DNA from: an uncultured Desulfobacteraceae bacterium
Lineage (GTDB): Bacteria; Desulfobacterota; Desulfobacteria; Desulfobacterales; JALSRD01
Assembly (NCBI GenBank): GCA_964476595.1
Contig: CAYZCL010000154.1
Location: 903 to 64,902, forward strand
DNA: 64,000 bases
Direction of reading: 5' to 3'
Below the pieces are notes generated by a model that saw only the letters and a list, made by a program, of their open reading frames with translations, ran no database searches and was not told the DNA's origin. Made by a program: the position numbers and the translations under genes. The first letter of the stretch is position 1, and each line of letters opens with the position of its first letter. Positions 1 through 64,000 of the stretch are shown piece after piece.

Positions 1-783
1 GAGGAATGCGCCGATGAGCACCACCAGCGGATTCATGTAGGTGCCGCCGATCTTGAAGTAGAAGCCGCGGGCCTTGACGGTCAGCGTGTCGGCCTTTTGG
101 CCGTTGACGTACACGCTCATGGGCGTTTCGGGCGGAATACGACGGCCCAGTTTGAAGGAGGCCGTGAATTCGCCGGTTTCCTTGTTCAGGTTGATGCTGA
201 CGTCCTTGTTCCAGTCCTTGGTGTTGTCGTTGGACAGCACCATACGGGCGTTTCCGCCGCCGATGGGCCGTTCCTTGGAAATAGTGTTGATGCCGAATTT
301 CTTTTCATGGGTGAAGATCAGAAAGTCCCACTGCTTGGCATCCTTGATGGGGCCCAGGTACTGCTTGACGTCGTCGGGGATGTCGGACCATTTCTTGAGC
401 TTGTTGACTTCCATCTGCCACTTGAAGGGCGGGAAGGCGAAGGGACCCGAGGTCTGTCCCTTGGAGACCACCTTGGGAGTGGCGAACTTGTCCGGCGCCG
501 TGGTCAGGATGTAGTAGTTGGGTGGAATGGCGGTGTCGCCGAACAGCTTCTTGAGCTTGGCTTTTTCCTTGGAGCCCGGGCTGTCGTCGGCCTTGAACAT
601 TTTTTCCGAGCACACCACCAGGTAAAGTTCCTGACCCGGCTCGATCTTACCCTTGAACTCGACCTTGGCACCGGCCTTAGGGGTTTTCGGTTTGATTTGG
701 ACGGTTGCGGCACCCGCCGATGCCGCTACTAGAAACAGCATGGCAGTCAGAAGCGCCAACCCCACAGTGATCTTTCTGGACAT
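1..783 (-). CDS. Exported hypothetical protein, partial (C-terminus lies beyond the left window edge)
   Basis: Absent from the supplied ORF track because it is open at the edge. My own minus-strand translation starts at ATG (CAT 781-783), preceded by GGAGGAGG (complement of cctcctcc 788-795), and stays open for 261 codons to base 1. The N-terminus MSRKITVGLALLTAMLFLVAASAGAATVQ looks like a Sec signal peptide. The last residues (NPLVVLIGAFL) look like the start of a TM helix. No family recognised. Confidence 0.7.
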   Translation of the reverse strand, partial: MSRKITVGLALLTAMLFLVAASAGAATVQIKPKTPKAGAKVEFKGKIEPGQELYLVVCSEKMFKADDSPGSKEKAKLKKLFGDTAIPPNYYILTTAPDKFATPKVVSKGQTSGPFAFPPFKWQMEVNKLKKWSDIPDDVKQYLGPIKDAKQWDFLIFTHEKKFGINTISKERPIGGGNARMVLSNDNTKDWNKDVSINLNKETGEFTASFKLGRRIPPETPMSVYVNGQKADTLTVKARGFYFKIGGTYMNPLVVLIGAFL

Positions 784-1119
784 TTTACCTCCTCCTTCGC
801 GATAAAGTGTAAAAAAATTCGGTGAACATCGCAAAACTCCCCTGCCTGTCATCACTCTTTTCCAAGTCTTCTTAAAACAAGCAAGGGATATGCCATCACA
901 GGGGGGCGGTGCCTGTCACCGCCCTGCCGAACGCGCTCTTTGTCTAAAAATAACGTTAAAACAGTTGTTTGTAATGCTGAAAGGCGGAAAAAGGGTTGGG
1001 GAATGAATTTTTCAGGCGGTCGCTTTTGACGATGCGGTCGGGGGTAATAAGTGCATTAATTTTATTGCATGAATGGTTGTCTGGGGTTTTTTTGTAATGA
1101 ATACGGCTGGATAAAAATA

Positions 1120-1156
1120 TGCAAAAAAGCAATTGCGATGCAAATAAATTGTTGCA
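1120..1156. promoter_or_regulatory. Cluster of TGCAA/TTGCA inverted-repeat half-sites (possible enhancer/UAS for the downstream sigma-54 promoter)
   Basis: The sequence TGCAAAAAAGCAATTGCGATGCAAATAAATTGTTGCA contains GCAATTGC, TTGCGATGCAA and TGCAA-N8-TTGCA symmetric elements. It lies about 130-180 bp upstream of the -24/-12 element. Another TTGCA occurs near 1066. Confidence 0.3.
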
Positions 1157-1285
1157 TTGTGGCCCGGAAGCAGTGTTGCCGGGGAAAGGGGGAAGCAATC
1201 CATGACCGATGCTATCGTATCGGAAATATGACGGTTTGTTGTCCGTCGGATCGATCCATGGGTTTCGATGACCGGTCATAGGTAC

Positions 1286-1301
1286 TGGTATGATTATTGC
1301 T
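1286..1301 (+). promoter_or_regulatory. Putative sigma-54 (-24/-12) promoter
   Basis: TGGTATGATTATTGCT matches TGGCACG-N4-TTGCW, with the invariant GG (1287-1288) and GC (1299-1300) at the canonical GG-N10-GC spacing. It lies about 115 nt upstream of the ATG at 1416. Confidence 0.55.
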
Positions 1302-1415
1302 TAAATGAGGTGATTCAGGATCTGTTCGCAACAAGAGGTGCCGGATCCGGCAGGAACAGGGAAAGCAGGAGAGGAGGCCGGTCCTCTTTCATTTTTTAAT
1401 ACCTGGAGGTAAGCC

Positions 1416-3500
1416 ATGGAAAAAGAAGTCTACTCGTTGTGTTTCATGTGTTCGGTCAGATGCCCGATCCGCGTGATCGCCAAAGACGGGCAGGTCAAGT
1501 GGATCGAAGGGAACCCGCACGTCGCCGGCATGGAGGGCAGCTTATGTCCCCGCGGGGCGGCCGGTATCAGCCTGCTTTACGACGATCAGCGGGTGCAGAC
1601 CCCCCTGATCCGGGTTGGTGAGCGCGGCTCCGGCCACTGGCGCAAGGCCAGCTGGGATGAGGCGCTGGACTATGTGGGCGACAAGCTCAAGAAGATCATC
1701 GACGAATACGGGGGACACGCCGTGGCGCTGGGCGAACGCACCCAGCTGGCCACCCACGTGAGCAAGACTTTTCTCAAGGCCATCGGCTCTCCCAACCACT
1801 TCACCCACGACGCCCTGTGCAAGGGCTCGGTCAACACCGCCTGCCGTTCCCTTTTCGGCTACACGGACGCCCAGATGGGCATCGACTATAAGAATTGCAA
1901 GCACATGGTGCTCTACGGCCGCAACCTGTTCGAGTCCGTGGCCGTCAAAGAGGTCAACAATATGATGTATGCGCTGGAACACGGCGCCAAGTTGACCTAC
2001 ATCGATCCGCGCGTGACGGTGACGGCCACCAAGGCCCACCGCTACTGGATGATCCGGCCCAACACCGATCTGGCTCTGAATTACGCCCTGATCCACGTCA
2101 TCCTCAAGGAACGTCTTTACGACGCCGCCTACGTGGACCGCTGGGTGACGGGCTTGTCGGAGCTGATCGAGTTCGTCAGCCCCTACACGCCGGAGTGGGC
2201 CGAGCAGATCACCGGCATCCCGGCCGGCGCCATCGTGGACTTCGCCCGCGAGGTCAGCCACGACAAACCCTCGGTGGTCTTTCACTTCGGCTACCGCGGC
2301 GCCAACCAGGTCGACGAGACCTACGTGCGCCGCTCCATCATGATCCTCAATTCGCTGATGGGCAGCGTCGAGGCCAAGGGCGGTTTCTTCTTCAAGAAGG
2401 GCCCCGGAGAAGAGGGCGGCAAGCCGGCCCGCAAACTCACCGAGCAGAAATTTCCCAAGATCGAAGTCCCGCGCTTCGACAAGGTCGGCACACCGGACTT
2501 TCCGCTGCCGGATCCCAACCACGGTGTGCCCTCCATGTTCACCCACTGCGTGCTCAACGAGGATCCCTATCCGCTCAAGGCGCTCATCGCCTACCGCTTC
2601 GATCCGCTGATGTCCATTCCGGACACCAACCTGACGCGCAAGGCCCTGGACGCCCTGGACCTGATCGTCTCCATCGAGATCAACTACAGCGACATCGCCT
2701 GGTACTCGGACGTCATCCTGCCCGAGTCCTGCTATCTGGAGCGCACCGACTCCGTCCAGCAGGCCAACGGCTTGAAGCCGCAGATGTTCCTGCGCCGCCA
2801 GGTGGTGCCGCCGCGCTACGACACCCGTGACGGTGCCGTCATCCTGAAGCAGATCGGCGAGCGCCTTGGCATTGGAGAGTACTTCCCTTATGAAAACATG
2901 GAAGACCTGGTGCGCTGGCAGCTTGAGGGCACCGGGTTCAAGCTGGAGGATTTCGATGCCAAGGGCTTCGTTGCCTACGGCAAGAAGCAGATCTTCTGGG
3001 ACCGCGCCGAAGGTATCAAGTTCAAGACACCGTCGGGCAAGATCGAATTCAAGTCCTCGCTGCTGGAAGAAGCCGGCTTTGAGTCTTTTCCAGCTTACGA
3101 GGAACCCAAATCACCGGGCAAGGGCCAGTTCCGTCTGGTGGTGGGGCGCTGCGCCCAGCACACCCACGTGTCGACGCAGAACAACCCCTATCTCAACGAC
3201 CTGGTCCCCGAAAACAGCCTGTGGATCAACGAAGACAAGGCGGCCGAACTGGGGATCTCCGACGGACAGATGGTGGAAATTTCCTCCAAGGCCGGCAGCG
3301 GCAAAATCCGCGCCCGGGTCACCGACCTGATCCACCCCGAGGCGGTCTTCATGCTGCATGGCTTCGGACACCAGGCCCAGAAGGCGGCGCGGTCTTACAA
3401 CAAGGGCCTCAGCGACGCTGTGCTGCAGGAGAGCCTGTACGACAAGATCGGCGGTAGCCCCTGCCTGCACGAGACTTTTGTAACGGTCAAGCCGGCCTGA
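1416..3500 (+). CDS. Cytoplasmic molybdopterin (Mo/W-bisPGD, MopB-family) oxidoreductase catalytic subunit, Psr/Phs-like, substrate unknown
   Basis: 694-aa ORF with a GGAGG RBS. The Fe-S motif CFMCSVRCPIRV sits directly at the N-terminus and there is no twin-arginine signal. The candidate metal-ligand region is SPNHFTHDALCKGS, where Cys is followed by Lys rather than the Sec/Cys-His dyad of formate dehydrogenases. Confidence 0.9.
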   Translation: MEKEVYSLCFMCSVRCPIRVIAKDGQVKWIEGNPHVAGMEGSLCPRGAAGISLLYDDQRVQTPLIRVGERGSGHWRKASWDEALDYVGDKLKKIIDEYGGHAVALGERTQLATHVSKTFLKAIGSPNHFTHDALCKGSVNTACRSLFGYTDAQMGIDYKNCKHMVLYGRNLFESVAVKEVNNMMYALEHGAKLTYIDPRVTVTATKAHRYWMIRPNTDLALNYALIHVILKERLYDAAYVDRWVTGLSELIEFVSPYTPEWAEQITGIPAGAIVDFAREVSHDKPSVVFHFGYRGANQVDETYVRRSIMILNSLMGSVEAKGGFFFKKGPGEEGGKPARKLTEQKFPKIEVPRFDKVGTPDFPLPDPNHGVPSMFTHCVLNEDPYPLKALIAYRFDPLMSIPDTNLTRKALDALDLIVSIEINYSDIAWYSDVILPESCYLERTDSVQQANGLKPQMFLRRQVVPPRYDTRDGAVILKQIGERLGIGEYFPYENMEDLVRWQLEGTGFKLEDFDAKGFVAYGKKQIFWDRAEGIKFKTPSGKIEFKSSLLEEAGFESFPAYEEPKSPGKGQFRLVVGRCAQHTHVSTQNNPYLNDLVPENSLWINEDKAAELGISDGQMVEISSKAGSGKIRARVTDLIHPEAVFMLHGFGHQAQKAARSYNKGLSDAVLQESLYDKIGGSPCLHETFVTVKPA

Positions 3501-3591
3501 TACCGGGAGTCAAGAAGAACACGCATTCTGCGGGGGCGGTGAGGCCGCAGGGCCGACCGCCCCGCCGAGCACACCATAGCGGAGGAAAATA

Positions 3592-4113
3592 ATGAGCAAG
3601 TATTTCATGCTGCAGGATCAGCAAAAGTGCATCGGGTGCCATTCCTGTGAAGTGCAGTGCCAGAGCAACAAGAACCTGCCGGTAGGCCCCAAGCTGTGCC
3701 AGGTCATCGAGGTGGGGCCCAAGTTCATCGACGGCAAACCCCGGGCCTCCTATATCTTCATGCCCTGCTTTCACTGTGAAAACCCCTGGTGCGTGGCGGC
3801 CTGTCCCACCGGCGCCATGCAGCGCCGCGAAAAGGACGGCATCGTCTTCGTCGACCAGAATCTGTGCGTGGGCTGCAAAACCTGCATCTCGGCCTGTCCC
3901 TGGGGTGCGCCGCAGTGGAATCCCGAGGCGGGCCGCGTGGTCAAGTGCGACTACTGCATGGACCGCATCGACGCCGGCCTCAAGCCGGCCTGCGTGACGG
4001 TCTGCCTGACCCACTGCCTGAACTTCGGCCAGACCGAGAGTCTGCCGTTCGTCAAGCGCGAACGCTACGCCAAGGCCATGGCCGCCAGCAAGGGCGCCGC
4101 GACGCTGGACTAG
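3592..4113 (+). CDS. 4x[4Fe-4S] ferredoxin-type electron-transfer subunit (DmsB/PsrB/HybA-like)
   Basis: 173 aa with four Cys groups: CIGCHSCEVQC, CFHCENPWCVAACP, CVGCKTCISACP and CDYCMDR...CVTVC. No signal peptide or TM. RBS GGAGGA. Confidence 0.9.
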   Translation: MSKYFMLQDQQKCIGCHSCEVQCQSNKNLPVGPKLCQVIEVGPKFIDGKPRASYIFMPCFHCENPWCVAACPTGAMQRREKDGIVFVDQNLCVGCKTCISACPWGAPQWNPEAGRVVKCDYCMDRIDAGLKPACVTVCLTHCLNFGQTESLPFVKRERYAKAMAASKGAATLD

Positions 4114-4251
4114 CGCCGGGATCTCATCGCCCGTGGCGTAACACGCCGTTCGGGGGGCGCCCCGCCCGAACCGAAGAGAACCTGACTGCTCACCGGGCGG
4201 CCGATACCGTTGCGGCCGCCCGCAAACCCCCAATGGGAAGGAAGATACGCC

Positions 4252-4704
4252 ATGGATGTCGCCGCCGTCGAAGCCATCCTGGAGAAGTACCCGCAAGTTC
4301 GGGGGAATCTGATCGGTATCCTGCACGAAGTGCAAAACCATTTCCACTACCTGCCTGAGGCTGAGCTGCGTTACATCTCCAAGCGCACCGGGATTCCGAT
4401 CACCCAGATCTACAGCATCGTCAACTTCTACAACCGTTTCAGCCTGACGCCCAAGGGACGCAACGAGGTGTGCGTGTGCCTGGGCACCGCCTGCCACGTC
4501 AACGGCGCCGAAAAGGTGCTCAACGCTATCGAGGAGAAGCTGCACATCAAACCCGGCGAGACCACCGACGACATGCGCTACAGCCTGGAAGAGGTTCGTT
4601 GCATCGGCGCCTGCAGCCTGGCGCCGGCCGTGGTCATCAACGAGGAAACCTACGGCCAGGTGACGCCCCGCCAGGTGGGCAAGATGCTCGATAAGTACAA
4701 GTAG
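4252..4704 (+). CDS. NuoE/HydC/HndA-like thioredoxin-fold [2Fe-2S] subunit
   Basis: I moved the start to ATG 4252 (RBS GGAAGGAAG). The tracked ORF begins at 4210. Motifs CVCLGTACH and CIGACSLAP are typical of the NuoE family. Confidence 0.9.
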   Translation: MDVAAVEAILEKYPQVRGNLIGILHEVQNHFHYLPEAELRYISKRTGIPITQIYSIVNFYNRFSLTPKGRNEVCVCLGTACHVNGAEKVLNAIEEKLHIKPGETTDDMRYSLEEVRCIGACSLAPAVVINEETYGQVTPRQVGKMLDKYK

Positions 4705-4773
4705 CGCTGCCGCCGATACCGGTAAAGTGCCGGACGGCGTATGGATCCTGCAGCAGTGACGGGGATGGATACC

Positions 4774-6576
4774 ATGAGTTCTGACAACAAGAAGGAAATC
4801 GTGATCTCGGTTTGCACGGGCACCGGCGGGGTGGCCGCCGGGGGCTACAAGGTGCTCGAGGCCTTCGAGCAGGCGCTGGCCGAAAGCGGCCTGTCGGCCA
4901 CCTACACGCCGCGCACCCACAAGGTCGGCTGCCGCGGCTTCTGCGCCAAGGACGTGCTGGTGGACGTGGCCGTGGACGGCGAGCTGCACACTTACCAGTA
5001 TGTGACGCCGGAACGGGCCCGCAAGATCGTTGAAGAGCACCTCCAGGGCGGCAAGCCCATCGAGAAGTGGCTGGTCAAGAAGGACTACCACCAGTTCCAC
5101 GACAAGCAGCAAAAACTGGTCCTGGCCAACTGCGGCCGCATCGATCCGGAGTCTATCGACGAGTACCTGGCCGCCGGAGGATACAAGGCGGCCGAAAAGG
5201 CGCTGGCCATGGACCCCGACGAAATCATCGAGATCATCAAGGCCTCTGGCCTGCGGGGCAGGGGCGGGGGCGGTTTTCCCACCGGTGTCAAGTGGCAGAG
5301 CTGCCGGCGGGCCAGGGGCGACATCAAGTACGTGCTGTGCAATGCCGACGAGGGCGACCCCGGTGCCTTCATGGACCGCTCCATCATCGAGGGCAATGCC
5401 CACAGCGTCATTGAGGGCATGATCATCGGCGCCCACGCCATCGGGGCCAACGAGGGTTACGTGTACATCCGCGCCGAGTACCCGCTGGCCGTCGACCGAC
5501 TCAAGCTGGCGCTGGAACAGGCGCGTGAGAAGAATTTCCTGGGCGAGAAGATCTTCGGCACCGATTTCAACTTCGACATCAGAGTGGTGCTGGGGGCAGG
5601 GGCATTCGTGTGCGGCGAGTCCACCGCCCTGATGACCTCCATCGAGGACAAGGCTGGCGAGCCGCGTCCCAAATACGTGCACACCACCGACCGCGGCCTC
5701 TGGGGTCGCCCCAGCAACCTGAACAACGTCGAGACCTGGGCCAACGTGCCGCTGATCATCGAGAAAGGCGCCGAGTGGTATGCCGCTATCGGCAGTGAAA
5801 AGAGCAAGGGCACCAAGATCTTCTCGCTGGTGGGCAAGATCAACAACACCGGCCTGGTGGAGGTGCCCATGGGCATCCCGCTGCGCGACATCATTTTCGG
5901 TATCGGCGGCGGCATCCCCAAGAAACGCGCCTTCAAGGCCGTGCAGACCGGCGGTCCCTCGGGCGGCTGCATTCCGGCCAGCCACTTGGACATGCCGGTG
6001 GATTACGAGAATCTCTCCGCGGCCGGTTCCATGATGGGGTCGGGCGGTATGATCGTCATGGACGAAGACACCTGCATGGTGGATGTGGCCAAGTACTTTC
6101 TGGATTTCTGCAAGAATGAAGGGTGCGGACAGTGTACGCCCTGCCGCGAAGGTGTGGCCCAGCTGGTACGCCTGCTCACCGAGATCACCGAAGGCAGGGG
6201 CACGCCGGAGCACATTCCCCTGATGGAGGAGCTGGCGGTCATGATCAAGGACGCTTCGCTGTGTGCCTTGGGCACCAGCGCCCCCAACCCGGTGCTGTCC
6301 ACCCTGCAGTACTTCCGTGAGGAGTATGAGGCTCACATCTACGAAAAGAGGTGCCCCGCGGCCGTGTGCAAGGCGCTCACTTCCTTTTACATCGACGAGG
6401 AGAAGTGCACCGGCTGCACCCTGTGCGCCCGCAACTGCCCTGCGGGCGCTATCTACGGTGAAAAAAAGGAACCCCATCACATCGACCAGGACAAGTGTGT
6501 CAAGTGCCGCGTGTGCTATGAAAACTGCAAGTTCGGTGCCGTGATGAAGGGACAGGGAGGCATGGCTCATGACTGA
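4774..6576 (+). CDS. NuoF/HydB/HndC-like NAD(H)- and FMN-binding Fe-S subunit
   Basis: Probable start is ATG 4774 (MSSDNKKEIV); the tracked ORF starts at 4741. Motifs: GLRGRGGGGFPTG, NADEGDPGAF and EGCGQCTPCREG. A C-terminal pair of ferredoxin motifs (CTGCTLCARNCP, CVKCRVCYENC) and an N-terminal thioredoxin-like extension are also present. This is the architecture of HydB-type (Bfu B) subunits rather than plain respiratory NuoF. Confidence 0.9.
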   Translation: MSSDNKKEIVISVCTGTGGVAAGGYKVLEAFEQALAESGLSATYTPRTHKVGCRGFCAKDVLVDVAVDGELHTYQYVTPERARKIVEEHLQGGKPIEKWLVKKDYHQFHDKQQKLVLANCGRIDPESIDEYLAAGGYKAAEKALAMDPDEIIEIIKASGLRGRGGGGFPTGVKWQSCRRARGDIKYVLCNADEGDPGAFMDRSIIEGNAHSVIEGMIIGAHAIGANEGYVYIRAEYPLAVDRLKLALEQAREKNFLGEKIFGTDFNFDIRVVLGAGAFVCGESTALMTSIEDKAGEPRPKYVHTTDRGLWGRPSNLNNVETWANVPLIIEKGAEWYAAIGSEKSKGTKIFSLVGKINNTGLVEVPMGIPLRDIIFGIGGGIPKKRAFKAVQTGGPSGGCIPASHLDMPVDYENLSAAGSMMGSGGMIVMDEDTCMVDVAKYFLDFCKNEGCGQCTPCREGVAQLVRLLTEITEGRGTPEHIPLMEELAVMIKDASLCALGTSAPNPVLSTLQYFREEYEAHIYEKRCPAAVCKALTSFYIDEEKCTGCTLCARNCPAGAIYGEKKEPHHIDQDKCVKCRVCYENCKFGAVMKGQGGMAHD

Positions 6577-7384
6577 AATGGTCAACCTGACGATCGATGG
6601 TCGAAAGATCCAGGCCCCGCCGGGGACCACGGTGCTGGAAGCCGCCCGCAAGGAGGGTATCTACATTCCCACGCTGTGCTATCATCCGGCGTTACCGCCC
6701 GAGGGAACCTGCCGGCTGTGCATCGTGGAGGTCAGCGGCCCGATCCGCCACAGTGTGCGCGTTTCCTGCATCCAGGAGGTCAAGGAGGGCTTGGTGGTGG
6801 AAACCGACACCGAGCGGCTGAACCACTCCAGGCGGCTGATCATCGAACTGCTGCTGGGGCGTTCGCCGGAAGCCAAGATTCTCCAGGACTTGGCCCAGCG
6901 TTACGGGGTGACCCGGAACCGCTTTGCCACCGGTGAGAACAATGACTGCATCCTCTGCGGCCGCTGCGTGCGTGTCTGCCGCGACGAGATTGGAGCGTAT
7001 GCGCTCTGTTTTGTCAACCGCGGCCCGGACCGCCGGTTGACTACCGACTTCGAACGTCTGTCTGAGTACTGTATCGGTTGCGGGTCGTGCGCCAACGTGT
7101 GCCCGACCGGCGCCATCCAGGTGGAGGACAAGGGGGACCAGCGCAAGATCTTTACCTGGGGTCAGGTCCTGGCGCGCTTCAAACTGGAGCGTTGCGAACA
7201 TTGCGGGACGCCTTTCGCCCCCAAGAAATACCTGGAACTGGTTAACAAACGTGCCTATCAGCCAAAGGGGTTGGAACTGGTGGAATACGTCTGCCCCGAA
7301 TGTTTCAAGAAGCGGGACCGGGTGCCGGAGGGCCGCAAGGCCGGTGCCTTGCGACAGGCCCTCAAGTGGTCGGTACCGCGGTAA
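6569..7384 (+). CDS. NuoG/HydA N-terminal-like [2Fe-2S]/[4Fe-4S] protein without a catalytic domain
   Basis: 271 aa. The N-terminus LTIDGRKIQAPPGTTVLEAARKEGIYIPTLCYHP...CRLCIVEV is a plant-type 2Fe-2S domain as in NuoG/HydA. It is followed by CILCGRCVRVC and CIGCGSCANVCP, and then CEHCG...CPEC. ATG 6569 overlaps the upstream stop codon (6574-6576), and GGGAGG lies 8 nt upstream. Confidence 0.85.
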   Translation: MTEMVNLTIDGRKIQAPPGTTVLEAARKEGIYIPTLCYHPALPPEGTCRLCIVEVSGPIRHSVRVSCIQEVKEGLVVETDTERLNHSRRLIIELLLGRSPEAKILQDLAQRYGVTRNRFATGENNDCILCGRCVRVCRDEIGAYALCFVNRGPDRRLTTDFERLSEYCIGCGSCANVCPTGAIQVEDKGDQRKIFTWGQVLARFKLERCEHCGTPFAPKKYLELVNKRAYQPKGLELVEYVCPECFKKRDRVPEGRKAGALRQALKWSVPR

Positions 7385-7432
7385 CCCGTACCGGGATCGC
7401 CGGTCAACCATTTCAATTTCTAGGAGTAGGAA

Positions 7433-9595
7433 ATGTCTGAAAAATGCCCGGTCAGCGAAACCATCGCCAGGCTCCAGGAGACCATCGAGTCCGGAGGGCT
7501 GAAGAATCCCCGATGCCGACGTATTGCCGAGGAAATTCTGAACCTGGTAGAGGACATCGCCTGGGGCGGCGCCAGTGATGACCATCTGCCAACGGTCCGC
7601 TCTCTGGTGCAGGAATTCGAAAAGGGCGCGCAGTCGACGGTCGGAACTGAGTTGTCCGCCTGGCTGCAGATGACCCTTGAGGAGAGCGAGGAGGTTTTCG
7701 CCAGCCACATCACCACACACAACTGCGCAACGGGAGATTGTGATAAACTCACCCCGGCGCCGTGCCAGATGGCATGCCCCGCGGGTATCGATGTACCTAC
7801 TTACGTAACGCTCATCGGCATGGGCAAAGACGCCGAGGCCATTGAGATCATCCGGCGCGACAATCCTTTCCCCTGGGTTTGCGGCCTGGTGTGCACCCGC
7901 CCGTGCGAATTTATGTGCGTACGCGGCCGCATCGATTCACCGGTATCCATCAAATTTCTGAAAGCCTTTGCCGCCGAACGGGCCCTGTCCGAGCACCGCT
8001 ACAAGAACCCGCCCAAGAAGCCTGACAAGGGGAAAAAGGTGTGCATCATCGGCGCGGGGCCGGGCGGTATGAGTGCGGCGTACTACCTCGCGCTCAAGGG
8101 ATACACTGTACGCGTCATCGAAGCCCTGCCCGTGGCGGGAGGTATGATCATGGTTGGCATTCCCCGTTACCGCCTGCCGCGGGAGGTGATCGATCGCGAG
8201 GTGGCCATGATCGAGGAATTGGGTGTCGAATTCGTATACAATACGCGTTTCGGTACCGACGTGACCATGGAGCAGCTCCGCGAGGAGGGGTTCGAGGCTT
8301 TCCTGTTTGCCATCGGCGCCCACAAGGCCTTCAAAATGGGCATCCCGGGCGAAAAAGACTACCCCCAGGTCATCGAGGCGATCGACCTGTTGCGGCGGGT
8401 GGCCCTCGGCGACCGGCACGTACCGGGCCGCCGGGCGGTGATTATCGGCGGTGGGAACGTGGCCATCGATGCCGCCCGTACCTGCCTGCGCCTGGGCTGC
8501 GAGGAGGTCACCATCGCCTACCGCCGGACCCGGCGCGAGATGCCGGCCGACGTGGAAGAAATCGAACAGGCCGAGGAAGAAGGCGTCAAATTCTCCTTTT
8601 TGACGATCCCCATTAAAGTCGAGGGCAAGGACGGGCGGGTCACCGCACTGCACTGCCACCGCGCCGAACTGGTGCGCCGCGAAGGCAGCAGCCGTATGTA
8701 CCCGGTACCCATCATGGGCAGCGATTTCTTCATGGAGACCGACGTCATTATCGGCGCCATCGGTCAACGGGTGGACAGCGAATGCATGCACGAACTGGAG
8801 GGGGTCAAGTGGACCCGGCGCAATACCATCGATGTCCACATGGCCAGCATGGAAACTTCCATGGAGGGCGTTTTCGCCGTGGGAGACGCCGTGACCGGGC
8901 CGGCCACCGTGATATCGGCCATCGGCGGGGGAAAACGTGCCGCAGAAGCCATTGATCGCTACCTGGAAGGCATCCCCCAGCCCAAGATGCCGCCGGTTCC
9001 CGTGCGGCGGGCGCGGGTGGAATTTCTAGAGGTGCCCGCAAGCACCAAGATGACCCTCAAACGCCCGGAGATGCCGCTGCTGAATCTGGACCGACGGCGC
9101 ACCACCTACCAGCAGGTGGAGCTGGGCTATTCGGAAAAGGACGTGCGCGACGAGGCCCTGCGTTGTCTGCGCTGCGATATCTGCAAGCGCTGTGGCGAGT
9201 GTGTCAAGGTCTGCCGCGACAAGATGGGCATCGACGCCCTGCAACTAGGCTACCTCGACTTCGACCATCCCGTGCAGACCGACTTCCGGCTCACCGAGGA
9301 GCGCTGCATCTGCTGCGGGGCCTGTGCCGAAAACTGCCCCAACGGCGCCATGCAGATCGAAGACCGCGACGGCGAACGCATCTTGTCCATCTGCGGCACG
9401 ATCCTGAACCGCCAGAAGCTGGTCTACTGCGAGGAGTGCGGCGCCGTCATGGGGCCGGCCAAGTATCTGGACTACATCAAGAAGCGCTTCCACACCGTGG
9501 GCCAGATCACGGCCGATCACATGGTCTGCGAGGCCTGTGCGCGCAAACGGACGGCGGCCCCCAATCTGGGCGGGCTGCCGCCGTCGAATATCTGA
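7433..9595 (+). CDS. GltD/SfrB-like NAD(P)H-dependent Fe-S flavoprotein with a C-terminal ferredoxin/zinc-ribbon module
   Basis: 720 aa. GltD-type Fe-S motifs CQMACPAGIDVPTYV and VCTRPCEFMC. Two dinucleotide folds: KVCIIGAGPGGMSAAYYLA and RRAVIIGGGNVAIDAAR. C-terminal motifs CLRCDICKRCGECVKVC, CICCGACAENCP and CEECG...CEAC. RBS AGGAGTAGGAA. Confidence 0.85.
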   Translation: MSEKCPVSETIARLQETIESGGLKNPRCRRIAEEILNLVEDIAWGGASDDHLPTVRSLVQEFEKGAQSTVGTELSAWLQMTLEESEEVFASHITTHNCATGDCDKLTPAPCQMACPAGIDVPTYVTLIGMGKDAEAIEIIRRDNPFPWVCGLVCTRPCEFMCVRGRIDSPVSIKFLKAFAAERALSEHRYKNPPKKPDKGKKVCIIGAGPGGMSAAYYLALKGYTVRVIEALPVAGGMIMVGIPRYRLPREVIDREVAMIEELGVEFVYNTRFGTDVTMEQLREEGFEAFLFAIGAHKAFKMGIPGEKDYPQVIEAIDLLRRVALGDRHVPGRRAVIIGGGNVAIDAARTCLRLGCEEVTIAYRRTRREMPADVEEIEQAEEEGVKFSFLTIPIKVEGKDGRVTALHCHRAELVRREGSSRMYPVPIMGSDFFMETDVIIGAIGQRVDSECMHELEGVKWTRRNTIDVHMASMETSMEGVFAVGDAVTGPATVISAIGGGKRAAEAIDRYLEGIPQPKMPPVPVRRARVEFLEVPASTKMTLKRPEMPLLNLDRRRTTYQQVELGYSEKDVRDEALRCLRCDICKRCGECVKVCRDKMGIDALQLGYLDFDHPVQTDFRLTEERCICCGACAENCPNGAMQIEDRDGERILSICGTILNRQKLVYCEECGAVMGPAKYLDYIKKRFHTVGQITADHMVCEACARKRTAAPNLGGLPPSNI

Positions 9596-9745
9596 CGGGC
9601 GGAGCCGTGCGGGCGCCGGTATCCCGGCCGGGGCCCGCCGCGCGTCGTTCTTTACGGCTGACTTTTTCATTGTGGAGAGGCCCCGTTTGGGTTAACATCC
9701 ACGACAGGCTTTGATGACTGCTGCAGAATGCAAGGGGGATCCGAA

Positions 9746-9958
9746 ATGGCATTTCGAAGAGGACAGCACGTAGAGATTTTCAGAAAATCCGACGACGAGG
9801 GCTGGGAGAGCTACATGGACGAGTTCATCGGCTGCCACGGGGTCATCACCGACCCGGACACGGCCATCAACGATCCCGACGCCCTGGTTGAGGTCAGCCT
9901 GGAGGATCGCGGAACCCACCGCTTCCCCCAGGACTGCCTGCGCCTGCTGGATTCCTGA
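9746..9958 (+). CDS. Small hypothetical protein (70 aa)
   Basis: ATG 9746 is preceded by GGGGGA. The sequence is MAFRRGQHVEIFRKSDDEGWESYMDEF... I recognise no family. Coding status rests only on the ORF, the RBS and the downstream hairpin. Confidence 0.45.
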   Translation: MAFRRGQHVEIFRKSDDEGWESYMDEFIGCHGVITDPDTAINDPDALVEVSLEDRGTHRFPQDCLRLLDS

Positions 9959-9991
9959 GAACCGGGACCATTTCCGATTTCCGCTCCATTC

Positions 9992-10018
9992 CCGGCTGAC
10001 GGCTGAAGCGTCAGCCGG
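9992..10018 (+). terminator. Stem-loop, possible terminator
   Basis: Perfect 10-bp inverted repeat CCGGCTGACG / CGTCAGCCGG with a 7-nt loop. A T-rich stretch (GTTTTGCTTTC) follows, but only after about 15 nt, so this is not a textbook intrinsic terminator. Confidence 0.4.
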
Positions 10019-10198
10019 CGGCCGGGGGGCGTTTTGCTTTCAACCCGCCCCCGGCACCCGCCGTTTCCCCCGGCGGCCGCGGAAGCGGCCGCCGCTTCTC
10101 GGGCCGGAAAAAGTCGTTGCCAAACCGCCGGTGCGATGCCATACTTTTGCGACTTGGTCAAACTTTGCGCTGCCCCGATTGTTTCCCGGAGTGTGAAG

Positions 10199-11125
10199 AT
10201 GGCAAAATGCATGCACCTGCTCGCGGCGCTGACGCTGCTGCTGACACTGGCCTGCAATCAGGAGGAGCCTCCCCTGAAGGTGGACCTGTCCCGCAGGGAA
10301 AAAACGGTGGTCGCACCGGACGCCGATGCTATCACTTACGCGTATCTGCCCCAGTATTCGCACACCGTTTCCTACCGGCGTCATCACCGGCTGGTGGCCT
10401 ACCTGGAACAGAAAACGGGACTCAAGATCCGCCAGATCTTTCCCGACACCTTCGACGAACACATGCAGATGGTGGGTCAGGGCGAGATCGATATCTCCTA
10501 TTCCAACCCGTTCGTCTACGTCAAGATCGCCCATCGTTACGGGGCGCGGGCCTTCTGCCGCATCGTGGAGGCCGACGGCCGCAGGGATTTCCGGGGCCAG
10601 ATCATCTGCCGCGCCGACAACGGCGCCATACGCGACATCGCCGACTGCAGGGGCAAACGCTGGATCGCGGTGGACCCCGGTTCGGCCGGGGGCTACCTCT
10701 ACCCCCTGGGACTGTTCATGGCCAACGGCATCATGCCCGCCGATTTCCGCGAGATCGCCTTTTCACCGGGACCCGGCGGCAAGCAGGAGAAGGTCGTGCT
10801 GGCCGTCTACGCCGGCAAATACGACATCGGCACCATCCGCGAGGGCACCCTGGCGGTGGTGCGCGACAAGGTGGACATCGACGAGATCCGGGTGGTGGCC
10901 AGCACTCCGCGCTATCCCGGGTGGGTGTATGCCGCGCGCGCGGGGCTGGCACCCGGTGTCGTCGAAAAGATCAAGAACGCCATGTGCGCCCTGGATTATG
11001 ACAAGGCGGCGGACCGCCGCATCCTGGCGGCCGCCAGCATGCGGGGCATCCTGCCGTGCGAAGACAGCGACTTCGATTCCGTGCGGACCCTGGCCGGGCG
11101 CGTGGGCATCGATCTCGATCGATAA
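10199..11125 (+). CDS. PhnD-like (phosphonate/phosphite ABC-type) periplasmic solute-binding lipoprotein
   Basis: Start set at ATG 10199 (MAKCMHLLAALTLLLTLAC, lipoprotein-like signal). The body (YLPQYSHTVSYRRHHRLVAYLEQKTGLKIRQIFPDTFDEHMQMVGQGEIDISYSNPFVY..., GSAGGYLYPLGLF) resembles PhnD-family binding proteins. No ABC permease or ATPase gene is adjacent. Confidence 0.8.
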   Translation: MAKCMHLLAALTLLLTLACNQEEPPLKVDLSRREKTVVAPDADAITYAYLPQYSHTVSYRRHHRLVAYLEQKTGLKIRQIFPDTFDEHMQMVGQGEIDISYSNPFVYVKIAHRYGARAFCRIVEADGRRDFRGQIICRADNGAIRDIADCRGKRWIAVDPGSAGGYLYPLGLFMANGIMPADFREIAFSPGPGGKQEKVVLAVYAGKYDIGTIREGTLAVVRDKVDIDEIRVVASTPRYPGWVYAARAGLAPGVVEKIKNAMCALDYDKAADRRILAAASMRGILPCEDSDFDSVRTLAGRVGIDLDR

Positions 11126-11127
11126 AT

Positions 11128-13188
11128 ATGAAACTCGGCTTCCGCGGTAAAATATACCTGGGCATCTTCTTCCTGCTGCTGGTCTTCGGCGTGGTGATCT
11201 TCTTTGTCGTCAGCTGGATCACGCGCGGGGCCCTGCTGGAGGAAAACCGCCGGCGCGGCGCCTCCATCGCGGTCAACCTGGCCGCCCGCGTGGCCGAACC
11301 ACTTCTGGCGGCCGACTTCCTGCGCATGAAGAACCTGGTCGATGAAACCGTGCGGCTCAGCGACGACATCTACTACGCCTTCGTGATGGATCGCGACGGC
11401 CGGGTGCTGGTCCACACCTTCAGCGGCGGCTTCCCGGTGGAACTCAAGGACGCCAACCGCCTGAAACCCGGCGAGAAAATCAGCGTGCGGCTGCTGGACA
11501 CCGGCAAGGTGAAAGTCAACGACTACGCCGTTCCGGTGCTCATCGCCGGCGACCGCTTCGGCACCGTGCGCGTCGGGTTGCTGCGCATCCGCATCGAGCA
11601 GGCCAGCGACCGTCTGCTGCTCAGCGTTTTTCTGGCCACCGGGTTCATCGTCATCCTGGCCGCTTTCGTGGGGGCCATGCTGGCGCGTCCGGTCACCCGC
11701 CGCATCCGCATCCTGCACGACTCCACCGAACAGGTGCTGCGTGGCAACCTGGACGTGCACACGGCGCCGCTGCTGAAAAAAAACTGCTGGCAGATCATGA
11801 ACTGCCGCAACGAGGCGTGTCCGGCCCACGGCGATCTGCGCCACCGCTGCTGGTACCTGGCCGGAACCATGTGCCCCTACTGCGTCGAGGGCGACTACGC
11901 CCGAAAGATCTCCAGCTGCCAGAAGTGCCCGGTCTACCGGCGCTGCTCGGGTGATGAAATCCAGTCTCTGGCCGAGAGCTTTGACTCCATGACGCTCTCG
12001 CTCAAGACCAACCTGACCGAGCTGCAGGAGGCCCAGAAACGGCTCCGGGAGCAGGGGCAGCTGCTGCGGACCATCCTGGACGCCACGCCCGATTTCGTGT
12101 GCCTTCAGGACCGCGATTCCGTGTACCTGGCGGCCAACAGGGCCTTCTGCCGCCTGGTGGGCCGCAGTGAAGCGGAGATCATCGGCCTCACCGGCCGGGA
12201 CCTGTACTCCCCCCGCCTGGCGGAGAAGTTCGCCGCCGAAGACCGCGAGATCATCCGCAGTGGCAAGACCCTGGTCAAGGAAAACCGCATTCGGCGCAAC
12301 GGCGAGCTGCGCTGGCTGCACGTCATGAAGATCCCGGTGCGCAACGCCGAGGGCCGCATCATCGGGCTGCTGTGCTCCAGCCGCGACATCACCGAGTTCA
12401 AGCGCGTCCAGCAGCAGCTGGTCCAGGCGCAGAAGATGGAGACCGTGGGGCAGCTGACGGCCGGCATCGCCCACGAGATCAACACGCCCCTGGGCATCAT
12501 CCTGGGCTATGCCCAGCTGCTGCTGGAGGATGTGCAGCCCGACAGCCAGATGCACGCCGATCTGGAGATCATCGAGCGGCAGGCCAAGATATGCCGCCGC
12601 ATCGTGGCCGACCTGCTGGCCTTCTCGCGGCACACCGAGAGCAGCACCGGACTGGTGGACATCAACCAGGCCGTCGAGGAGGTGGTGACGGTGCTGGAAC
12701 ACACCTTCGGCCTGGAGCGCATCACCATCCGACGGGATTACGGGCGGGACCTCCCGGCCGTGCGGGGCGACCGCGAAAAGATCAAGCAGGTGTTCATCAA
12801 CCTGCTCAACAACGCCCGCGACGCCATCGGCCAGGACGGTACCATTACCATCGTCACGCGCTTCGACCGTGAGGAAGGAAAGGTTCGCACCATCGTGGCC
12901 GACACAGGCGGCGGCATCGCGGCCGGGAACCTGGACCGCATCTTCGACCCCTTCTACACCACCAAGCCGGTGGACAAAGGGACCGGGCTGGGGCTGTCAG
13001 TCTCCTTCGGCATCATCAAGGAACACGGCGGCACCATCGAGGCCGAGAGCCCGCCTTCCAGAGCCACCCGGCAGGCGGCCGGCGTCGAGGCACGGGGAAC
13101 GGCCTTCATCATTCGGTTCCCGCCGGCGGCGCAGGATCGGCCGGACGGGTCGCATGAACAATCGGCAGTCGACGGCCGGGGCGGCTGA
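11128..13188 (+). CDS. Sensor histidine kinase (2 TM, extracytoplasmic sensor, HAMP with a Cys-rich insert, PAS, HisKA, HATPase)
   Basis: Start is ATG 11128, 2 nt after the upstream stop. TM helices IYLGIFFLLLVFGVVIFFVV and LLLSVFLATGFIVILAAFVGAML. PAS region LRTILDATPDFVCLQDRD. H-box AGIAHEINTPL. ATPase boxes NLLNNARDA, DTGGGI and GTGLGLS. Confidence 0.9.
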   Translation: MKLGFRGKIYLGIFFLLLVFGVVIFFVVSWITRGALLEENRRRGASIAVNLAARVAEPLLAADFLRMKNLVDETVRLSDDIYYAFVMDRDGRVLVHTFSGGFPVELKDANRLKPGEKISVRLLDTGKVKVNDYAVPVLIAGDRFGTVRVGLLRIRIEQASDRLLLSVFLATGFIVILAAFVGAMLARPVTRRIRILHDSTEQVLRGNLDVHTAPLLKKNCWQIMNCRNEACPAHGDLRHRCWYLAGTMCPYCVEGDYARKISSCQKCPVYRRCSGDEIQSLAESFDSMTLSLKTNLTELQEAQKRLREQGQLLRTILDATPDFVCLQDRDSVYLAANRAFCRLVGRSEAEIIGLTGRDLYSPRLAEKFAAEDREIIRSGKTLVKENRIRRNGELRWLHVMKIPVRNAEGRIIGLLCSSRDITEFKRVQQQLVQAQKMETVGQLTAGIAHEINTPLGIILGYAQLLLEDVQPDSQMHADLEIIERQAKICRRIVADLLAFSRHTESSTGLVDINQAVEEVVTVLEHTFGLERITIRRDYGRDLPAVRGDREKIKQVFINLLNNARDAIGQDGTITIVTRFDREEGKVRTIVADTGGGIAAGNLDRIFDPFYTTKPVDKGTGLGLSVSFGIIKEHGGTIEAESPPSRATRQAAGVEARGTAFIIRFPPAAQDRPDGSHEQSAVDGRGG

Positions 13189-13249
13189 AACACGCGCCCC
13201 GCGTTGTCACCTTTGAATCGTTTCGTGACATTTTCGGGAGTGATCTGAC

Positions 13250-13612
13250 ATGGCAAAAATTTTGGTCGTGGACGATGTGCAGGATGCGGTCAACCTGATC
13301 CGCCGCATCCTGGAGAAGAAGGGACATCAGGTGTTCGCCTTCACCGAGGAGGAGGATGCCCTCAACCACGCACGCCGCGAGGAGATGGACCTGGCGGTGC
13401 TGGACATCAAGCTCAAGAAGATGAGCGGCATCGAGGTGCTTGAGGAACTCAAGAAAATCACACCCACCATCCGGGCCATCATGCTCACCGGCTACCCCAC
13501 CATGGAAACCGCGCAGGAGTCTCTCAAACTGGGCGCCAACGAGTACTGCGTCAAGCCCATCGACAAGGAAGAGCTGGAGGAGAAGGTGGCCAAGGTGCTG
13601 GCCGAGGGATGA
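13250..13612 (+). CDS. Single-domain response regulator (receiver only)
   Basis: 120 aa with a CheY-like pattern: VVDD near the N-terminus, phospho-acceptor context LAVLDIKL, then IMLTG and CVKP. No output domain. Confidence 0.9.
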   Translation: MAKILVVDDVQDAVNLIRRILEKKGHQVFAFTEEEDALNHARREEMDLAVLDIKLKKMSGIEVLEELKKITPTIRAIMLTGYPTMETAQESLKLGANEYCVKPIDKEELEEKVAKVLAEG

Positions 13613-13633
13613 CTGTCTCCGGGACCGGCGCCT

Positions 13634-14707
13634 TCAAGGATGCGCCGCACAGGTGAGGTCGGCCAGGTAGTAGAAGTAGCGCTGCACGAAGCGGCCCGAA
13701 ACGACTTCCGCCAGGGGGAACACCAGGTCTTCACCACTCATGAAGCGGCCCGAAAAGGCCATGAAAACGTTGCGCGACAGCGTGGTGACCTTCTCCCCGA
13801 TGTCCAGGTGATCGACGAGGCCCGGCGGCGTGCCGTGCAGCCGGCACCGGATGGGGCGCACGTCGAAGAGCATGCAGCTTCCATTTTCGCTTAGGGGGCA
13901 GCGGATCTTCTTGCGGGCGTAGGCCTCGGCCAGCGGTTCCAGCCGGACTTTGCCGTCCCCGCCCATGTTGCGACGCAGGCCGTTGATGCGCTTGTATGCA
14001 TCGGCGGCCCTGTGGATGACTTCCGAGCGGCGGCGGGAATTGAGCGAGCGGTTCATGTTGTTGAGCAGGAAAATAGCCTCCATGAGCTGCAGCTCGAAGT
14101 AGTCGTAGCAGCAGTCCTCGTTTTCCTTTCCGCAGGCGGTCCGGGTGTCCGCAGGGGACGCTGCCGCCGCCCGGTCGATTTCCGAAAGCAGGAGGTCGAA
14201 CTCCTTGAAGTAGGCGCTCAGATCCACCACGCTGCGGCTCTCCAGCGAGGGTTCACGGATCTTGAGCTGGCCGCTCTTCTTGCCGTACTTCTTGAGCAGG
14301 CGCCACTGGCTGTAGTTGGTGGGCTTGGCGCGCGTTTTCTTCAGTTTCTTGGAGGCCACCTTCATACCCAGTCCGCGGCGGATGAGGTACGAAGTCACGA
14401 AAGTGCCTGTGCGGCCGATGCCGTGGCGGCAGTGCACCAGCACCTTCTTGCCCAGGTAGATGGCCTCGTCCAGCCACGCAAGGGCCTTTTCCATGTCTTC
14501 CATGTCCGGGGCGCATTCGTCGGGAATGGGGAGGTAGTAAACCTCGAACCCGCTCTTCTCCTCGATTTCGTGCAGGTCGCAGAACTCGCCACACAGGTTG
14601 ACGATGGCGTCGATGCCCTGGGCCTTGATGCGGTCCAGGTCGTCATAGGACATGGGGGCGTGCCCCACCGCCAGATCATCCGTTATCCAGGTCACTTCAT
14701 AAGCCAT
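13634..14707 (-). CDS. Dual-specificity (CX5R) phosphatase fused to a YkgJ/UPF0153-type Cys-rich metal-binding domain
   Basis: The N-terminal half carries the P-loop HCRHGIGRTG. The C-terminal half carries CGKENEDCC and CPLSENGSCMLFDVRPIRCRLHG, which are typical of the YkgJ Zn/Fe-chelating family. The gene starts 18 nt downstream of the dikinase-like gene on the same strand. Confidence 0.85.
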   Translation of the reverse strand: MAYEVTWITDDLAVGHAPMSYDDLDRIKAQGIDAIVNLCGEFCDLHEIEEKSGFEVYYLPIPDECAPDMEDMEKALAWLDEAIYLGKKVLVHCRHGIGRTGTFVTSYLIRRGLGMKVASKKLKKTRAKPTNYSQWRLLKKYGKKSGQLKIREPSLESRSVVDLSAYFKEFDLLLSEIDRAAAASPADTRTACGKENEDCCYDYFELQLMEAIFLLNNMNRSLNSRRRSEVIHRAADAYKRINGLRRNMGGDGKVRLEPLAEAYARKKIRCPLSENGSCMLFDVRPIRCRLHGTPPGLVDHLDIGEKVTTLSRNVFMAFSGRFMSGEDLVFPLAEVVSGRFVQRYFYYLADLTCAAHP

Positions 14708-14725
14708 GAAAGCCCCGTCCGCCTC

Positions 14726-17281
14726 CTATTCGATTTCCCCGAAGTGATACCGTCCCGCCATGAACTCCTCCACGTAGCCATCGATGGGGTCGTCACCCCT
14801 GAGGTACATGTCCATCAGCCGCGTGGCGCCCAGCAGCCGGCCGAGCATGTCCAGCCGGTTCTCCAGCCGATCACGGGAAACGTTCTTGATTTCGGCGTCC
14901 ACCAGGTCCCCCTTCTTCTGGACGTCGAACCCCAGCCGGTCCAGCACCCCCGTGATGAAATCGGCGCGTCGGCTGCGCCCGTCGAAGTCGCCCCCGCCGC
15001 CGGTGAAGCGGAACAGCACGTAGTTGTCCGCCTTCCGGTCGCCGCACACGGTGTCCACGATCACGAAGTGGTAGCCGAATTTCAGGTTGAGGTTCAGGTA
15101 GTCGTCGGACACGATGGCGTAGCTGGCCAGCAGCGCGGAGTTTTTGCTGATCATGCCGCCGCCCATGGCGATGTTGTCGAACTGGTCCCAGTCGAAGTGA
15201 CTGAAGCCCGACCAGTGGATGTCTGGGTGGCTGAGTCCTTTCCACAGGGCCCGCATGGGGGCGCTCCGGATTTCATCGGGCCCGATCTCCTTTTTTTCCG
15301 GCCCCGTCGACGCCAGCCCGCCGCCGACGTCCAGCATGTAGAAGAGCATGGGGATGTGGGAGACGAATTTCTTGGTATTCCGGGTCTTGCGGGGGCTGCG
15401 GTTGCCCAGCGAGAACATCTCCTGGACGGCCTTTTCGTGGGAAAAGCGGATGATGTCGTGCAGCGAGCGGCAGTTCTCGGGCGTGAAATCCGGGGATTCC
15501 GGGTCCACCAGGCGCAGCGGCGAAATGAAACTGATGATGTACGACAGGCGGCGTGTCAGGGGGCTGTCGGCGGTCAGGTCCCGGCGCGCGCAGGCCTCTC
15601 CCATCAGTTCCGTCACCAGGCCTGCGTAGATTCGGCCGGCGTCGGCGTGCACCGTGACCTGCATGCCCGTTTCGAGCCGCTCCAGCGCTTCGCCGATGTT
15701 GACCACCATGGGCACGCCGAATTCCCTGGCCACCGAGGCGAAGTGCCCGGCACTGCTGCCGGTGGCGGTCACCACGGCGCTGACGCGGTCCAGCACCTTG
15801 ACATAGTGCGGCGAGGCGTTGCGGGCTGCGAAGACACAGCCTTCCGGCAGGTCGGCCAGGCTCTCTCCCTGGCGGTGGCGGTACACGCGCCCGGCGCCCA
15901 CCCCCGAAGACGCCCGCAGGCCGCCCTCGACGATCACCGGGTTTTCGGGTTCGATCAGGGCGCACTCGTCCGCACTGTCGGCCGGGCTGTCGGGGGCCAG
16001 CGGCCGGGACTGCAGGATGTACAGTGAACCCTGCCGGTCGGTGCACCACTCCACGTCCTGCGGTGCGTCGTAATAGTCTTCCAGCCGACGCCCCCATTGC
16101 GCCAGTTGAAGCACCTGCTCCGGCGAGAGGCTGGCCTCCCGCGCCTCTTGCGGCGCGACCGCCTCGACCGCCGTGGTGCCGTCGGCACGGGCCGTGAACC
16201 GCCGGGTCTTCTCGGCGATTTCCTGCGCGGTGATGCGGAAAGGCTCCTCGCGGCTCACGTGGAAGATGTCCGGCGAGGTTTCGCCGCTGACCAGCAGTTC
16301 CCCGAGGCCCCAGATGGCGTGAATGGCCAGGTGCTCTCCCTGTCCGCCGTCGCGTGCCAGGGTGTACATGACCCCGCTGGCGGCGGCGTCGACCATCTCC
16401 AAGATCAGCACCGCCATGGGGGTCTCGAAATCCGCCAGGCCGTAGTTGACGCGGTAGAAGATGGAACTGGCCGTGTACTTGCTGGCGATCACCTGCCGGT
16501 AGGCCGCCAGCAGGTTCTCGGGCCGCACGTTGAGCACCGTCCGGTACTGTCCGGCGAAGGACGACTGCGTGTCTTCGGCCACCGCGGAGCTGCGCACCGC
16601 CAGCCGCACCGGCCGCCCGGTGGGCCAGATGGTTTCCATGCGCTCCCGGATCTCTTCCGCAACTTCCTCCGGCACTTCGGCTTCCAGGACCAGGCGGCTG
16701 AGCTCTTCGGACGTGCCCTCCAGCGATTCGTCCGAGTGGATGTCCAGTCGCGACAGGCGCTCCTGGATGATCTCTCGCAGCCCGTTGTACTCCAGCAGGT
16801 AGTTGAAGGCGTTGGTGGTGATGACGAAACCCGGTGCGGTGGGCAGGCCCAGTCCGTTTTTCACCTGGGCCAGGTGGAAGGCCTTGCCGCCTGCGATCTG
16901 CCCGGCATCCTCGGGAAGGTCTTCCAGCGCCAGCGTAAAGGGCGGCGCAAACTCGAAGGGCGGCGGCGCCAGCATGAAGCGGATGTAGAAGTCGAACTTG
17001 CGGAAGTAGTCCCTCAGGTTGACGTAGCGGGCGCCCGACAGCAGGTCCAGGTCTTCGATGATGCGGGCCACGCACGCCGACAGTTCCTCGTACTTGCGGA
17101 TGATCACCTCCAGGTCCACCCGCTCGTGGTCGTAGTGCATGTGTTCGATATCGGCGATCAGCTCATGGGCCCGTTTATCGTTGGCCAGCAGCGACTTGAA
17201 AGCCTCGTATTTTTTGCGCAGAACCGTGCCGGGAAAGAAGACCTGGTAGGTCCAGTGCTTGAACAGATTTTTAAGATACAT
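14726..17281 (-). CDS. PEP-utilising-enzyme family dikinase-like protein (PpsA/PPDK-type ATP-grasp plus swivel phosphohistidine domain, unknown N- and C-terminal domains)
   Basis: 851 aa. ATP-grasp region motifs: GGKAFHLAQV and VRSSAVAEDTQSSFAGQY. Mobile His domain: TATGSSAGHFASVAREFGVPMVVNI. I do not recognise about 130 aa at the N-terminus or about 290 aa at the C-terminus. Confidence 0.85.
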   Translation of the reverse strand: MYLKNLFKHWTYQVFFPGTVLRKKYEAFKSLLANDKRAHELIADIEHMHYDHERVDLEVIIRKYEELSACVARIIEDLDLLSGARYVNLRDYFRKFDFYIRFMLAPPPFEFAPPFTLALEDLPEDAGQIAGGKAFHLAQVKNGLGLPTAPGFVITTNAFNYLLEYNGLREIIQERLSRLDIHSDESLEGTSEELSRLVLEAEVPEEVAEEIRERMETIWPTGRPVRLAVRSSAVAEDTQSSFAGQYRTVLNVRPENLLAAYRQVIASKYTASSIFYRVNYGLADFETPMAVLILEMVDAAASGVMYTLARDGGQGEHLAIHAIWGLGELLVSGETSPDIFHVSREEPFRITAQEIAEKTRRFTARADGTTAVEAVAPQEAREASLSPEQVLQLAQWGRRLEDYYDAPQDVEWCTDRQGSLYILQSRPLAPDSPADSADECALIEPENPVIVEGGLRASSGVGAGRVYRHRQGESLADLPEGCVFAARNASPHYVKVLDRVSAVVTATGSSAGHFASVAREFGVPMVVNIGEALERLETGMQVTVHADAGRIYAGLVTELMGEACARRDLTADSPLTRRLSYIISFISPLRLVDPESPDFTPENCRSLHDIIRFSHEKAVQEMFSLGNRSPRKTRNTKKFVSHIPMLFYMLDVGGGLASTGPEKKEIGPDEIRSAPMRALWKGLSHPDIHWSGFSHFDWDQFDNIAMGGGMISKNSALLASYAIVSDDYLNLNLKFGYHFVIVDTVCGDRKADNYVLFRFTGGGGDFDGRSRRADFITGVLDRLGFDVQKKGDLVDAEIKNVSRDRLENRLDMLGRLLGATRLMDMYLRGDDPIDGYVEEFMAGRYHFGEIE

Positions 17282-17510
17282 CTTTCACTCCTGCCGGCCG
17301 CCGCGCTTTTCGGGCCGTTGCCCGAGGCCGTCCGGAAGTTTCACCGGGTGGCATTCGCTGATTGCACCCAGTGTAATCAGAAAAGCCCGAACTTTCAACC
17401 CAAGTTATCGCCTTCCCGCCCGGTGTGATTCACCCGGAGGAGTCCGTGTGTTCGCCACTGTTCAGGAACTTTTCCAAACGGCGACTGGGAACGGCGGGGC
17501 TGATTTCCAA

Positions 17511-17539
17511 TTGACAGCCGAGAGGTTTGTTGCCATAAA
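17511..17539 (+). promoter_or_regulatory. Possible sigma-70 promoter
   Basis: TTGACA (17511-17516), a 17-nt spacer, then CATAAA (17534-17539). It lies about 85 nt upstream of the DUF606 gene. The -10 element is weak. Confidence 0.3.
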
Positions 17540-17622
17540 TAAATGAAATTTCCAGTGGTGCCATTGCGCAAATCGCAGCGGGTCAGGGCCCGCTCTCTTT
17601 TTTAGAAAACGGTGAAAATGCC

Positions 17623-18072
17623 ATGCCGAGCATTCTTCCCTACATGCTGCTGGCCGTGGTGGCCGGCTTTTGCCTGCCCACCCAGGCCGGCATCAACTCC
17701 CAACTGAACCTGTGGACTCGTTCCCCGGTGCTGGCCGCTGCCATTTCCTTTGCGGTGGGAACGGCCGTGCTGGTCCTTTTTGCCCTGGTGGCCCGTATTC
17801 CGCTGCCGGCCGGAGAGGAGGTCTCGCAACACCCGTGGTGGATATGGATCGGCGGTTTCGTGGGCGCCTTTTACGTGGGTTCCACCATCGTGCTGGCGCC
17901 CCGGCTGGGGGCCGCTTCCATGGTGTCCACGGTGGTAGCCGGACAGATGATCGCCTCGCTGGTGCTGGATCACTACGGTCTGATCGGCTACAGCGTGCAC
18001 CCGGTGAGCTGGCTGCGGGTGATGGGGGTGCTGCTGCTGGTGGGAGGAGTGGTAATGATCCGGGTGTTTTGA
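17623..18072 (+). CDS. DMT-superfamily small membrane protein (YdcZ/DUF606-like)
   Basis: 149 aa and strongly hydrophobic with about 5 TM helices. The N-terminal QAGINSQL context is typical of DUF606. Confidence 0.75.
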   Translation: MPSILPYMLLAVVAGFCLPTQAGINSQLNLWTRSPVLAAAISFAVGTAVLVLFALVARIPLPAGEEVSQHPWWIWIGGFVGAFYVGSTIVLAPRLGAASMVSTVVAGQMIASLVLDHYGLIGYSVHPVSWLRVMGVLLLVGGVVMIRVF

Positions 18073-18137
18073 GCCGTTTTGGCGCCCCGGGTGGGGAGGG
18101 GGCGGGACGCCTCCGGCGGGAGGACGTCCCGGTTTCC

Positions 18138-19379
18138 CTATTTTTCGTTGGCCGACTGCAGGATGCAGTGCAACAGAACATTGGCGCCGGCCTCGCAGTC
18201 TTCCCAGCGGGTGTTTTCCACTTCCACGTGGCTGCGGCCGCCGATGCTGGGTACGAAGATCATGGCCGTCGGCGCGACTTGGTTCATGTAGCTGGCGTCA
18301 TGGCCTGCGCCGCTGACCATGTACAGGCTGGGGTAATCCAAGGCCTCGGCCGTGTCCAGCACGCGCTGCACCAGTCTTTCGTCAAAAGGTGAGTGCTCCA
18401 CGCGCCAGGTTTCCTCGATGCGGATGGGGCAGCCCCGGCGTCGCGCGATGACCTCGAAATCGGACCTGAGCTTTTCCCAGGCGTCGATGGCCAGATCGTC
18501 GTCCCACGAACGAATGTCCACCGTGAAGTGCACCTTGTCCGGGATGATGTTGCGCGAGTTGGGGTGGTTCTGGATCTCTCCCACCGTGGCCACCATGTTG
18601 CCGCCCATGCGGGCCGGAAGCTCGTTGACTTTCAGTATCATCTCGGCGGCGGCGCACAGGGCGTCGTGGCGCCCCTCCATGGGCGTGGGGCCCACCTGGT
18701 TGGCCTCGCCCTCCAGATAGACGTCGTACCAGTGCAGGCAAAGGATGCCCTTGGGTGCACCGATGATCTTGCCCTCGCGCTCCAGGATGGGGCCCTGCTC
18801 GATGTGGTATTCGTAGTAGGCGTGTACCGGCCATTTTCGGGCCGGCACGTCCCCCTTGTAGCCGATGCGGATGAGCTCGTCTTCGAAGCGCTTGCCGTTG
18901 ATGTCGGTGCGGTCGTAGGCCCAGTCGCGGTCCAAGGCACCGGCCCAGACTCCCGAAGACACCATCGCCGGGGCGAAACGCGAACCCTCCTCGTTGGTCC
19001 AGTCCACGATGTCGATGGGCCGCTCGGTCTCGATGCCGTGGTCGTGCAGGGTGCGCAGCACCTCGAGCGCCCCCATGACTCCCAGGATGCCGTCGAAGCG
19101 GCCGCCCTTGGGTTGTGAGTCGATGTGCGACCCGCTCATTACAGGGGCCAGGTCGTTGCTGCGCCCCTTACGGCGACCGAAGATGTTGCCCATCTCGTCG
19201 ATGGTGACTTTGAGGTCCAGTTCTTTCAGCCAGCTGACGAAGAGATCTCGCGCCTGCTTATCCTCGTCAGTCAGGGTCAGCCGCTGTACGCCCCCGCCGG
19301 GGGTAGCCCCGATCTTGGCCATTTCCTCCAAGGTGCCGCGCAGCCGCCGACCGTCGACTCTCAGGTCTTTCCGTTCCAT
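18138..19379 (-). CDS. M20-family Zn amidohydrolase (N-carbamoyl-L-amino-acid / allantoate / beta-ureidopropionase type, AmaB-like)
   Basis: 413 aa. Motifs SGSHIDSQPKGGRFDG, NEEGSRF and GAGHDA. It is the last gene of the preT-preA-dihydropyrimidinase operon. Confidence 0.85.
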   Translation of the reverse strand: MERKDLRVDGRRLRGTLEEMAKIGATPGGGVQRLTLTDEDKQARDLFVSWLKELDLKVTIDEMGNIFGRRKGRSNDLAPVMSGSHIDSQPKGGRFDGILGVMGALEVLRTLHDHGIETERPIDIVDWTNEEGSRFAPAMVSSGVWAGALDRDWAYDRTDINGKRFEDELIRIGYKGDVPARKWPVHAYYEYHIEQGPILEREGKIIGAPKGILCLHWYDVYLEGEANQVGPTPMEGRHDALCAAAEMILKVNELPARMGGNMVATVGEIQNHPNSRNIIPDKVHFTVDIRSWDDDLAIDAWEKLRSDFEVIARRRGCPIRIEETWRVEHSPFDERLVQRVLDTAEALDYPSLYMVSGAGHDASYMNQVAPTAMIFVPSIGGRSHVEVENTRWEDCEAGANVLLHCILQSANEK

Positions 19380-19394
19380 GGGTTCACCTCTTTT

Positions 19395-20786
19395 CTAGAA
19401 TCCCTCGAAGGGCTCTCGCTTGACGAAGCGGCCGCGGCCGACCTCGCCCACGAATTCCATCTGTTCGCCGTTCCAGCGGGCCACCTTTTTACCGCGGGAG
19501 TAGACCAGGTGCGGCATGCCCGTGATCTCGAAGCCCTCAAAAGGCGTGTAGTCCACGTTCATGTGCAACCTGCTCTGGGTGATGGTGAACTTCTGCTGCG
19601 GGTCGAAGACCACGATGTCGGCGTCCTTGCCCACGGCGATCTCGCCCTTGTCTTTCAGGCCGAACATGCGCGCCGTGCCGGTGCACAGCACGTCCACCAT
19701 GCGCTCCAGGCTGATGCGGCCCTTGACGACACCCTCGGAGTGCAGCAGGATCAACAGGGTTTCAATGCCCGGCGCGCCGTTGGGGATCTTCTTGTAGTCG
19801 TCCTTGCCGAACATGTCCTTCTTGCCGACAAAGTCGAACGGGCAGTGGTCGGTGGCCACCACCTGCAGGTCGCCGCCCTTGAGGCCCTGCCACAGAGCGG
19901 CGTTGCTCTCGGCGGTGCGCAGCGGCGGCGACATGACGTACTTGGCGCCGGCAAAATCCGGCTCCTTGTAGCGCTCCTCGTCGAGCAGCAGGTACTGCGG
20001 GCAGGTCTCGGCAAATACGTCGATGCCGCGGTCGCGGGCTTCCTTGACTTTCCACAGGCCCTCCTTGGAGGACAGGTGCACGATGTAGATACGCGAACCG
20101 GTCAGCTCCACCATCTTGGCGGCACGGGCGATGGCCTCCTCCTCGGCGATATTGGGGCGGCTGACGGCGTGGTAGTAGGGCGCCAGCTTGCCCTCTTTTG
20201 CGAGCACCTCGTTCATGTGCTGGATGATGTAGACGTTTTCGGCGTGCACCTGCACCAAGCCGCCGTACTTCTTGGTCTCTTCCAGCAGCTTGATCATGGT
20301 GGCGTCGTCCACGCGGAAATCGTACACCATGAAGATCTTGAAGCTCGGCGTGCCGTATTCCAGGCAGGCCTTCTTGACCTCCTCGATGACGTCCGGGCGG
20401 GGGTCCATGACCGCCGGGTGCAGCGAGTAATCCACCGCGGCCTTGCCTTCGGCCCAGGATTTCTTGCGCTCGATGGCCTCCAACAGGGTCTCGCCCTTCT
20501 GCTGCAGGTCGAAATCCACCACCGTGGTCACCCCGCCGCAGGCCGCGGCGATGGTGCCGGTCTCGTAGTCGTCCTGGGCGTGGGTGCCCATGAAGGGCAT
20601 GGAGATGTGGGTGTGCGGGTCGATGGCGCCGGGCAGGATGTACTTGCCGGTAGCGTCGACGACCTCGTCGGCCGGGACGTCCAGGTTGCTGCCGATGGCC
20701 GTGATGCGGTCCCCCTCGGCGTAGACATCGGCGGTGATGCGGCCGGTGGTGCTGACAATGGTGCCTCCCTTAAACAGTACACTCAT
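19395..20786 (-). CDS. Dihydropyrimidinase / D-hydantoinase (cyclic amidohydrolase)
   Basis: 463 aa. Metal site GAIDPHTH, carboxylated-Lys context SFKIFMVY, and VHAEN. The overall sequence is hydantoinase-like. The start overlaps the preA stop by 17 nt. Confidence 0.9.
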   Translation of the reverse strand: MSVLFKGGTIVSTTGRITADVYAEGDRITAIGSNLDVPADEVVDATGKYILPGAIDPHTHISMPFMGTHAQDDYETGTIAAACGGVTTVVDFDLQQKGETLLEAIERKKSWAEGKAAVDYSLHPAVMDPRPDVIEEVKKACLEYGTPSFKIFMVYDFRVDDATMIKLLEETKKYGGLVQVHAENVYIIQHMNEVLAKEGKLAPYYHAVSRPNIAEEEAIARAAKMVELTGSRIYIVHLSSKEGLWKVKEARDRGIDVFAETCPQYLLLDEERYKEPDFAGAKYVMSPPLRTAESNAALWQGLKGGDLQVVATDHCPFDFVGKKDMFGKDDYKKIPNGAPGIETLLILLHSEGVVKGRISLERMVDVLCTGTARMFGLKDKGEIAVGKDADIVVFDPQQKFTITQSRLHMNVDYTPFEGFEITGMPHLVYSRGKKVARWNGEQMEFVGEVGRGRFVKREPFEGF

Positions 20787-22080
20787 TTGGCCCCTCCTTT
20801 GTAAACGGCTCGTATTTGATCTCCTTTTCCAAGCTTGGGTCCATGACCGGCGTTTCGTTGCGCCGCCAGCCCCGCGGCATGGCCTTGTAAGTGATCAGGT
20901 CGGTTACCGGGCAGACGAACTGGCACAGCATGCAGCTCAGGCACTTGTTCTCGTCCAGGACGGGACGTCGCTGATCCCCGTCCCAGGTAAGGGCCTGTCC
21001 GGCGGCGTCACGGCAGACGACGTAGCACTGGCCGCAGCCGATGCAGCGGTCCACATCGTACTGTGTAATCCCCTGCCTTTCAAGGTCGAAGTGGTCGGTC
21101 TCGTGCAGGTGGGGCAGGGCCTTGCCCACCAGTTCGGCAACGCTGTGCACTCCCTTGCGGGCCATGTAATCGCCGAGGCCTTCGATCATATCCTCCACGA
21201 TGCCGTAGCCGTAGTGCATGATGCCGGTGGTTACCTGGATCGTGGAGCTGCCCACCAGGATGTACTCCAGAGCGTCGATCCAGGTCTCGATGCCGCCGAT
21301 ACCCGACAGCGGCAGACCCAGTTCCAGACACTTTGCCATGGAGGCGATGAAGTTCAGCCCGATGGGCTTGACGGCCGGCCCCGAGGTGCCGCTGATGGCA
21401 CCCTTGCCGAACACGTTGGGCCGCGGCACGAAGTCGTCGAGCCCGATTTCCGAGATGCCGCGTACCGTGTTGATGGCACTGATGGCGTCGGCGCCGCCCT
21501 TTTTGGCATACAGCGCCGGTTCGGTCATGTCGGTGATGTTGGGCGTCATCTTGGCCATCACCGGGATGGAGACGTTCTTTTTGACCGCTTCGGTGAAGCG
21601 CTCCAGCAGGTGAAAGGCTTGGCCCACCTTGTGGCCGGCACCCTCGATGCACATGTGGGGGCACGAGAAATTGAGCTCCAGCATGTCGGCCCCGTTGTCT
21701 TCGGCCACCTTGGCCAGGTACACCCACTCGTCCTCGAAGAAGCCCATGATGCTGGCGATGATGCGGTGGTCGGGGTAATGCTTCTTGAGGTACAGGATGT
21801 CGATCAGGTTGTCCTTGAGGGGGCGGTCGGAGATCTGTTCGACGTTCTGCACGGCCATCTCTTTCTTGCTGCCGTAGTGCACGCAGTGCATGCGCGGCGA
21901 GGGGTGGATGATGGGCAGACGGTCTGAGTTGAGCGTCTTGAAAACCACGCCGCTCCAGCCGGCCTCGAAGGCGCGGGCCACCATCTCAGCCGAGTTGGAG
22001 ACCGGCGAGGAGGACAGCAGGAACGGGTTGGTGAAAGTGATGCCGCAAAAATTTACGGATAGATCGATATTGTTAGCCAC
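20770..22080 (-). CDS. preA: NAD-dependent dihydropyrimidine dehydrogenase, PreA-like subunit (DHODH-like barrel plus 2x[4Fe-4S])
   Basis: 436 aa. Active-site context NFSCPHM in a DHOD-like barrel. C-terminal motifs CIGCGQCYVVC and CLSCMLCQFVCP. Confidence 0.85.
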   Translation of the reverse strand: MANNIDLSVNFCGITFTNPFLLSSSPVSNSAEMVARAFEAGWSGVVFKTLNSDRLPIIHPSPRMHCVHYGSKKEMAVQNVEQISDRPLKDNLIDILYLKKHYPDHRIIASIMGFFEDEWVYLAKVAEDNGADMLELNFSCPHMCIEGAGHKVGQAFHLLERFTEAVKKNVSIPVMAKMTPNITDMTEPALYAKKGGADAISAINTVRGISEIGLDDFVPRPNVFGKGAISGTSGPAVKPIGLNFIASMAKCLELGLPLSGIGGIETWIDALEYILVGSSTIQVTTGIMHYGYGIVEDMIEGLGDYMARKGVHSVAELVGKALPHLHETDHFDLERQGITQYDVDRCIGCGQCYVVCRDAAGQALTWDGDQRRPVLDENKCLSCMLCQFVCPVTDLITYKAMPRGWRRNETPVMDPSLEKEIKYEPFTKEGPNECTV

Positions 22081-22091
22081 CGGGATTCCTC

Positions 22092-23441
22092 CTATTGGGT
22101 CAGATAGTCTTTAATGGCGCGGGCGGCCACCTTGCCGTCCTGTACGGCCTGGACCACCAGGGCCGGACCGCGCACGATGTCGCCGCCGGCGAAAATGCCC
22201 TCTACCGAGGTTTTACCGGTGTCCGGGTCCACCTCGATAAGCCGGCGGTCGTTCAGCTTGACACGTGGGTACCAGGCCGGAGAGTCATCGGGTGCCTGAT
22301 TGCCGATGGCTTCGACCACCAGGTCGGCGGGCAGCACCCACTCCGAGCCCTCGATAGCCTCGGGGCGGCGGCGGCCCGAATCATCGGGTTGGCCCAGGCG
22401 TGTGCGCACCAGTTTGAGCCCGCTGATGCGGTCCCCGTCGGCTACATAGTCGACGGGTTGGTTGAGCAGCAGGAAGTGCACACCCGCCTCCTGGGCCTCG
22501 ACGCGTTCATCGGGTTCGGCCGGCATCTGGGCATAGGAGCGGCGGTAGACCAGGTAGACATCGGCAGCCCCCAGACGGGCGGCAGCGCCGATGCAGTCCA
22601 TGGCTACCGATCCCCCGCCGATGACGGCCACGGTTTTGCCGCCCACAGTGTCCCTCATTTGCGCGAAACGTCCATCGCGCAGCGCGGCCAGGAAATCCAC
22701 CGATGACCACAGCCCCTTCAGGGCCGGGCGCTTTTCTTTCAGGCTGGCGGCCTGCCATAGCCCCGGCGCCAGGAAAACAGCACTGTAGCCGCTGGCCAGC
22801 AGTTTTTCGGCGTCGTTTTGTCCGTTGACCGGACTGTTGCACTTGAATTCCACCCCCAGGGCGCGCACGTCGTCGAGCTCGCGGTTCAGGAAGCCAAGGC
22901 TGCAGCGGTAGGACACCACGCCGTAACGCAGCACGCCGCCGGGCTCCGGACGAGCCTCGAAAATGGTCACGCCGAAGCCTTCCCTGGCCAGTTCGGCCGC
23001 ACAGCTCAGGCCCGCTGGCCCCGAGCCCACCACGGCGATTTTTTGCGGCCGTGGGGCACCCTTTTCCAGCACCTGGATTCCCTGGTGCCAGGCGTACTCC
23101 ACCAGGAATCGCTGAATTTTGCCGATGGCGATGGGGCGGTCGGCGCCCTCGGGGCGATCCTGTGACTTGAACATGGCGCTGCATTTTTCCTCACACAACC
23201 GTGCCGTGGGGCACAGCACCCCGCAGGCGCCCCCCAAAATGTTGTTCTGCTTGATGGTACGCACCGCACCGGTGATGTTTTTAAAACGCAGCTTGCGAAT
23301 GAAACGGCCCGGGTCGGTGTCGGCCGGGCAACCGGCCGAGCAGGGTGCGTCGTGGCACAACAGGCAGCGGTCGGCCTCGGCGATGGCCTGGGCCAGATCG
23401 AAGCCTTTCTCCATGGGTTCGAAATCATCGGGTTTGCTCAA
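22092..23441 (-). CDS. preT: NAD-dependent dihydropyrimidine dehydrogenase, PreT-like subunit (GltD-like)
   Basis: 449 aa. Fe-S motifs CLLCHDAPC..CP and GACGVLCPTARLCEEKC. Dinucleotide folds IAVVGSGPAGLSCA and VAVIGGGSVAMDC. Confidence 0.85.
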   Translation of the reverse strand: MSKPDDFEPMEKGFDLAQAIAEADRCLLCHDAPCSAGCPADTDPGRFIRKLRFKNITGAVRTIKQNNILGGACGVLCPTARLCEEKCSAMFKSQDRPEGADRPIAIGKIQRFLVEYAWHQGIQVLEKGAPRPQKIAVVGSGPAGLSCAAELAREGFGVTIFEARPEPGGVLRYGVVSYRCSLGFLNRELDDVRALGVEFKCNSPVNGQNDAEKLLASGYSAVFLAPGLWQAASLKEKRPALKGLWSSVDFLAALRDGRFAQMRDTVGGKTVAVIGGGSVAMDCIGAAARLGAADVYLVYRRSYAQMPAEPDERVEAQEAGVHFLLLNQPVDYVADGDRISGLKLVRTRLGQPDDSGRRRPEAIEGSEWVLPADLVVEAIGNQAPDDSPAWYPRVKLNDRRLIEVDPDTGKTSVEGIFAGGDIVRGPALVVQAVQDGKVAARAIKDYLTQ

Positions 23442-23862
23442 AATAAACCTCCTTAATAGATAAAGAATTTCTTGCCCGGCGAAGGGGTTGCCGGGGACTC
23501 GGCGGGTAGCGGGTTCTGTGTCCCCCAGAAACAGGACGCGGCTTTGAGACTGGACCCTATCCCCGCCTCGCCGCCGGTTCGTATCGATTAAATATTACGG
23601 GGATGCACAGGGGATGTCAAGTTATAATTGGGCTTATTTCGACGAAAAAAGTCATGATTTAGCTTGTATACTGCGAAAACAGAAAAAAGTAGCGCTGAAT
23701 TGTGACGTCATCTTTAAAGTTGAGACTTGATTTATTCACTGTCTTGTGTTTTATCGCTAAATAATATTCATGCCGACGGGGAAATTTTGCCGGCGGTCGT
23801 GAAGATGGTACGCGGATTCGTTTCGTTTGAAACAGTGTTCCTCAAAAAAAGGGGAGGGGTTT

Positions 23863-24732
23863 ATGTCCAGAGTTGTCAAATGCGCGCACATACAGGCAGC
23901 CAACGCACGTTCTGACGGATCGCCGGAAGAGATCAAGACGGCCATGATCGAAAAGCACATCCCGCTGATCGAAGAAGCCGGGAAACAGGGGGTCAACATC
24001 CTCTGCCTGCAAGAGATTTTTCATGGCCCCTATTTTTGCTGCGAGCAGGACATCAAGTGGTATGCCACGGCCGAGGAAGTGCCCGGCCCCATCACTGCCC
24101 GCATGGCCGAGTACGCCCGCAAGTACAAAATGGTTATGATCGTGCCCGTTTACGAGATGGCGATGGAGGGCGTCTACTATAATACGGCCGCCGTCATCGA
24201 CGCCGACGGCAGCTACCTGGGCAAGTTCCGCAAGATCCATATTCCCCACACCTGGCCTGGATTCTGGGAAAAATTTTACTTCAAGCCCGGCAATCTGGGT
24301 TTTCCGGTGTTCGAGACGGCTTATGCCAGAATCGGCGTCTTTATCTGTTACGATCGCCATTTCCCGGAATGCGCCCGTATCCTGGCCCTCAACGGAGCCG
24401 AAATTCTTTTCAATCCTTCGGCCACTACGGCCGGCAAGTCCCAGTACCTGTGGGAACTGGAGCAACCCGCCCAGGCCGTGGCAAACGGCGTATTCATCGG
24501 GGCCAACAATCGCGTGGGGCTGGAAAAGCCTTGGGAATTCGGCCGTTTCTATGGCTCCAGCTATTTCGTCGATCCGCGTGGCGAAATGCTGGCCAAGGGT
24601 TCGGAGGACGCCGACGAGGTGGTGGTTGCCGACCTGGATCTGGACCTGATCCGCGAGGTGCGTGACGGTTGGCAGTTTTTCCGTGACCGGCGTCCCGAGA
24701 TGTACGATGAAATTTGCGACTACCTTCCCTGA
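23863..24732 (+). CDS. Nitrilase-superfamily carbamoylase (beta-ureidopropionase / N-carbamoyl-D-amino-acid hydrolase type)
   Basis: Start is ATG 23863 (RBS GGGGAGGGG). CN-hydrolase Glu, Lys and Cys contexts: LCLQEIF, FRKIHIP and GVFICYDRHFPE. It strongly resembles eukaryote-type beta-alanine synthase. Confidence 0.8.
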   Translation: MSRVVKCAHIQAANARSDGSPEEIKTAMIEKHIPLIEEAGKQGVNILCLQEIFHGPYFCCEQDIKWYATAEEVPGPITARMAEYARKYKMVMIVPVYEMAMEGVYYNTAAVIDADGSYLGKFRKIHIPHTWPGFWEKFYFKPGNLGFPVFETAYARIGVFICYDRHFPECARILALNGAEILFNPSATTAGKSQYLWELEQPAQAVANGVFIGANNRVGLEKPWEFGRFYGSSYFVDPRGEMLAKGSEDADEVVVADLDLDLIREVRDGWQFFRDRRPEMYDEICDYLP

Positions 24733-24833
24733 TACGAAGGGGGGAATGCGATTGTGACGGTGGTGCCGATGCGGACTTTGCGTCCCCACGGCCCTGTATT
24801 CATAAGGAACCAAACCAGGGAGGAAATGAAAGC

Positions 24834-26387
24834 ATGAGCGAAAAAGAGAAGAAGCACTGGATCGTTTACCCGATCGGCAGCAAGCCCAGGTGGCCGCTGG
24901 CCATACTGCTGGGAATCCAGCAGTACCTGACCATGTTTGGCGCCACGGTGTTGATTCCTTTCATCGTGGGAGGCGCGATGAAACTGCCCCCCCATCAGTT
25001 GGCCTTGTTGATTTCCACCATTTTTTTCACCTCGGGCATCTGTACCCTGATCCAGCAGTCACCGCTGGGCAACCGGTTGCCGGTGATCCAGGGCGGGACT
25101 TTTTCCTTCCTGGGACCCACGTTTGCCATCATCGGCATGGTGGCCGCCAAAAAGATCAGCGGTGACATACCCTTGTGGCAGGTCCAGATTCAGGAAATTT
25201 CAGGCGCCATCATGATCGCCTCGGTGGTCGAGATCTTCCTGGGCTACACCGGCATCATGGGGCAGGTGCGCAAGATCATCAGTCCTATCGTCATCGGGCC
25301 CACCATCGCCATGATCGGCCTGGCGCTGTTCGGCATCGGTGCGCCCTGGATGGCCGGAAATTGGATCATCTCACTGATTACACTGGGCGCCCTGGTTGTC
25401 TATTCCCAGGTGTTTTCCCTCAAATCCAAAGTGTTCCTGCTGTTCCCGGTTTTGCTGGCCATCATCACGGGTTGGCTGGCCTCTCTGATTGGTACCATGA
25501 CAGGTCTGATCCCCCCGGGCAACCCGGCCTACCTGAAACCCGGGTTGGTCGCGGCCGCCGACTGGATCAGCTTCAAACCCATGGTCCCTTTCAAGTGGGG
25601 AGTGCCGGACTTTTCCAGCAGCACGCTTTGGGCCGGTGCCTTCGGTATGCTGGCCGGCTATCTGGCTTCCATGATCGAGTCCATCGGTGACTACTATGCC
25701 TGTGCGCGTATCTCCGAGGCGCCGGTGCCTACCGGTAAGATGATTTCCCGGGGGCTGGGCGCCGAGGGGTTGGGTTGTTTCGTGGCAGGCATCATGCAGA
25801 CGTGCAACGGCACCACCACTTATTCGGAGAACATTGGCTCCATCGGCCTGACCCGCGTCGCCAGCCGCCGGGTGATCCGTGCCGGTGCGGCCGTTATGTT
25901 GGTTATTCCCATCGTGGGCAAGTTCGGAGCCGTGCTGGCGACCCTGCCACAGCCCGTCGTGGGGGCCATGTTCGTGGGGCTTTTTGGCATGATCGCCGCC
26001 GTCGGCCTGTCCAATCTGCAGATGGTCAACATGAACAACTCGCGCAACCTTTTCATTATCGGCCTGTCCTTTTTCTGCGGCCTGAGCGCACCTTTCTGGT
26101 TTACCCCCCATTACGACGTGGCCACCGGCAAGATCGTCAGCGGGGCCATCGCCTGGGGCGCTTCCGGCGAACTCGTCAATGTGCTGGGCAATATTCTGCA
26201 GGCCGTGTTGAGCACCGGTATGGCCGTGACCGCTATCGTGGGCATCTTTCTCGACAACGTGTTGCCCGGTGCCACGCGCGCCGAACGGGGGCTGGAAGTG
26301 TGGGAGAAGGAAGCCTCCGACGAGGCCTGGGAAGAAGCCGAGGCCGAATGGGCCAAGATCGGCGAAGGGGAGATGCGGGCCGTTTAG
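24834..26387 (+). CDS. NCS2-family nucleobase (uracil/xanthine-type) permease
   Basis: Start is ATG 24834 (RBS GGAGGAAA). Polytopic membrane protein. NCS2-like motifs QGGTFSF and YSENIGSIGLTRVASRR. Confidence 0.85.
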   Translation: MSEKEKKHWIVYPIGSKPRWPLAILLGIQQYLTMFGATVLIPFIVGGAMKLPPHQLALLISTIFFTSGICTLIQQSPLGNRLPVIQGGTFSFLGPTFAIIGMVAAKKISGDIPLWQVQIQEISGAIMIASVVEIFLGYTGIMGQVRKIISPIVIGPTIAMIGLALFGIGAPWMAGNWIISLITLGALVVYSQVFSLKSKVFLLFPVLLAIITGWLASLIGTMTGLIPPGNPAYLKPGLVAAADWISFKPMVPFKWGVPDFSSSTLWAGAFGMLAGYLASMIESIGDYYACARISEAPVPTGKMISRGLGAEGLGCFVAGIMQTCNGTTTYSENIGSIGLTRVASRRVIRAGAAVMLVIPIVGKFGAVLATLPQPVVGAMFVGLFGMIAAVGLSNLQMVNMNNSRNLFIIGLSFFCGLSAPFWFTPHYDVATGKIVSGAIAWGASGELVNVLGNILQAVLSTGMAVTAIVGIFLDNVLPGATRAERGLEVWEKEASDEAWEEAEAEWAKIGEGEMRAV

Positions 26388-26682
26388 AGGACCTGAGCTT
26401 CAAATGCGTTGACGCAGTGAATAACCGTCAATACACCCGTCCGGCGTGGCGTCACCTTGGCCTGCAGGCAAATCGGCCAGAGGCGTTGCACAATGCCGCC
26501 GGGCGGGATGGATTGACGGCGGATGCCACCGTATGGGTGAATCGGTTCGCCGAGGTTTGTGAGCGATGATCTGCGGCCCGCTGCATGGCGGATTTCGCGG
26601 ATGGCCGACAGGCCTCGGACAACCGATGATCCGCAGCCCTTTCGGCCCGAGAGTGTTCGCAGTGAATCGATGAAAAGGGGAG

Positions 26683-27072
26683 TTGCCTGCCGTGTCCAAA
26701 CTGCCCGGCATAGTGTTGTATACGGCTATTGCGGCCACCGGCCTGGTGGCCATGTACTCGCTGCTCAATGCCGGGCGGCCGGACAGCCTGCTGCGGCTGG
26801 TGATCGTCGACCCCGGAAATGACGTATACGTCGCAGCGTCGTCGTCGTTTATTGTCTTCGTGCTGGGTTTTTTCGTATTTTTTTCCCGCGATCGCGAGGG
26901 ATTCCGGCGGATCCTGGAGATGAATGCCCAGCGTATACGACAGTTGCGCCGGCAGGGCCAGAGCGACGAACAGATCGCCGCCTCCATTCTGGCCGCCATG
27001 GGCAGCACCGGCGGACGCCGACACAAAATGGCCCTGCGCAAGCTGGTCGCTTATCTGAAGGAGTTTGAATAG
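26683..27072 (+). CDS. Small membrane protein, hypothetical
   Basis: 129 aa with two predicted TM helices (GIVLYTAIAATGLVAMYSLL and SSSFIVFVLGFFVFF) and a basic C-terminal tail. No family recognised. Confidence 0.5.
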   Translation: MPAVSKLPGIVLYTAIAATGLVAMYSLLNAGRPDSLLRLVIVDPGNDVYVAASSSFIVFVLGFFVFFSRDREGFRRILEMNAQRIRQLRRQGQSDEQIAASILAAMGSTGGRRHKMALRKLVAYLKEFE

Positions 27073-27536
27073 TGCCGGGCAGTTTCGGCCAGGAGCAGTG
27101 GCTGCTGATTGCCCTGGCCTTTTTCGGCATCATTGGTTATATCGCCTGGATCCGCTGGCGGGATCGCCGCTGGATCGACCGGCGTTTCGGCCATGAAAAG
27201 GTATTGGCCGTCAGTTTTGGCGTTAATTATTTCGGCCGGGCAACCGAACCCGGCCCGCCACGGCGCAGCAGCGGTTTCCTGCTGCTGTTGCCCGACCGTC
27301 TGGTTTACCGCAGCCGCACGGCCCGCCTGGAGGTGGAAATCCCCGGTGCCGGTATTGCCCGCGTCTACCCCGGTTCGTCCCACAAGGGTGTCGACCTGCA
27401 CCAGTCTGTCCTTAAAATCGACTACATCAACACCGACAATCAGCGGGATTGTGTTGCCTTCCGCCTACCCTATCCTCCCCAGTGGGCCCGCGCCATTGAG
27501 ACCTCCCTCATGAATAAGAAGCCGCCGGCAACATGA
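27072..27536 (+). CDS. Membrane-anchored hypothetical protein with a possible bacterial PH/GRAM-like domain
   Basis: The GTG start overlaps the upstream TAG (TAGTG). One N-terminal TM helix (WLLIALAFFGIIGYIAWI). The soluble part (GFLLLLPDRLVYRS...LKIDYIN...VAFRLP) is reminiscent of bPH-type domains. This is a weak by-eye call. Confidence 0.45.
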   Translation: MPGSFGQEQWLLIALAFFGIIGYIAWIRWRDRRWIDRRFGHEKVLAVSFGVNYFGRATEPGPPRRSSGFLLLLPDRLVYRSRTARLEVEIPGAGIARVYPGSSHKGVDLHQSVLKIDYINTDNQRDCVAFRLPYPPQWARAIETSLMNKKPPAT

Positions 27537-27850
27537 TCTCCACCGGTGGATCCCTACTTTGCTTTCCGCTCTGGGGGATAATAGTGATCTTGCGGTACCT
27601 TTTTAGGATCCGTTGACCCGCCTCAATCAACAGCTGAAAATCGAAATTGCGGAGCGTGTGTTTGCGCAGGAACGCGGGAGGCATCTCATGAGGCCGGGAA
27701 ACCGGTATCCGCCGCGCAGGCTGGGGTTGGAAAAGCCATTTTCGAAATTGGTTTGCCAAATGGCACGTGATGACCCGCCGTACTGCGTCCATAAAGTGGC
27801 GGTGCAATCCGATCGGCTGTACTTGAAAAACGCCCAGCGGGTATTTGGCT

Positions 27851-30511
27851 TCATGACAGTATTTTTGCGAGAATTTTTCCAAGCTCATCGATTTTAAACG
27901 GTTTCATCAGCAACTTCCGGATGCCGATATCACGTGCCACCTCCTCGTTGATCCGTTCGCTGTATCCGGTACATAAGACGATGGGGATATCCGGTCGAAC
28001 ACGGAGAATCTCTCTGGACAAAACGTCTCCCGTCATCCCCGGCATGGTCATGTCGGTGATGACGGCGTCATACCGTTGCGGCGCCGCCAGAAAAAGATTC
28101 AGCGCCAACGTTCCATTCGTGCTGGTATCGACTTCGTAGCCAAGATTCTCAAGGATTTCCTTTCCCACTTCCACCAGAGCCTGCTCGTCGTCAGCCAGCA
28201 GGATTCGGCCTGATTTGGCCACAGGGGTTTCGGGGATAGAGGTTTCCTGGTCTGGGGGCGCATCTCCGACATGCGGCAGGAAAACGTGAATGCGGGTCCC
28301 CTCACCGACACGGCTTTCGATGGATAGCCAACCGCCGTGGTTTTGGACAATCCCATGCACCGTCGATAGCCCGAGACCGGTACCCTCGCCCTTTTTCTTG
28401 GTCGTAAAATAGGGTTCAAAAATTCGCTCTATGTTTTCAGGAGAGATGCCGCACCCCGTGTCCGCCACGGTCAAATGCACATATGCACCCCTCTTGTAAT
28501 CAAGAGGTTTTCCCGCTTCACTTCCATTAACGGTGGCCGTTTTGAGGGTCACTGACAATGCACCGCCTTCCTGCTGCATGGCGTGATAGGCATTTGTACA
28601 CAGATTCATGACGACCTGGTGAATTTGTGTGGGATCTCCCCGGACTTTGCATTCGGGATCGATTTTGTGGCTGAGATAGATATTGCTGGGAATGGTCGAT
28701 CGAATCAGTTTCAATGCCTCTTTCACAATAAGGCCGACATCGATGACCCGTTTTTCCGGATCTGTGTGACGACTGAATGTCAATATTTGGTTAACCAGCG
28801 CCTTTGCCCGTTCACTTGCCTCCAAAACCCGTTGTAATTTGGATTTCAATTCTTCATTTTTGCCCAACAATTGGTACGTGATCTCGGTGTACCCCATGAT
28901 GGCGGAAAGAATATTGTTGAAGTCATGGGCAATGCCCCCGGCCAAGGTGCCGATGGCCTCCATTTTCTGGGCCTGGAGCAATCTTGACTGCAAAATTTCC
29001 TGTTCCTTATACGCTTTACGGCTTTCGGTGATATCTCTGACAATTTGCACCATTCCCGACATCCGTTGGTCGACAATAGGCAGGGGCAGGGACTTGATTT
29101 CCAGGTATCGCCCGCTTCGTTCATGGTAGATTTCCTCGGCGGTACCATTGTCGGGCCCTGAATCTTCAGGAGGTTGCGCGACGTCCTTCCCTGAAGAGGT
29201 ACAGCGGGTGAGATCTCTGCAGCGTTTCTCCAAAAAGCCCTTCAGCCATGGTTCCAAAGAGGATTTCAAAGCCCTGTTCGAAAGGACGATTTGACAGTTG
29301 GAATCATGGATGGCGATGCCTTCATCAATCGTATCAAAGGCTATTTCCCATTCCCTTTTAACAACGGTGATCCGCTTGTTGATGGTTTCAAGGCGAAATA
29401 CATGTGACAGAAAAAACGCGATACAGATGGACAGGAGCAGCGCAGTGGGTTCAAACCATAAGTTGGCACCGGCAAACAGGGCAAAAGAGACCAACAAACT
29501 GGCAGTGATGGCAAAAGACCAGACAAGGGCAGCCTTTCGGATGCCGACATCGGCGAACACAACAAATACAATGAGGCCCATGATCAGTATGTTGGCCCGC
29601 TGGATCCAGTCGGACAGCCGGCGAATCCCGCTATGGTCCAGCAGGTTGTTGACAATCGTGGCCTGCACCTCGACACCGGCGGTTTTGTCCCGGGTGGTCG
29701 AAAATGGCGTTAACAGACCTTCTCCGAGGCCTTTTGCCGTCAGGCCTACCAGCACGATTTTATTCTTGAAGAAAGACGTGGGATAATGGCCGTTGATGAC
29801 GTCGGCCATGGAAACAGGGGCGATGCTTCGACTGGGGCCGTAAAAGTTGATAGCGGCATAATCCCTCTGGAGTATTTCATTTCGGGTCTCGACCGGTGAC
29901 TGGCGGGTGCGCAGCCGGGGTTGGCGCGGAAGTGCCTGTCCGCTCACAAGTTCGTAAATTACCGAGGCGAAAGACGGTACCTCCCTGTCGCTCCGGTATA
30001 GGGTGTGAAAAACGCCCCGAACGATACCGTCGATACCCTGATCAACATGAACATGACCGACTCTCGTTCGTGAAAAAAGCGGCCGTGGAGCGGAAACTTT
30101 GCCATGGTTTCCTATATACATGGCCAGCACGATGTGATCCGATCGGCCCAGGGCTTTGGCAAAAACGGAGTCGCTTTTCGACGACTCGCTAAAAAGAAGA
30201 TCGAAACCGATGACATCTGCCAAACGCAACCGACTGACAAGGTCGGCATAATAAGACCTGTCAAGGGGCCACCGGCCCAATTGGGATAAAGTGCCTTCGT
30301 CAATGGCGACAATCACCATTCGTGAATCCGGGACCCTCTTGCCTCTGATTCTGAAAAATAGATCATAAAAATAATTGTCACTTCCGACAAAGGCTCCCAA
30401 GTACTCCATCAACAATAGGATGAGCACAGCCAACAACATCACCAGAATGTAACGAATATTCAGGTTGTTGAATTCAGACAATCCCAGTATATCTTGAATT
30501 TTCGTGGACAT
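27851..30511 (-). CDS. CHASE2-domain hybrid sensor histidine kinase (CHASE2, TMs, PAS, HisKA, HATPase, receiver)
   Basis: 886 aa. CHASE2 hallmarks: VIVAIDEGTLSQLGRWPLDRSYYADLVSRL...IGFDLLFSE. H-box AGGIAHDFNNIL. ATPase box GTGLGLS. C-terminal receiver: RILLADDEQ...VITDMTMPGMTG. The gene is visibly richer in A+T than its surroundings. Confidence 0.9.
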   Translation of the reverse strand: MSTKIQDILGLSEFNNLNIRYILVMLLAVLILLLMEYLGAFVGSDNYFYDLFFRIRGKRVPDSRMVIVAIDEGTLSQLGRWPLDRSYYADLVSRLRLADVIGFDLLFSESSKSDSVFAKALGRSDHIVLAMYIGNHGKVSAPRPLFSRTRVGHVHVDQGIDGIVRGVFHTLYRSDREVPSFASVIYELVSGQALPRQPRLRTRQSPVETRNEILQRDYAAINFYGPSRSIAPVSMADVINGHYPTSFFKNKIVLVGLTAKGLGEGLLTPFSTTRDKTAGVEVQATIVNNLLDHSGIRRLSDWIQRANILIMGLIVFVVFADVGIRKAALVWSFAITASLLVSFALFAGANLWFEPTALLLSICIAFFLSHVFRLETINKRITVVKREWEIAFDTIDEGIAIHDSNCQIVLSNRALKSSLEPWLKGFLEKRCRDLTRCTSSGKDVAQPPEDSGPDNGTAEEIYHERSGRYLEIKSLPLPIVDQRMSGMVQIVRDITESRKAYKEQEILQSRLLQAQKMEAIGTLAGGIAHDFNNILSAIMGYTEITYQLLGKNEELKSKLQRVLEASERAKALVNQILTFSRHTDPEKRVIDVGLIVKEALKLIRSTIPSNIYLSHKIDPECKVRGDPTQIHQVVMNLCTNAYHAMQQEGGALSVTLKTATVNGSEAGKPLDYKRGAYVHLTVADTGCGISPENIERIFEPYFTTKKKGEGTGLGLSTVHGIVQNHGGWLSIESRVGEGTRIHVFLPHVGDAPPDQETSIPETPVAKSGRILLADDEQALVEVGKEILENLGYEVDTSTNGTLALNLFLAAPQRYDAVITDMTMPGMTGDVLSREILRVRPDIPIVLCTGYSERINEEVARDIGIRKLLMKPFKIDELGKILAKILS

Positions 30512-30521
30512 ACTCGTCTGC

Positions 30522-32177
30522 CTACAAGCCGGGAGTTAACAAAAAAAGGATCACTGCGGCCGGGATCCATTTGGCGTATGGATTTTTGATTTCAAAACAC
30601 TGGGGTTTTGAAAATTTTCCCTGCACACCATGGGAGTCGATACTGCTGATTCGGACGTAATATGTACCGGCCTTTTGGGGTCTTGGAAAAGAAAGTTGCG
30701 GCATTTTGGTTTTTTCATCGATGATGATCGATTGAAATGCCGCGTCCCTTGCGACCTGGACCCGATAGTGGAAGTTTGGGCCGACATCCCGCCACTGCCA
30801 TTCGATCCGGTCTTTGTGGACTGCGGGTTTGCCCATTTGGGGGGATGCAGGCAACGGAGCCATTTCAAAGGATATCGAATTGCTCCATTTTCCCCGGAAG
30901 CGGTCTTCCGCTATGGATCTGATCCTGAAATAATAGACGGACGGCGGCAATTTTTCCAGACGGTAGACATGCGGCCGGAAATTATCAATGTCGGCAGCGA
31001 GATTGTGGAATTCGGGGTCCCGGGAAACTTGCAGATGGTAACTGCGAGCATCGAGAACACGCATCCAGCGCAGTGAAATGCTCTGTCCATAGATACGGGC
31101 GCCATTGCGGGGAAACCGGACAAAAGGGGCCATGGGGTTGACTCGCAGCGAAAACCGCAGGGGGAGAGATGCGGGGCCCTCGAGTCCGAACTTGTCGATG
31201 GATCGGCTGCGCAGAAAATATGTACCGTCTTCCAGGTCCCTGAGCAAAAGCCCCTCGCCGGGCACAATGGTCTTATTGAACACGAGTTTTCTGAAATCTT
31301 TCTGCCTCGCCAGTTCAACCCTGTACTGTTCGGCACCGTCGACCGGCGCAAATTCGATTCGGATGGGAAGAGAACGGTACAACGTTTCGCGGGCCTTTCC
31401 GGAAGGGGGAGGCAGCAGCTCGACCGGAGAAAGCGGCGCCTGCCCCTTTGCCACCAGCGTCCCCTGCATGCGCCGGAGTTTGACTCTTTTCCCCCGGGCG
31501 ATGACGTCTACCCGGCCTCCCAAGACCTCGCAACGCATGTTTTCCGAAACATCCACGTCGGTACGAAAATGGGTTCCCCGGGCAGCGGCAATGGCCGAGG
31601 GCGTTTTGATCTTGTATCGCGTTTTCTGGCCGGTCTTGTCGCGGAAACGCAAGATGGCTTTGCCGGCCTCCAGGAAGAATTCAAGTATTTGCTGGATTTT
31701 GCTTAGCTTGCGGGATTCTTTGAGGCAAAATTGGGTGTTCTGGCGCAACAAAACCGAGCGTCCATCCCCGAAGCGAATTTCGACCGAAGCCCTGTCTCCT
31801 GTTCGAATCGTGTCTCCCGGATAAACCAGCAGGTTCACCCCGACCGGTGCCCACTGTTTGCTGGACCGTTCGCGGTGGGTGACGTCACCGGCAATGAAAG
31901 TCACCTTACCCGGAATCGTCGTTCCCTGCAGCAATTCAATCGGAATTTTGAGCTTTTGCCCTGGGAAGATACGGGCCGGTTTTTTCAGTCCGTTGATCGC
32001 TGCAACCTTTGGCCAGTCCTTAGAATTTTTCAGATAAATGTTACAGATATCGTAGAGGTTCTCTCCCGCCTTCACCGTGATTTCAATGGTCGGGTGCTCA
32101 CCGGCGACGGCGTTGGCGAAAAAGGAAAAGATGCATAGCGATAGAAAACAGGAAAAAAAGATTACGGCTGACTTCAT
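30522..32177 (-). CDS. Secreted LysM plus FecR-domain protein with C-terminal Ig/FN3-like repeats and a hydrophobic tail
   Basis: 551 aa. Signal peptide MKSAVIFFSCFLSLCIFSFFANA. LysM region ITVKAGENLYDICNIY...PGQKLKIP. FecR-like region GKVTFIAGDVTHRE...GDTIRTGDRASVEIRFGDGRSVLLRQNTQF. The stop lies 10 nt upstream of the CHASE2 kinase start. Confidence 0.85.
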   Translation of the reverse strand: MKSAVIFFSCFLSLCIFSFFANAVAGEHPTIEITVKAGENLYDICNIYLKNSKDWPKVAAINGLKKPARIFPGQKLKIPIELLQGTTIPGKVTFIAGDVTHRERSSKQWAPVGVNLLVYPGDTIRTGDRASVEIRFGDGRSVLLRQNTQFCLKESRKLSKIQQILEFFLEAGKAILRFRDKTGQKTRYKIKTPSAIAAARGTHFRTDVDVSENMRCEVLGGRVDVIARGKRVKLRRMQGTLVAKGQAPLSPVELLPPPSGKARETLYRSLPIRIEFAPVDGAEQYRVELARQKDFRKLVFNKTIVPGEGLLLRDLEDGTYFLRSRSIDKFGLEGPASLPLRFSLRVNPMAPFVRFPRNGARIYGQSISLRWMRVLDARSYHLQVSRDPEFHNLAADIDNFRPHVYRLEKLPPSVYYFRIRSIAEDRFRGKWSNSISFEMAPLPASPQMGKPAVHKDRIEWQWRDVGPNFHYRVQVARDAAFQSIIIDEKTKMPQLSFPRPQKAGTYYVRISSIDSHGVQGKFSKPQCFEIKNPYAKWIPAAVILFLLTPGL

Positions 32178-33176
32178 TGTGACCCCCTGATCGCCTGGTC
32201 GGCGGACAATGAACCCCGTTGTGCAATCCTCAGCCCTGGAGCAAGGGATTTACAAGTGTTCCACATGGTAACACCCAGCATGGCCCCGGCCCCGCCATAC
32301 GCGCATGCCAAGCCTATGGAGCGGTAGTCAACATCTCCCGACCATCAAAGAGGCTCCTCTGATAGGAAACGAGCGTCTTTGGGCTCCCGGATCAAAGTGT
32401 TTTCCCGTGAGAGGGTCACGAGATGGCTGCCCGTGCCATGATAGGAAGGCATGCCGATTCGCCAGAACTGGGATTGAAAGACTCCCCAAAAAAGATTTCT
32501 CAATTATATATTTAATTTAAGAAAACAGCACGCCATCCGGCGCTGACGTGCCCTGACATGTACGAAGAGGTTTTCCGGACGGGCATCGGTGTGGAATTTT
32601 CAGAGAAAGATTCAGGGTAAGCCCATTTACGATCCGGTTTCCGCCAAAGCCAAAATCATCCATATTCACCATCGCCCCAATGACACCCCGAAACCAATCA
32701 TTTTCAGACCCGGTTTTCAAGTAAAGACTTCGCGGCTTGAATCACTTCAGTCCGTCGCGGGAATACCCCTGGTCTGGTAGCCGCGCTTCCTGTGATTGCA
32801 TCCATGGGCACGGCAGAACGGCTTCGATCTGACAGCGTCATTCTGGGGTCAACATGTCAAATAGTCGTTTGAGTGTCAAGGGTTATGTAAATACAATATG
32901 TTGGAGCAGATTTCGTCTCCGGCCAACATGGGCGGGAGCACTTTTCCCGGTGAATGTTTTGAATGCCTTTCGAGGTGATTTTTGCACATCGCTTCACGAT
33001 TTTTCAGGAAACCCGTATATCGCCGGAGCAGACTTTTGGGAGGGTGGTATTGTTTAATGCATTGAATTAAAATGTAATTAGGCTCTCTCCTTTTGGAAAT
33101 GCACAATTGATTTATATTGAAATTGGAGAAAAATACCCTTGTATAAAGAAAACCCAGCACCGGCGAGATTTCTTTT

Positions 33177-33518
33177 TCAGCGGTACTGGGTGTTGGGGTC
33201 TTCCAGGATGCCGGGCAACCGGCATGGCCACCGCGAAAACTGGGAAATCCTACAAACAGCTGGGTCCTCAAACTGAGTGAAAGTCTTCTGGATTCCGGCC
33301 TCGTAGATCCTGTCCAGCATCCGGGCCCGGTTGTCGTCGCACAAACGCGCCGGATCGACGCTCGTGCCCAGCGGCAGGTCCGTGTCGTTTTCGGCAAATG
33401 CATCTTTGGTACAACGGCGTACGCCCCGAGAACGTGTCGAGCACCATGGCCATGACCGCCAGCCCCGCAGAGAGCCGCACCCGGCTGTCGACCATGGCAT
33501 CCACCGAAGCCGTTCCAC
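33177..33518 (-). pseudogene. Remnant of an IS1634-family (DUF4277-type N-terminus) transposase gene, frameshifted and truncated
   Basis: Two overlapping minus-strand frames together read ...VSAGLAVMAMVLDTFSGRTPLY / ...DAFAENDTDLPLGTSVDPARLCDDNRARMLDRIYEAGIQKTFTQF... From memory, this matches the conserved N-terminal region of IS1634-type transposases (..AVKAMILNGLGF..RPLY ... LNDDRLGRALDxLYEAG.TxLF). No DDE domain follows. Confidence 0.55.
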
Positions 33519-33555
33519 GTATGGGCGCAGAGGCGGCGGGTTATTATTTGCCGTT

Positions 33556-34938
33556 TTAATAGGGAAACGCGATTCCCATTTCGAAAAGTTCGTCCTTCAC
33601 ACGTCGGTAAAGGCTCTCGTGTGCATCAGTGGGTAATGCTTTGGCCACGTCGTAGCACTCCTGGTACGTACTGCCCAGGGGCGCCGTGGCGGCCTGGTCC
33701 TCGTACCTGGAGAGCAGTTTGAGGGCGATTTCGTTGGCCTCGGACAGGGTCATACCCTGGCGCGCCACGGCGTGGCCCACCTCGGCGCCCAGGCGCGCCT
33801 CCAGGGGGGTGGCGCGGTTGCGGTGCTTGTTGCGCGTGGATGCCATTTCCCACAGGTGCCAGCCGGTGACGGTGCTCACCAGGGCATGGCAGGCGGTCTC
33901 GTAGAAGAGCATTTCGGTCATGGGGCCGGCATTGGCGAAGCCGTTGGAAGTATAGAGCAGATTGCTGTTGCGCGAAAGGGCCTGGCCGGCCACGGCGATG
34001 GGCCATAGCAGTTCGCGGGTGGTGTTGGAACCGTAGTTGAGGTGGAAGGGGAAGTGCTGGTTGAAGACGGCCCCGTGAACCACCAGGCCCATCAGGCTGT
34101 AGGCCACCAGTGTTACAGCGATACCCTCGGATCCGCCACACCAGCCGCCGTAGATGGGGCCGGTCAGGTGGCCGGTGTAGCAGCCGTACTGAGCGTAGTG
34201 CACGGCGCGGTTGAGGAGCGTATCGGCGGTCTTGAACTCGGTCAGTCCGCCCACCAGGCGCGCGTCGGTGGTGCGCACGCCCCACTCGTTGTTAGACACG
34301 GCGATCTGTCCGCTGTCGTGTTCGGCCGTGCCCACGGCCACCAGGAAAGTCCCCGGTCGCCCCAGCTGTCGCGCCGCCAGGCGCAGGTTGTAGATGTGCT
34401 GGATGCAGCCGTTGATCTCGGTGGGGCCGCCCGAAGAGATCAGCTGCCCCATGGACTCTTCCAGGATGGGCGCGCAGAATCCGTCCAGCAGCGGTTCGCG
34501 CAGATAGGCCAGGCACATCGAGTAGTGCAGGTTTTCGTCGCAGGTGATGTCCGGGCTGAGGATGCACAGCGGCGGCTCGGGGTCTTCCACCTGCCGGTGC
34601 TTCCAGAAAACGGCGTCCTTGCCCTCGCCGACCCAGTAGGCTCCCCTGGCGTGGTAGAGGGCCTCGCGGATCTCGTCGTCGCCGACCATGATCATACGGT
34701 GGCTGTCGGTGTTGTAGACTCCCACCTCGCGGAACAGGTCCCAGCCGGCCTGCCACACGCGGTCGGCCAGATCGGGATCGTCGGGCACCGGCGTCTGCGG
34801 GTCGCAGCGGATTTCGTACTGCTTGATGATTTTTTTCAGGGTAGGTGTGAAACGCCGGGGCAGAAAATCGTCCTCCTCCATGTGGGGTCCGGTGCCGCAG
34901 CGTTCGATCATTTCCCAGAGCTTGTAGACGGTGGTCAT
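33556..34938 (-). CDS. MtmB-family (monomethylamine methyltransferase-like) protein lacking pyrrolysine
   Basis: 460 aa and uninterrupted. By eye it is collinear with Methanosarcina MtmB as I remember it. Examples: AGWDLFREVGVYNTDSHRMI vs AGFEMLLECGIYCTDTHRIV; PIYGGWCGG vs PIFGGYAGG; GSNTTRELL vs GSTNTRETL; and the C-terminus GSTYQECYDV vs GKTFQECYDV. After the shared GRPG motif, the Pyl position is a sense codon (GTG at 34339-34341). Confidence 0.85.
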   Translation of the reverse strand: MTTVYKLWEMIERCGTGPHMEEDDFLPRRFTPTLKKIIKQYEIRCDPQTPVPDDPDLADRVWQAGWDLFREVGVYNTDSHRMIMVGDDEIREALYHARGAYWVGEGKDAVFWKHRQVEDPEPPLCILSPDITCDENLHYSMCLAYLREPLLDGFCAPILEESMGQLISSGGPTEINGCIQHIYNLRLAARQLGRPGTFLVAVGTAEHDSGQIAVSNNEWGVRTTDARLVGGLTEFKTADTLLNRAVHYAQYGCYTGHLTGPIYGGWCGGSEGIAVTLVAYSLMGLVVHGAVFNQHFPFHLNYGSNTTRELLWPIAVAGQALSRNSNLLYTSNGFANAGPMTEMLFYETACHALVSTVTGWHLWEMASTRNKHRNRATPLEARLGAEVGHAVARQGMTLSEANEIALKLLSRYEDQAATAPLGSTYQECYDVAKALPTDAHESLYRRVKDELFEMGIAFPY

Positions 34939-34953
34939 GTTTTCTTTCCTCTA

Positions 34954-35586
34954 TTATTTCAGCAGCGTCGCCATCTGTTCGGGGGCGGCGTTGGCGTCCT
35001 CGCAGTACAGGTCCGCGCCGATCATGTCGGCCCACTCCTGGCTGGCGGGGGCGCCGCCGATCACGACCTTGTACTTGTCGCGCAGGCCCTTGTCCTTCAG
35101 GAACTGGATGATCTCCTTCTGGCGGGGCATGGTGGTGGTCATCAGCGAAGAGGCCCCGATGAAGTCGGCGCCCATTTCCTCTGCCGCCTTGATGAAATCC
35201 AAGGGGTCCACGTCGTAGCCCAGATCACGGACCTCGAAGCCGTTGATCTCCAGCATGAGCTTGACGATGTTCTTGCCGATCTCGTGCAGGTCGCCGCGTA
35301 CCACCCCCAGCACCACCCTGCCCCGGACCTCCGCGTCGCGGCTGCTCTCGAGCATGCGCGGACGGGTGATGTCCACCACCGCCATGAGGGCCTCGCCGGC
35401 CATCATGACCTCGGGCAGGAAGATGTCCAGGTTGGCGAACTGTTCCCCCACACGCTGCATGGTGCGGGTCAGGGTGTCCAGAATGTCCAGGGGGTCGACC
35501 CCTTCGGCCAGCAGTTTGTGGGCCAGTTCCTCGCTCTGTTCCTTCTCTCCGCTCTCCACCAGTTTGTCCAGTTGTTCCAGTGACAT
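34954..35586 (-). CDS. Cobalamin-binding corrinoid protein (MtmC/MtbC/MttC-like, B12-binding_2 plus B12-binding)
   Basis: 210 aa. DxHxxG motif GDLHEIGKNIV, then a Rossmann-like B12 domain (IGASSLMTTTM, KVVIGGAP). It lies 15 nt upstream of the MtmB-like gene on the same strand. Confidence 0.9.
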   Translation of the reverse strand: MSLEQLDKLVESGEKEQSEELAHKLLAEGVDPLDILDTLTRTMQRVGEQFANLDIFLPEVMMAGEALMAVVDITRPRMLESSRDAEVRGRVVLGVVRGDLHEIGKNIVKLMLEINGFEVRDLGYDVDPLDFIKAAEEMGADFIGASSLMTTTMPRQKEIIQFLKDKGLRDKYKVVIGGAPASQEWADMIGADLYCEDANAAPEQMATLLK

Positions 35587-35690
35587 GTCGATCCTCCAGA
35601 TCAGATGATTCCCGCCGCCGGCGCGGCGATGCTGATCGATCAGTAATATATCACAAATATGATGTCAACATATTAAATGATGTATCAGGC

Positions 35691-35719
35691 TTGACAGGTG
35701 CCGGCTCCCCCTTTATGAT
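35691..35719 (+). promoter_or_regulatory. Sigma-70-type promoter for the GntR gene
   Basis: TTGACA (35691-35696), a 17-nt spacer, then TATGAT (35714-35719), about 27 nt upstream of ATG 35746. Confidence 0.5.
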
Positions 35720-35745
35720 GGGTTGCCATCATGCGGAGGGGGGCC

Positions 35746-36378
35746 ATGCAGAAAGGCGAAGTGTACGAACAGCTGCGGTCGAAGATCATCACCAACCGGA
35801 TTCGCCCCGGTGAGATCCTCACCGAGAAGGATCTCATCGCCGAATACGGTATCGGGCGCACACCGCTGCGCGACGTGCTGATGAAGCTTCAGGAGGAGAA
35901 GCTCATCCGCACCATTCCACGCATGGGCTCCATGGTGACACCGCTGGACATGGCCGAGATGCGGGAACTGGTGGAGGTGCGACGTGAACTGGAGGGGTTT
36001 GCCGCCCGACTGGCGGCCGAACGCATCTCGTCGCAACAGCTCGACACCCTGCGCGGCATCCTGCAGGAGGCCACCGAGCAGTTTCGCGACGAGCGCCGGG
36101 TGGACAATATCTCGGACTACTTCGACACGCGCTTTCACCATGTGTTGTACGAGGCGGCTGGCAACGGCAAGCTGGTGGAGATCCTGCAGAAACTGCACGT
36201 CCAGATGCTGCGGCTGTGGTTCTCGCTGGGGTTCAGGACCATTCCCTTCGCCAGCCAGTCCGACAGCCTCTACGCCCTGCTCGAGGCCGTGGCGCAGCGG
36301 GACGGCGCCGCCGCCCGCGTTGCCATGCAGCAGCACATCGACCTCTACGCCGCCCGCCTCAAGGAACGATTTCTCTAG
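35746..36378 (+). CDS. GntR-family transcriptional regulator (FadR/FCD subfamily)
   Basis: Start is ATG 35746 (RBS GGAGGGGGG). The N-terminal wHTH is YEQLRSKIITNRIRPGEILTEKDLIAEYGIGRTPLRDVLMKLQEEKLI. The C-terminal helical FCD-like domain includes FHHVLYEAAGN. Confidence 0.85.
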   Translation: MQKGEVYEQLRSKIITNRIRPGEILTEKDLIAEYGIGRTPLRDVLMKLQEEKLIRTIPRMGSMVTPLDMAEMRELVEVRRELEGFAARLAAERISSQQLDTLRGILQEATEQFRDERRVDNISDYFDTRFHHVLYEAAGNGKLVEILQKLHVQMLRLWFSLGFRTIPFASQSDSLYALLEAVAQRDGAAARVAMQQHIDLYAARLKERFL

Positions 36379-36418
36379 CGTTCGCGCGCCTCTCGTGTCC
36401 GCCGGGTCGGGAAAAGCG

Positions 36419-37129
36419 CTACTTTCTGCGTTTCGACTGCCGGAACTGGCAGTTTTTCAGGCCGCACGCGTCGCATTTGGCGGCGGGCGGGCGTTCGCGG
36501 GCGGGGCCCAGGGGGGCCAGGAACGAAATGGATTTTACCGGGGTCATCACCAGGCTGTCGTTGAGGGTGACGCCGATGGCGCCGGCGTCTGTCAGGGTGA
36601 AGATGAGGCGCTGGGCTTCGACCGGGAAGCCGTTGAGCCCCGGCCCGAGGCGACAGCCGCAGAAGAGGCCCCGTTTCGCCGCCCGCCGGGACAGTTCCCC
36701 GTGAAGAATTTCGCCCAGCCGGTCCAGCAGGGCGACCCCCACGGCGTCCATGAGCGTGGCGGTGTAGAGGTCCCCGCCGCGGGTCAGCTCCCGGCTGTGC
36801 GCTTCCAGGCCCGGCCCCAGGGTGCCCACCACAGCGGCCAGGTAGACGTTTTGCGGCCCGCACAGCGCCGCCCCGCCGGTCAGGACGGCGCCATCGGCCA
36901 GCACGATGTCGCCGCCGGGTATCGTTTCGACAATGGGGTGCAGGCCTACGGCGGCCGCCGGCCGGATCAGCCGCAGACCCGCTGCGGCGGCCGCGGCGAT
37001 GCGCTCCCGGGTGCCGGGGTCGGGCACGTACTGCGCTCCACCGAAGTAGCGTGCCACCTGGTCGGGTCGGACCGCCAGATCGGCGGGATTATAGCGCACG
37101 ATGTCGCGTTGGACGGACGGTGGTTTCAT
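36419..37129 (-). CDS. Methionine-synthase activation-domain-like (Met_synt_B12-like) protein
   Basis: Start set at ATG 37129 (MKPPSVQRDIVRY...). The pattern VARYFG..., LMDAVGVALLDRL, RLGPGLNGFPVEAQRLIFTLTDAGAIGVTLNDSLVMTPVKSISFLAPLG matches the small stand-alone MetH activation-region proteins found beside corrinoid methyltransferase genes. C-terminal motif CDACGLKNC. Confidence 0.65.
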   Translation of the reverse strand: MKPPSVQRDIVRYNPADLAVRPDQVARYFGGAQYVPDPGTRERIAAAAAAGLRLIRPAAAVGLHPIVETIPGGDIVLADGAVLTGGAALCGPQNVYLAAVVGTLGPGLEAHSRELTRGGDLYTATLMDAVGVALLDRLGEILHGELSRRAAKRGLFCGCRLGPGLNGFPVEAQRLIFTLTDAGAIGVTLNDSLVMTPVKSISFLAPLGPARERPPAAKCDACGLKNCQFRQSKRRK

Positions 37130-37438
37130 GACCGGAAATTCCTGCGGTGGTGTGAGTGTCGTATGAGGTCCGGCAGACTGCGAACCGGCCCCCTCCGTGT
37201 CCCGCGGCCGGGCGTCCAGCGTCCGCCCCACGGGTGCAGGCCGAATATACGCCCCCGGACGTGTTACGGCAAATGATTTTGTAATTGCCCCTGGGGACGA
37301 TAAAGGTTATTGAGGCTGTCGGAGCGCAGCCGAAGAGCGCCTTCGGCGGAGACGACGGGAGAGGGGGTGGTATGCTTTCCTGTACGACACGACTCCCGCA
37401 GTGTGGTTTTATTCTGACACCGGATTGCTGAATCGCTC

Positions 37439-37918
37439 ATGAAAGTCATTTTCGTGGAACTGGACCGTTGCCTGGCCTGCCGGAGCTGCGAGCGGGTGTG
37501 CTCCTTCCAGGAGACCGGCGGGTTCAAACGGGAAAATTCGAACATCTGGGTGCACGTGGACCTGGACCGGCGGTCTATTTTCACCATGACCTGTCTGCAG
37601 TGCGAAACCGCCATGTGCCTCGAAATCTGCCCGGTCGAAGCCATCCGGCGAGACCCCCGCACCCATGCCGTGGTGGTGGACGAAGCCCGCTGCGTGGGTT
37701 GCCGCATGTGTGTGCCGGCCTGCCCCTTCGGCAATATCCACTTCGAGAACCGGCGCCACGTGGCCGTCAAGTGCGACCTGTGCGGCGGCGACCCCCAGTG
37801 TGTCAGGAACTGCATGGCCGGTGCGCTGCACTACGCCGACATCAACGAACTGGCCGAAATCAAGCGCCGGCGCATGGACGGCCTGCTGGTGCAGCGCGAG
37901 GAGGGCCGTTCCCGGTGA
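37439..37918 (+). CDS. Multi-cluster [4Fe-4S] ferredoxin (HycB/DmsB-like)
   Basis: 159 aa. Cys motifs CLACRSCERVC, CLQCETAMCLEICP, CVGCRMCVPACP and CDLCGG..QCVRNC. Confidence 0.85.
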   Translation: MKVIFVELDRCLACRSCERVCSFQETGGFKRENSNIWVHVDLDRRSIFTMTCLQCETAMCLEICPVEAIRRDPRTHAVVVDEARCVGCRMCVPACPFGNIHFENRRHVAVKCDLCGGDPQCVRNCMAGALHYADINELAEIKRRRMDGLLVQREEGRSR

Positions 37919-39984
37919 ATACCCGCCCGATCATCGAAAACGGCGTGATCCCCACCTTGTGCCGCATGTGCGACACGCGCTGCGCCATCGATGTGCATCT
38001 CAAGGATGGAGTCATCTCCGACATTACACCCTTTCAGGGGCACCAGGTCAACCACGGCCGCATGTGCCCGCGGGCCACGGCGGCCATCGACCAGTTCTAC
38101 CACCCCCGGCGCATCACGACGCCGCTCAAACGCAAACCCGACGGCAGTTTCGAAAAGATCTCCCGCGAACAGGCCCTGGACGAGATCGCGGACAGGATGG
38201 CGGCCCTGAAGGAGGCCTACGGGGCCCGGAGCGTGGGGTTCTGGAAAGGGGAGGGGGTGGGCTTCGCCCAGCAGGAGCAGTACGTGCGGCGTTTCGCCCA
38301 CGCCTTCGGTTCGCCCAATTATTTCTCCAATGACTCGGCCTGTTACAACGGGCGCTACCTGGGACACAGTTTGGTTTTCGGTTTCTGGAACCCTTTTCCG
38401 CGCTTCACCGAGGCCGGGCTCATCCTGCTTTTCGGCACCAACCCGCCCATGTGCCACCCGCCCTTCATGCGTGAGTTCGCCGACGCCCGCGCCCGCGGCG
38501 CCAAGCTGGTGGTCATCGATCCGCGCCTCAACCCGGTGGCCTGCTATGCCGACATCTTCGCCCAGCCCTATCCCGGCACCGACGGCGCCTTGGGCTGGGG
38601 CCTGATCCGCTATCTCATAGAGCGCCGCAGCTACGACCACGAGTTGGTGGAGCGCTTCTCGGTGGGTTTCGGACGCCTGGCCCGTTACGCCCGTCGTTTC
38701 ACGCCGGAGGTCGTCGAGCAGGAGACCGGCATCTACAAGGATGTGCTGGTGCAGATCGCCGAGATGATCATCAAGTACAGCCCGCATGTCAGCATCTTCA
38801 CCGGCGCCGGCCTGGAACACCACGAAAACGGGGTCAACAACATCCGCACCCTGGCATCCCTGGGCTGCCTGTGCGGGGCGCTGGACCGCGGCTGCGGCTT
38901 CTTCTGGCCCGATCCGTTCCCCGGCCGCCGGCTGGAGCTTTACGAGGAGCTGCCCCTGGAGGACCAGGGTCCCATCGGGGCGAACCGCTTTCCGGTGCTT
39001 TACGAGAAGCGCAGGGAGTGCCACAGCATGACGGCCATGGACTACATGCTGGGCGACGGCGACTACCGGCTCCGGGGGCTGGTCATGACGGCCGCCAACC
39101 CCGCCGTGACCAACCCCAACACGGCCAAGGTGGAAAGGGCCCTGTCCGGCCTGGATCTGCTGGTGGTCAACGATTTTTTCATGACCCCCACGGCACGCCT
39201 GGCCCACTACATCCTGCCGGCGGCCACCTTCCTGGAACGCTCCGAACTGCATTGCCACATCAAGTACCAGTTGGTCACCTTGGCCCGCAGGGTACTGGAG
39301 GTGCCCGGCATCCGGGACGAATACATGCTCTGGCACGACCTGGCCCACCGGCTGGGATTCGGACGGCAGTACTTCCCGTGGGAGAGCGAAGAGGAGGTCA
39401 CCCGCTGGATCCTGGAGCCCACCGGCATTTCCCTGGAAGACCTGGCGGCGCACCCCGAGGGGATCGTCTACAAGCCGGTGCGCTACCTCAAGTACAGGCA
39501 GCGACCGCTGCCCACCCCCTCGGGCAAGATCGAGTTCGCCTCGGCCTACCTCGCCGACAAGGGGCTGAGCGAACTCCCCGAGTACACTCCACCTTACCAC
39601 CGCCGGCGGGCGGGCGGTGAATACCCCTTCGTGCTCACCACGGGTGCGCGCATGTCGCTGTTCTACCACTCCCGCCACCAGAACATCCCGCGCTTTCGCA
39701 CCGTGCACCCGGCCGCCGTGGTCGAGATGCACCCGGACGACGCCGCCGAGCTGGGCGTGCGCAACGGCCAGCGCGTGCGCATCGTCTCTCGGGCCGGCAG
39801 CCTGGAGATCGCCGTGTGCATCGTGCATCCTTCCGAGCTGCGCCGGGGCGTGGTCGAGGTCTACCACGGGTGGGAAAAATGGCGCGTCAACCGGGTGACC
39901 TGCGACGACGTCAACGATCCCATCAGCGGGTTCCCGCTGCTCAAGGGGGTTCCCGTGCGCATCGAACCCATACAGGACCCGTGA
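37915..39984 (+). CDS. Second cytoplasmic molybdopterin (MopB-family) oxidoreductase, substrate unknown
   Basis: The tracked ORF (37468-39984) overlaps the ferredoxin gene out of frame. The real start is most likely GTG 37915, overlapping the ferredoxin TGA (GTGA). N-terminal Fe-S motif CRMCDTRCAIDV. No Tat signal. Candidate ligand region SPNYFSNDSACYNG. C-terminal beta-barrel-like region GQRVRIVSRAGSLEIAV. Confidence 0.85.
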   Translation: MNTRPIIENGVIPTLCRMCDTRCAIDVHLKDGVISDITPFQGHQVNHGRMCPRATAAIDQFYHPRRITTPLKRKPDGSFEKISREQALDEIADRMAALKEAYGARSVGFWKGEGVGFAQQEQYVRRFAHAFGSPNYFSNDSACYNGRYLGHSLVFGFWNPFPRFTEAGLILLFGTNPPMCHPPFMREFADARARGAKLVVIDPRLNPVACYADIFAQPYPGTDGALGWGLIRYLIERRSYDHELVERFSVGFGRLARYARRFTPEVVEQETGIYKDVLVQIAEMIIKYSPHVSIFTGAGLEHHENGVNNIRTLASLGCLCGALDRGCGFFWPDPFPGRRLELYEELPLEDQGPIGANRFPVLYEKRRECHSMTAMDYMLGDGDYRLRGLVMTAANPAVTNPNTAKVERALSGLDLLVVNDFFMTPTARLAHYILPAATFLERSELHCHIKYQLVTLARRVLEVPGIRDEYMLWHDLAHRLGFGRQYFPWESEEEVTRWILEPTGISLEDLAAHPEGIVYKPVRYLKYRQRPLPTPSGKIEFASAYLADKGLSELPEYTPPYHRRRAGGEYPFVLTTGARMSLFYHSRHQNIPRFRTVHPAAVVEMHPDDAAELGVRNGQRVRIVSRAGSLEIAVCIVHPSELRRGVVEVYHGWEKWRVNRVTCDDVNDPISGFPLLKGVPVRIEPIQDP

Positions 39985-40075
39985 TCCACGCGCCGCAGGG
40001 CGTTTTCACGATGCTTTCCCCGACATGCATGCCGGCCGCTGCTTGCGGTCCCACCGGCGCCGTCTCCGCACCGGC

Positions 40076-40104
40076 TTGACAGAAAGCGCCGATACCCATA
40101 CAAT
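40076..40104 (+). promoter_or_regulatory. Sigma-70-type promoter upstream of the ABC transporter operon
   Basis: TTGACA (40076-40081), a 17-nt spacer, then TACAAT (40099-40104), about 135 nt upstream of ATG 40240. Confidence 0.5.
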
Positions 40105-40239
40105 CGGCACATCCTTCTTCGGGTGGCGGTGATCCCCAGCGGATGACGGGCCGCGTATGCCTGCCATGCCGCCGCCGGGGGGATTTTTTCTCTGTGCCGG
40201 CCACGACCGGGAGAACACCACCAGGATCTTTTATCGCTC

Positions 40240-41064
40240 ATGAGTGAAGGAACCGTCGCCCATCGCCGCAGGCCCGCCTGGCGCACCTTGATCCGGTCGC
40301 CGTGGATGGACGTTCTGCAGTACGCCTTGGTGCTGGCCGGCGTGGCCTGGTTCTTTGCGCGCGGCACCACCCGCATGGGTTACAACTGGCAGTGGTACCA
40401 GGTGCCGCAGTACATCTTCCGGGTGGTCGACGGGCATTTCCAGGCCGGCCCCCTGTGGGACGGCCTGATAGTGACCCTGCGCATATCGGGGATCAGCCTC
40501 CTGCTGGCCTTCCTCATCGGGCTGGTCACCGCCCTGGCGCGGCTGTCCCACTCTTTCGTGGCGCAGACCTGTGCCCGGCTCTACCTGGAGCTGATCCGCA
40601 ACACGCCCCTGCTGATCCAGATCTTCTTCATCTACTTCGTGCTGGGACCGGTGCTGGGCCTGAGCCGCTTTCCCTCGGCGGTGCTGGCCCTGAGCCTCTT
40701 CGAGGGCGCCTACGCCTCGGAGATCCTGCGGGCCGGCATCGTTTCCATTCACCGTGGACAGTGGGAGGCGGCCTACAGCCTGGGACTCGGCACGTTCGAT
40801 ATCTACCGCGACATCATCATGCCCCAGGCCATCCGGCGCATCCTGCCGCCGCTGACCAGCCAGGCCATTTCGCTGGTCAAGGACTCGGCCCTGGTGAGCA
40901 CCATCGCCATCTACGACCTGACCATGCAGGCCCAGGCCGTGATATCGGAAACCTTCCTGACTTTCGAGCTGTGGTTCACGGTGGCCGGTATGTACCTGAT
41001 GGTCACCGTGACGCTGTCGCTGGTCGTCAACATCATGGAAAACCGGCTGCGGGTGGTCGGTTGA
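40240..41064 (+). CDS. Polar amino-acid-type ABC transporter permease (HisM/GlnP family)
   Basis: 274 aa, multi-TM. EAA-loop region [32 protein letters not shown]. Confidence 0.85.
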
Positions 41065-41089
41065 ACGAAACGCATTTTTCAGGAGCATC

Positions 41090-41842
<753 letters not shown>

Positions 41843-41903
41843 GGGCCGCCGGCGGGTTCGATTTATCTGTTTCATTTCACCTATCAGCGAAAGGAGGCGT
41901 GGT

Positions 41904-42734
41904 ATGAAGAAGAGGCGAACCTGGCCGGTAATCCTGGCGGTGGTGTTGAGTCTGAGCCTGAGCGGAGCGGCCCTGGCCGGCAAGCTGCAGCAGCAGCTGG
42001 TCCAGGAGAGCACCATCGAACACATCATGAAGCGCGGTGTCATGCGGGTGGGCATGGACACCTTCGTGCCCTGGGCCATGAAGGACAAGACCGGCAAGTT
42101 CATCGGCTTCGAGATCGACGTCGCCACCCAGCTGGCCAAGGACATGGGCGTCAAGGTGGAGTTCGTGCCCACCAAGTGGGCCGGGATCATCCCGGCGCTG
42201 CTGACCGGAAAGTTCGACGTCATCATCGGCGGCATGGGCATCCGGCCCAAGCGCGCGCTGAAGGTCAATTTCACGCTGCCCTACGACTACTCGGGTATGT
42301 CCATCGTGGCCAGCAAGAAACTGGCCGCCGGCTTCCACTCGCTGGCGGACTTCAACAAGCCCGACGTGCAGATCGCCTGCAAGCTGGGCACCACGGCCGC
42401 CATGGCCGCCAAGAAGTTCATTCCCAAGGCCAAGCTGCGCCTCTTCGACGACGAGACCCAGGCTTACCAGGAACTGCGCAACGGCAACGTGCACGCCGTG
42501 GTGGGATCGGCGCCGCGGCCGGCCTTCGAGGCCGTCACCTACCCGGAAACGCTCTTCATGCCGCTGAAGGAAAATTTCACCAAGGAGCCCATCGCATTCG
42601 CCCTGCGCAAGGGCGACTTCGACACGCTGACCTTTTTCAACAGCTGGATCATCCTCAAGACCGACACCGGCTGGCTCAAGGAGCGCCACCACTACTGGTT
42701 CGAGACCCGCGACTGGGCCGGCAAACTGGAGTAG
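41904..42734 (+). CDS. Family-3 periplasmic solute-binding protein
   Basis: Signal peptide MKKRRTWPVILAVVLSLSLSGAALA. Body: MRVGMDTFVPWAMKDKTGKFIGFEIDVATQLAKDMG...WAGIIPALLTGKFDVIIGGM. Confidence 0.85.
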   Translation: MKKRRTWPVILAVVLSLSLSGAALAGKLQQQLVQESTIEHIMKRGVMRVGMDTFVPWAMKDKTGKFIGFEIDVATQLAKDMGVKVEFVPTKWAGIIPALLTGKFDVIIGGMGIRPKRALKVNFTLPYDYSGMSIVASKKLAAGFHSLADFNKPDVQIACKLGTTAAMAAKKFIPKAKLRLFDDETQAYQELRNGNVHAVVGSAPRPAFEAVTYPETLFMPLKENFTKEPIAFALRKGDFDTLTFFNSWIILKTDTGWLKERHHYWFETRDWAGKLE

Positions 42735-42806
42735 CCGCCCCGATGCCCGCGGGCCGGCGTCCCCTCGCCGGCCCACGGGCCGTTTCATGGAACGCCCCGG
42801 GAAGAA

Positions 42807-43697
42807 TTGCGCGTGTATCGTAAGAAGACCCGCATAACGGCCCTGGACCTGGTGCTCATGGCGCTCATCCTGGCCGTGCTGAGCTACATCGGCTACCGCC
42901 TGACGGTGAAGCTCAACTACAAGTGGAACTGGCCGGCCATCCCGCGCTACCTGCTCTACTACAGCAGCGAGCACCACGCCTGGATGTCGGGCATCCTGCT
43001 CGAGGGCCTGTACACCACCATCCGCCTGAGCGTCTGGGCCACCCTGATCGCGGCGCTGCTGGGCCTGGTCACCGGCATCATGCGCGCCACCGGCGGCCTG
43101 TTCAGCCGCATGATGGCCCGCACTTACGTGGAGCTGATCCGCAACGTGCCCCCGCTGGTGCTGGTCTTCATCTTCTACTTCTTCTTCAGCGCCCAGATCA
43201 TGCCCCTGCTGGGCGTGGAGGATTTCATCCGCTCGCGCTCCCCGGCCGCCCAGCGCTGGCTGGCGGTGTTTTTCGCCACGCCGGATGTCTTCAGCGCCTT
43301 TCTCTCGGGCACCATCACGGTGGCCGTTTTCCAAGGGGCCTACATTACCGAGATCGTGCGTGCCGGGATCCAGTCCATCGAGCGGGGACAGTGGGAGGCG
43401 GCTTACGCTCTGGGCCTTTCGTGGCCCCGGCAGATGTGGGATGTGGTGCTGCCCCAGGCCCTGCGGCGCATCCTGCCGGCCTTGGCCAACGAGTTCATCA
43501 ACACCATCAAGTACTCCGCCATCGTTTCCATCATCTCCATCCAGGAACTCACCTTCCAGGGCATGCAGATCATGGCCAGCACCCAGATGACCATCGAAGT
43601 GTGGCTGGTGGTCACCGCCATGTACCTGGTGCTCTGCCTGGTGCTGTCGGTGGGGGTGCAGTGGCTGGAGCAGCGCCTGGCCCGCAGCGATGCCTGA
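42807..43697 (+). CDS. Second polar amino-acid-type ABC transporter permease
   Basis: 296 aa. EAA-loop region [31 protein letters not shown]. The start codon is uncertain (TTG 42807 or GTG 42813). Confidence 0.85.
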   Translation: MRVYRKKTRITALDLVLMALILAVLSYIGYRLTVKLNYKWNWPAIPRYLLYYSSEHHAWMSGILLEGLYTTIRLSVWATLIAALLGLVTGIMRATGGLFSRMMARTYVELIRNVPPLVLVFIFYFFFSAQIMPLLGVEDFIRSRSPAAQRWLAVFFATPDVFSAFLSGTITVAVFQGAYITEIVRAGIQSIERGQWEAAYALGLSWPRQMWDVVLPQALRRILPALANEFINTIKYSAIVSIISIQELTFQGMQIMASTQMTIEVWLVVTAMYLVLCLVLSVGVQWLEQRLARSDA

Positions 43698-43706
43698 CGG
43701 GGCCGC

Positions 43707-44951
43707 ATGGCGGCGGCCATGGCACTGCTGATCCGGGCCCGCCGGCTGCTGGAGGTGCGGCGGGGCGAGATGCTGCCCGACCCGCTGGTGGCCGTCGCCG
43801 ACGGCCGCGTCCGCGAGATCCTCCCCGGTGCGCCGGCGCCGGACCCGTCGTCGGGGCGCCGGGTGCTGACGTTTCCCGACGGCTGTGTTCTTCCCGGCCT
43901 GGTCAACACCCACCTGCACCTATGCGCCCCCTCGCGGGGAATTCCCTTTCATCGGCCGCAGTCCGACCATGCGGCCCTGCGGTGGGCCATGCGCAACGCC
44001 CGGACCGAGCTGCTAAGCGGCGTGACCACCGCCCGCGACTGCGGCGACCAGAACGGCGTGCTCTTCCGGCTGCGCCGGGTCGCGGCCGCCGGTGTGTGCC
44101 GCGCCCCCCGCCTGCTGCTGTGCGGTCCGCCGCTGACGCGTCCCGGAGGCCATGCCCACTTCCTGGGCGGCGCGGTCAGGGGTCCCGAAGGCGTGGCGCA
44201 GGCCGTGCGGTCGCACCTTGCGGCCGGCGCCGATTTCATCAAGCTGATCGTCACCGGCGGCGGCACGCCGGGCACCGACCCGGCCCGCGCCTACTACGAC
44301 GCCGGCGAGATCGCCGCCGCCGTCCGGACCGCCCACGACTGCGGCAGACCCGTGGCCGCCCACTGCCGGGGCACCCCCGGCATCCGCCTGGCCACCGCCG
44401 CCGGGGTGGACCACATCGAGCACGCCTGTTTCGAACAGCCCGACGGCCGGCTGCGTTTCGACGCCCGGGTGGCCGCACAGATGGCCGCCGCCGGCGTGGC
44501 CGTCACCCCCACCATCCAGCTCTACCGCGACATGCTCGCCGCCCTGGAAAAAAAGCGCCTTTCGACCGGCCTGGACGCGGCCGAGCGCCGGCTGCTGGCC
44601 CGCCTGCCCGACACCATCTCGCGGAAATTTGCCGCCCTGCGCGAGTTTCGCCGGTTCGGCATAACCTGTTTGGCCGGCAACGACGCCGGCCTGCCGCATA
44701 CCGGTTTCGGCCGCCTGTGGCGGGAACTCGAGGCCATGACGGCCGGCGGCCTGACGCCCCTGGAAGCCATCCGCTCAGCCACCCTGACCGCCGCCCGCGC
44801 CCTGCGCCTCGCCGGGGAAGCCGGATCCCTGGCGCCAGGCATGCCGGCCGACCTGATCGTGGTGGATGGCGACCCCCTGAAAGACATTCGCGCCCTGTCG
44901 CGCGTGCGCCTGGTCCTGCAGGCCGGCCGGGTGGTCACCGAACAGCCATGA
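43707..44951 (+). CDS. Metal-dependent amidohydrolase-superfamily protein (COG1228-like), substrate unknown
   Basis: 414 aa. HxH site PGLVNTHLHL, later His contexts (VAAHCRG, VDHIEHA) and an Asp context (LAGNDAG). The start lies 9 nt after the permease stop. Confidence 0.75.
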   Translation: MAAAMALLIRARRLLEVRRGEMLPDPLVAVADGRVREILPGAPAPDPSSGRRVLTFPDGCVLPGLVNTHLHLCAPSRGIPFHRPQSDHAALRWAMRNARTELLSGVTTARDCGDQNGVLFRLRRVAAAGVCRAPRLLLCGPPLTRPGGHAHFLGGAVRGPEGVAQAVRSHLAAGADFIKLIVTGGGTPGTDPARAYYDAGEIAAAVRTAHDCGRPVAAHCRGTPGIRLATAAGVDHIEHACFEQPDGRLRFDARVAAQMAAAGVAVTPTIQLYRDMLAALEKKRLSTGLDAAERRLLARLPDTISRKFAALREFRRFGITCLAGNDAGLPHTGFGRLWRELEAMTAGGLTPLEAIRSATLTAARALRLAGEAGSLAPGMPADLIVVDGDPLKDIRALSRVRLVLQAGRVVTEQP

Positions 44952-45206
44952 CGGGCCTCTCCGAACCCCTTCCGAAACGCATCGCCCCCTCGTGTCCCGT
45001 GTCATCCACGGGCCCGCTGCCCGGCGCATGGCGATGGCAGGCGGCGGTCGGTATGCCTGCGGTTCCGCGGGGCCGCCCGTACCCCAACGGGACCCGGGCG
45101 GAAGCCGTGGCGCCCTGCCGAAGACCGGGGTTGCGTGCGGCCGACCCGCCCAAGGGCCAAAAGGAACTTGTTCCTGCCGGTCTTTCGGTGCTATGACCTG
45201 CCGAGA

Positions 45207-46409
45207 ATGACCGGCCCCGAAAAGAAAATATTCGCCACCCTGTTTTTCTCCATCTTCGCCGCCGTGACCGGCGTGGGCATCGTGGTGCCCCTGCTGCCGG
45301 TCTACGCCCACAGCCTGGGGGCCACGGGGCTGTACATCGGCATGATCTTCGGCGCCTTTTCCCTGTCGCGCACCGTGTTCCTGCCCTATTTCGGCCGCGT
45401 CTCCGACCGCCGTGGCCGCAAGCCCTATATCGTGAGCGGCCTGCTGGCCTACTCGGTGGTGTCGGTGGCCTTCATCTTTTCCAAAAGCGTAGAGAGCCTG
45501 ATCGTCATCCGCCTGTTTCACGGGGTGGCCTCGGCCATGATGATGCCGGTCATCCAGGCCTACATCGGCGACATCACCCCCGCCGGCAAAGAGGGGTTTT
45601 CCATGGGCGTGTTCAACATGTCCATGTTCCTGGGGCTCAGCCTGGGGCCGCTCATCGGCGGCGTCATCAAGGACCGCTTCAGCCTGGAGGCGGCCTTCAT
45701 CTGCATGGGGTCGCTGTCGCTGGTGGGATTTCTGCTGAGCATCATCTTCCTGCCGCCCACACGGTCGGAACAGGTGCTGGCCCGCGTCCAGACGCCCATG
45801 AAACTCAAGGCCCTGATCGCGGATCCCTTCATTTCGGGCCTCTTTTCCTTCCGTTTCGCCTACACGGCCTGCATCGGCATCATCTGGGGGTTCGTACCCG
45901 TTTACGCCGACGCCCGCTTCGGCCTGTCCAGCGCGCTCATCGGCGGGCTGGTGACCACCGGGGTCTTCATCAGCGGGTTGATCCACGTGCCCATGGGCTA
46001 CCTGGCCGACCGTTTCAGCCGGGTGAAGCTGGTGGTCGCCGGGGGGCTGCTGGTGGCGGTTTCTGTGTGGGCCTTCGGCTGGGCCAACGGCTTCTACGGC
46101 ATGCTGGCGGCCTCGATTTTTTTCGGCCTGGGCGGCGGTGTCTCGAACCCGGCCCTGATGGCCATGAGCGTGCACAAGGGCAGCCAGGCGGCCGCCATGG
46201 GGTCGGTGATGGCCTACCTCACCATGGCCCACAGCCTGGGCATGCTGGCCGGCTCCCTGCTGGGCGGCATGATGATGGATCTCTTCCAACTGCGCCAAGC
46301 CTTTCTGCTGGGCATGCTCATCATGCTGGCCGGGGTGGGGGCCTTCTACCTGCTCACACGGCTGCGGCCCGCCGTGGTGGCCACCGTGGCCGGAGGACCG
46401 CAGGCCTGA
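45207..46409 (+). CDS. MFS transporter
   Basis: Start is ATG 45207 (MTGPEKKIFATLFF...). About 12 TM helices. MFS loop motif GRVSDRRGRKP between TM2 and TM3. Confidence 0.85.
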   Translation: MTGPEKKIFATLFFSIFAAVTGVGIVVPLLPVYAHSLGATGLYIGMIFGAFSLSRTVFLPYFGRVSDRRGRKPYIVSGLLAYSVVSVAFIFSKSVESLIVIRLFHGVASAMMMPVIQAYIGDITPAGKEGFSMGVFNMSMFLGLSLGPLIGGVIKDRFSLEAAFICMGSLSLVGFLLSIIFLPPTRSEQVLARVQTPMKLKALIADPFISGLFSFRFAYTACIGIIWGFVPVYADARFGLSSALIGGLVTTGVFISGLIHVPMGYLADRFSRVKLVVAGGLLVAVSVWAFGWANGFYGMLAASIFFGLGGGVSNPALMAMSVHKGSQAAAMGSVMAYLTMAHSLGMLAGSLLGGMMMDLFQLRQAFLLGMLIMLAGVGAFYLLTRLRPAVVATVAGGPQA

Positions 46410-46456
46410 ACACCCCCGCGGCGTCTTCGTCCCCGCGCGCGGGCGGGTGCGCCGTG

Positions 46457-47371
46457 CTACAGCGGGTGCAGCAGGCCGTCCAGGCGCAGCGACGGCGGCA
46501 GCGGGCCCAGGTCCGCCTGGACCTTCAGGGCTTCCCGCAGCCCGCTGCTGTCCACCCGGCCTTCGGTCTGCCAGCGCGGCAGGTCGCGCATCAGGGCGGT
46601 CTCGAAAACCGGGGGCGGTATGTCGAAAACCCGGCTGCCCAGCGCAATGGTGTCCGCCGGGCACTCCGCGATGGAGCGGCAGGACCGGCGGAAGGCGTCC
46701 ATGAGCCCGGCGGCCAGTTCCGTTTCGCGCCGCAGCCACCCCTGCTCGGCCAGGATGATGCCCCACTGGTAGCGGGGGTAGTAGTCGGCCACCCGGTCGA
46801 TGACCCGCCAGAGTCCCCGGTGCTCTCCCAGGCTCAGCTGGGGCTCTACCACGAAGGCGGCGTCCACGCGCCCGCTTTCGAACACCTCCGGTTTCCCGTA
46901 GTCGCCGCCCAGCGGCACCAGCCGCACGTCGCGGTCCGGGTCGATGCCGTGGGCCCGCAGCATCCTGCGGATGAAATACGTATCGCAGCTGCCGGTCGAC
47001 AGGATGCCGATGCGGCAGCCCGCCAGGTGGGCGGTGCCGGCGACGCCGGGTCGCGCCGCCAGGTAGTGGTCCAGCCGCTGGAAGACGCTGCTGCCCACGA
47101 TCCTGGCCTGCAGCCCGCCCTGCAGAGCCGCCAGGAAAGGCGGCAGGCCCATCTCGCCGATGTGGACGCGGCCGTCGGCCACCGCGCGCGCCAGCTCGGG
47201 TCCGCCGTGGGCGTACCAGACCCGCAGGTCGATGCCCCGGTCGGCGAAAAAACCCCGTTCGATGCCCCAGTAGAGCGGGAAGCGCTCCATCCAGAAGGAG
47301 GGCGCGCCCCAGATGACCCTGCGCAACGTGCGTCTCCCTGCGTGGGGGTTCCGGAAAGGGCGCCCGCACAC
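46457..47371 (-). CDS. NMT1/THI5-like (SsuA/TauA-fold) binding-protein homologue without an obvious signal peptide
   Basis: The sequence VIWGAPSFWMERFPLYWGIERGFFADRGIDLRVWYAHGGPELARAVADGRVHIGEMG is typical of NitT/TauT-family binding proteins. The N-terminus is not signal-like. The start codon is uncertain. Confidence 0.6.
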   Translation of the reverse strand: MCGRPFRNPHAGRRTLRRVIWGAPSFWMERFPLYWGIERGFFADRGIDLRVWYAHGGPELARAVADGRVHIGEMGLPPFLAALQGGLQARIVGSSVFQRLDHYLAARPGVAGTAHLAGCRIGILSTGSCDTYFIRRMLRAHGIDPDRDVRLVPLGGDYGKPEVFESGRVDAAFVVEPQLSLGEHRGLWRVIDRVADYYPRYQWGIILAEQGWLRRETELAAGLMDAFRRSCRSIAECPADTIALGSRVFDIPPPVFETALMRDLPRWQTEGRVDSSGLREALKVQADLGPLPPSLRLDGLLHPL

Positions 47372-47439
47372 GTGCGGACGCCGGCCGCGTCGTTTTTTCC
47401 CGGTGGCGTCGGGAAGCGGGATCTGCTACAATCCCGCTG

Positions 47440-48375
47440 TCAGAGCATTTCCGGTGTGAAAGCGACCACGTCGTCGATGCGCCCCGCGTCGGCCATCAGC
47501 ATCACCAGCCGGTCCAGGCCCAGGGCGTTGCCGGTGCAGGGCGGCAGGTGCGCCACGTCCGAAAGGAATTTTTCGGGCAGCGGGTAGCGCGCGGCGCCCA
47601 TGGCTGTCCGCCGCCGCCGTTCCTGTGCGAAGCGTCGCCGCTGTTGCCCGGCGTCGGTCAGTTCGCTGAAGGCGTTGCACAGCTCGACGCCGACGATGTA
47701 GAGTTCGAAGCGTTCGGCCAGTGAGGGGTCTTGCGGCTTGAGCCGCGCCAGGGCCCCGCGCGCGGCCGGGTAGTCGTAGAGGAAACAGGGGCGCCCGAAA
47801 CCCAGGTGCGGTTCGATGCGCTCAACCATCAGCCGGTCGAAGGTGTCGTCGGACAGGGCCGCCTCGGCCGTGGTGTCCGTGTAGCGGTCGAAGGCCTCAC
47901 GCACCGACAGGCGCCGCCAGTCGCCCGCCAGGTCCACCTCGCAGCCCCGGCAGCGCAGGCGGCCGGCCTTTCCCAGCGCCCCGGCCACGTGGCGGATGAG
48001 TGCTTCGCACTGCGTCATCATGTGCCGGTAGTCCCGGCCGGCGGTGTACCACTCCAGCAGGGTGAACTCGGGCAGGTGCCTTTTGCCGCGTTCGCGTGCG
48101 CGGAAACAATGACAGATCTGGAAGATGCGTTCGTAGCCGGCCGCCAGCAGCCGCTTCATGCACAACTCGGGTGACGTGTGCAGGAACCAGTCCCCCGCGG
48201 GTGGCGCCTCGATGTGCAGTTCGGGCGCCGGCGCCGGGATGCGCAGGGGCGTGTCCACCTCCAGGTAGCCGTGGGCCAGGAAAAAATCCCGTACCGCCTG
48301 CAGCACCCGTGCGCGCAGTACCAGCTGCGGCCGTTTGGCGGCCAGCGCCCGTCGTTCTTTTTCGGTGTCAGGCAT
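47440..48375 (-). CDS. epmA: EF-P (R)-beta-lysine ligase (class II lysyl-tRNA-synthetase paralogue, GenX/PoxA)
   Basis: Start set at ATG 48375 (MPDTEKERRAL...). Class II motifs: FFLAHGYLEVDTPL, FLHTSPELCMKRLLAAGYERIFQICHCFRARERGKRHLPEFTLLEWY, and GNALGLDRLVML at the C-terminus. Confidence 0.85.
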   Translation of the reverse strand: MPDTEKERRALAAKRPQLVLRARVLQAVRDFFLAHGYLEVDTPLRIPAPAPELHIEAPPAGDWFLHTSPELCMKRLLAAGYERIFQICHCFRARERGKRHLPEFTLLEWYTAGRDYRHMMTQCEALIRHVAGALGKAGRLRCRGCEVDLAGDWRRLSVREAFDRYTDTTAEAALSDDTFDRLMVERIEPHLGFGRPCFLYDYPAARGALARLKPQDPSLAERFELYIVGVELCNAFSELTDAGQQRRRFAQERRRRTAMGAARYPLPEKFLSDVAHLPPCTGNALGLDRLVMLMADAGRIDDVVAFTPEML

Positions 48376-48548
48376 TTTGCGTGCTTTACTCCTGTACCGG
48401 GAGCGGGAATCCGCCGCCGGCCGTCGGGCAGGCCGATCCCCGTGTTCGAACCGTTCCGAGCGGTTCGCCGGGCGCCCCGTGCCGGGGTGGCGCTGCATCC
48501 CGCCACCGCGAAGCGGGTACCTCAATTCTTTATTTGGGAGTCGTTATC

Positions 48549-49553
48549 GTGTATCTCGCCCGTCGCAACATCAACGGCCGGCCACGTTACTTCATCGCCG
48601 AATCCTACCGCAGCGGCCGGGAACTGGCAAGCCGGGACCTGGTGGACCTGGGGCCCGACCCGGAGGACTTCATCGTCTATCCCGGCGGCAACGCTTACTA
48701 CATCCACGAGGCGGTCGGCGAAAAGCTCCTGGAGCGCGGCGTGGACCCCGACCTGGACGAACTGGACCGCATCTTCCTGCCTTTCATCCGGCCGGAGATC
48801 CGCCGCATCATCGACCCGCTGCGCGAACGCGCCAGGGCCATGAATCCGGCCGCGCGCCTGAGCCCCGCGCAGGTGGAGGAACTCGACGCCCAGCTGCACG
48901 TTTTCGACAAGCGGCGGGTGCACTTCCTGCGTTTCGGTCAGATGGAGCAGGACAACGTCGGCCGGCTGCCGCCGGCCCTGCTCCGGCGCTTCTACCGCAA
49001 GTCGCGCGACGAGATCGAGCAGGATTTCATGGCCATGGAGCACATTCTCAAGGAGCGTGAGATCAAGATCTACGTTTACGTGATCTTCGACCTGCAGCGC
49101 TTCTTCACGCGGCACTTCGCGCGCAGCGCCCCGCAGCTGCTGGACCAGGAGGAGGTCGACCGCCGCCTCATCGACGAGATCTGCCGCCTCAACCTGGTGC
49201 TCTTTCCGGAGCAGCGCCGCCGCGGGTCGCGCCTGCACGAGTACATGCAGCGCTACCTGTGCATGTACTTCGACCACGAGTACGCCGGCGCCTCGCTCAT
49301 GGCGGACTACCTGCGGGAGTTCATGAACCGCCACCGCGCCCACTTCCGGCCCGCCGCCGGCCCTTCGGTCAGCGACGAGAAGGCGCAGCGCGTCTTCGGC
49401 GTCGGCGGGGAAGAGCTGCGCGCCATGAGCCGGCGCGAGCTCATCCGGCGTTACCGCCGCCTGGCCCGCCGTCACCACCCCGACCACGGCGGCAGCCACG
49501 AGAAGTTCGTGGAACTCAACGATGTCTTCCAGAGCCTGATCCGGCGCAAGTAA
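48549..49553 (+). CDS. J-domain protein with an uncharacterised ~270-aa N-terminal region
   Basis: The likely start is GTG 48549 (GGGAG 8 nt upstream). The tracked ORF extends upstream, antisense to epmA. C-terminal J domain with HPD: RRYRRLARRHHPDHGGSHEKFVELNDVFQSL. Confidence 0.7.
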   Translation: MYLARRNINGRPRYFIAESYRSGRELASRDLVDLGPDPEDFIVYPGGNAYYIHEAVGEKLLERGVDPDLDELDRIFLPFIRPEIRRIIDPLRERARAMNPAARLSPAQVEELDAQLHVFDKRRVHFLRFGQMEQDNVGRLPPALLRRFYRKSRDEIEQDFMAMEHILKEREIKIYVYVIFDLQRFFTRHFARSAPQLLDQEEVDRRLIDEICRLNLVLFPEQRRRGSRLHEYMQRYLCMYFDHEYAGASLMADYLREFMNRHRAHFRPAAGPSVSDEKAQRVFGVGGEELRAMSRRELIRRYRRLARRHHPDHGGSHEKFVELNDVFQSLIRRK

Positions 49554-49640
49554 CCCCGGCCGCGGTCTGCGGGGGGGGCGCTTTGCAACGGCGGCGGCGC
49601 ACCGGCGGACGGATGTCGGCCTGCCGCCGGGCATGGCCGC

Positions 49641-50162
49641 TCAGGCGCGGCCGGCGGGCGGGGTGCGCGCGATGATCGCATCGCAGACCTGCTCCTGGGT
49701 CAGGCCATCGCATTTTACCGTCACGTCCGCATACCGCTCGTAGAGCCCCATGCGTTCCCGAAACAGGTCGGCGAGACTTTGTCCGGGCCGCCTGGCGATG
49801 CCGCGGGTGTCGAAATCGCCGATACGGGATGTCAGGGTGTCCAGGTGCACGTCGAGGAAAACGATGGTGCCCGTCACCCCGAGGTGGGCCATGGCGCGGC
49901 GGCTGTACACCGCGCTGCCGCCGGTGGCGATGACGTGGCGGGCGAGCCGCAGGCTCAGGATGACGCGCGCCTCGATCCGGCGCAGCGCGGCGTGCCCGTC
50001 TGCGTCCACGATGTCCTGCAGCGTACGGCGTTGCGAAGTCTGGATCAGCACGTCCGTGTCCACGAAGCCGCGGCCGGTTTTCTTGGCCAGGATGACGCCC
50101 ACGGTGCTCTTGCCCGAGCCCGGCATGCCGATCAGAACCAGGTTGGAGGCCTTTTCACGCAT
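49641..50162 (-). CDS. aroK: Shikimate kinase
   Basis: 173 aa. Walker [14 protein letters not shown], then FVDTD, and a typical shikimate-kinase length and layout. Confidence 0.85.
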
Positions 50163-50288
50163 TCCTTACAGGTACCACAGTCGGCACGCCCCTGGCAAGG
50201 GGGGCGGTGCGACCCCAGCGTGCACGGCTTCTCTTTTAATAAAAGGGAATTGTCTGCGTTTGACCGGGGCGGGGCGCCATCATTTTTC

Positions 50289-50317
50289 TTGACTTAGGGA
50301 CCCATTCTGAAGATACT
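50289..50317 (+). promoter_or_regulatory. Possible sigma-70 promoter far upstream of tdh
   Basis: TTGACT (50289-50294), a 17-nt spacer, then GATACT (50312-50317). It would give a leader of about 355 nt. Confidence 0.35.
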
Positions 50318-50674
50318 TTCCGGTGAACAGGCACAAGATATCTCTCATTTTTTCCCTTCCATTGATTGAAAATGGGCGGGAAATCTGTGGATTCAGATGT
50401 CTGTCCGTCAGCATAAGCCCCGGGGGGCCTGTTTGGGGGCCTCCGTATCCCTGCAGTCTTCCCGCATCGCGCACGGCAAGCCGCACGTACCCGGCTGCAG
50501 GCCCGTATCCGCCGGTATCGCATGTGAAGCGGAACCGCCGCCCGCCGAGAGGACAATCAGCGCTCATCGCAACGCATGCGGCGGCGCACGCCCAGCGGTT
50601 TGGGGGACGGCGCAGCGTGCGGCATCGACGCATCGGTGGACATGTTTTCAAGGCACCAACAGAAAGGGGGTAGC

Positions 50675-51715
50675 ATGGCGAACATGAAAGCGCTGGTGAA
50701 GGCCAAGGCCGAAGAGGGGCTGTGGCTCCAGGAAGTGCCGGTGCCCGAAATCGGGATCAACGACGTGTTGATCAAGATTCACAAGACCGCCGTTTGCGGA
50801 ACCGACGTCCATATTTACAACTGGGACGAGTGGGCCCGGAAAACCATTCCCGTCCCCATGCCTGTGGGCCACGAGTTCGTGGGACGGGTGGCCGAAATCG
50901 GCAGCAACGTGCACGACTTCAAGCCCGGCGACTTGGTTTCCGGCGAGGGGCACGTGGTCTGCGGCCGCTGCCGCAACTGTCTGGCCGGCCGCCGCCACCT
51001 GTGCAACCACACCAGCGGCGTGGGGGTCAACCGCCAGGGATGCTTTGCCGAGTATCTCAGCCTGCCGGTGACCAACGTGTGGTACTGCGACGAGCGCATC
51101 CCCACCGACATCCTGGCCTGCTTCGATCCCCTGGGCAACGCCACCCACACGGCCCTGTCTTTCGACGTGCTGGGCGAAGACGTCCTGATCACCGGCGCCG
51201 GCCCCATCGGCTGTATGGCGGCGGCCATCGCCAGGCACGCCGGGGCGCGCTACGTGGTGGTCACCGATGTGAACCCCTACCGGCTGGAACTGGCCGCAAA
51301 ACTGGGTGCCACCATGACCCTGGACGTGCGCACCGAGCGCCTGGAGGACGCCCAGCAGAAACTGGGCATGAAGGAGGGGTTCGACGTGGGCATGGAGATG
51401 TCCGGCAACCCGGCGGCCCTGAACAGCATGCTGGCCAACATGTGCCACGGCGGCAAGATCGCGCTGCTGGGCATCCTGCCGGGCAACACGGCCATCGACT
51501 GGGACCTGGTGGTTTTCAACGGCCTGACCATCAAGGGTATCTATGGGCGCGAGATGTACGAGACTTGGTACAAGATGACGTCCATGATCCAGAGCGGCCT
51601 GGACATCCGTCCGGTCATCACCCACCATTTCCACTACACCGATTTTCAGGAGGCCTTCGACGTCATGCGTTTGGGCAACAGCGGCAAGGTCATCCTGAAC
51701 TGGGAAGACGAGTAG
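50675..51715 (+). CDS. tdh: L-threonine 3-dehydrogenase
   Basis: Start is ATG 50675 (RBS AAAGGGGG). The sequence [53 protein letters not shown] is almost collinear with E. coli Tdh. It is a Zn-ADH with GAGPIG. Confidence 0.9.
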
Positions 51716-51809
51716 CTGCCGATGGCGCCCCCGGCCGGGGCTGACCGCGGGTCTTCGGGGTGCGTTCCCGCCTCCGACACAAAACGATCCAACACCGAAG
51801 GAGTTGACC

Positions 51810-52994
51810 ATGTACGCAAAGGCAAAAGAACAATTCATCGCGCAGCTCGAGGAAATCCGCAAAAGCGGGCTTTTCAAGAACGAGCGTATCCTGACGTCCC
51901 CCCAGTCCGCCCACGTGAAGGTGGGTGAGGAAAAGAGCGTGCTCAACATGTGCGCCAATAACTACCTGGGCCTGTCTTCCCACCCGGAGGTGCTGGCGGC
52001 CGCCCGGGACGCCCTGGACCGCTGGGGCTACGGCCTGTCGTCGGTACGCTTCATCTGCGGCACCCAGTTGATCCACAAGCAGCTTGAGGACGCGGTCTCG
52101 AAATTCCTGGGCATGGAGGACACCATCCTGTACACCTCCTGCTTCGACGCCAACGGCGGGCTTTTCGAGACCCTGCTGACCAAAGAGGACGCCGTCATCA
52201 GCGACGAACTCAACCACGCCAGCATCATCGACGGCATCCGGCTGTGCAAGGCCCGGCGCCTGCGCTACAAGCACAACGACATGGCCGACCTGGAAAAACA
52301 GCTGGCTGCGGCGGCCGACTGTCCCAAGCGCATGATCGCCACCGACGGCGTCTTTTCCATGGACGGGGATTACGCCCCGCTGGACAAGATCTGCGACCTG
52401 GCAGAGAAATACGACGCCATGGTCATGGTGGACGACTCCCACGCCGTCGGCTTCGTGGGCCCCCACGGCCGCGGCACCCACGAACACTGCGGTGTCATGG
52501 ATCGCGTGGACATTATCACCGGCACCTTCGGAAAGGCCCTGGGAGGCGCCAGCGGCGGGTACACCAGCGCCCGCAAAGAGATCGTCGAACTGCTGCGCCA
52601 GCGGTCGCGGCCCTATCTTTTCTCCAACACCATGGCGCCGCCCATCGTTGCGGCATCCCTGAAGGCCATCGAACTGCTGTCGACCACCACCGAACTGCGG
52701 GACCGGCTGGCAGAGAACACGACCTATTTCCGCAGCGAGATGACCGCCCGCGGCTTCGACATCCGGCCCGGCGACCATCCCATCGCCCCCATCATGCTGG
52801 GCGACGCCGTGCTGGCCCAGAAGATGGCCGCCCGCATGCTGGACAGGGGGGTTTACGTCATTGGGTTCTTCTACCCGGTGGTGCCCATGGGCAAGGCGCG
52901 CATCCGTACCCAGATCAGCGCACTGCACACCCGCGAGGACCTGGATTTCGCAATGGAGCAGTTCAGCGCGGTGAAGGAGGAACTCAACATTTGA
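51810..52994 (+). CDS. kbl: Glycine C-acetyltransferase (2-amino-3-ketobutyrate CoA ligase)
   Basis: Start is ATG 51810 (AAGGAG 6 nt upstream). It is a PLP-dependent alpha-oxoamine synthase ([26 protein letters not shown]) located downstream of tdh. Confidence 0.9.
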
Positions 52995-53016
52995 TCCGGT
53001 TCCGACAAGGCGGGCC

Positions 53017-53285
53017 ATGAGACTGTTCAGCGCCTGAAACCGGCTGAGCCCGCTCAAGAGAATCATCATTGGCTTGACTGCCGGTATCCTGCCGGGATTG
53101 ATCGTTCCCCCACCGGCCGACCGGTGGCCGTCTGGGGGTTGTTATTCGTCGGAGCCCTGAAAACCGTTGCACCCATCCTGGTTCTTTTCCTGTTCGTGGC
53201 GGCCGGCTCGCAGAACAGAAGCGGTCAAAAGACCAATCCGCCGGCCACCGCCATCACCATCACCGTTTTGACCCCGGCGGCGGGG
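53017..53285 (+). pseudogene. sstT: Decayed serine/threonine transporter gene remnant (nonsense, frameshift, large internal deletion)
   Basis: ATG 53017 gives MRLFSA-stop(TGA)-NRLSPLKRIIIGLTAGILPGLIV. After a frameshift it reads AVWGLLFVGALKTVAPILVLFLFVAAGSQNRSGQKTN. From memory, E. coli SstT reads ..LFRRLAHGSLVKQILVGLVLGIL...[39 protein letters not shown]. The remnant then jumps directly to ATAITITVLTPAAG, compared with SstT GAAITITVLTLAAV about 200 residues further on. Confidence 0.55.
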
Positions 53286-53345
53286 CGCACCCCGTTCACG
53301 GCGGGGCGGTGTGCCGGGAAGCGTGCGCGGCCAGGGTTACGCCTT

Positions 53346-53930
53346 TCACTCCAGGTCCAGGTAACCCTTGCGCAGGTTCCGGTCGGCCTTTTTGCCCAGG
53401 TTGTAGCGGTAATACATGTGGATAAATTCCGGGTCGGTGATGGTGCCTTTTTCCTTCCCCATGAGCCAGAAAGTCAGGCCTCTTCCCGGGATGTAGGTGG
53501 AAACACTGGTGGCGCCGGGTTTCATATCCCGGTCCAGCCAGGATGCGAAACGCCGGATCAGGTCGCGGTGTTTCTCGACCAGATCGGCGGGGTTGGCCTT
53601 TTCCATGGCCTCGACAAAACCTTTTTGCAGTTTTGGGGCGGTGGCCTTGTCGGTGAGGTAGTGCAGCACGAAATGCTTGACCTGTTCGGATTCGATGGCC
53701 TCGTCGGCGTCGTGGGTGGGGTGCTCGAGGTAGAACGCCCCGGCGAACACCTTGATGAAGATAAATGCCTTGCGCAGGGCCACGCCGTTGAGGTGCAGGG
53801 TTTTGCCGGCGACTTCCTTCTCGGTGGGAAAGCGGACCCCAGCGATTTGCCTTTCACCGCCACGTGCAGCGGCGGGCAGGATCAGCATCAACACCAGCGC
53901 GGTGGCTGGCAGGGTAATCCACGACTTCAT
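53346..53930 (-). CDS. Secreted chalcone-isomerase-like (Chalcone_3) domain protein
   Basis: 194 aa. Signal peptide MKSWITLPATALVLMLILPAAARG. The sequence GVRFPTEKEVAGKTLHLNGVALRKAFIFIKVFAGAFYLE is typical of bacterial CHI-like proteins. Confidence 0.7.
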   Translation of the reverse strand: MKSWITLPATALVLMLILPAAARGGERQIAGVRFPTEKEVAGKTLHLNGVALRKAFIFIKVFAGAFYLEHPTHDADEAIESEQVKHFVLHYLTDKATAPKLQKGFVEAMEKANPADLVEKHRDLIRRFASWLDRDMKPGATSVSTYIPGRGLTFWLMGKEKGTITDPEFIHMYYRYNLGKKADRNLRKGYLDLE

Positions 53931-53993
53931 TGTTCCCTCCTTGTTCAGGCGGCCCCATGCGTTCGATGAAAGAGTGGCTCGCGGCCGGTTGCA

Positions 53994-55313
53994 TCACGGG
54001 CTGCGGACCTCCAGTCGGTCTGCGGGGCGGTCCTGTAGGAAAATCATTTCGAAACGACCGGCCTCGGCGTCATCGTACCATTGGCGGGCAACGCGGCGGC
54101 AGGTCGTGCAGGCCTTGCGCGGGATGTGCACGGCCAGGATACGGCGGCCCGGGCGGGCCGCCGATTCGATGCGCAGGGCACCGGCGCAGTCATCGCAGAT
54201 GCGTATGGTTTCCTGCTGGGTTTCGGAGATGCCGTCGGTGTCATAGAAGATGCTGCGCCGGCGCTGCTGGAATTCCTCCCCGGTGCGGGCCTTTTCCTGC
54301 AGGGCTTCCCGTCGGTCCCAGATCTCCCGCACCGTGTCGCCCACCTCGTGTACCCAGCGGGTGATGTCCGCCGACTGGCGGTGTTTCGCCGGGTCGTAGT
54401 CCGGTTCGGTCACGTGGCGGTAGTCGATGCCGGCCATGGCCAGGATGATGCCGGCGTTGACATAGGGCAGGGCGTCCTCGATGGAATAGCCGCCCTCGAG
54501 TACCGATATGTCCGGCTGCAGTAGTTCGATCAGCCGGGCGTAGCCCTGGGCCGAAAAGTTCATGTTGGTGATGGGATCCGAGTAGTGGTTGTCCTGTCCG
54601 GCGGAGTTGATCACCAGCTGCGGCCGGAACTCTTCCAGGATGGGCCGCACCACTGCTTCGATGGTGTACAGAAATCCTTCTTCGGAAGTGTGGGGCGGTA
54701 GCGGGATGTTGAGCGTAGCCCCCACGGCGTTGGGGCCGCCCATTTCCTGGGGGAAACCCGATCCCGGGTACAGGGTGCGGCCGTCCTGGTGCAGCGAGAT
54801 GAAGAGCGTGTCCGGGTCGTGCCAGTAGATGTCCTGGGTGCCGTCGCCGTGGTGGCAGTCGGTGTCCACGACGGCCACGCGGTCGATGCCGTAGGCCGCC
54901 CGCAGGTACTCGATCATGATGGCCTCGTTGTTGACGTTGCAGAAGCCGCGGGCGCCGTGCACCACCCGCATGGCGTGGTGCCCCGGTGGCCGCACCAGGG
55001 CGAAACCCCGCTGCACGCGCTTTTCGGCCAACGCCATGGCCAGGGCTTTGGCGCCCCCGGCGCTGATGAAGTGCGACTCGGTCATCACGTGCCACAGGTC
55101 GGGCACGCAAAAGTGCACCCGCTGCACGTCGGCCGCCGTGACCATGTCGGCGCGCAGCTCCTCGATGCCCTCGATGTCCAGCAGCCCCTCCTCCTGCACC
55201 TGGTCGCGGGTGTAGAGCAGGCGCTCCTCGCGCTCGGGATGGTTGGGACTGATGGCCCAGTCAAAAGCCGGAAAAAAAACCAGCCCCATCCTATGCCCGG
55301 CCCGCAATGTCAT
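53994..55313 (-). CDS. Histone-deacetylase-family Zn amidohydrolase (AcuC/APAH-like) with a C-terminal Cys-pair extension
   Basis: 439 aa. Motifs RPPGHHA, DTDCHHGDGTQDI and LEGGYS. The C-terminal ~90 aa carry CDDC and CTTC pairs (zinc-ribbon-like). Confidence 0.85.
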   Translation of the reverse strand: MTLRAGHRMGLVFFPAFDWAISPNHPEREERLLYTRDQVQEEGLLDIEGIEELRADMVTAADVQRVHFCVPDLWHVMTESHFISAGGAKALAMALAEKRVQRGFALVRPPGHHAMRVVHGARGFCNVNNEAIMIEYLRAAYGIDRVAVVDTDCHHGDGTQDIYWHDPDTLFISLHQDGRTLYPGSGFPQEMGGPNAVGATLNIPLPPHTSEEGFLYTIEAVVRPILEEFRPQLVINSAGQDNHYSDPITNMNFSAQGYARLIELLQPDISVLEGGYSIEDALPYVNAGIILAMAGIDYRHVTEPDYDPAKHRQSADITRWVHEVGDTVREIWDRREALQEKARTGEEFQQRRRSIFYDTDGISETQQETIRICDDCAGALRIESAARPGRRILAVHIPRKACTTCRRVARQWYDDAEAGRFEMIFLQDRPADRLEVRSP

Positions 55314-56986
55314 AACATCCCCCCTTCAAACTTCAAACTTCCAATCACCCCCGGCTTGACCTGGGCCCGCACCCGGATGTTCCTGCCGGTGGTGGAGAAC
55401 CCGCGCACCATGTTGAAGACTTCCTCTTCCACCACCTCCAGTTCCAGGTCTCCGGCCCGCGCTCCCTTTTTCAGGGCCTTTTTCTCCAGCAGGCGCAGCG
55501 CGTCGCGTCGCGCATCCTCCAGGGCGTAGGCCCCCGTGATGCGCCGCGTGAAGTCTTCCTCGGGCGCCGTCGCCAGCCCCTGCTCGGTGTCGGCCAGCAA
55601 GGTGACCTCGCAGGTGGCGCGTGCCAGGGCCGCGCCGATGGCGTTGGCCACCTCGGGCCGCGGCACCACGCGGCAGGGGCGGCCGGAGAGCGTCTGCAGG
55701 CGCGGCGCGAACAGGGCCGCCGGGCCGCCCATCACCAGGAACGCTTCGGGGTTGACTTGCAGCCCCTCGCGGAAGGCGTGGATGGTGTGCACCGGCCGAC
55801 GGTTGACGGCCGCCACCATCCGGTCGACGGCCGCCAGGATTTTCCCGCAGGTGTGGTCGAACACCGCGGCGGCGGCCTCTTCCACCGCGACGTTCAGCCG
55901 CGCGGCCACGGACGCGATGCCATCGCGGGCCCGCCGGCGGTCTCCAGTCTGCATGTGCCCCAGCACGATCAGGGCGTCGGTGGGTGTGGGCACCGGGCCG
56001 CCGAAGGCCATGGCGCTGCCGCGCCTGCGCGGACCGATGATCAGCCGTCCCCCCTCCACGCGCACTTCGCTGTCGCCGCCTACGGCGATGGACCGCGTGT
56101 ACAGGGCCCGCACCAGGGTGTTGTGCGGGCCGATGCGGCCGCCCGCCGGACTGAGCAGGGGCGCGCCTTCCACCAGCAGCGCCATGTCGGTGGTGGTGCC
56201 GCCCACGTCCAGCACCATGCACTGGCCGGGGCCCGGGTCGGCCGCCAGGGCGCCGGCCACGCTGGCGGCCGGTCCCGAGAGGATCGTTTCGCAGGGGGCG
56301 TCGAGGGAGGCGTCGAAGTTCATGGTGCCGCCGTCGGCCTTGAGGATGTCGATGGGTACCGCAAGGCCCTTTTGTTCCAGGGATCTGCGCACGGCCTGGA
56401 AGAAATCGCGGTGCAGCGGGTAGACCGCCGCGTTGAGGAAAGTGGTGGCGATGCGCCGGGGAAAGTTGAGCCGGCCCGACAGGCGGTGACCGGTGAACAC
56501 CCGCTCGAAACGGTCGCCCAGGCAATGTTGAACGGCGGTCTCGTGGGCCGGGTTGCGCACCGAGAACTTACCCACCACGCCCACCTGCCGGATGCCGTCG
56601 GCCGCCATTCGCCGGGCGGCGGCTTCGACGGCCGCGGTCTCCAGCGGGCGGCGTTCGCGGCCGCGGTGGTCGATGCTGCCGGGCACCGGGTAGTAGTGGC
56701 GTCCGGTTCGGAAAAAAGCCGGGTCCAGGCCCGGCCCGGCCGACACGATCATGCCGGCCGGCGCGATGGTGTCCTCGACGATGGCGTTGGTGGTTAGGGT
56801 GGTGCTCAGCACCAGGCGGGAGACGCCGGCGGCGTCGACCCGGGCGGTGATTCGCTCGAGGGCCTGGAGCACGCTGTGAAACAGGTCGTCGGGCTCGGTG
56901 GGCACCTTGAGGGCCTCGACCAGTCCCTCCCTGCTGAGCAGGACCACATCGGTGTGCGTGCCGCCCACATCCAGCCCGATGATCAT
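55310..56986 (-). CDS. Hydantoinase/oxoprolinase-family (HyuA-like, ASKHA-fold ATPase) protein
   Basis: Start set at ATG 56986 (MIIGLDVGGTHTDVVLL). A second phosphate-binding motif is MVLDVGGTTTDMALL. The stop overlaps the HDAC-like start by 4 nt. No HyuB-like partner gene is adjacent. Confidence 0.8.
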   Translation of the reverse strand: MIIGLDVGGTHTDVVLLSREGLVEALKVPTEPDDLFHSVLQALERITARVDAAGVSRLVLSTTLTTNAIVEDTIAPAGMIVSAGPGLDPAFFRTGRHYYPVPGSIDHRGRERRPLETAAVEAAARRMAADGIRQVGVVGKFSVRNPAHETAVQHCLGDRFERVFTGHRLSGRLNFPRRIATTFLNAAVYPLHRDFFQAVRRSLEQKGLAVPIDILKADGGTMNFDASLDAPCETILSGPAASVAGALAADPGPGQCMVLDVGGTTTDMALLVEGAPLLSPAGGRIGPHNTLVRALYTRSIAVGGDSEVRVEGGRLIIGPRRRGSAMAFGGPVPTPTDALIVLGHMQTGDRRRARDGIASVAARLNVAVEEAAAAVFDHTCGKILAAVDRMVAAVNRRPVHTIHAFREGLQVNPEAFLVMGGPAALFAPRLQTLSGRPCRVVPRPEVANAIGAALARATCEVTLLADTEQGLATAPEEDFTRRITGAYALEDARRDALRLLEKKALKKGARAGDLELEVVEEEVFNMVRGFSTTGRNIRVRAQVKPGVIGSLKFEGGML

Positions 56987-57425
56987 GGCGCCCCCTGTGT
57001 GCGTTTTCGGCTTGTCCGCGCTGCGGGCGCCCCGGCAAAAGCCGGCCCGCGGCGTCTTGGAACCGCCGGGAGAATACCCCAGGTGTCCATCCACTGTCAA
57101 CACGGCCGGCCGTGCCCCTCAGGGCGACGGCAAGTAGCGGTCGGCAGGCCGGGTGCAAGTGCCTTTTGCGATTCAGGATTGTTCGTCGGTGCGGAGGCGG
57201 GTTTCGGCCGTATGCGCTTGGCGGGCCAGCCGGGATGGAGACGCCGGCCGACGGGGGGACTTTTTCGCCGGGATCGCGACTTTCCCCTGTCTTTCACCTT
57301 AAGTTTTTGTTATAGGTGCCGAACATTCCTCTGAGGGGTTGCAGTCCTATGCGATGCGGCGGCAGGCATATCACTATGCTGCGATCTGAGCTGTTGCTGA
57401 AGCGAATCCGAATCCTGAATCCGAC

Positions 57426-59420
57426 ATGCGAAACAATCTGAGATTGTCCTGGTCCCTGCTGATTTTCTGGGCGGTGTGGAACGTCGCCGTGCCGGCCGGG
57501 GCTGCATCCCCTGACCCTTTCCCGGTCTTTCCGGCCATGGCGCCCAACGTGGCCTTCTGGGAAAAGGTCTACACCCGCTATTCCACCCGCCAGGGCATCC
57601 TGCACGACAGCCGCAACCTGTCGGTCATCTACGGCATCGTGCCGCTGGTAGAGCCCGACAGCCCACGTGCCCGAAAAATCAACCGCCGGCGCATCAAGGA
57701 GGCCAAGTACCGCTACCGGCGCATCCTGGAAAAGCTGGCCAAGGGGCAGCCGCCGCGCACGGCCGAGGAGAAACGCGTCGCGCGGCTCTTCGGTCCCGGT
57801 GCCGGCCGCCGCACGTTCCGCAGGGCCATGGGCCGCATTCGCTGCCAGGTCGGCCAGAAGAACCGTTTCCGGGAAGGGCTGATCCGTTCAGGGGCCTATC
57901 TCGACGAGATCCGTCGGATATTTCGCTCCGAGGGGCTGCCCGAGGACCTGGCCTACCTGCCCCACGTGGAATCTTCTTTCGACCCCTCGGCCTACAGCAA
58001 GTACGGCGCCGCCGGTATGTGGCAGTTCACCCGTTCCACGGGCCGGCTGTACCTGAAGATCGACTACACCCTGGACGAGCGCCGCGATCCACTGCTGTCC
58101 ACCCATGCCGCAGCGCAGTTGCTCAAGCGCAACTACCAGCAGCTGCGCGACTGGCCGCTGGCCATTACGGCATACAACCACGGCCTTTCCGGCATGCTGC
58201 GCGCCAAGAGGACCAAAGGCGGCTACGAAACGGTTTTCAAGCGATACCGCAGCCGCAGCTTCAAGTTCGCCTCGCGCAACTTTTATGCCGAATTCATCGC
58301 CGCCCGCCGGGTGGCCAAGGCCTACCGGCGCTACTTCGGGCACCTCACAATCCAGCCCCCTGCCCGGCACCCCATGCTGAAACTCGAGGGCTATGTCGCC
58401 TTCCGGGACGTGGCGCGCCACATGGGCGTGGACCCCGAAACCCTCAAGGCCCTCAACCCGGCCCTGCGGCCGCCGGTGTTCAGCGGCCGCAAGTACATCC
58501 CCAGGGGCTACCGCCTGCGCCTGCCCGACGACCTGCCGGACCGCCGCCGGCTGCTGGCGGCCGGCCTGCCGCCGGAGCTCTACAAGGCCCGCCAGAAACG
58601 CAGCCGTTTTTACGTCGTCCGCCGCGGCGACACGCCGGGCGCCATCGCCCGGCGGCACGGCCTGAAACTGTCCGAGCTGATGGCCGCCAACGACCTCTCG
58701 ATGCGCGCCACCATCTACCCCGGACAGAACCTGCGCCTGCCGGTGCCCGGAGAGCGGCGCCCGGCGGGGCGAAGGGTGGCCCGGGTTCGGCCGTCCGCCG
58801 CAGAGGCCGCATCACCGGCCCCGCCACCGGAAAAGGATCCCCGCCGACCGCGGCCGACCCCCCCGAAGGCCGCCGCACCGGGGGCCGAAAAGCGGCCCGC
58901 GCGGGCGGACGCGGCTGGCGTGCAGCTGGCGGCTGCGGCGGACGTTTCCGCCATCAATCCCGGCTTGGTCACCGGCAACCTTCGGGTGGAGCGGGTCTTT
59001 ATCCGCGGCGGACGGACCATCGGCATCATCCGCGTGCAGATATCAGAGACTCTCGGCCACTACGCGGAGTGGCTGGGCGTGACTGCCCGGCGCATCCGGC
59101 GGCTGAACGGGTTCAGCCACGCGCGGGTGATCCGTGTCAACGAGCCCATCCGCATTCCCCTCGGGAAGGTCTCCCGCGAAGCCTTCGAGGAGAAACGCTA
59201 CGAGTATCACAAGGAGATCACCGAGGACTTCCTGGCCGCCTACCGCATCCAGGAGGTGCAGCGGTACTCCGTCAAGAGCGGCGACAACATCTGGAAGCTG
59301 TGCCGGGAAGTCTTCGAGGTGCCCTTCTGGCTGCTCAGCCGTTACAACCCCGACCTCGACCTGGAACGCCTCAGCCCCTCCCAGACCCTGCTGATTCCGG
59401 TGGTGCGGCAGATCAGCTGA
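57426..59420 (+). CDS. Membrane-bound lytic murein transglycosylase D-like protein (SLT domain plus LysM repeats)
   Basis: Signal peptide present. SLT catalytic region LPHVESSFDPSAYSKYGAAGMWQF. LysM repeats (YVVRRGDTPGAIARRHGL...PGQNLRLP and YSVKSGDNIWKLCREVF). A Pro/Ala-rich linker separates them. Confidence 0.85.
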   Translation: MRNNLRLSWSLLIFWAVWNVAVPAGAASPDPFPVFPAMAPNVAFWEKVYTRYSTRQGILHDSRNLSVIYGIVPLVEPDSPRARKINRRRIKEAKYRYRRILEKLAKGQPPRTAEEKRVARLFGPGAGRRTFRRAMGRIRCQVGQKNRFREGLIRSGAYLDEIRRIFRSEGLPEDLAYLPHVESSFDPSAYSKYGAAGMWQFTRSTGRLYLKIDYTLDERRDPLLSTHAAAQLLKRNYQQLRDWPLAITAYNHGLSGMLRAKRTKGGYETVFKRYRSRSFKFASRNFYAEFIAARRVAKAYRRYFGHLTIQPPARHPMLKLEGYVAFRDVARHMGVDPETLKALNPALRPPVFSGRKYIPRGYRLRLPDDLPDRRRLLAAGLPPELYKARQKRSRFYVVRRGDTPGAIARRHGLKLSELMAANDLSMRATIYPGQNLRLPVPGERRPAGRRVARVRPSAAEAASPAPPPEKDPRRPRPTPPKAAAPGAEKRPARADAAGVQLAAAADVSAINPGLVTGNLRVERVFIRGGRTIGIIRVQISETLGHYAEWLGVTARRIRRLNGFSHARVIRVNEPIRIPLGKVSREAFEEKRYEYHKEITEDFLAAYRIQEVQRYSVKSGDNIWKLCREVFEVPFWLLSRYNPDLDLERLSPSQTLLIPVVRQIS

Positions 59421-59616
59421 TTCTCGAACGCTTAGCGCCGCCGCAGCGTGGTCCGGTAATCTCTTCCCTCTTCTGCTTTCGCGCCTCTCCCGACGTCCGC
59501 CCCGACGCGCAAGGTCGTGGTCTTTTATAAGCGTCTTCCCGCAGTCGGTTCGGCGGATCTGCCTAAATTCCATCAATCTGGTGGCATAAAACCGCGTTTC
59601 GTGCTAAGAAAATTCC

Positions 59617-60330
59617 ATGGCGAAAACGTTGGGCATTATCGGGGGGATGGGTCCGTTGGCGACGGCCCATCTCTTCCAGAAGATCATCACCTGTACCCGC
59701 GCCGAGAGCGACCAGGAACACATCCGGATTTTCATCGACAACAACACCGGGGTGCCGGATCGCACGGCCGCGCTGCTGGACGGCGGGCGGGACCCACGCC
59801 CACATCTCGTCGATTCGGCCGCAAAGCTCCAGGCCATGGGCGCGGACTTTCTGATCATGCCATGTAACACGGCCCACGCCTACTATGAAGACATTGTCGC
59901 CGCGGTGGACATTCCGCTTCTGAGCATGATCGAGGAGACCGCACGCTTTATCCGGCGGCACTTTCCAGAGACTTTGCGGGTGGGATTGCTTTCCACCGCT
60001 GGCACCCGCCGAACCGGAGTCTACGAACGAGTGTTGCGGCGCTACGGGCTGGAAGTACGCACGCCCTCCGAGGCCCGCCAGGCGGCGGTCACGGCGGTGA
60101 TATACGGAATCAAGCAGGGACGCCTGGACATGGATCTGGCGGATTTCTTCGCCGCCGTGGCGCGGTTGCGGGACGACGGGTCCGACGTGTTCGTTCTGGG
60201 ATGCACCGAGCTTTCGGTGGCTTATGATGTCCGCCGTTTCGAAGGCGATTTTGTCGATCCCATGCACGTCATCGCCACCGCCGCCATCCGCTACGCCGGC
60301 AAGCAGGTCCGAAAGACCTGCCGGCGGTGA
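59617..60330 (+). CDS. Asp/Glu/hydantoin-racemase-superfamily amino-acid racemase (aspartate-racemase-like)
   Basis: 237 aa. N-terminus LGIIGGMGPLAT. Two catalytic Cys contexts: IMPCNTAH and VLGCTELS. Confidence 0.8.
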   Translation: MAKTLGIIGGMGPLATAHLFQKIITCTRAESDQEHIRIFIDNNTGVPDRTAALLDGGRDPRPHLVDSAAKLQAMGADFLIMPCNTAHAYYEDIVAAVDIPLLSMIEETARFIRRHFPETLRVGLLSTAGTRRTGVYERVLRRYGLEVRTPSEARQAAVTAVIYGIKQGRLDMDLADFFAAVARLRDDGSDVFVLGCTELSVAYDVRRFEGDFVDPMHVIATAAIRYAGKQVRKTCRR

Positions 60331-60467
60331 ACGGCTCCCACCAGATGGTAGACGTTGGGTGTCCACGGCGGAACGGCGGCTTTTTTCGGGCCCGGCGGAT
60401 GTCGGCGTGCCCGGCTGCGGGTTTCTGGTACAGGACTTCAACATCGAACAAAAGGAGGGGGTAGCAT

Positions 60468-61190
60468 ATGCGCAAAGACGGGATGCATCCGGGAACGAGG
60501 AACATGTTCGGACGAATTGCCGTCGTGGTTTTGGTGCTGGCGGCTTTCGGTTTCCTGACGGCCTGCGCCACTTACCAGGGCGGCAAGGACATCGCCGAAT
60601 CCCGGGAACTGGTCGAACGGGCCAACATGACTTTCAGCCATTTCATCCATGACCCCAACATGGGTTGGATCCGGGCCAACCTGCCCAGAGCCAAGGCCGT
60701 GCTGATCGTTCCCAGCCAGTTTACGGCCAGTTTCATTGTGGGGGCATCCGGGGGCAGCGGCGTGCTGCTGGCCCACGACATGCAGGCCGGGCAGTGGAGC
60801 TATCCCGCCTTCTACACCCTGAGCGCCGCGTCCATCGGCCTGCAGGGCGGTGCCAAGGATGCCGAGCTGCTGCTGATGATCATGACCGACAAGGGCCTCA
60901 ACGCCTTTCTGACCAGCTCTTTTAAACTCGGTGCCGATGCCAGCGTGGCGGCCGGTCCCGTGGGCGTAGGTGCGGCCGCCAAGTTCGCCGATATTTATGC
61001 TTTTTCAAGGGCCCAGGGCGTCTATGCCGGCATTTCCGTGGACGGATCGGTGGTCAGCGTCCGTGACGACTGGAACCAGGGCTACTACGGCCGCCCCGTG
61101 ACGCCGGTGGACATCCTCATTCGCCACAACGTCCAGAATCCGCATGCCGATCCACTGCGTGCGGCCATCTCCAACGCGTCCGGGAAGTAG
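60468..61190 (+). CDS. SYLF (Ysc84/DUF500) domain lipoprotein
   Basis: Strong RBS AAGGAGGGGG. Lipobox FLTAC. SYLF-like core: GASGGSGVLLAHDMQAGQWSYPAFYTLSAASIGLQGGAKDAELLLMIMT. Confidence 0.7.
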   Translation: MRKDGMHPGTRNMFGRIAVVVLVLAAFGFLTACATYQGGKDIAESRELVERANMTFSHFIHDPNMGWIRANLPRAKAVLIVPSQFTASFIVGASGGSGVLLAHDMQAGQWSYPAFYTLSAASIGLQGGAKDAELLLMIMTDKGLNAFLTSSFKLGADASVAAGPVGVGAAAKFADIYAFSRAQGVYAGISVDGSVVSVRDDWNQGYYGRPVTPVDILIRHNVQNPHADPLRAAISNASGK

Positions 61191-61195
61191 CGAAC

Positions 61196-62365
61196 TTGAA
61201 GATACTGGTGTTGGGCGGGTGTGGCATCCAGGGCCGCGCGGCGGTTTTCGACCTGTGCCGCTGTGATGACGTCCGCCGGGTGGTGGTGGCCGATTTGCAT
61301 CCAGAGAACTGGGGGCCGCTTTCTTCGGAGGGGGACATCACGCGTGTGCGGACAGTGCGCCTGGACGCCGCCGATGGCCAGGCGCTGAGGGACCTCTGCC
61401 GGGGGATGGATGTCGTCATCGACCTGTTGCCCCGGCGACACCTGGAGAATGTCTGCCGTGCGGCTATTGCAGCCGGTGTCAGCATCGTGAACACAAACTA
61501 TGCGGACGGCATCTCTCATTTGGACGAAGCCGCCCGCGCCGCTGGCGTAGCCATCCTGCCCGAGTGTGGGCTGGACCCGGGCATCGACCTGGTGCTCTAC
61601 GGCCGGGCGGCCCGCCGTTTCGACGCGCTGCACGTGGTCAACTCCTATTGCGGCGGTTTCCCCGAGAAGCGGGCCTGCGACAACCCGTTGAACTACAAGA
61701 TTTCGTGGACCTGGGAGGGGGTGCTCAGTGCCGCTGATCGTGACAGCCGCTTGGTGCGGGACGGGCGGGTGGTGGAGATTCCGGCCAGACACCAGCACGA
61801 CAGGCAATGGGTCCACGAGGTGGTGTTTGCGGGCCTCGGTCGCCTGGAGGCCATCCCCAACGGTGATGCCGTGCGATTTGTCGCGTTGCTTGGTGCCGGC
61901 GATACGATTCGTGAAAGTGGGCGGTACACGCTGCGGTGGCCCGGCTGGAGTGCATTCTGGCGTCCCCTGAAGCATTTCGGGTTTCTGGACCGATCCCCGG
62001 TGGCCGGACTTCCCGGGGGGGTGACCCCCCGGATGTTTCTGGAAAAACTGATGGGGCCCCAGCTGGTTTACCGGGATGATGAAAAGGACCTGGTGGCCAT
62101 GCTGAACGTTTTCGAGGGCACGGCCGGCGGCCGGCGGCTGCGTCTCACCTATCGCCTGTTGGCGGAACGAGACCTGGGCACGGGCCTCATGGCCATGAGC
62201 CGCACGGTGGCCTTCCCGGCCGTCATTGCCGCGCGCATGATGGTTCGCGGGGAGATCGGCGGCACGGGGGTCCTGTCTCCCTTGCAGGACATCCCCGACG
62301 ACGCCTTTTTACATGCGCTGAGGCGGCGGGGCGTGGTGGTGGAGGAAGAGGAATCCGTGTCCTGA
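61196..62365 (+). CDS. Saccharopine-dehydrogenase-family NAD(P)-dependent oxidoreductase
   Basis: TTG start at 61196. N-terminal Rossmann fold KILVLGGCGIQGRAAVFDL. The length and C-terminal half resemble Sacchrp_dh proteins. Confidence 0.7.
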   Translation: MKILVLGGCGIQGRAAVFDLCRCDDVRRVVVADLHPENWGPLSSEGDITRVRTVRLDAADGQALRDLCRGMDVVIDLLPRRHLENVCRAAIAAGVSIVNTNYADGISHLDEAARAAGVAILPECGLDPGIDLVLYGRAARRFDALHVVNSYCGGFPEKRACDNPLNYKISWTWEGVLSAADRDSRLVRDGRVVEIPARHQHDRQWVHEVVFAGLGRLEAIPNGDAVRFVALLGAGDTIRESGRYTLRWPGWSAFWRPLKHFGFLDRSPVAGLPGGVTPRMFLEKLMGPQLVYRDDEKDLVAMLNVFEGTAGGRRLRLTYRLLAERDLGTGLMAMSRTVAFPAVIAARMMVRGEIGGTGVLSPLQDIPDDAFLHALRRRGVVVEEEESVS

Positions 62366-62553
62366 CCCCTGATCGTATTTGAAAAGCACCGACTGGGTCC
62401 GGGATCTCGCTTGCGGCGTTGGCGGCGCCTCGGCGGGGCAGCCGGAATGCGTGAATGCGGGGTTGTAAGCATCATCGAGGGAGGTGTCCCCGGCGTGGCG
62501 TCGATTCGCCGGGATTTATGTCCATTTGTTATTTTTAAACGGAGGAGGAGAGA

Positions 62554-63357
62554 ATGAAGAAGAGACATCTGGTCGCGGTTCTAATGGCACTGATCCTGAT
62601 GGTGGGCCTCTCTACGGCCGCCACGGCTGGTACGCTGACCGACATCGTCAAGCGCGGCGAGTTGCGCGTGGCTGTGCAGTCCGGTGCGGCACCGATGGCC
62701 TTCGTGGACAAGAACGGCAAGCACACCGGCGCCATGGTTGCATTCGTGGAGGATATGGCCAAGCGTATGGGCGTCAAGCTCAAGATCCTGGATTTTGACT
62801 GGGACGGCCTGATCCCGGCACTGCTTTCCGGTAAGGCCGACATGCTGGCGGCCGACATGACCCCGACGCTTAAAAGGGCGCTCAAGATTACCTTCGTGGA
62901 TCCATGGTATTATGATCAGCTGTGCATTTTTACCAAAAACGACGCTCCCTATAAAACCCTGGCCGACATTGACAAGAAAGGCGTCACGGTGGGTGTTTTG
63001 CTCGGATCCACCGGTGAAACAATGGCCAAAAAGATACTGAAAAATGCGAAAATCAAGTCATACAAGGGCGGCGGCCGCATGGTGATCAACGCCCTGCTGG
63101 CGGGGCATGTGGACGCTGGGGTTAATGACGATATGGCCGTGCTCACGGCGCTTCCCGATTATCCGGCCCATTCGGTGCGTTTGCTGGACAAGCGGCTGGG
63201 CAGCAAGGCGCCGCTTTCTTTCGCCGTGCGCCACGAGTCGGTCAACCTGTGGCAGTGGGCCAACCTGTATTTCAGTACCGTACGCCTGGACGGGACCTAC
63301 GACCGCATCATCCACTACTGGGTCGAGTCCACCGAGTGGGCGAAGGATCACAAGTAG
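62554..63357 (+). CDS. Family-3 periplasmic amino-acid-binding protein
   Basis: RBS GGAGGAGGAG. Signal peptide MKKRHLVAVLMALILMVGLSTAATA. Body: LRVAVQSGAAPMAFVDKNGKHTGAMVAFVEDMAKRMG...WDGLIPALLSGKADMLAADM. Confidence 0.85.
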   Translation: MKKRHLVAVLMALILMVGLSTAATAGTLTDIVKRGELRVAVQSGAAPMAFVDKNGKHTGAMVAFVEDMAKRMGVKLKILDFDWDGLIPALLSGKADMLAADMTPTLKRALKITFVDPWYYDQLCIFTKNDAPYKTLADIDKKGVTVGVLLGSTGETMAKKILKNAKIKSYKGGGRMVINALLAGHVDAGVNDDMAVLTALPDYPAHSVRLLDKRLGSKAPLSFAVRHESVNLWQWANLYFSTVRLDGTYDRIIHYWVESTEWAKDHK

Positions 63358-63387
63358 TCGTGAACCGAACTGTTTGATATGAAAGGG

Positions 63388-63417
63388 GCGGGCGCGGTTT
63401 AGAAAAACCGCGCCCGC
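63388..63417 (+). promoter_or_regulatory. Intercistronic GC-rich stem-loop between the binding-protein and permease genes
   Basis: Perfect 13-bp stem GCGGGCGCGGTTT / AAACCGCGCCCGC with an AGAA loop. No U-tract follows. It is more likely an mRNA-stabilising or attenuating hairpin than a full terminator. Confidence 0.5.
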
Positions 63418-63445
63418 TGACCTCACACGGAGAATCTGTGCCAGC

Positions 63446-64000
63446 ATGATCGCCAACTTCAACTTCCGGGTCGTATGGGAATATATGCCGCTGTTCATGC
63501 AGGGGTTGCGAAACACCTTTTTAATCTCGCTGGTGTCCCTGATCCTTGCTTTGGCGGTGGGCGTCATCGCCTGCGCCTGCCGATTATCGCGCTGGAAGTT
63601 GTTGCGAGGGATCGCCATTGCCTACATCGAGTCCATCCGTTCGACCCCCCTTCTGGTACAGATTTACTTTTTTTACTTCGGGCTGCCCACCCTCGGGTTG
63701 CGTGTGCCGGAGCTCGAAACGGGCATTATCGCGCTGATGCTCAACAGCGGTGCCTACATCGCAGAGATCGTCCGGGCCGGTATCACCTCGGTATCCTCCG
63801 GGCAAATCGAAGCCGGCATTTCGTCGGGCCTGAGCTACATTCAGCGCATGCGTTTCATTATCCTTCCCCAGGCGCTGGGCGTGACCGTTCCACCCCTGTT
63901 GGGGCAGGCCATCGTACTGGTCAAGGACTCGGCCCTGCTGTCGCTGATTTCGGTTATGGAGCTGACGCGTTGCGGCCAGGAGCTGACTTCCGAACGATTC
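63446..64000 (+). CDS. Polar amino-acid-type ABC transporter permease, partial (runs off the right edge)
   Basis: Absent from the ORF track because it is open-ended. From ATG 63446 it reads MIANFNFRVVWEYMPLFMQGLRNTFLISLVSL...STPLLVQIYFFYFGLP...NSGAYIAEIVRAGITSVSSGQIEAGISSGL, which is the HisM/GlnP family EAA region. Confidence 0.8.
   Translation, partial: MIANFNFRVVWEYMPLFMQGLRNTFLISLVSLILALAVGVIACACRLSRWKLLRGIAIAYIESIRSTPLLVQIYFFYFGLPTLGLRVPELETGIIALMLNSGAYIAEIVRAGITSVSSGQIEAGISSGLSYIQRMRFIILPQALGVTVPPLLGQAIVLVKDSALLSLISVMELTRCGQELTSERF

What the first reader, a model, noticed from the sequence alone, without database searches (positions are those of the whole stretch)
33556..46409. Possible 13-kb catabolic neighbourhood linking the MtmB-like system to a ferredoxin/Mo-enzyme pair, an amino-acid-type ABC importer, an amidohydrolase and an MFS transporter
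Immediately beside the methyltransferase genes lies a GTGA-coupled ferredoxin plus cytoplasmic MopB oxidoreductase (37439-39984). Behind a good sigma-70 promoter (40076-40104) comes a four-gene polar-amino-acid-type ABC importer. A COG1228-type amidohydrolase starts 9 nt after the last permease gene, and an MFS transporter follows. Uptake, C-N hydrolysis, corrinoid-dependent demethylation and a redox step could together describe a pathway for an N-methylated amino-acid-like or cyclic amide compound. This functional linkage is speculative. The genes sit on both strands and in at least four transcription units.
Basis: inference. Interest (0 to 1): 0.6.

Follow-up and report, generated by a model that had tools for sequence, protein, structure and literature searches.

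The report
Methylated-histidine catabolic gene island
The genes are real and keep turning up together, in shuffled order, in many anaerobic bacteria, usually next to histidine-breakdown genes. This points to an undescribed pathway that imports a methylated histidine-type compound, removes its methyl group with a vitamin-B12 protein and feeds the rest into histidine catabolism.

Summary
All gene calls, the GTGA overlap, the 9-nt gap and the promoter-like site are confirmed. The speculative functional link is largely borne out by comparative genomics.

- **MtmB anchor:** in 33 MtmB-like loci with full 10-kb flanks, the same ABC importer occurs in 19, the MopB in 15 and both in 11, in many orders and orientations.
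- **MopB anchor:** orthologs (at least 51% identity) sit beside hutH, the importer or MtmB/corrinoid. About 60 paralog loci show none of these.
- **SBP anchor:** its homologs lead to the same Fd-MopB-ABC-amidohydrolase block. One run reads ABC-amidohydrolase-corrinoid-MtmB-HutH-HutU-FTCD in a single direction.

The MFS gene is never conserved and is probably unrelated. An SBP ortholog (PDB 9e2b, 68% identical) was crystallised with L-tryptophan. The amidohydrolase resembles enzymes that release a C-terminal amino acid from N-acyl or dipeptide substrates.

Best reading: a modular island for an N-methylated histidine-derived compound. The exact substrate and the role of the MopB are unresolved. 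The MopB is not a formate dehydrogenase. It belongs to the acetylene-hydratase-like clade that also holds ergothioneine synthase. I found no description of this linkage in the literature I could search.

The parts
33556..34938 (-). Non-pyrrolysine MtmB-family methyltransferase (proposed MT1: substrate:corrinoid methyltransferase)
   Evidence: PF05369, E=3e-86. The 460-aa ORF is uninterrupted, and Val aligns with Pyl202 of M. barkeri MtmB. More than 100 homologs are 72-100% identical and nearly all are 460 aa long.
34954..35586 (-). Cognate corrinoid (B12-binding) protein, 15 nt upstream of the MtmB-like gene in the same operon
   Evidence: PF02310 and PF02607. TIGR02370 scores 200 bits. It carries the DLHEIG B12-binding motif. 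It is adjacent to MtmB-like in 75 of 80 loci.
35731..36378 (+). GntR/FCD-family regulator, divergent from the corrinoid-MtmB operon (a public gene call starts at 35746)
   Evidence: PF00392 and PF07729. It holds the same position in 13 loci of the closest subclade. A promoter-like site lies at 35691-35719.
36419..37231 (-). Stand-alone MetH-activation-domain-like protein (public aa, roughly 36419-37129). Proposed reactivation factor for the corrinoid protein.
   Evidence: PF02965 scores 25.1 bits, at the cut-off. It lies next to MtmB-like in 21 genome loci at 34-74% identity.
37439..37918 (+). Poly-[4Fe-4S] ferredoxin, electron-transfer partner of MopB
   Evidence: Fer4_11 and other Fer4 models. 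It overlaps the MopB start in GTGA. It is paired with MopB orthologs in most loci.
37915..39984 (+). Cytoplasmic Mo/W-bisPGD (MopB) enzyme of an uncharacterised subfamily linked to hut genes
   Evidence: PF04879, PF00384 and PF01568. The C16/C19/C23/C51 cluster motif and the C143 ligand are invariant in orthologs. Cys-Tyr replaces the Sec/Cys-His of FDH. Orthologs sit beside hutH, the ABC importer or MtmB, and paralogs never do.
40076..40104 (+). Sigma-70-like promoter consensus upstream of the ABC operon
   Evidence: TTGACA-17-TACAAT, 11 of 12 matches. Sequence read. Function not tested.
40240..41064 (+). ABC permease 1 (polar-amino-acid type)
   Evidence: PF00528 and the TIGR01726 domain. 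Orthologs at 55-92% identity in about 31 loci.
41090..41842 (+). ABC ATPase
   Evidence: PF00005, GlnQ-like at 324 bits. Orthologs at 75-93% identity in about 30 loci.
41904..42734 (+). Periplasmic solute-binding protein (SBP_bac_3, cyclohexadienyl-dehydratase/AncCDT lineage)
   Evidence: PF00497. PDB 9e2b scores E=4e-118 at 68% identity and is titled 'solute binding protein from Desulfonauticus sp. bound to L-tryptophan'.
42807..43697 (+). ABC permease 2
   Evidence: PF00528. Conserved together with the other three ABC genes.
43707..44951 (+). Binuclear-metal amidohydrolase of the Xaa-Arg / Xaa-Pro / ochratoxinase-type carboxypeptidase group (COG1228). Last gene of the ABC operon.
   Evidence: PF01979. 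Closest solved relatives are Cc2672 Arg carboxypeptidase (3mtw) and 3be7. It is not HutI: TIGR01224 gives only E=3e-7 over a partial stretch. Ligands H69/H71, K179, H219, H239 and D326 were read directly. It directly follows permease 2 in L003, L005, L011, L014, L075, L084, L164, L165 and L166. In L001 it is cut by the locus end.
46457..47371 (-). NMT1/THI5-like protein without an obvious signal peptide. Possible accessory component.
   Evidence: PF09084. It recurs next to the MtmB or ABC modules in about 12 loci. Sequence read. Its role is unknown.

Best explanation
Window 33556-44951, possibly with the NMT1-like gene at 46457-47371, is a modular catabolic island for an N-methylated, histidine-derived compound.

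Proposed flow:
1. The polar-amino-acid-type ABC importer takes up an L-amino-acid-like solute with a heteroaromatic side chain.
2. The amidohydrolase, last gene of that operon, frees the amino acid from an N-acyl or dipeptide form. Candidates are anserine/balenine-type beta-alanyl-methylhistidine or N-acetyl-(methyl)histidine.
3. The non-Pyl MtmB-like enzyme transfers the N-methyl group to Co(I) of its corrinoid partner, leaving histidine.
4. An MT2 encoded elsewhere passes the methyl group on. In relatives this is a UroD/MtaA-CmuA-type gene.
5. The MetH-activation-domain-like protein repairs oxidised corrinoid.
6. Histidine goes through HutH/HutU/HutI/formiminotransferase. These are encoded next to the island in relatives but not in this window.
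7. The Fd-MopB pair carries out an extra redox step on the same class of compound. Most plausibly this occurs at the imidazole or imidazolone ring, either removing or adding an S or O substituent at C2, with electrons exchanged through the ferredoxin.

Shown: gene identities, co-conservation and the link to hut genes. Inferred: the substrate, the order of steps and the MopB chemistry. The MFS gene is not part of the island.
For: **Forward test (80 MtmB-anchored genome loci).**
- The corrinoid gene is present in 75. The four ABC genes occur in about 30, MopB in 26, Fd in 22, MetH-activation-like in 21, NMT1 in 12 and the amidohydrolase in 7. Order and strand vary.
- Among the 33 loci with full flanks, ABC occurs in 19, MopB in 15 and both in 11.

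**Reverse test (MopB anchor).**
- Orthologs with at least 51% identity lie beside hutH, ABC or MtmB/corrinoid.
- About 60 paralog loci (38% identity or less) have none of these, which serves as a built-in negative control.

**SBP anchor.**
- L164 holds the same seven-gene block, Fd-MopB-ABC-amidohydrolase.
- L166 reads ABC-amidohydrolase-corrinoid-MtmB-HutH-HutU-FTCD-FTCD_C in one direction.
- L165 has ABC-amidohydrolase beside hutU-hutH-hutI-FTCD.
- L162 shows the cluster in cultured Desulfococcus.

**Histidine link.**
- The lyase passes the hutH equivalog cut-off (668 bits against 539). HutU passes its cut-off (437 against 375).
- HutI scores 479 bits and FTCD is present.
- L081 carries hutU-FTCD-amidohydrolase-FTCD_C-hutH-Fd-MopB as one co-directional run. 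hutH and Fd overlap at 9514-9517.
- The adjacent regulator is HutC-like.
- In Spirochaetes a hisC-type aminotransferase, corrinoid, MtmB, IOR and an ADP-forming acyl-CoA synthetase form one operon.

**Other support.**
- The SBP ortholog 9e2b binds a free heteroaromatic L-amino acid.
- The amidohydrolase's closest solved relatives release C-terminal amino acids from N-acyl or dipeptide substrates.
- The only characterised non-Pyl MtmB, MtqB, shows that the fold can demethylate cationic N-methyl donors without pyrrolysine (PMC13044021).
Against: - The window itself holds no hut genes, no MT2 and no MttB. The pathway is therefore reconstructed from relatives.
- The modules can be separated. L053 and L164 lie 1.15 Mb apart in one genome. 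L165 has no MtmB or MopB within 10 kb.
- The crystallised SBP ortholog holds L-tryptophan, not histidine or a dipeptide.
- No known step of histidine or methylhistidine catabolism needs a Mo/W enzyme, so MopB has no assigned reaction.
- The amidohydrolase is conserved only in the subclade closest to the window (7 of 80 loci).
- No substrate was tested. MtmB-like could act on an alpha-N-methyl or quaternary group rather than a ring N-methyl group.
- No shared GntR operator was found between the transcription units.
Confidence: 0.55

Rival explanations
1. Ergothioneine/hercynine or another thio-histidine route. [quoted passage not shown] It would strip sulfur from the imidazole C2 and release H2S, using electrons from ferredoxin. 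MttB-family and MtmB-like methyltransferases would then remove the alpha-N-methyl groups stepwise, until histidine enters the Hut pathway. For ovothiol, a single ring N-methyl group would be removed.
For: - MES-type fusions (P0367: MopB plus Aminotran_5) align end to end with the window MopB at 30% identity and 284 bits. This exceeds the scores for solved acetylene hydratase or FdhF.
- MES acts on the imidazole ring of trimethylhistidine, and its sulfur transfer is reversible (PMC9516567).
- MttB-family genes flank 22 of the 33 full loci, often in several copies.
- A second MtmB-like family co-occurs with them (L018, L020, L085, L131).
- An OpuAC-type binding protein sits in the hut-MopB locus L088.
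Against: - MES is only one of many families in this clade, ranking about 127th of 150 representatives.
- The Cys-Tyr/Phe motif is common in the clade, present in 57 of 131 sequences, so there is no specific signal.
- The window has no MttB.
- The SBP is of the amino-acid type, not the betaine type.
- HutH carries the ASG tripeptide that forms the MIO cofactor, so it needs a free primary amine. That would require three demethylations with no known non-Pyl enzyme for tertiary or secondary amines.
Confidence: 0.15
2. The modules are independent. A histidine or aromatic amino-acid uptake/peptidase unit, an unrelated Mo enzyme and a methylamine-type methyltransferase merely travel together in a mobile nitrogen-compound island, without sharing a substrate.
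For: - Modules occur apart in some genomes (L053/L164, L165).
- Gene order is highly fluid.
- The neighbourhood abuts other N-catabolic genes, namely the pyrimidine-degradation-like set at 18-26 kb.
- The SBP ortholog binds an ordinary amino acid.
Against: - Tight co-directional runs mix the modules. Examples are L166 (ABC-amidohydrolase-corrinoid-MtmB-HutH-HutU), L081 (hutH-Fd-MopB with overlapping stop and start), L018/L020 (MtmB-MopB-corrinoid-MtmB2-MttB-ABC) and L034 (aminotransferase-corrinoid-MtmB-IOR).
- The association holds across phyla and from three independent anchors.
- Paralog loci lack it.
Confidence: 0.15
3. The substrate is a methylated tryptophan or other aromatic amino-acid derivative, such as N-methyltryptophan or hypaphorine. 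The importer is an aromatic amino-acid system.
For: - PDB 9e2b holds L-tryptophan.
- Spirochaete operons pair MtmB-like with the indolepyruvate:ferredoxin oxidoreductase alpha subunit (569 bits), an aromatic-type aminotransferase and an acyl-CoA synthetase.
Against: - In Desulfobacterota, the window's own lineage, the flanking catabolic genes are unambiguous Hut genes: HutH, HutU, HutI, FTCD and a HutC-like regulator.
- MtmB-like proteins are 72-83% identical across both contexts, which argues for one substrate.
- The bound tryptophan may have been picked up from the expression host.
Confidence: 0.08
4. A creatinine or N-methylhydantoin-type ring is opened by the amidohydrolase to give sarcosine, which the MtmB-like enzyme then demethylates.
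For: - Sarcosine is the closest analogue of monomethylamine.
- Hydantoinase_A and CN_hydrolase genes lie near the block in L164.
- Hydantoin racemase, a hydantoinase-like gene and a carbamoyltransferase lie near a MopB ortholog in L087.
Against: - This idea does not explain the pervasive hut, aminotransferase and IOR linkage.
- The amidohydrolase's relatives are carboxypeptidase-like, not creatininase or cytosine-deaminase types.
- The SBP ortholog binds a large aromatic amino acid.
Confidence: 0.05

Closest known systems
MtqB/MtqC of Methanococcoides methylutens (tetramethylammonium/choline:corrinoid methyltransferase; PMC13044021, 2026)
   Same: Both are MtmB-fold proteins without pyrrolysine, encoded next to a cognate corrinoid protein. 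MtqB shows that the fold can use a cationic N-methyl donor without Pyl.
   Different: MtqB comes from an archaeal methanogen and uses a CoM-dependent MT2. It has no link to an amino-acid ABC importer, an amidohydrolase, a MopB or hut genes. I did not have the MtqB sequence, so identity to it was not measured. The substrate here is probably a histidine derivative, not a simple quaternary amine.
Pyl-dependent MtmB/MtmC monomethylamine methyltransferase (PDB 1l2q)
   Same: Same Pfam family (PF05369). The window protein aligns over its full length at 176 bits. It is also paired with a corrinoid protein.
   Different: There is no in-frame UAG, and Val occupies the Pyl202 position. The host is a bacterial sulfate reducer. 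A different substrate is implied.
MtgB/MtgC/MtgA-type non-Pyl MttB systems (glycine betaine, proline betaine, carnitine) of Desulfitobacterium and Eubacterium
   Same: The logic matches: MT1, a corrinoid protein, MT2 and an activator, with methyl groups feeding C1 metabolism in an anaerobe. MttB-family genes often flank the relatives of this island.
   Different: The MT1 fold differs (MtmB rather than MttB). The activator is a MetH-activation-domain-like protein rather than RamA (COG3894). The MT2 in relatives is of the UroD/MtaA-CmuA type. The island is coupled to hut genes and a Mo enzyme.
Metallopterin-dependent ergothioneine synthase (MES) of Caldithrix abyssi (PMC9516567)
   Same: Both are cytoplasmic MopB modules with an N-terminal Fe4S4 motif and a Cys metal ligand, in the acetylene-hydratase-like clade. 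MES is, to my knowledge, the only MopB enzyme known to act on a histidine-derived imidazole ring. The alignment is 30% identical from end to end.
   Different: The window MopB has no fused cysteine desulfurase and no EgtD-type methyltransferase neighbour. It pairs with a ferredoxin and sits in catabolic (hut) rather than biosynthetic contexts. Many uncharacterised families are closer to it than MES.
Canonical Hut pathway operons (hutH-hutU-hutI-FTCD with HutC)
   Same: In relatives, the Fd-MopB, ABC-amidohydrolase and MtmB modules are embedded in such operons or adjacent to them (L081, L088, L165, L166).
   Different: The window contains none of the hut genes. The extra modules have no counterpart in described hut operons.
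Cc2672 / Sgx9260-type amidohydrolases (Xaa-Arg/Lys and Xaa-Pro carboxypeptidases, PDB 3mtw, 3be7, 2qs8)
   Same: These are the best solved relatives (E about 1e-40). The HxH, Lys, His, His and Asp ligands of the binuclear metal site are shared.
   Different: Scores are below every NCBIfam cut-off (NF051886: 209 bits against 500). Substrate specificity is unknown. Unlike those enzymes, this one is encoded as the last gene of an ABC importer operon.

Membership tests
MtmB family (PF05369), Pyl-dependent monomethylamine methyltransferase | MtmB fold or sequence family | tested here: met
   PF05369 scores 290 bits over residues 7-455. PDB 1l2q scores 176 bits over the full length.
MtmB family (PF05369), Pyl-dependent monomethylamine methyltransferase | In-frame UAG-encoded pyrrolysine at the active site | tested here: not met
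   The 460-aa ORF is uninterrupted. The Pyl position (X202 in 1l2q) aligns with Val in FLVAVGT. No NCBIfam MtmB model is matched.
MtmB family (PF05369), Pyl-dependent monomethylamine methyltransferase | Adjacent cognate corrinoid protein | tested here: met
   Corrinoid protein at 34954-35586, 15 nt upstream. It is adjacent in 75 of 80 loci.
Three-component corrinoid methyltransferase system (MT1 + corrinoid protein + MT2 + activator) | MT2 (methyl-corrinoid:acceptor methyltransferase) encoded with the system | tested here: not met
   The 64-kb window has no UroD-type homolog. A UroD/MtaA-CmuA-type gene follows MtmB-like in about 29 relatives.
Three-component corrinoid methyltransferase system (MT1 + corrinoid protein + MT2 + activator) | Reductive activator | tested here: inconclusive
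   No RamA-type gene was seen. A MetH-activation-domain-like protein (PF02965, 25.1 bits at the cut-off) is conserved beside MtmB-like. Its function is untested.
MtqB (non-Pyl MtmB for tetramethylammonium/choline) | Demonstrated methyl transfer from tetramethylammonium or choline, and sequence orthology to ACT9XH_RS04775 | not testable with these tools
Only the shared non-Pyl MtmB character is established.
Polar amino acid ABC importer (PAAT type) | SBP_bac_3 binding protein, two HEQRo-type permeases and a GlnQ-like ATPase in one operon | tested here: met
   PF00497, two PF00528 proteins with the TIGR01726 domain, and PF00005. All specific equivalog cut-offs (cystine, glutamine, ectoine, arginine, histidine) are missed, so the substrate is not assigned.
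MopB / DMSO-reductase superfamily | N-terminal Fe4S4 Cys motif, bis-PGD-binding domains, and a protein ligand to Mo or W | tested here: met
   PF04879, PF00384 and PF01568. C16, C19, C23, C51 and C143 are invariant in 11 orthologs. C143 aligns with Sec/Cys of FDH and with Cys of polysulfide reductase.
Formate dehydrogenase (FdhF/FdhA) | Sec/Cys-His dyad at the metal site, and passing the TIGR01591 cut-off | tested here: not met
   Cys is followed by Tyr, or Phe in orthologs, not His. TIGR01591 scores 307 bits against a cut-off of 666.
Metallopterin-dependent ergothioneine synthase (MES) | C-terminal fused cysteine desulfurase, and co-encoded histidine N-alpha-methyltransferase (EgtD) | tested here: not met
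   The window MopB is 689 aa with no Aminotran_5 domain. No EgtD-like neighbour is present. Similarity to the MES-type P0367 is 30%.
Imidazolonepropionase (HutI) | Passes the TIGR01224 equivalog cut-off | tested here: not met
   The window amidohydrolase gives E=3e-7 and 29.6 bits against a cut-off of 298, over a partial match. True HutI genes occur separately in L088 (479 bits). L165 carries a separate HutI-like amidohydrolase by Pfam.
Amidohydrolase superfamily, binuclear-metal subtype (COG1228 carboxypeptidase-like) | HxH, carboxylated Lys, His, His and Asp metal ligands | tested here: met
   H69/H71, K179, H219, H239 and D326 were read in the sequence. PF01979 scores 131 bits. The closest structures are 3mtw and 3be7.
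Hut (histidine utilisation) operon | hutH, hutU, hutI and a formimino-group-removing enzyme present | tested here: not met
   None is present in the 64-kb window. They lie next to orthologous modules in L035, L081, L088, L165 and L166.

The most novel reading that the evidence does not exclude
The island would encode an undescribed anaerobic route that harvests methyl groups from histidine-derived natural products. Candidates are ring-N-methylhistidines from anserine/balenine or ovothiol, or alpha-N-methylated and thiolated histidines such as hercynine/ergothioneine.

Two enzymes would be new in function. The most widespread clade of non-pyrrolysine MtmB proteins would be a methylhistidine:corrinoid methyltransferase. 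A new hut-operon-linked Mo/W-bisPGD enzyme with its ferredoxin would perform redox chemistry at C2 of the imidazole or imidazolone ring. This could be reductive removal of sulfur or oxygen, the catabolic mirror of ergothioneine synthase. Alternatively it could be water-dependent hydroxylation leading to a hydantoin branch.
Probability: 0.3. Interest if true: 0.85.

Novelty: new variant of a known kind. Interest (0 to 1): 0.68.

Why it matters
- **Open question.** Non-pyrrolysine MtmB homologs are widespread in marine-sediment Desulfobacterota and Spirochaetota. Only one member, MtqB, has a demonstrated function, reported in 2026. The authors state that the roles of the others remain elusive.
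- **A testable assignment.** This neighbourhood analysis gives the most conserved bacterial clade a concrete hypothesis. These proteins are 72-83% identical across phyla. The hypothesis is demethylation of a histidine-derived compound, coupled to a dedicated importer, a peptidase-like amidohydrolase and the Hut pathway.
- **A new Mo/W enzyme subfamily.** Its orthologs are almost always encoded with hutH. No step of known histidine catabolism needs such an enzyme.
- **Cultured hosts.** Desulfococcus (L162) and Desulfocicer vacuolatum DSM 3385 (L058) carry the cluster, so the question is directly open to experiment.
- **Consequences if confirmed.** It would add a sink for methylated histidines (muscle dipeptides, ovothiol, ergothioneine-type compounds) in anoxic sediments. 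It would also broaden the substrate range of corrinoid methyltransferases.

Tried and rejected
- **MopB as formate dehydrogenase, oxidising formate from formimino or formyl groups.** Rejected. The Cys-His dyad is absent and the score is below the cut-off.
- **Window amidohydrolase as HutI.** Rejected. True HutI genes occur separately in relatives.
- **A specific MES signature (Cys-Tyr).** It is not specific. Cys-Tyr/Phe occurs in 57 of 131 clade members.
- **Shared GntR operator between transcription units.** No convincing common motif or FadR-type site was found.
- **Riboswitch or other RNA element.** Rfam gave no match at E up to 0.1 over 32-48 kb.
- **Literature.** I found no paper linking methylhistidine with corrinoid enzymes. 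I also found none linking HutH with a molybdopterin enzyme, and none citing 9E2B or its Desulfonauticus SBP. The mlp-cluster preprint PMC10418091 is unrelated.
- **Contexts of the nearest MopB paralogs (L098, L101).** They show CoA ligase with a TRAP transporter, or RtcB. These give no hint.
- **ORF 32876-33403 (175 aa).** It has no family match and a low-complexity sequence, so it is probably not a gene.
- **MFS gene as part of the system.** Rejected for lack of any conservation.

Full report
**1. Observation**

- MtmB-like protein at 33556-34938(-): PF05369, 290 bits.
- Corrinoid protein at 34954-35586(-).
- GntR/FCD regulator at 35731-36378(+).
- MetH-activation-domain-like protein at 36419-37231(-).
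- Poly-[4Fe-4S] ferredoxin at 37439-37918(+).
- MopB enzyme at 37915-39984(+).
- Permease 40240-41064, ATPase 41090-41842, SBP_bac_3 41904-42734 and permease 42807-43697.
- Amidohydrolase at 43707-44951.
- MFS transporter at 45135-46409.

The ferredoxin stop and the MopB GTG start overlap as GTGA at 37915-37918. TTGACA-17-TACAAT lies at 40076-40104. A second 11-of-12 site lies before the gntR gene at 35691-35719. The amidohydrolase starts 9 nt after the last permease. The promoters are consensus matches only.

**2. Is the neighbourhood more than chance? MtmB as anchor**

The MtmB-like protein has hundreds of homologs. Nearly all are 460 aa long and 72-83% identical. I scanned one genome per species with an alignment of these homologs. 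This gave 80 loci, mostly Desulfobacterota and Spirochaetota MAGs. I then searched the loci with the window proteins by tblastn.

| Gene | Loci with it (of 80) |
|---|---|
| Corrinoid protein | 75 |
| Four ABC genes | 29-33 |
| MopB | 26 |
| Ferredoxin | 22 |
| MetH-activation-like | 21 |
| GntR/FCD | 13 |
| NMT1-like | 12 |
| Amidohydrolase | 7 |
| MFS, EpmA, and the genes left of MtmB | 0 |

Gene order and orientation differ widely between loci. That pattern is expected of functional rather than inherited linkage.

Among the 33 loci with complete 10-kb flanks, the importer is present in 19, MopB in 15 and both in 11.

**3. Reverse tests: MopB and SBP as anchors**

A metagenome scan with a MopB alignment gave about 20 orthologs (at least 51% identity) and about 60 paralogs (38% identity or less).

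- Ortholog loci with enough flank carry hutH-Fd-MopB, the same ABC importer, and MtmB-like/corrinoid.
- No paralog locus carries any of them. This is a built-in negative control.

Starting from SBP homologs gave four informative contexts.

- L164 has the identical seven-gene block Fd-MopB-Perm-ATPase-SBP-Perm-amidohydrolase. It lies next to an EpmA ortholog, as in the window, but 1.15 Mb from that genome's MtmB locus (L053).
- L165 has ABC-amidohydrolase beside hutU-hutH-hutI-FTCD-FTCD_C.
- L166 reads Perm-ATPase-SBP-Perm-amidohydrolase-corrinoid-MtmB-HutH-HutU-FTCD-FTCD_C in one direction, with Fd-MopB divergent from it.
- L162, from cultured Desulfococcus, has MopB-Fd next to HutC-like-corrinoid-MtmB-UroD-CobW-Perm-SBP-Perm.

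The units are therefore co-conserved, but as separable modules.

**4. What else belongs, from unbiased ORF clustering**

Clustering all ORFs in the loci added further neighbours.

| Added neighbour | Loci |
|---|---|
| MttB-family genes | 35 |
| UroD/MtaA-CmuA-type MT2 | 29 |
| GntR/UTRA regulator, best match HutC | 22 |
| CobW | 13 |
| IclR | 12 |
| Aromatic amino-acid lyase | 10 |
| IOR | 10 |
| ADP-forming acyl-CoA synthetase | 9 |
| Aminotransferase | 9 |
| GltD-like Fe-S flavoprotein | 7 |

- The lyase passes the hutH equivalog cut-off (668 bits against 539). The adjacent 677-aa protein passes the hutU cut-off.
- L088 holds HutI (479 bits), FTCD, HutU, HutH, MopB and an M20 aminoacylase.
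- L081 holds hutU-FTCD-amidohydrolase-FTCD_C-hutH-Fd-MopB as one run. hutH and the ferredoxin gene overlap.
- In Spirochaetes the aminotransferase passes the hisC cut-off. It sits in an operon with corrinoid, MtmB, IOR and the synthetase.

The demethylated product is therefore most likely histidine or a close aromatic analogue.

The window itself has no hut, MT2 or MttB gene.

**5. The individual proteins**

*MtmB-like.* It has no pyrrolysine, and Val aligns with Pyl202. The only characterised non-Pyl MtmB is MtqB, which acts on tetramethylammonium and choline. Its authors note that other non-Pyl MtmB functions remain elusive (PMC13044021).

*SBP.* It belongs to the AncCDT/cyclohexadienyl-dehydratase lineage. 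PDB 9e2b is 68% identical and is titled 'solute binding protein from Desulfonauticus sp. bound to L-tryptophan'. In the printed alignments, the Asp of the TDSP stretch of AncCDT-1 is Ser here. From memory, that Asp binds the alpha-ammonium group in amino-acid binders. The SGMT stretch is GGMG here. This may leave room for an N-substituent, but that is inference.

*Amidohydrolase.* It has a full binuclear-metal ligand set. Its nearest solved relatives free a C-terminal amino acid from dipeptides or N-acyl compounds. These include Cc2672 and 3be7 (Xaa-Arg), Xaa-Pro dipeptidases and ochratoxinase. It is not HutI.

*MopB.*
- It is cytoplasmic and has an Fe4S4 motif and a Cys ligand.
- Cys-Tyr/Phe stands where FDH has Sec/Cys-His, and the protein scores below all NCBIfam cut-offs.
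- It lies in the acetylene-hydratase-like clade.
- An MES-type fusion (P0367) aligns end to end at 30% identity.
- MES transfers sulfur reversibly to C2 of the trimethylhistidine imidazole (PMC9516567).
- Many uncharacterised families are closer, however, and the Cys-Tyr motif is common in the clade.
- A more distant ortholog group (L087, L096; 56-59% identity) has a Pyr_redox_2 flavoprotein directly upstream of Fd-MopB. In L087 hydantoin racemase, a hydantoinase-like gene and a carbamoyltransferase lie nearby.

**6. Best explanation**

The island is modular and serves an N-methylated, histidine-derived compound. The proposed steps are as follows.

1. Uptake by the ABC system.
2. Release of the amino acid by the amidohydrolase.
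3. N-demethylation by MtmB-like and the corrinoid protein, with MT2 elsewhere and MetH-activation-like repair.
4. Histidine degradation by Hut enzymes encoded elsewhere.
5. An extra Fd-MopB redox step, probably at the imidazole or imidazolone ring.

The gene identities, the co-conservation and the hut link are shown. The substrate, the order of steps and the MopB reaction are inferred. Candidate substrates are methylhistidine isomers, anserine/balenine-type dipeptides, ovothiol and hercynine/ergothioneine. I put about 0.55 on the overall model and about 0.7 on the modules acting in one pathway family. I put under 0.2 on any particular MopB chemistry.

**7. Rivals**

- **Ergothioneine/hercynine route with a reverse-MES desulfurase (0.15).** It is favoured by the MES similarity, the many MttB neighbours and a second MtmB-like family. 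It is disfavoured by the amino-acid-type SBP, the absence of MttB in the window and the non-specific similarity.
- **Independent modules in a nitrogen-catabolic island (0.15).** It is favoured by the separability of the modules. It is disfavoured by mixed co-directional operons and by the three-way reciprocal association.
- **Tryptophan-derivative substrate (0.08).** It rests on 9e2b and IOR. It is contradicted by the unambiguous Hut genes in Desulfobacterota.
- **Creatinine or N-methylhydantoin to sarcosine (0.05).** It does not explain the hut linkage.

**8. Comparison with known systems and novelty**

The logic is that of a corrinoid-dependent methyltransferase system such as MtmBC, MtqBC or MtgBCA. 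This island fails the defining Pyl feature of MtmB. It lacks an MT2 in the window. It has a non-RamA activator candidate, and it is coupled to an importer, an amidohydrolase, a hut-linked Mo/W enzyme and histidine catabolism. None of these couplings is described in the papers I could search. I rate it a new variant of a known kind. The MopB subfamily could turn out to be something more novel.

**9. Side observations**

- Relative to its closest relative L001 (95% MtmB identity), the window carries a roughly 6-kb low-GC insertion at 27550-33533. The insertion holds a CHASE2 hybrid kinase and a LysM/FecR protein.
- Beyond the insertion lies a reductive-pyrimidine-catabolism-like set at 18138-26387.
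- No Rfam element and no shared operator were found.

Noticed in passing
window 27550-33533: A roughly 6-kb stretch of low GC content (0.52-0.54, against 0.62-0.69 around it) is absent from the closest relative L001. Synteny with L001 jumps from window 33534 to 27549. The stretch carries a CHASE2 hybrid histidine kinase (27851-30511, -), a LysM/FecR protein (30522-32177, -) and a doubtful 175-aa ORF. It looks like an insertion directly downstream of the MtmB-like gene, at the spot where relatives carry the UroD-type MT2.
   Followed up: partly
window 18138-26387: A reductive-pyrimidine-catabolism-like gene set: M20 peptidase, dihydropyrimidinase-like amidohydrolase, PreA-like (DHO_dh plus 4Fe-4S), PreT/GltD-like, CN_hydrolase and a xanthine/uracil permease. 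It abuts the MtmB module once the insertion is discounted, and it is syntenic in L001. One product of such a pathway, beta-alanine, is also the other half of anserine/carnosine. This may be coincidence.
   Followed up: partly
window 36419-37231 (-): A stand-alone MetH-activation-domain-like protein is conserved beside MtmB-like genes in about 21 loci, often followed by UroD, a GltD-like flavoprotein and CobW. This suggests SAM-dependent reductive reactivation of the corrinoid protein, rather than the usual RamA-type ATP-dependent activator.
   Followed up: partly
window 46457-47371 (-): An NMT1/THI5-like protein without an evident signal peptide recurs next to the MtmB or ABC modules in about 12 loci (for example L005, L011, L063, L075, L081, L084). 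Its function is unknown.
   Followed up: partly
L018 9071-11100, L020 13746-15800, L085 2627-4700, L131 1538-3600, L134 6500-8500 (approximate): A second, divergent MtmB-like family (35-40% identical) with its own corrinoid protein (39-46% identical) occurs in the same neighbourhoods. It is sometimes in one operon with the first MtmB-like gene, MopB, MttB and the ABC importer. This hints at stepwise demethylation, or at isomer-specific enzymes.
   Followed up: no
window 47440-48525 (-) and L164 1396-2316: An EpmA (EF-P lysine aminoacylase) gene neighbours the Fd-MopB-ABC-amidohydrolase block both here and in a distant genome. This suggests that it marks the ancestral chromosomal position of the block.
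   Followed up: no
L034, L025, L048, L060, L066, L078 (Spirochaetota loci): MtmB-like and corrinoid genes are embedded in operons with an IclR regulator, a hisC-type aminotransferase, the indolepyruvate:ferredoxin oxidoreductase alpha subunit and an ADP-forming acyl-CoA synthetase. This would be a fermentative fate for the demethylated amino acid, in place of the Hut pathway.
   Followed up: partly
L087 622-11581 and L096 8234-12055: More distant MopB orthologs (56-59% identical) have a Pyr_redox_2 flavoprotein immediately upstream of Fd-MopB. In L087 AroM, hydantoin racemase, a hydantoinase-like amidohydrolase and an OTCase-like carbamoyltransferase lie nearby. This is a possible hydantoin/imidazolone context for this MopB subfamily.
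   Followed up: partly
window 35691-35719 (+): A second near-consensus sigma-70-like site (TTGACA-17-TATGAT) lies just upstream of the gntR gene. It sits in an AT-rich intergenic region with imperfect palindromes (ATATGATGTCAACATAT) that could be an operator.
   Followed up: partly
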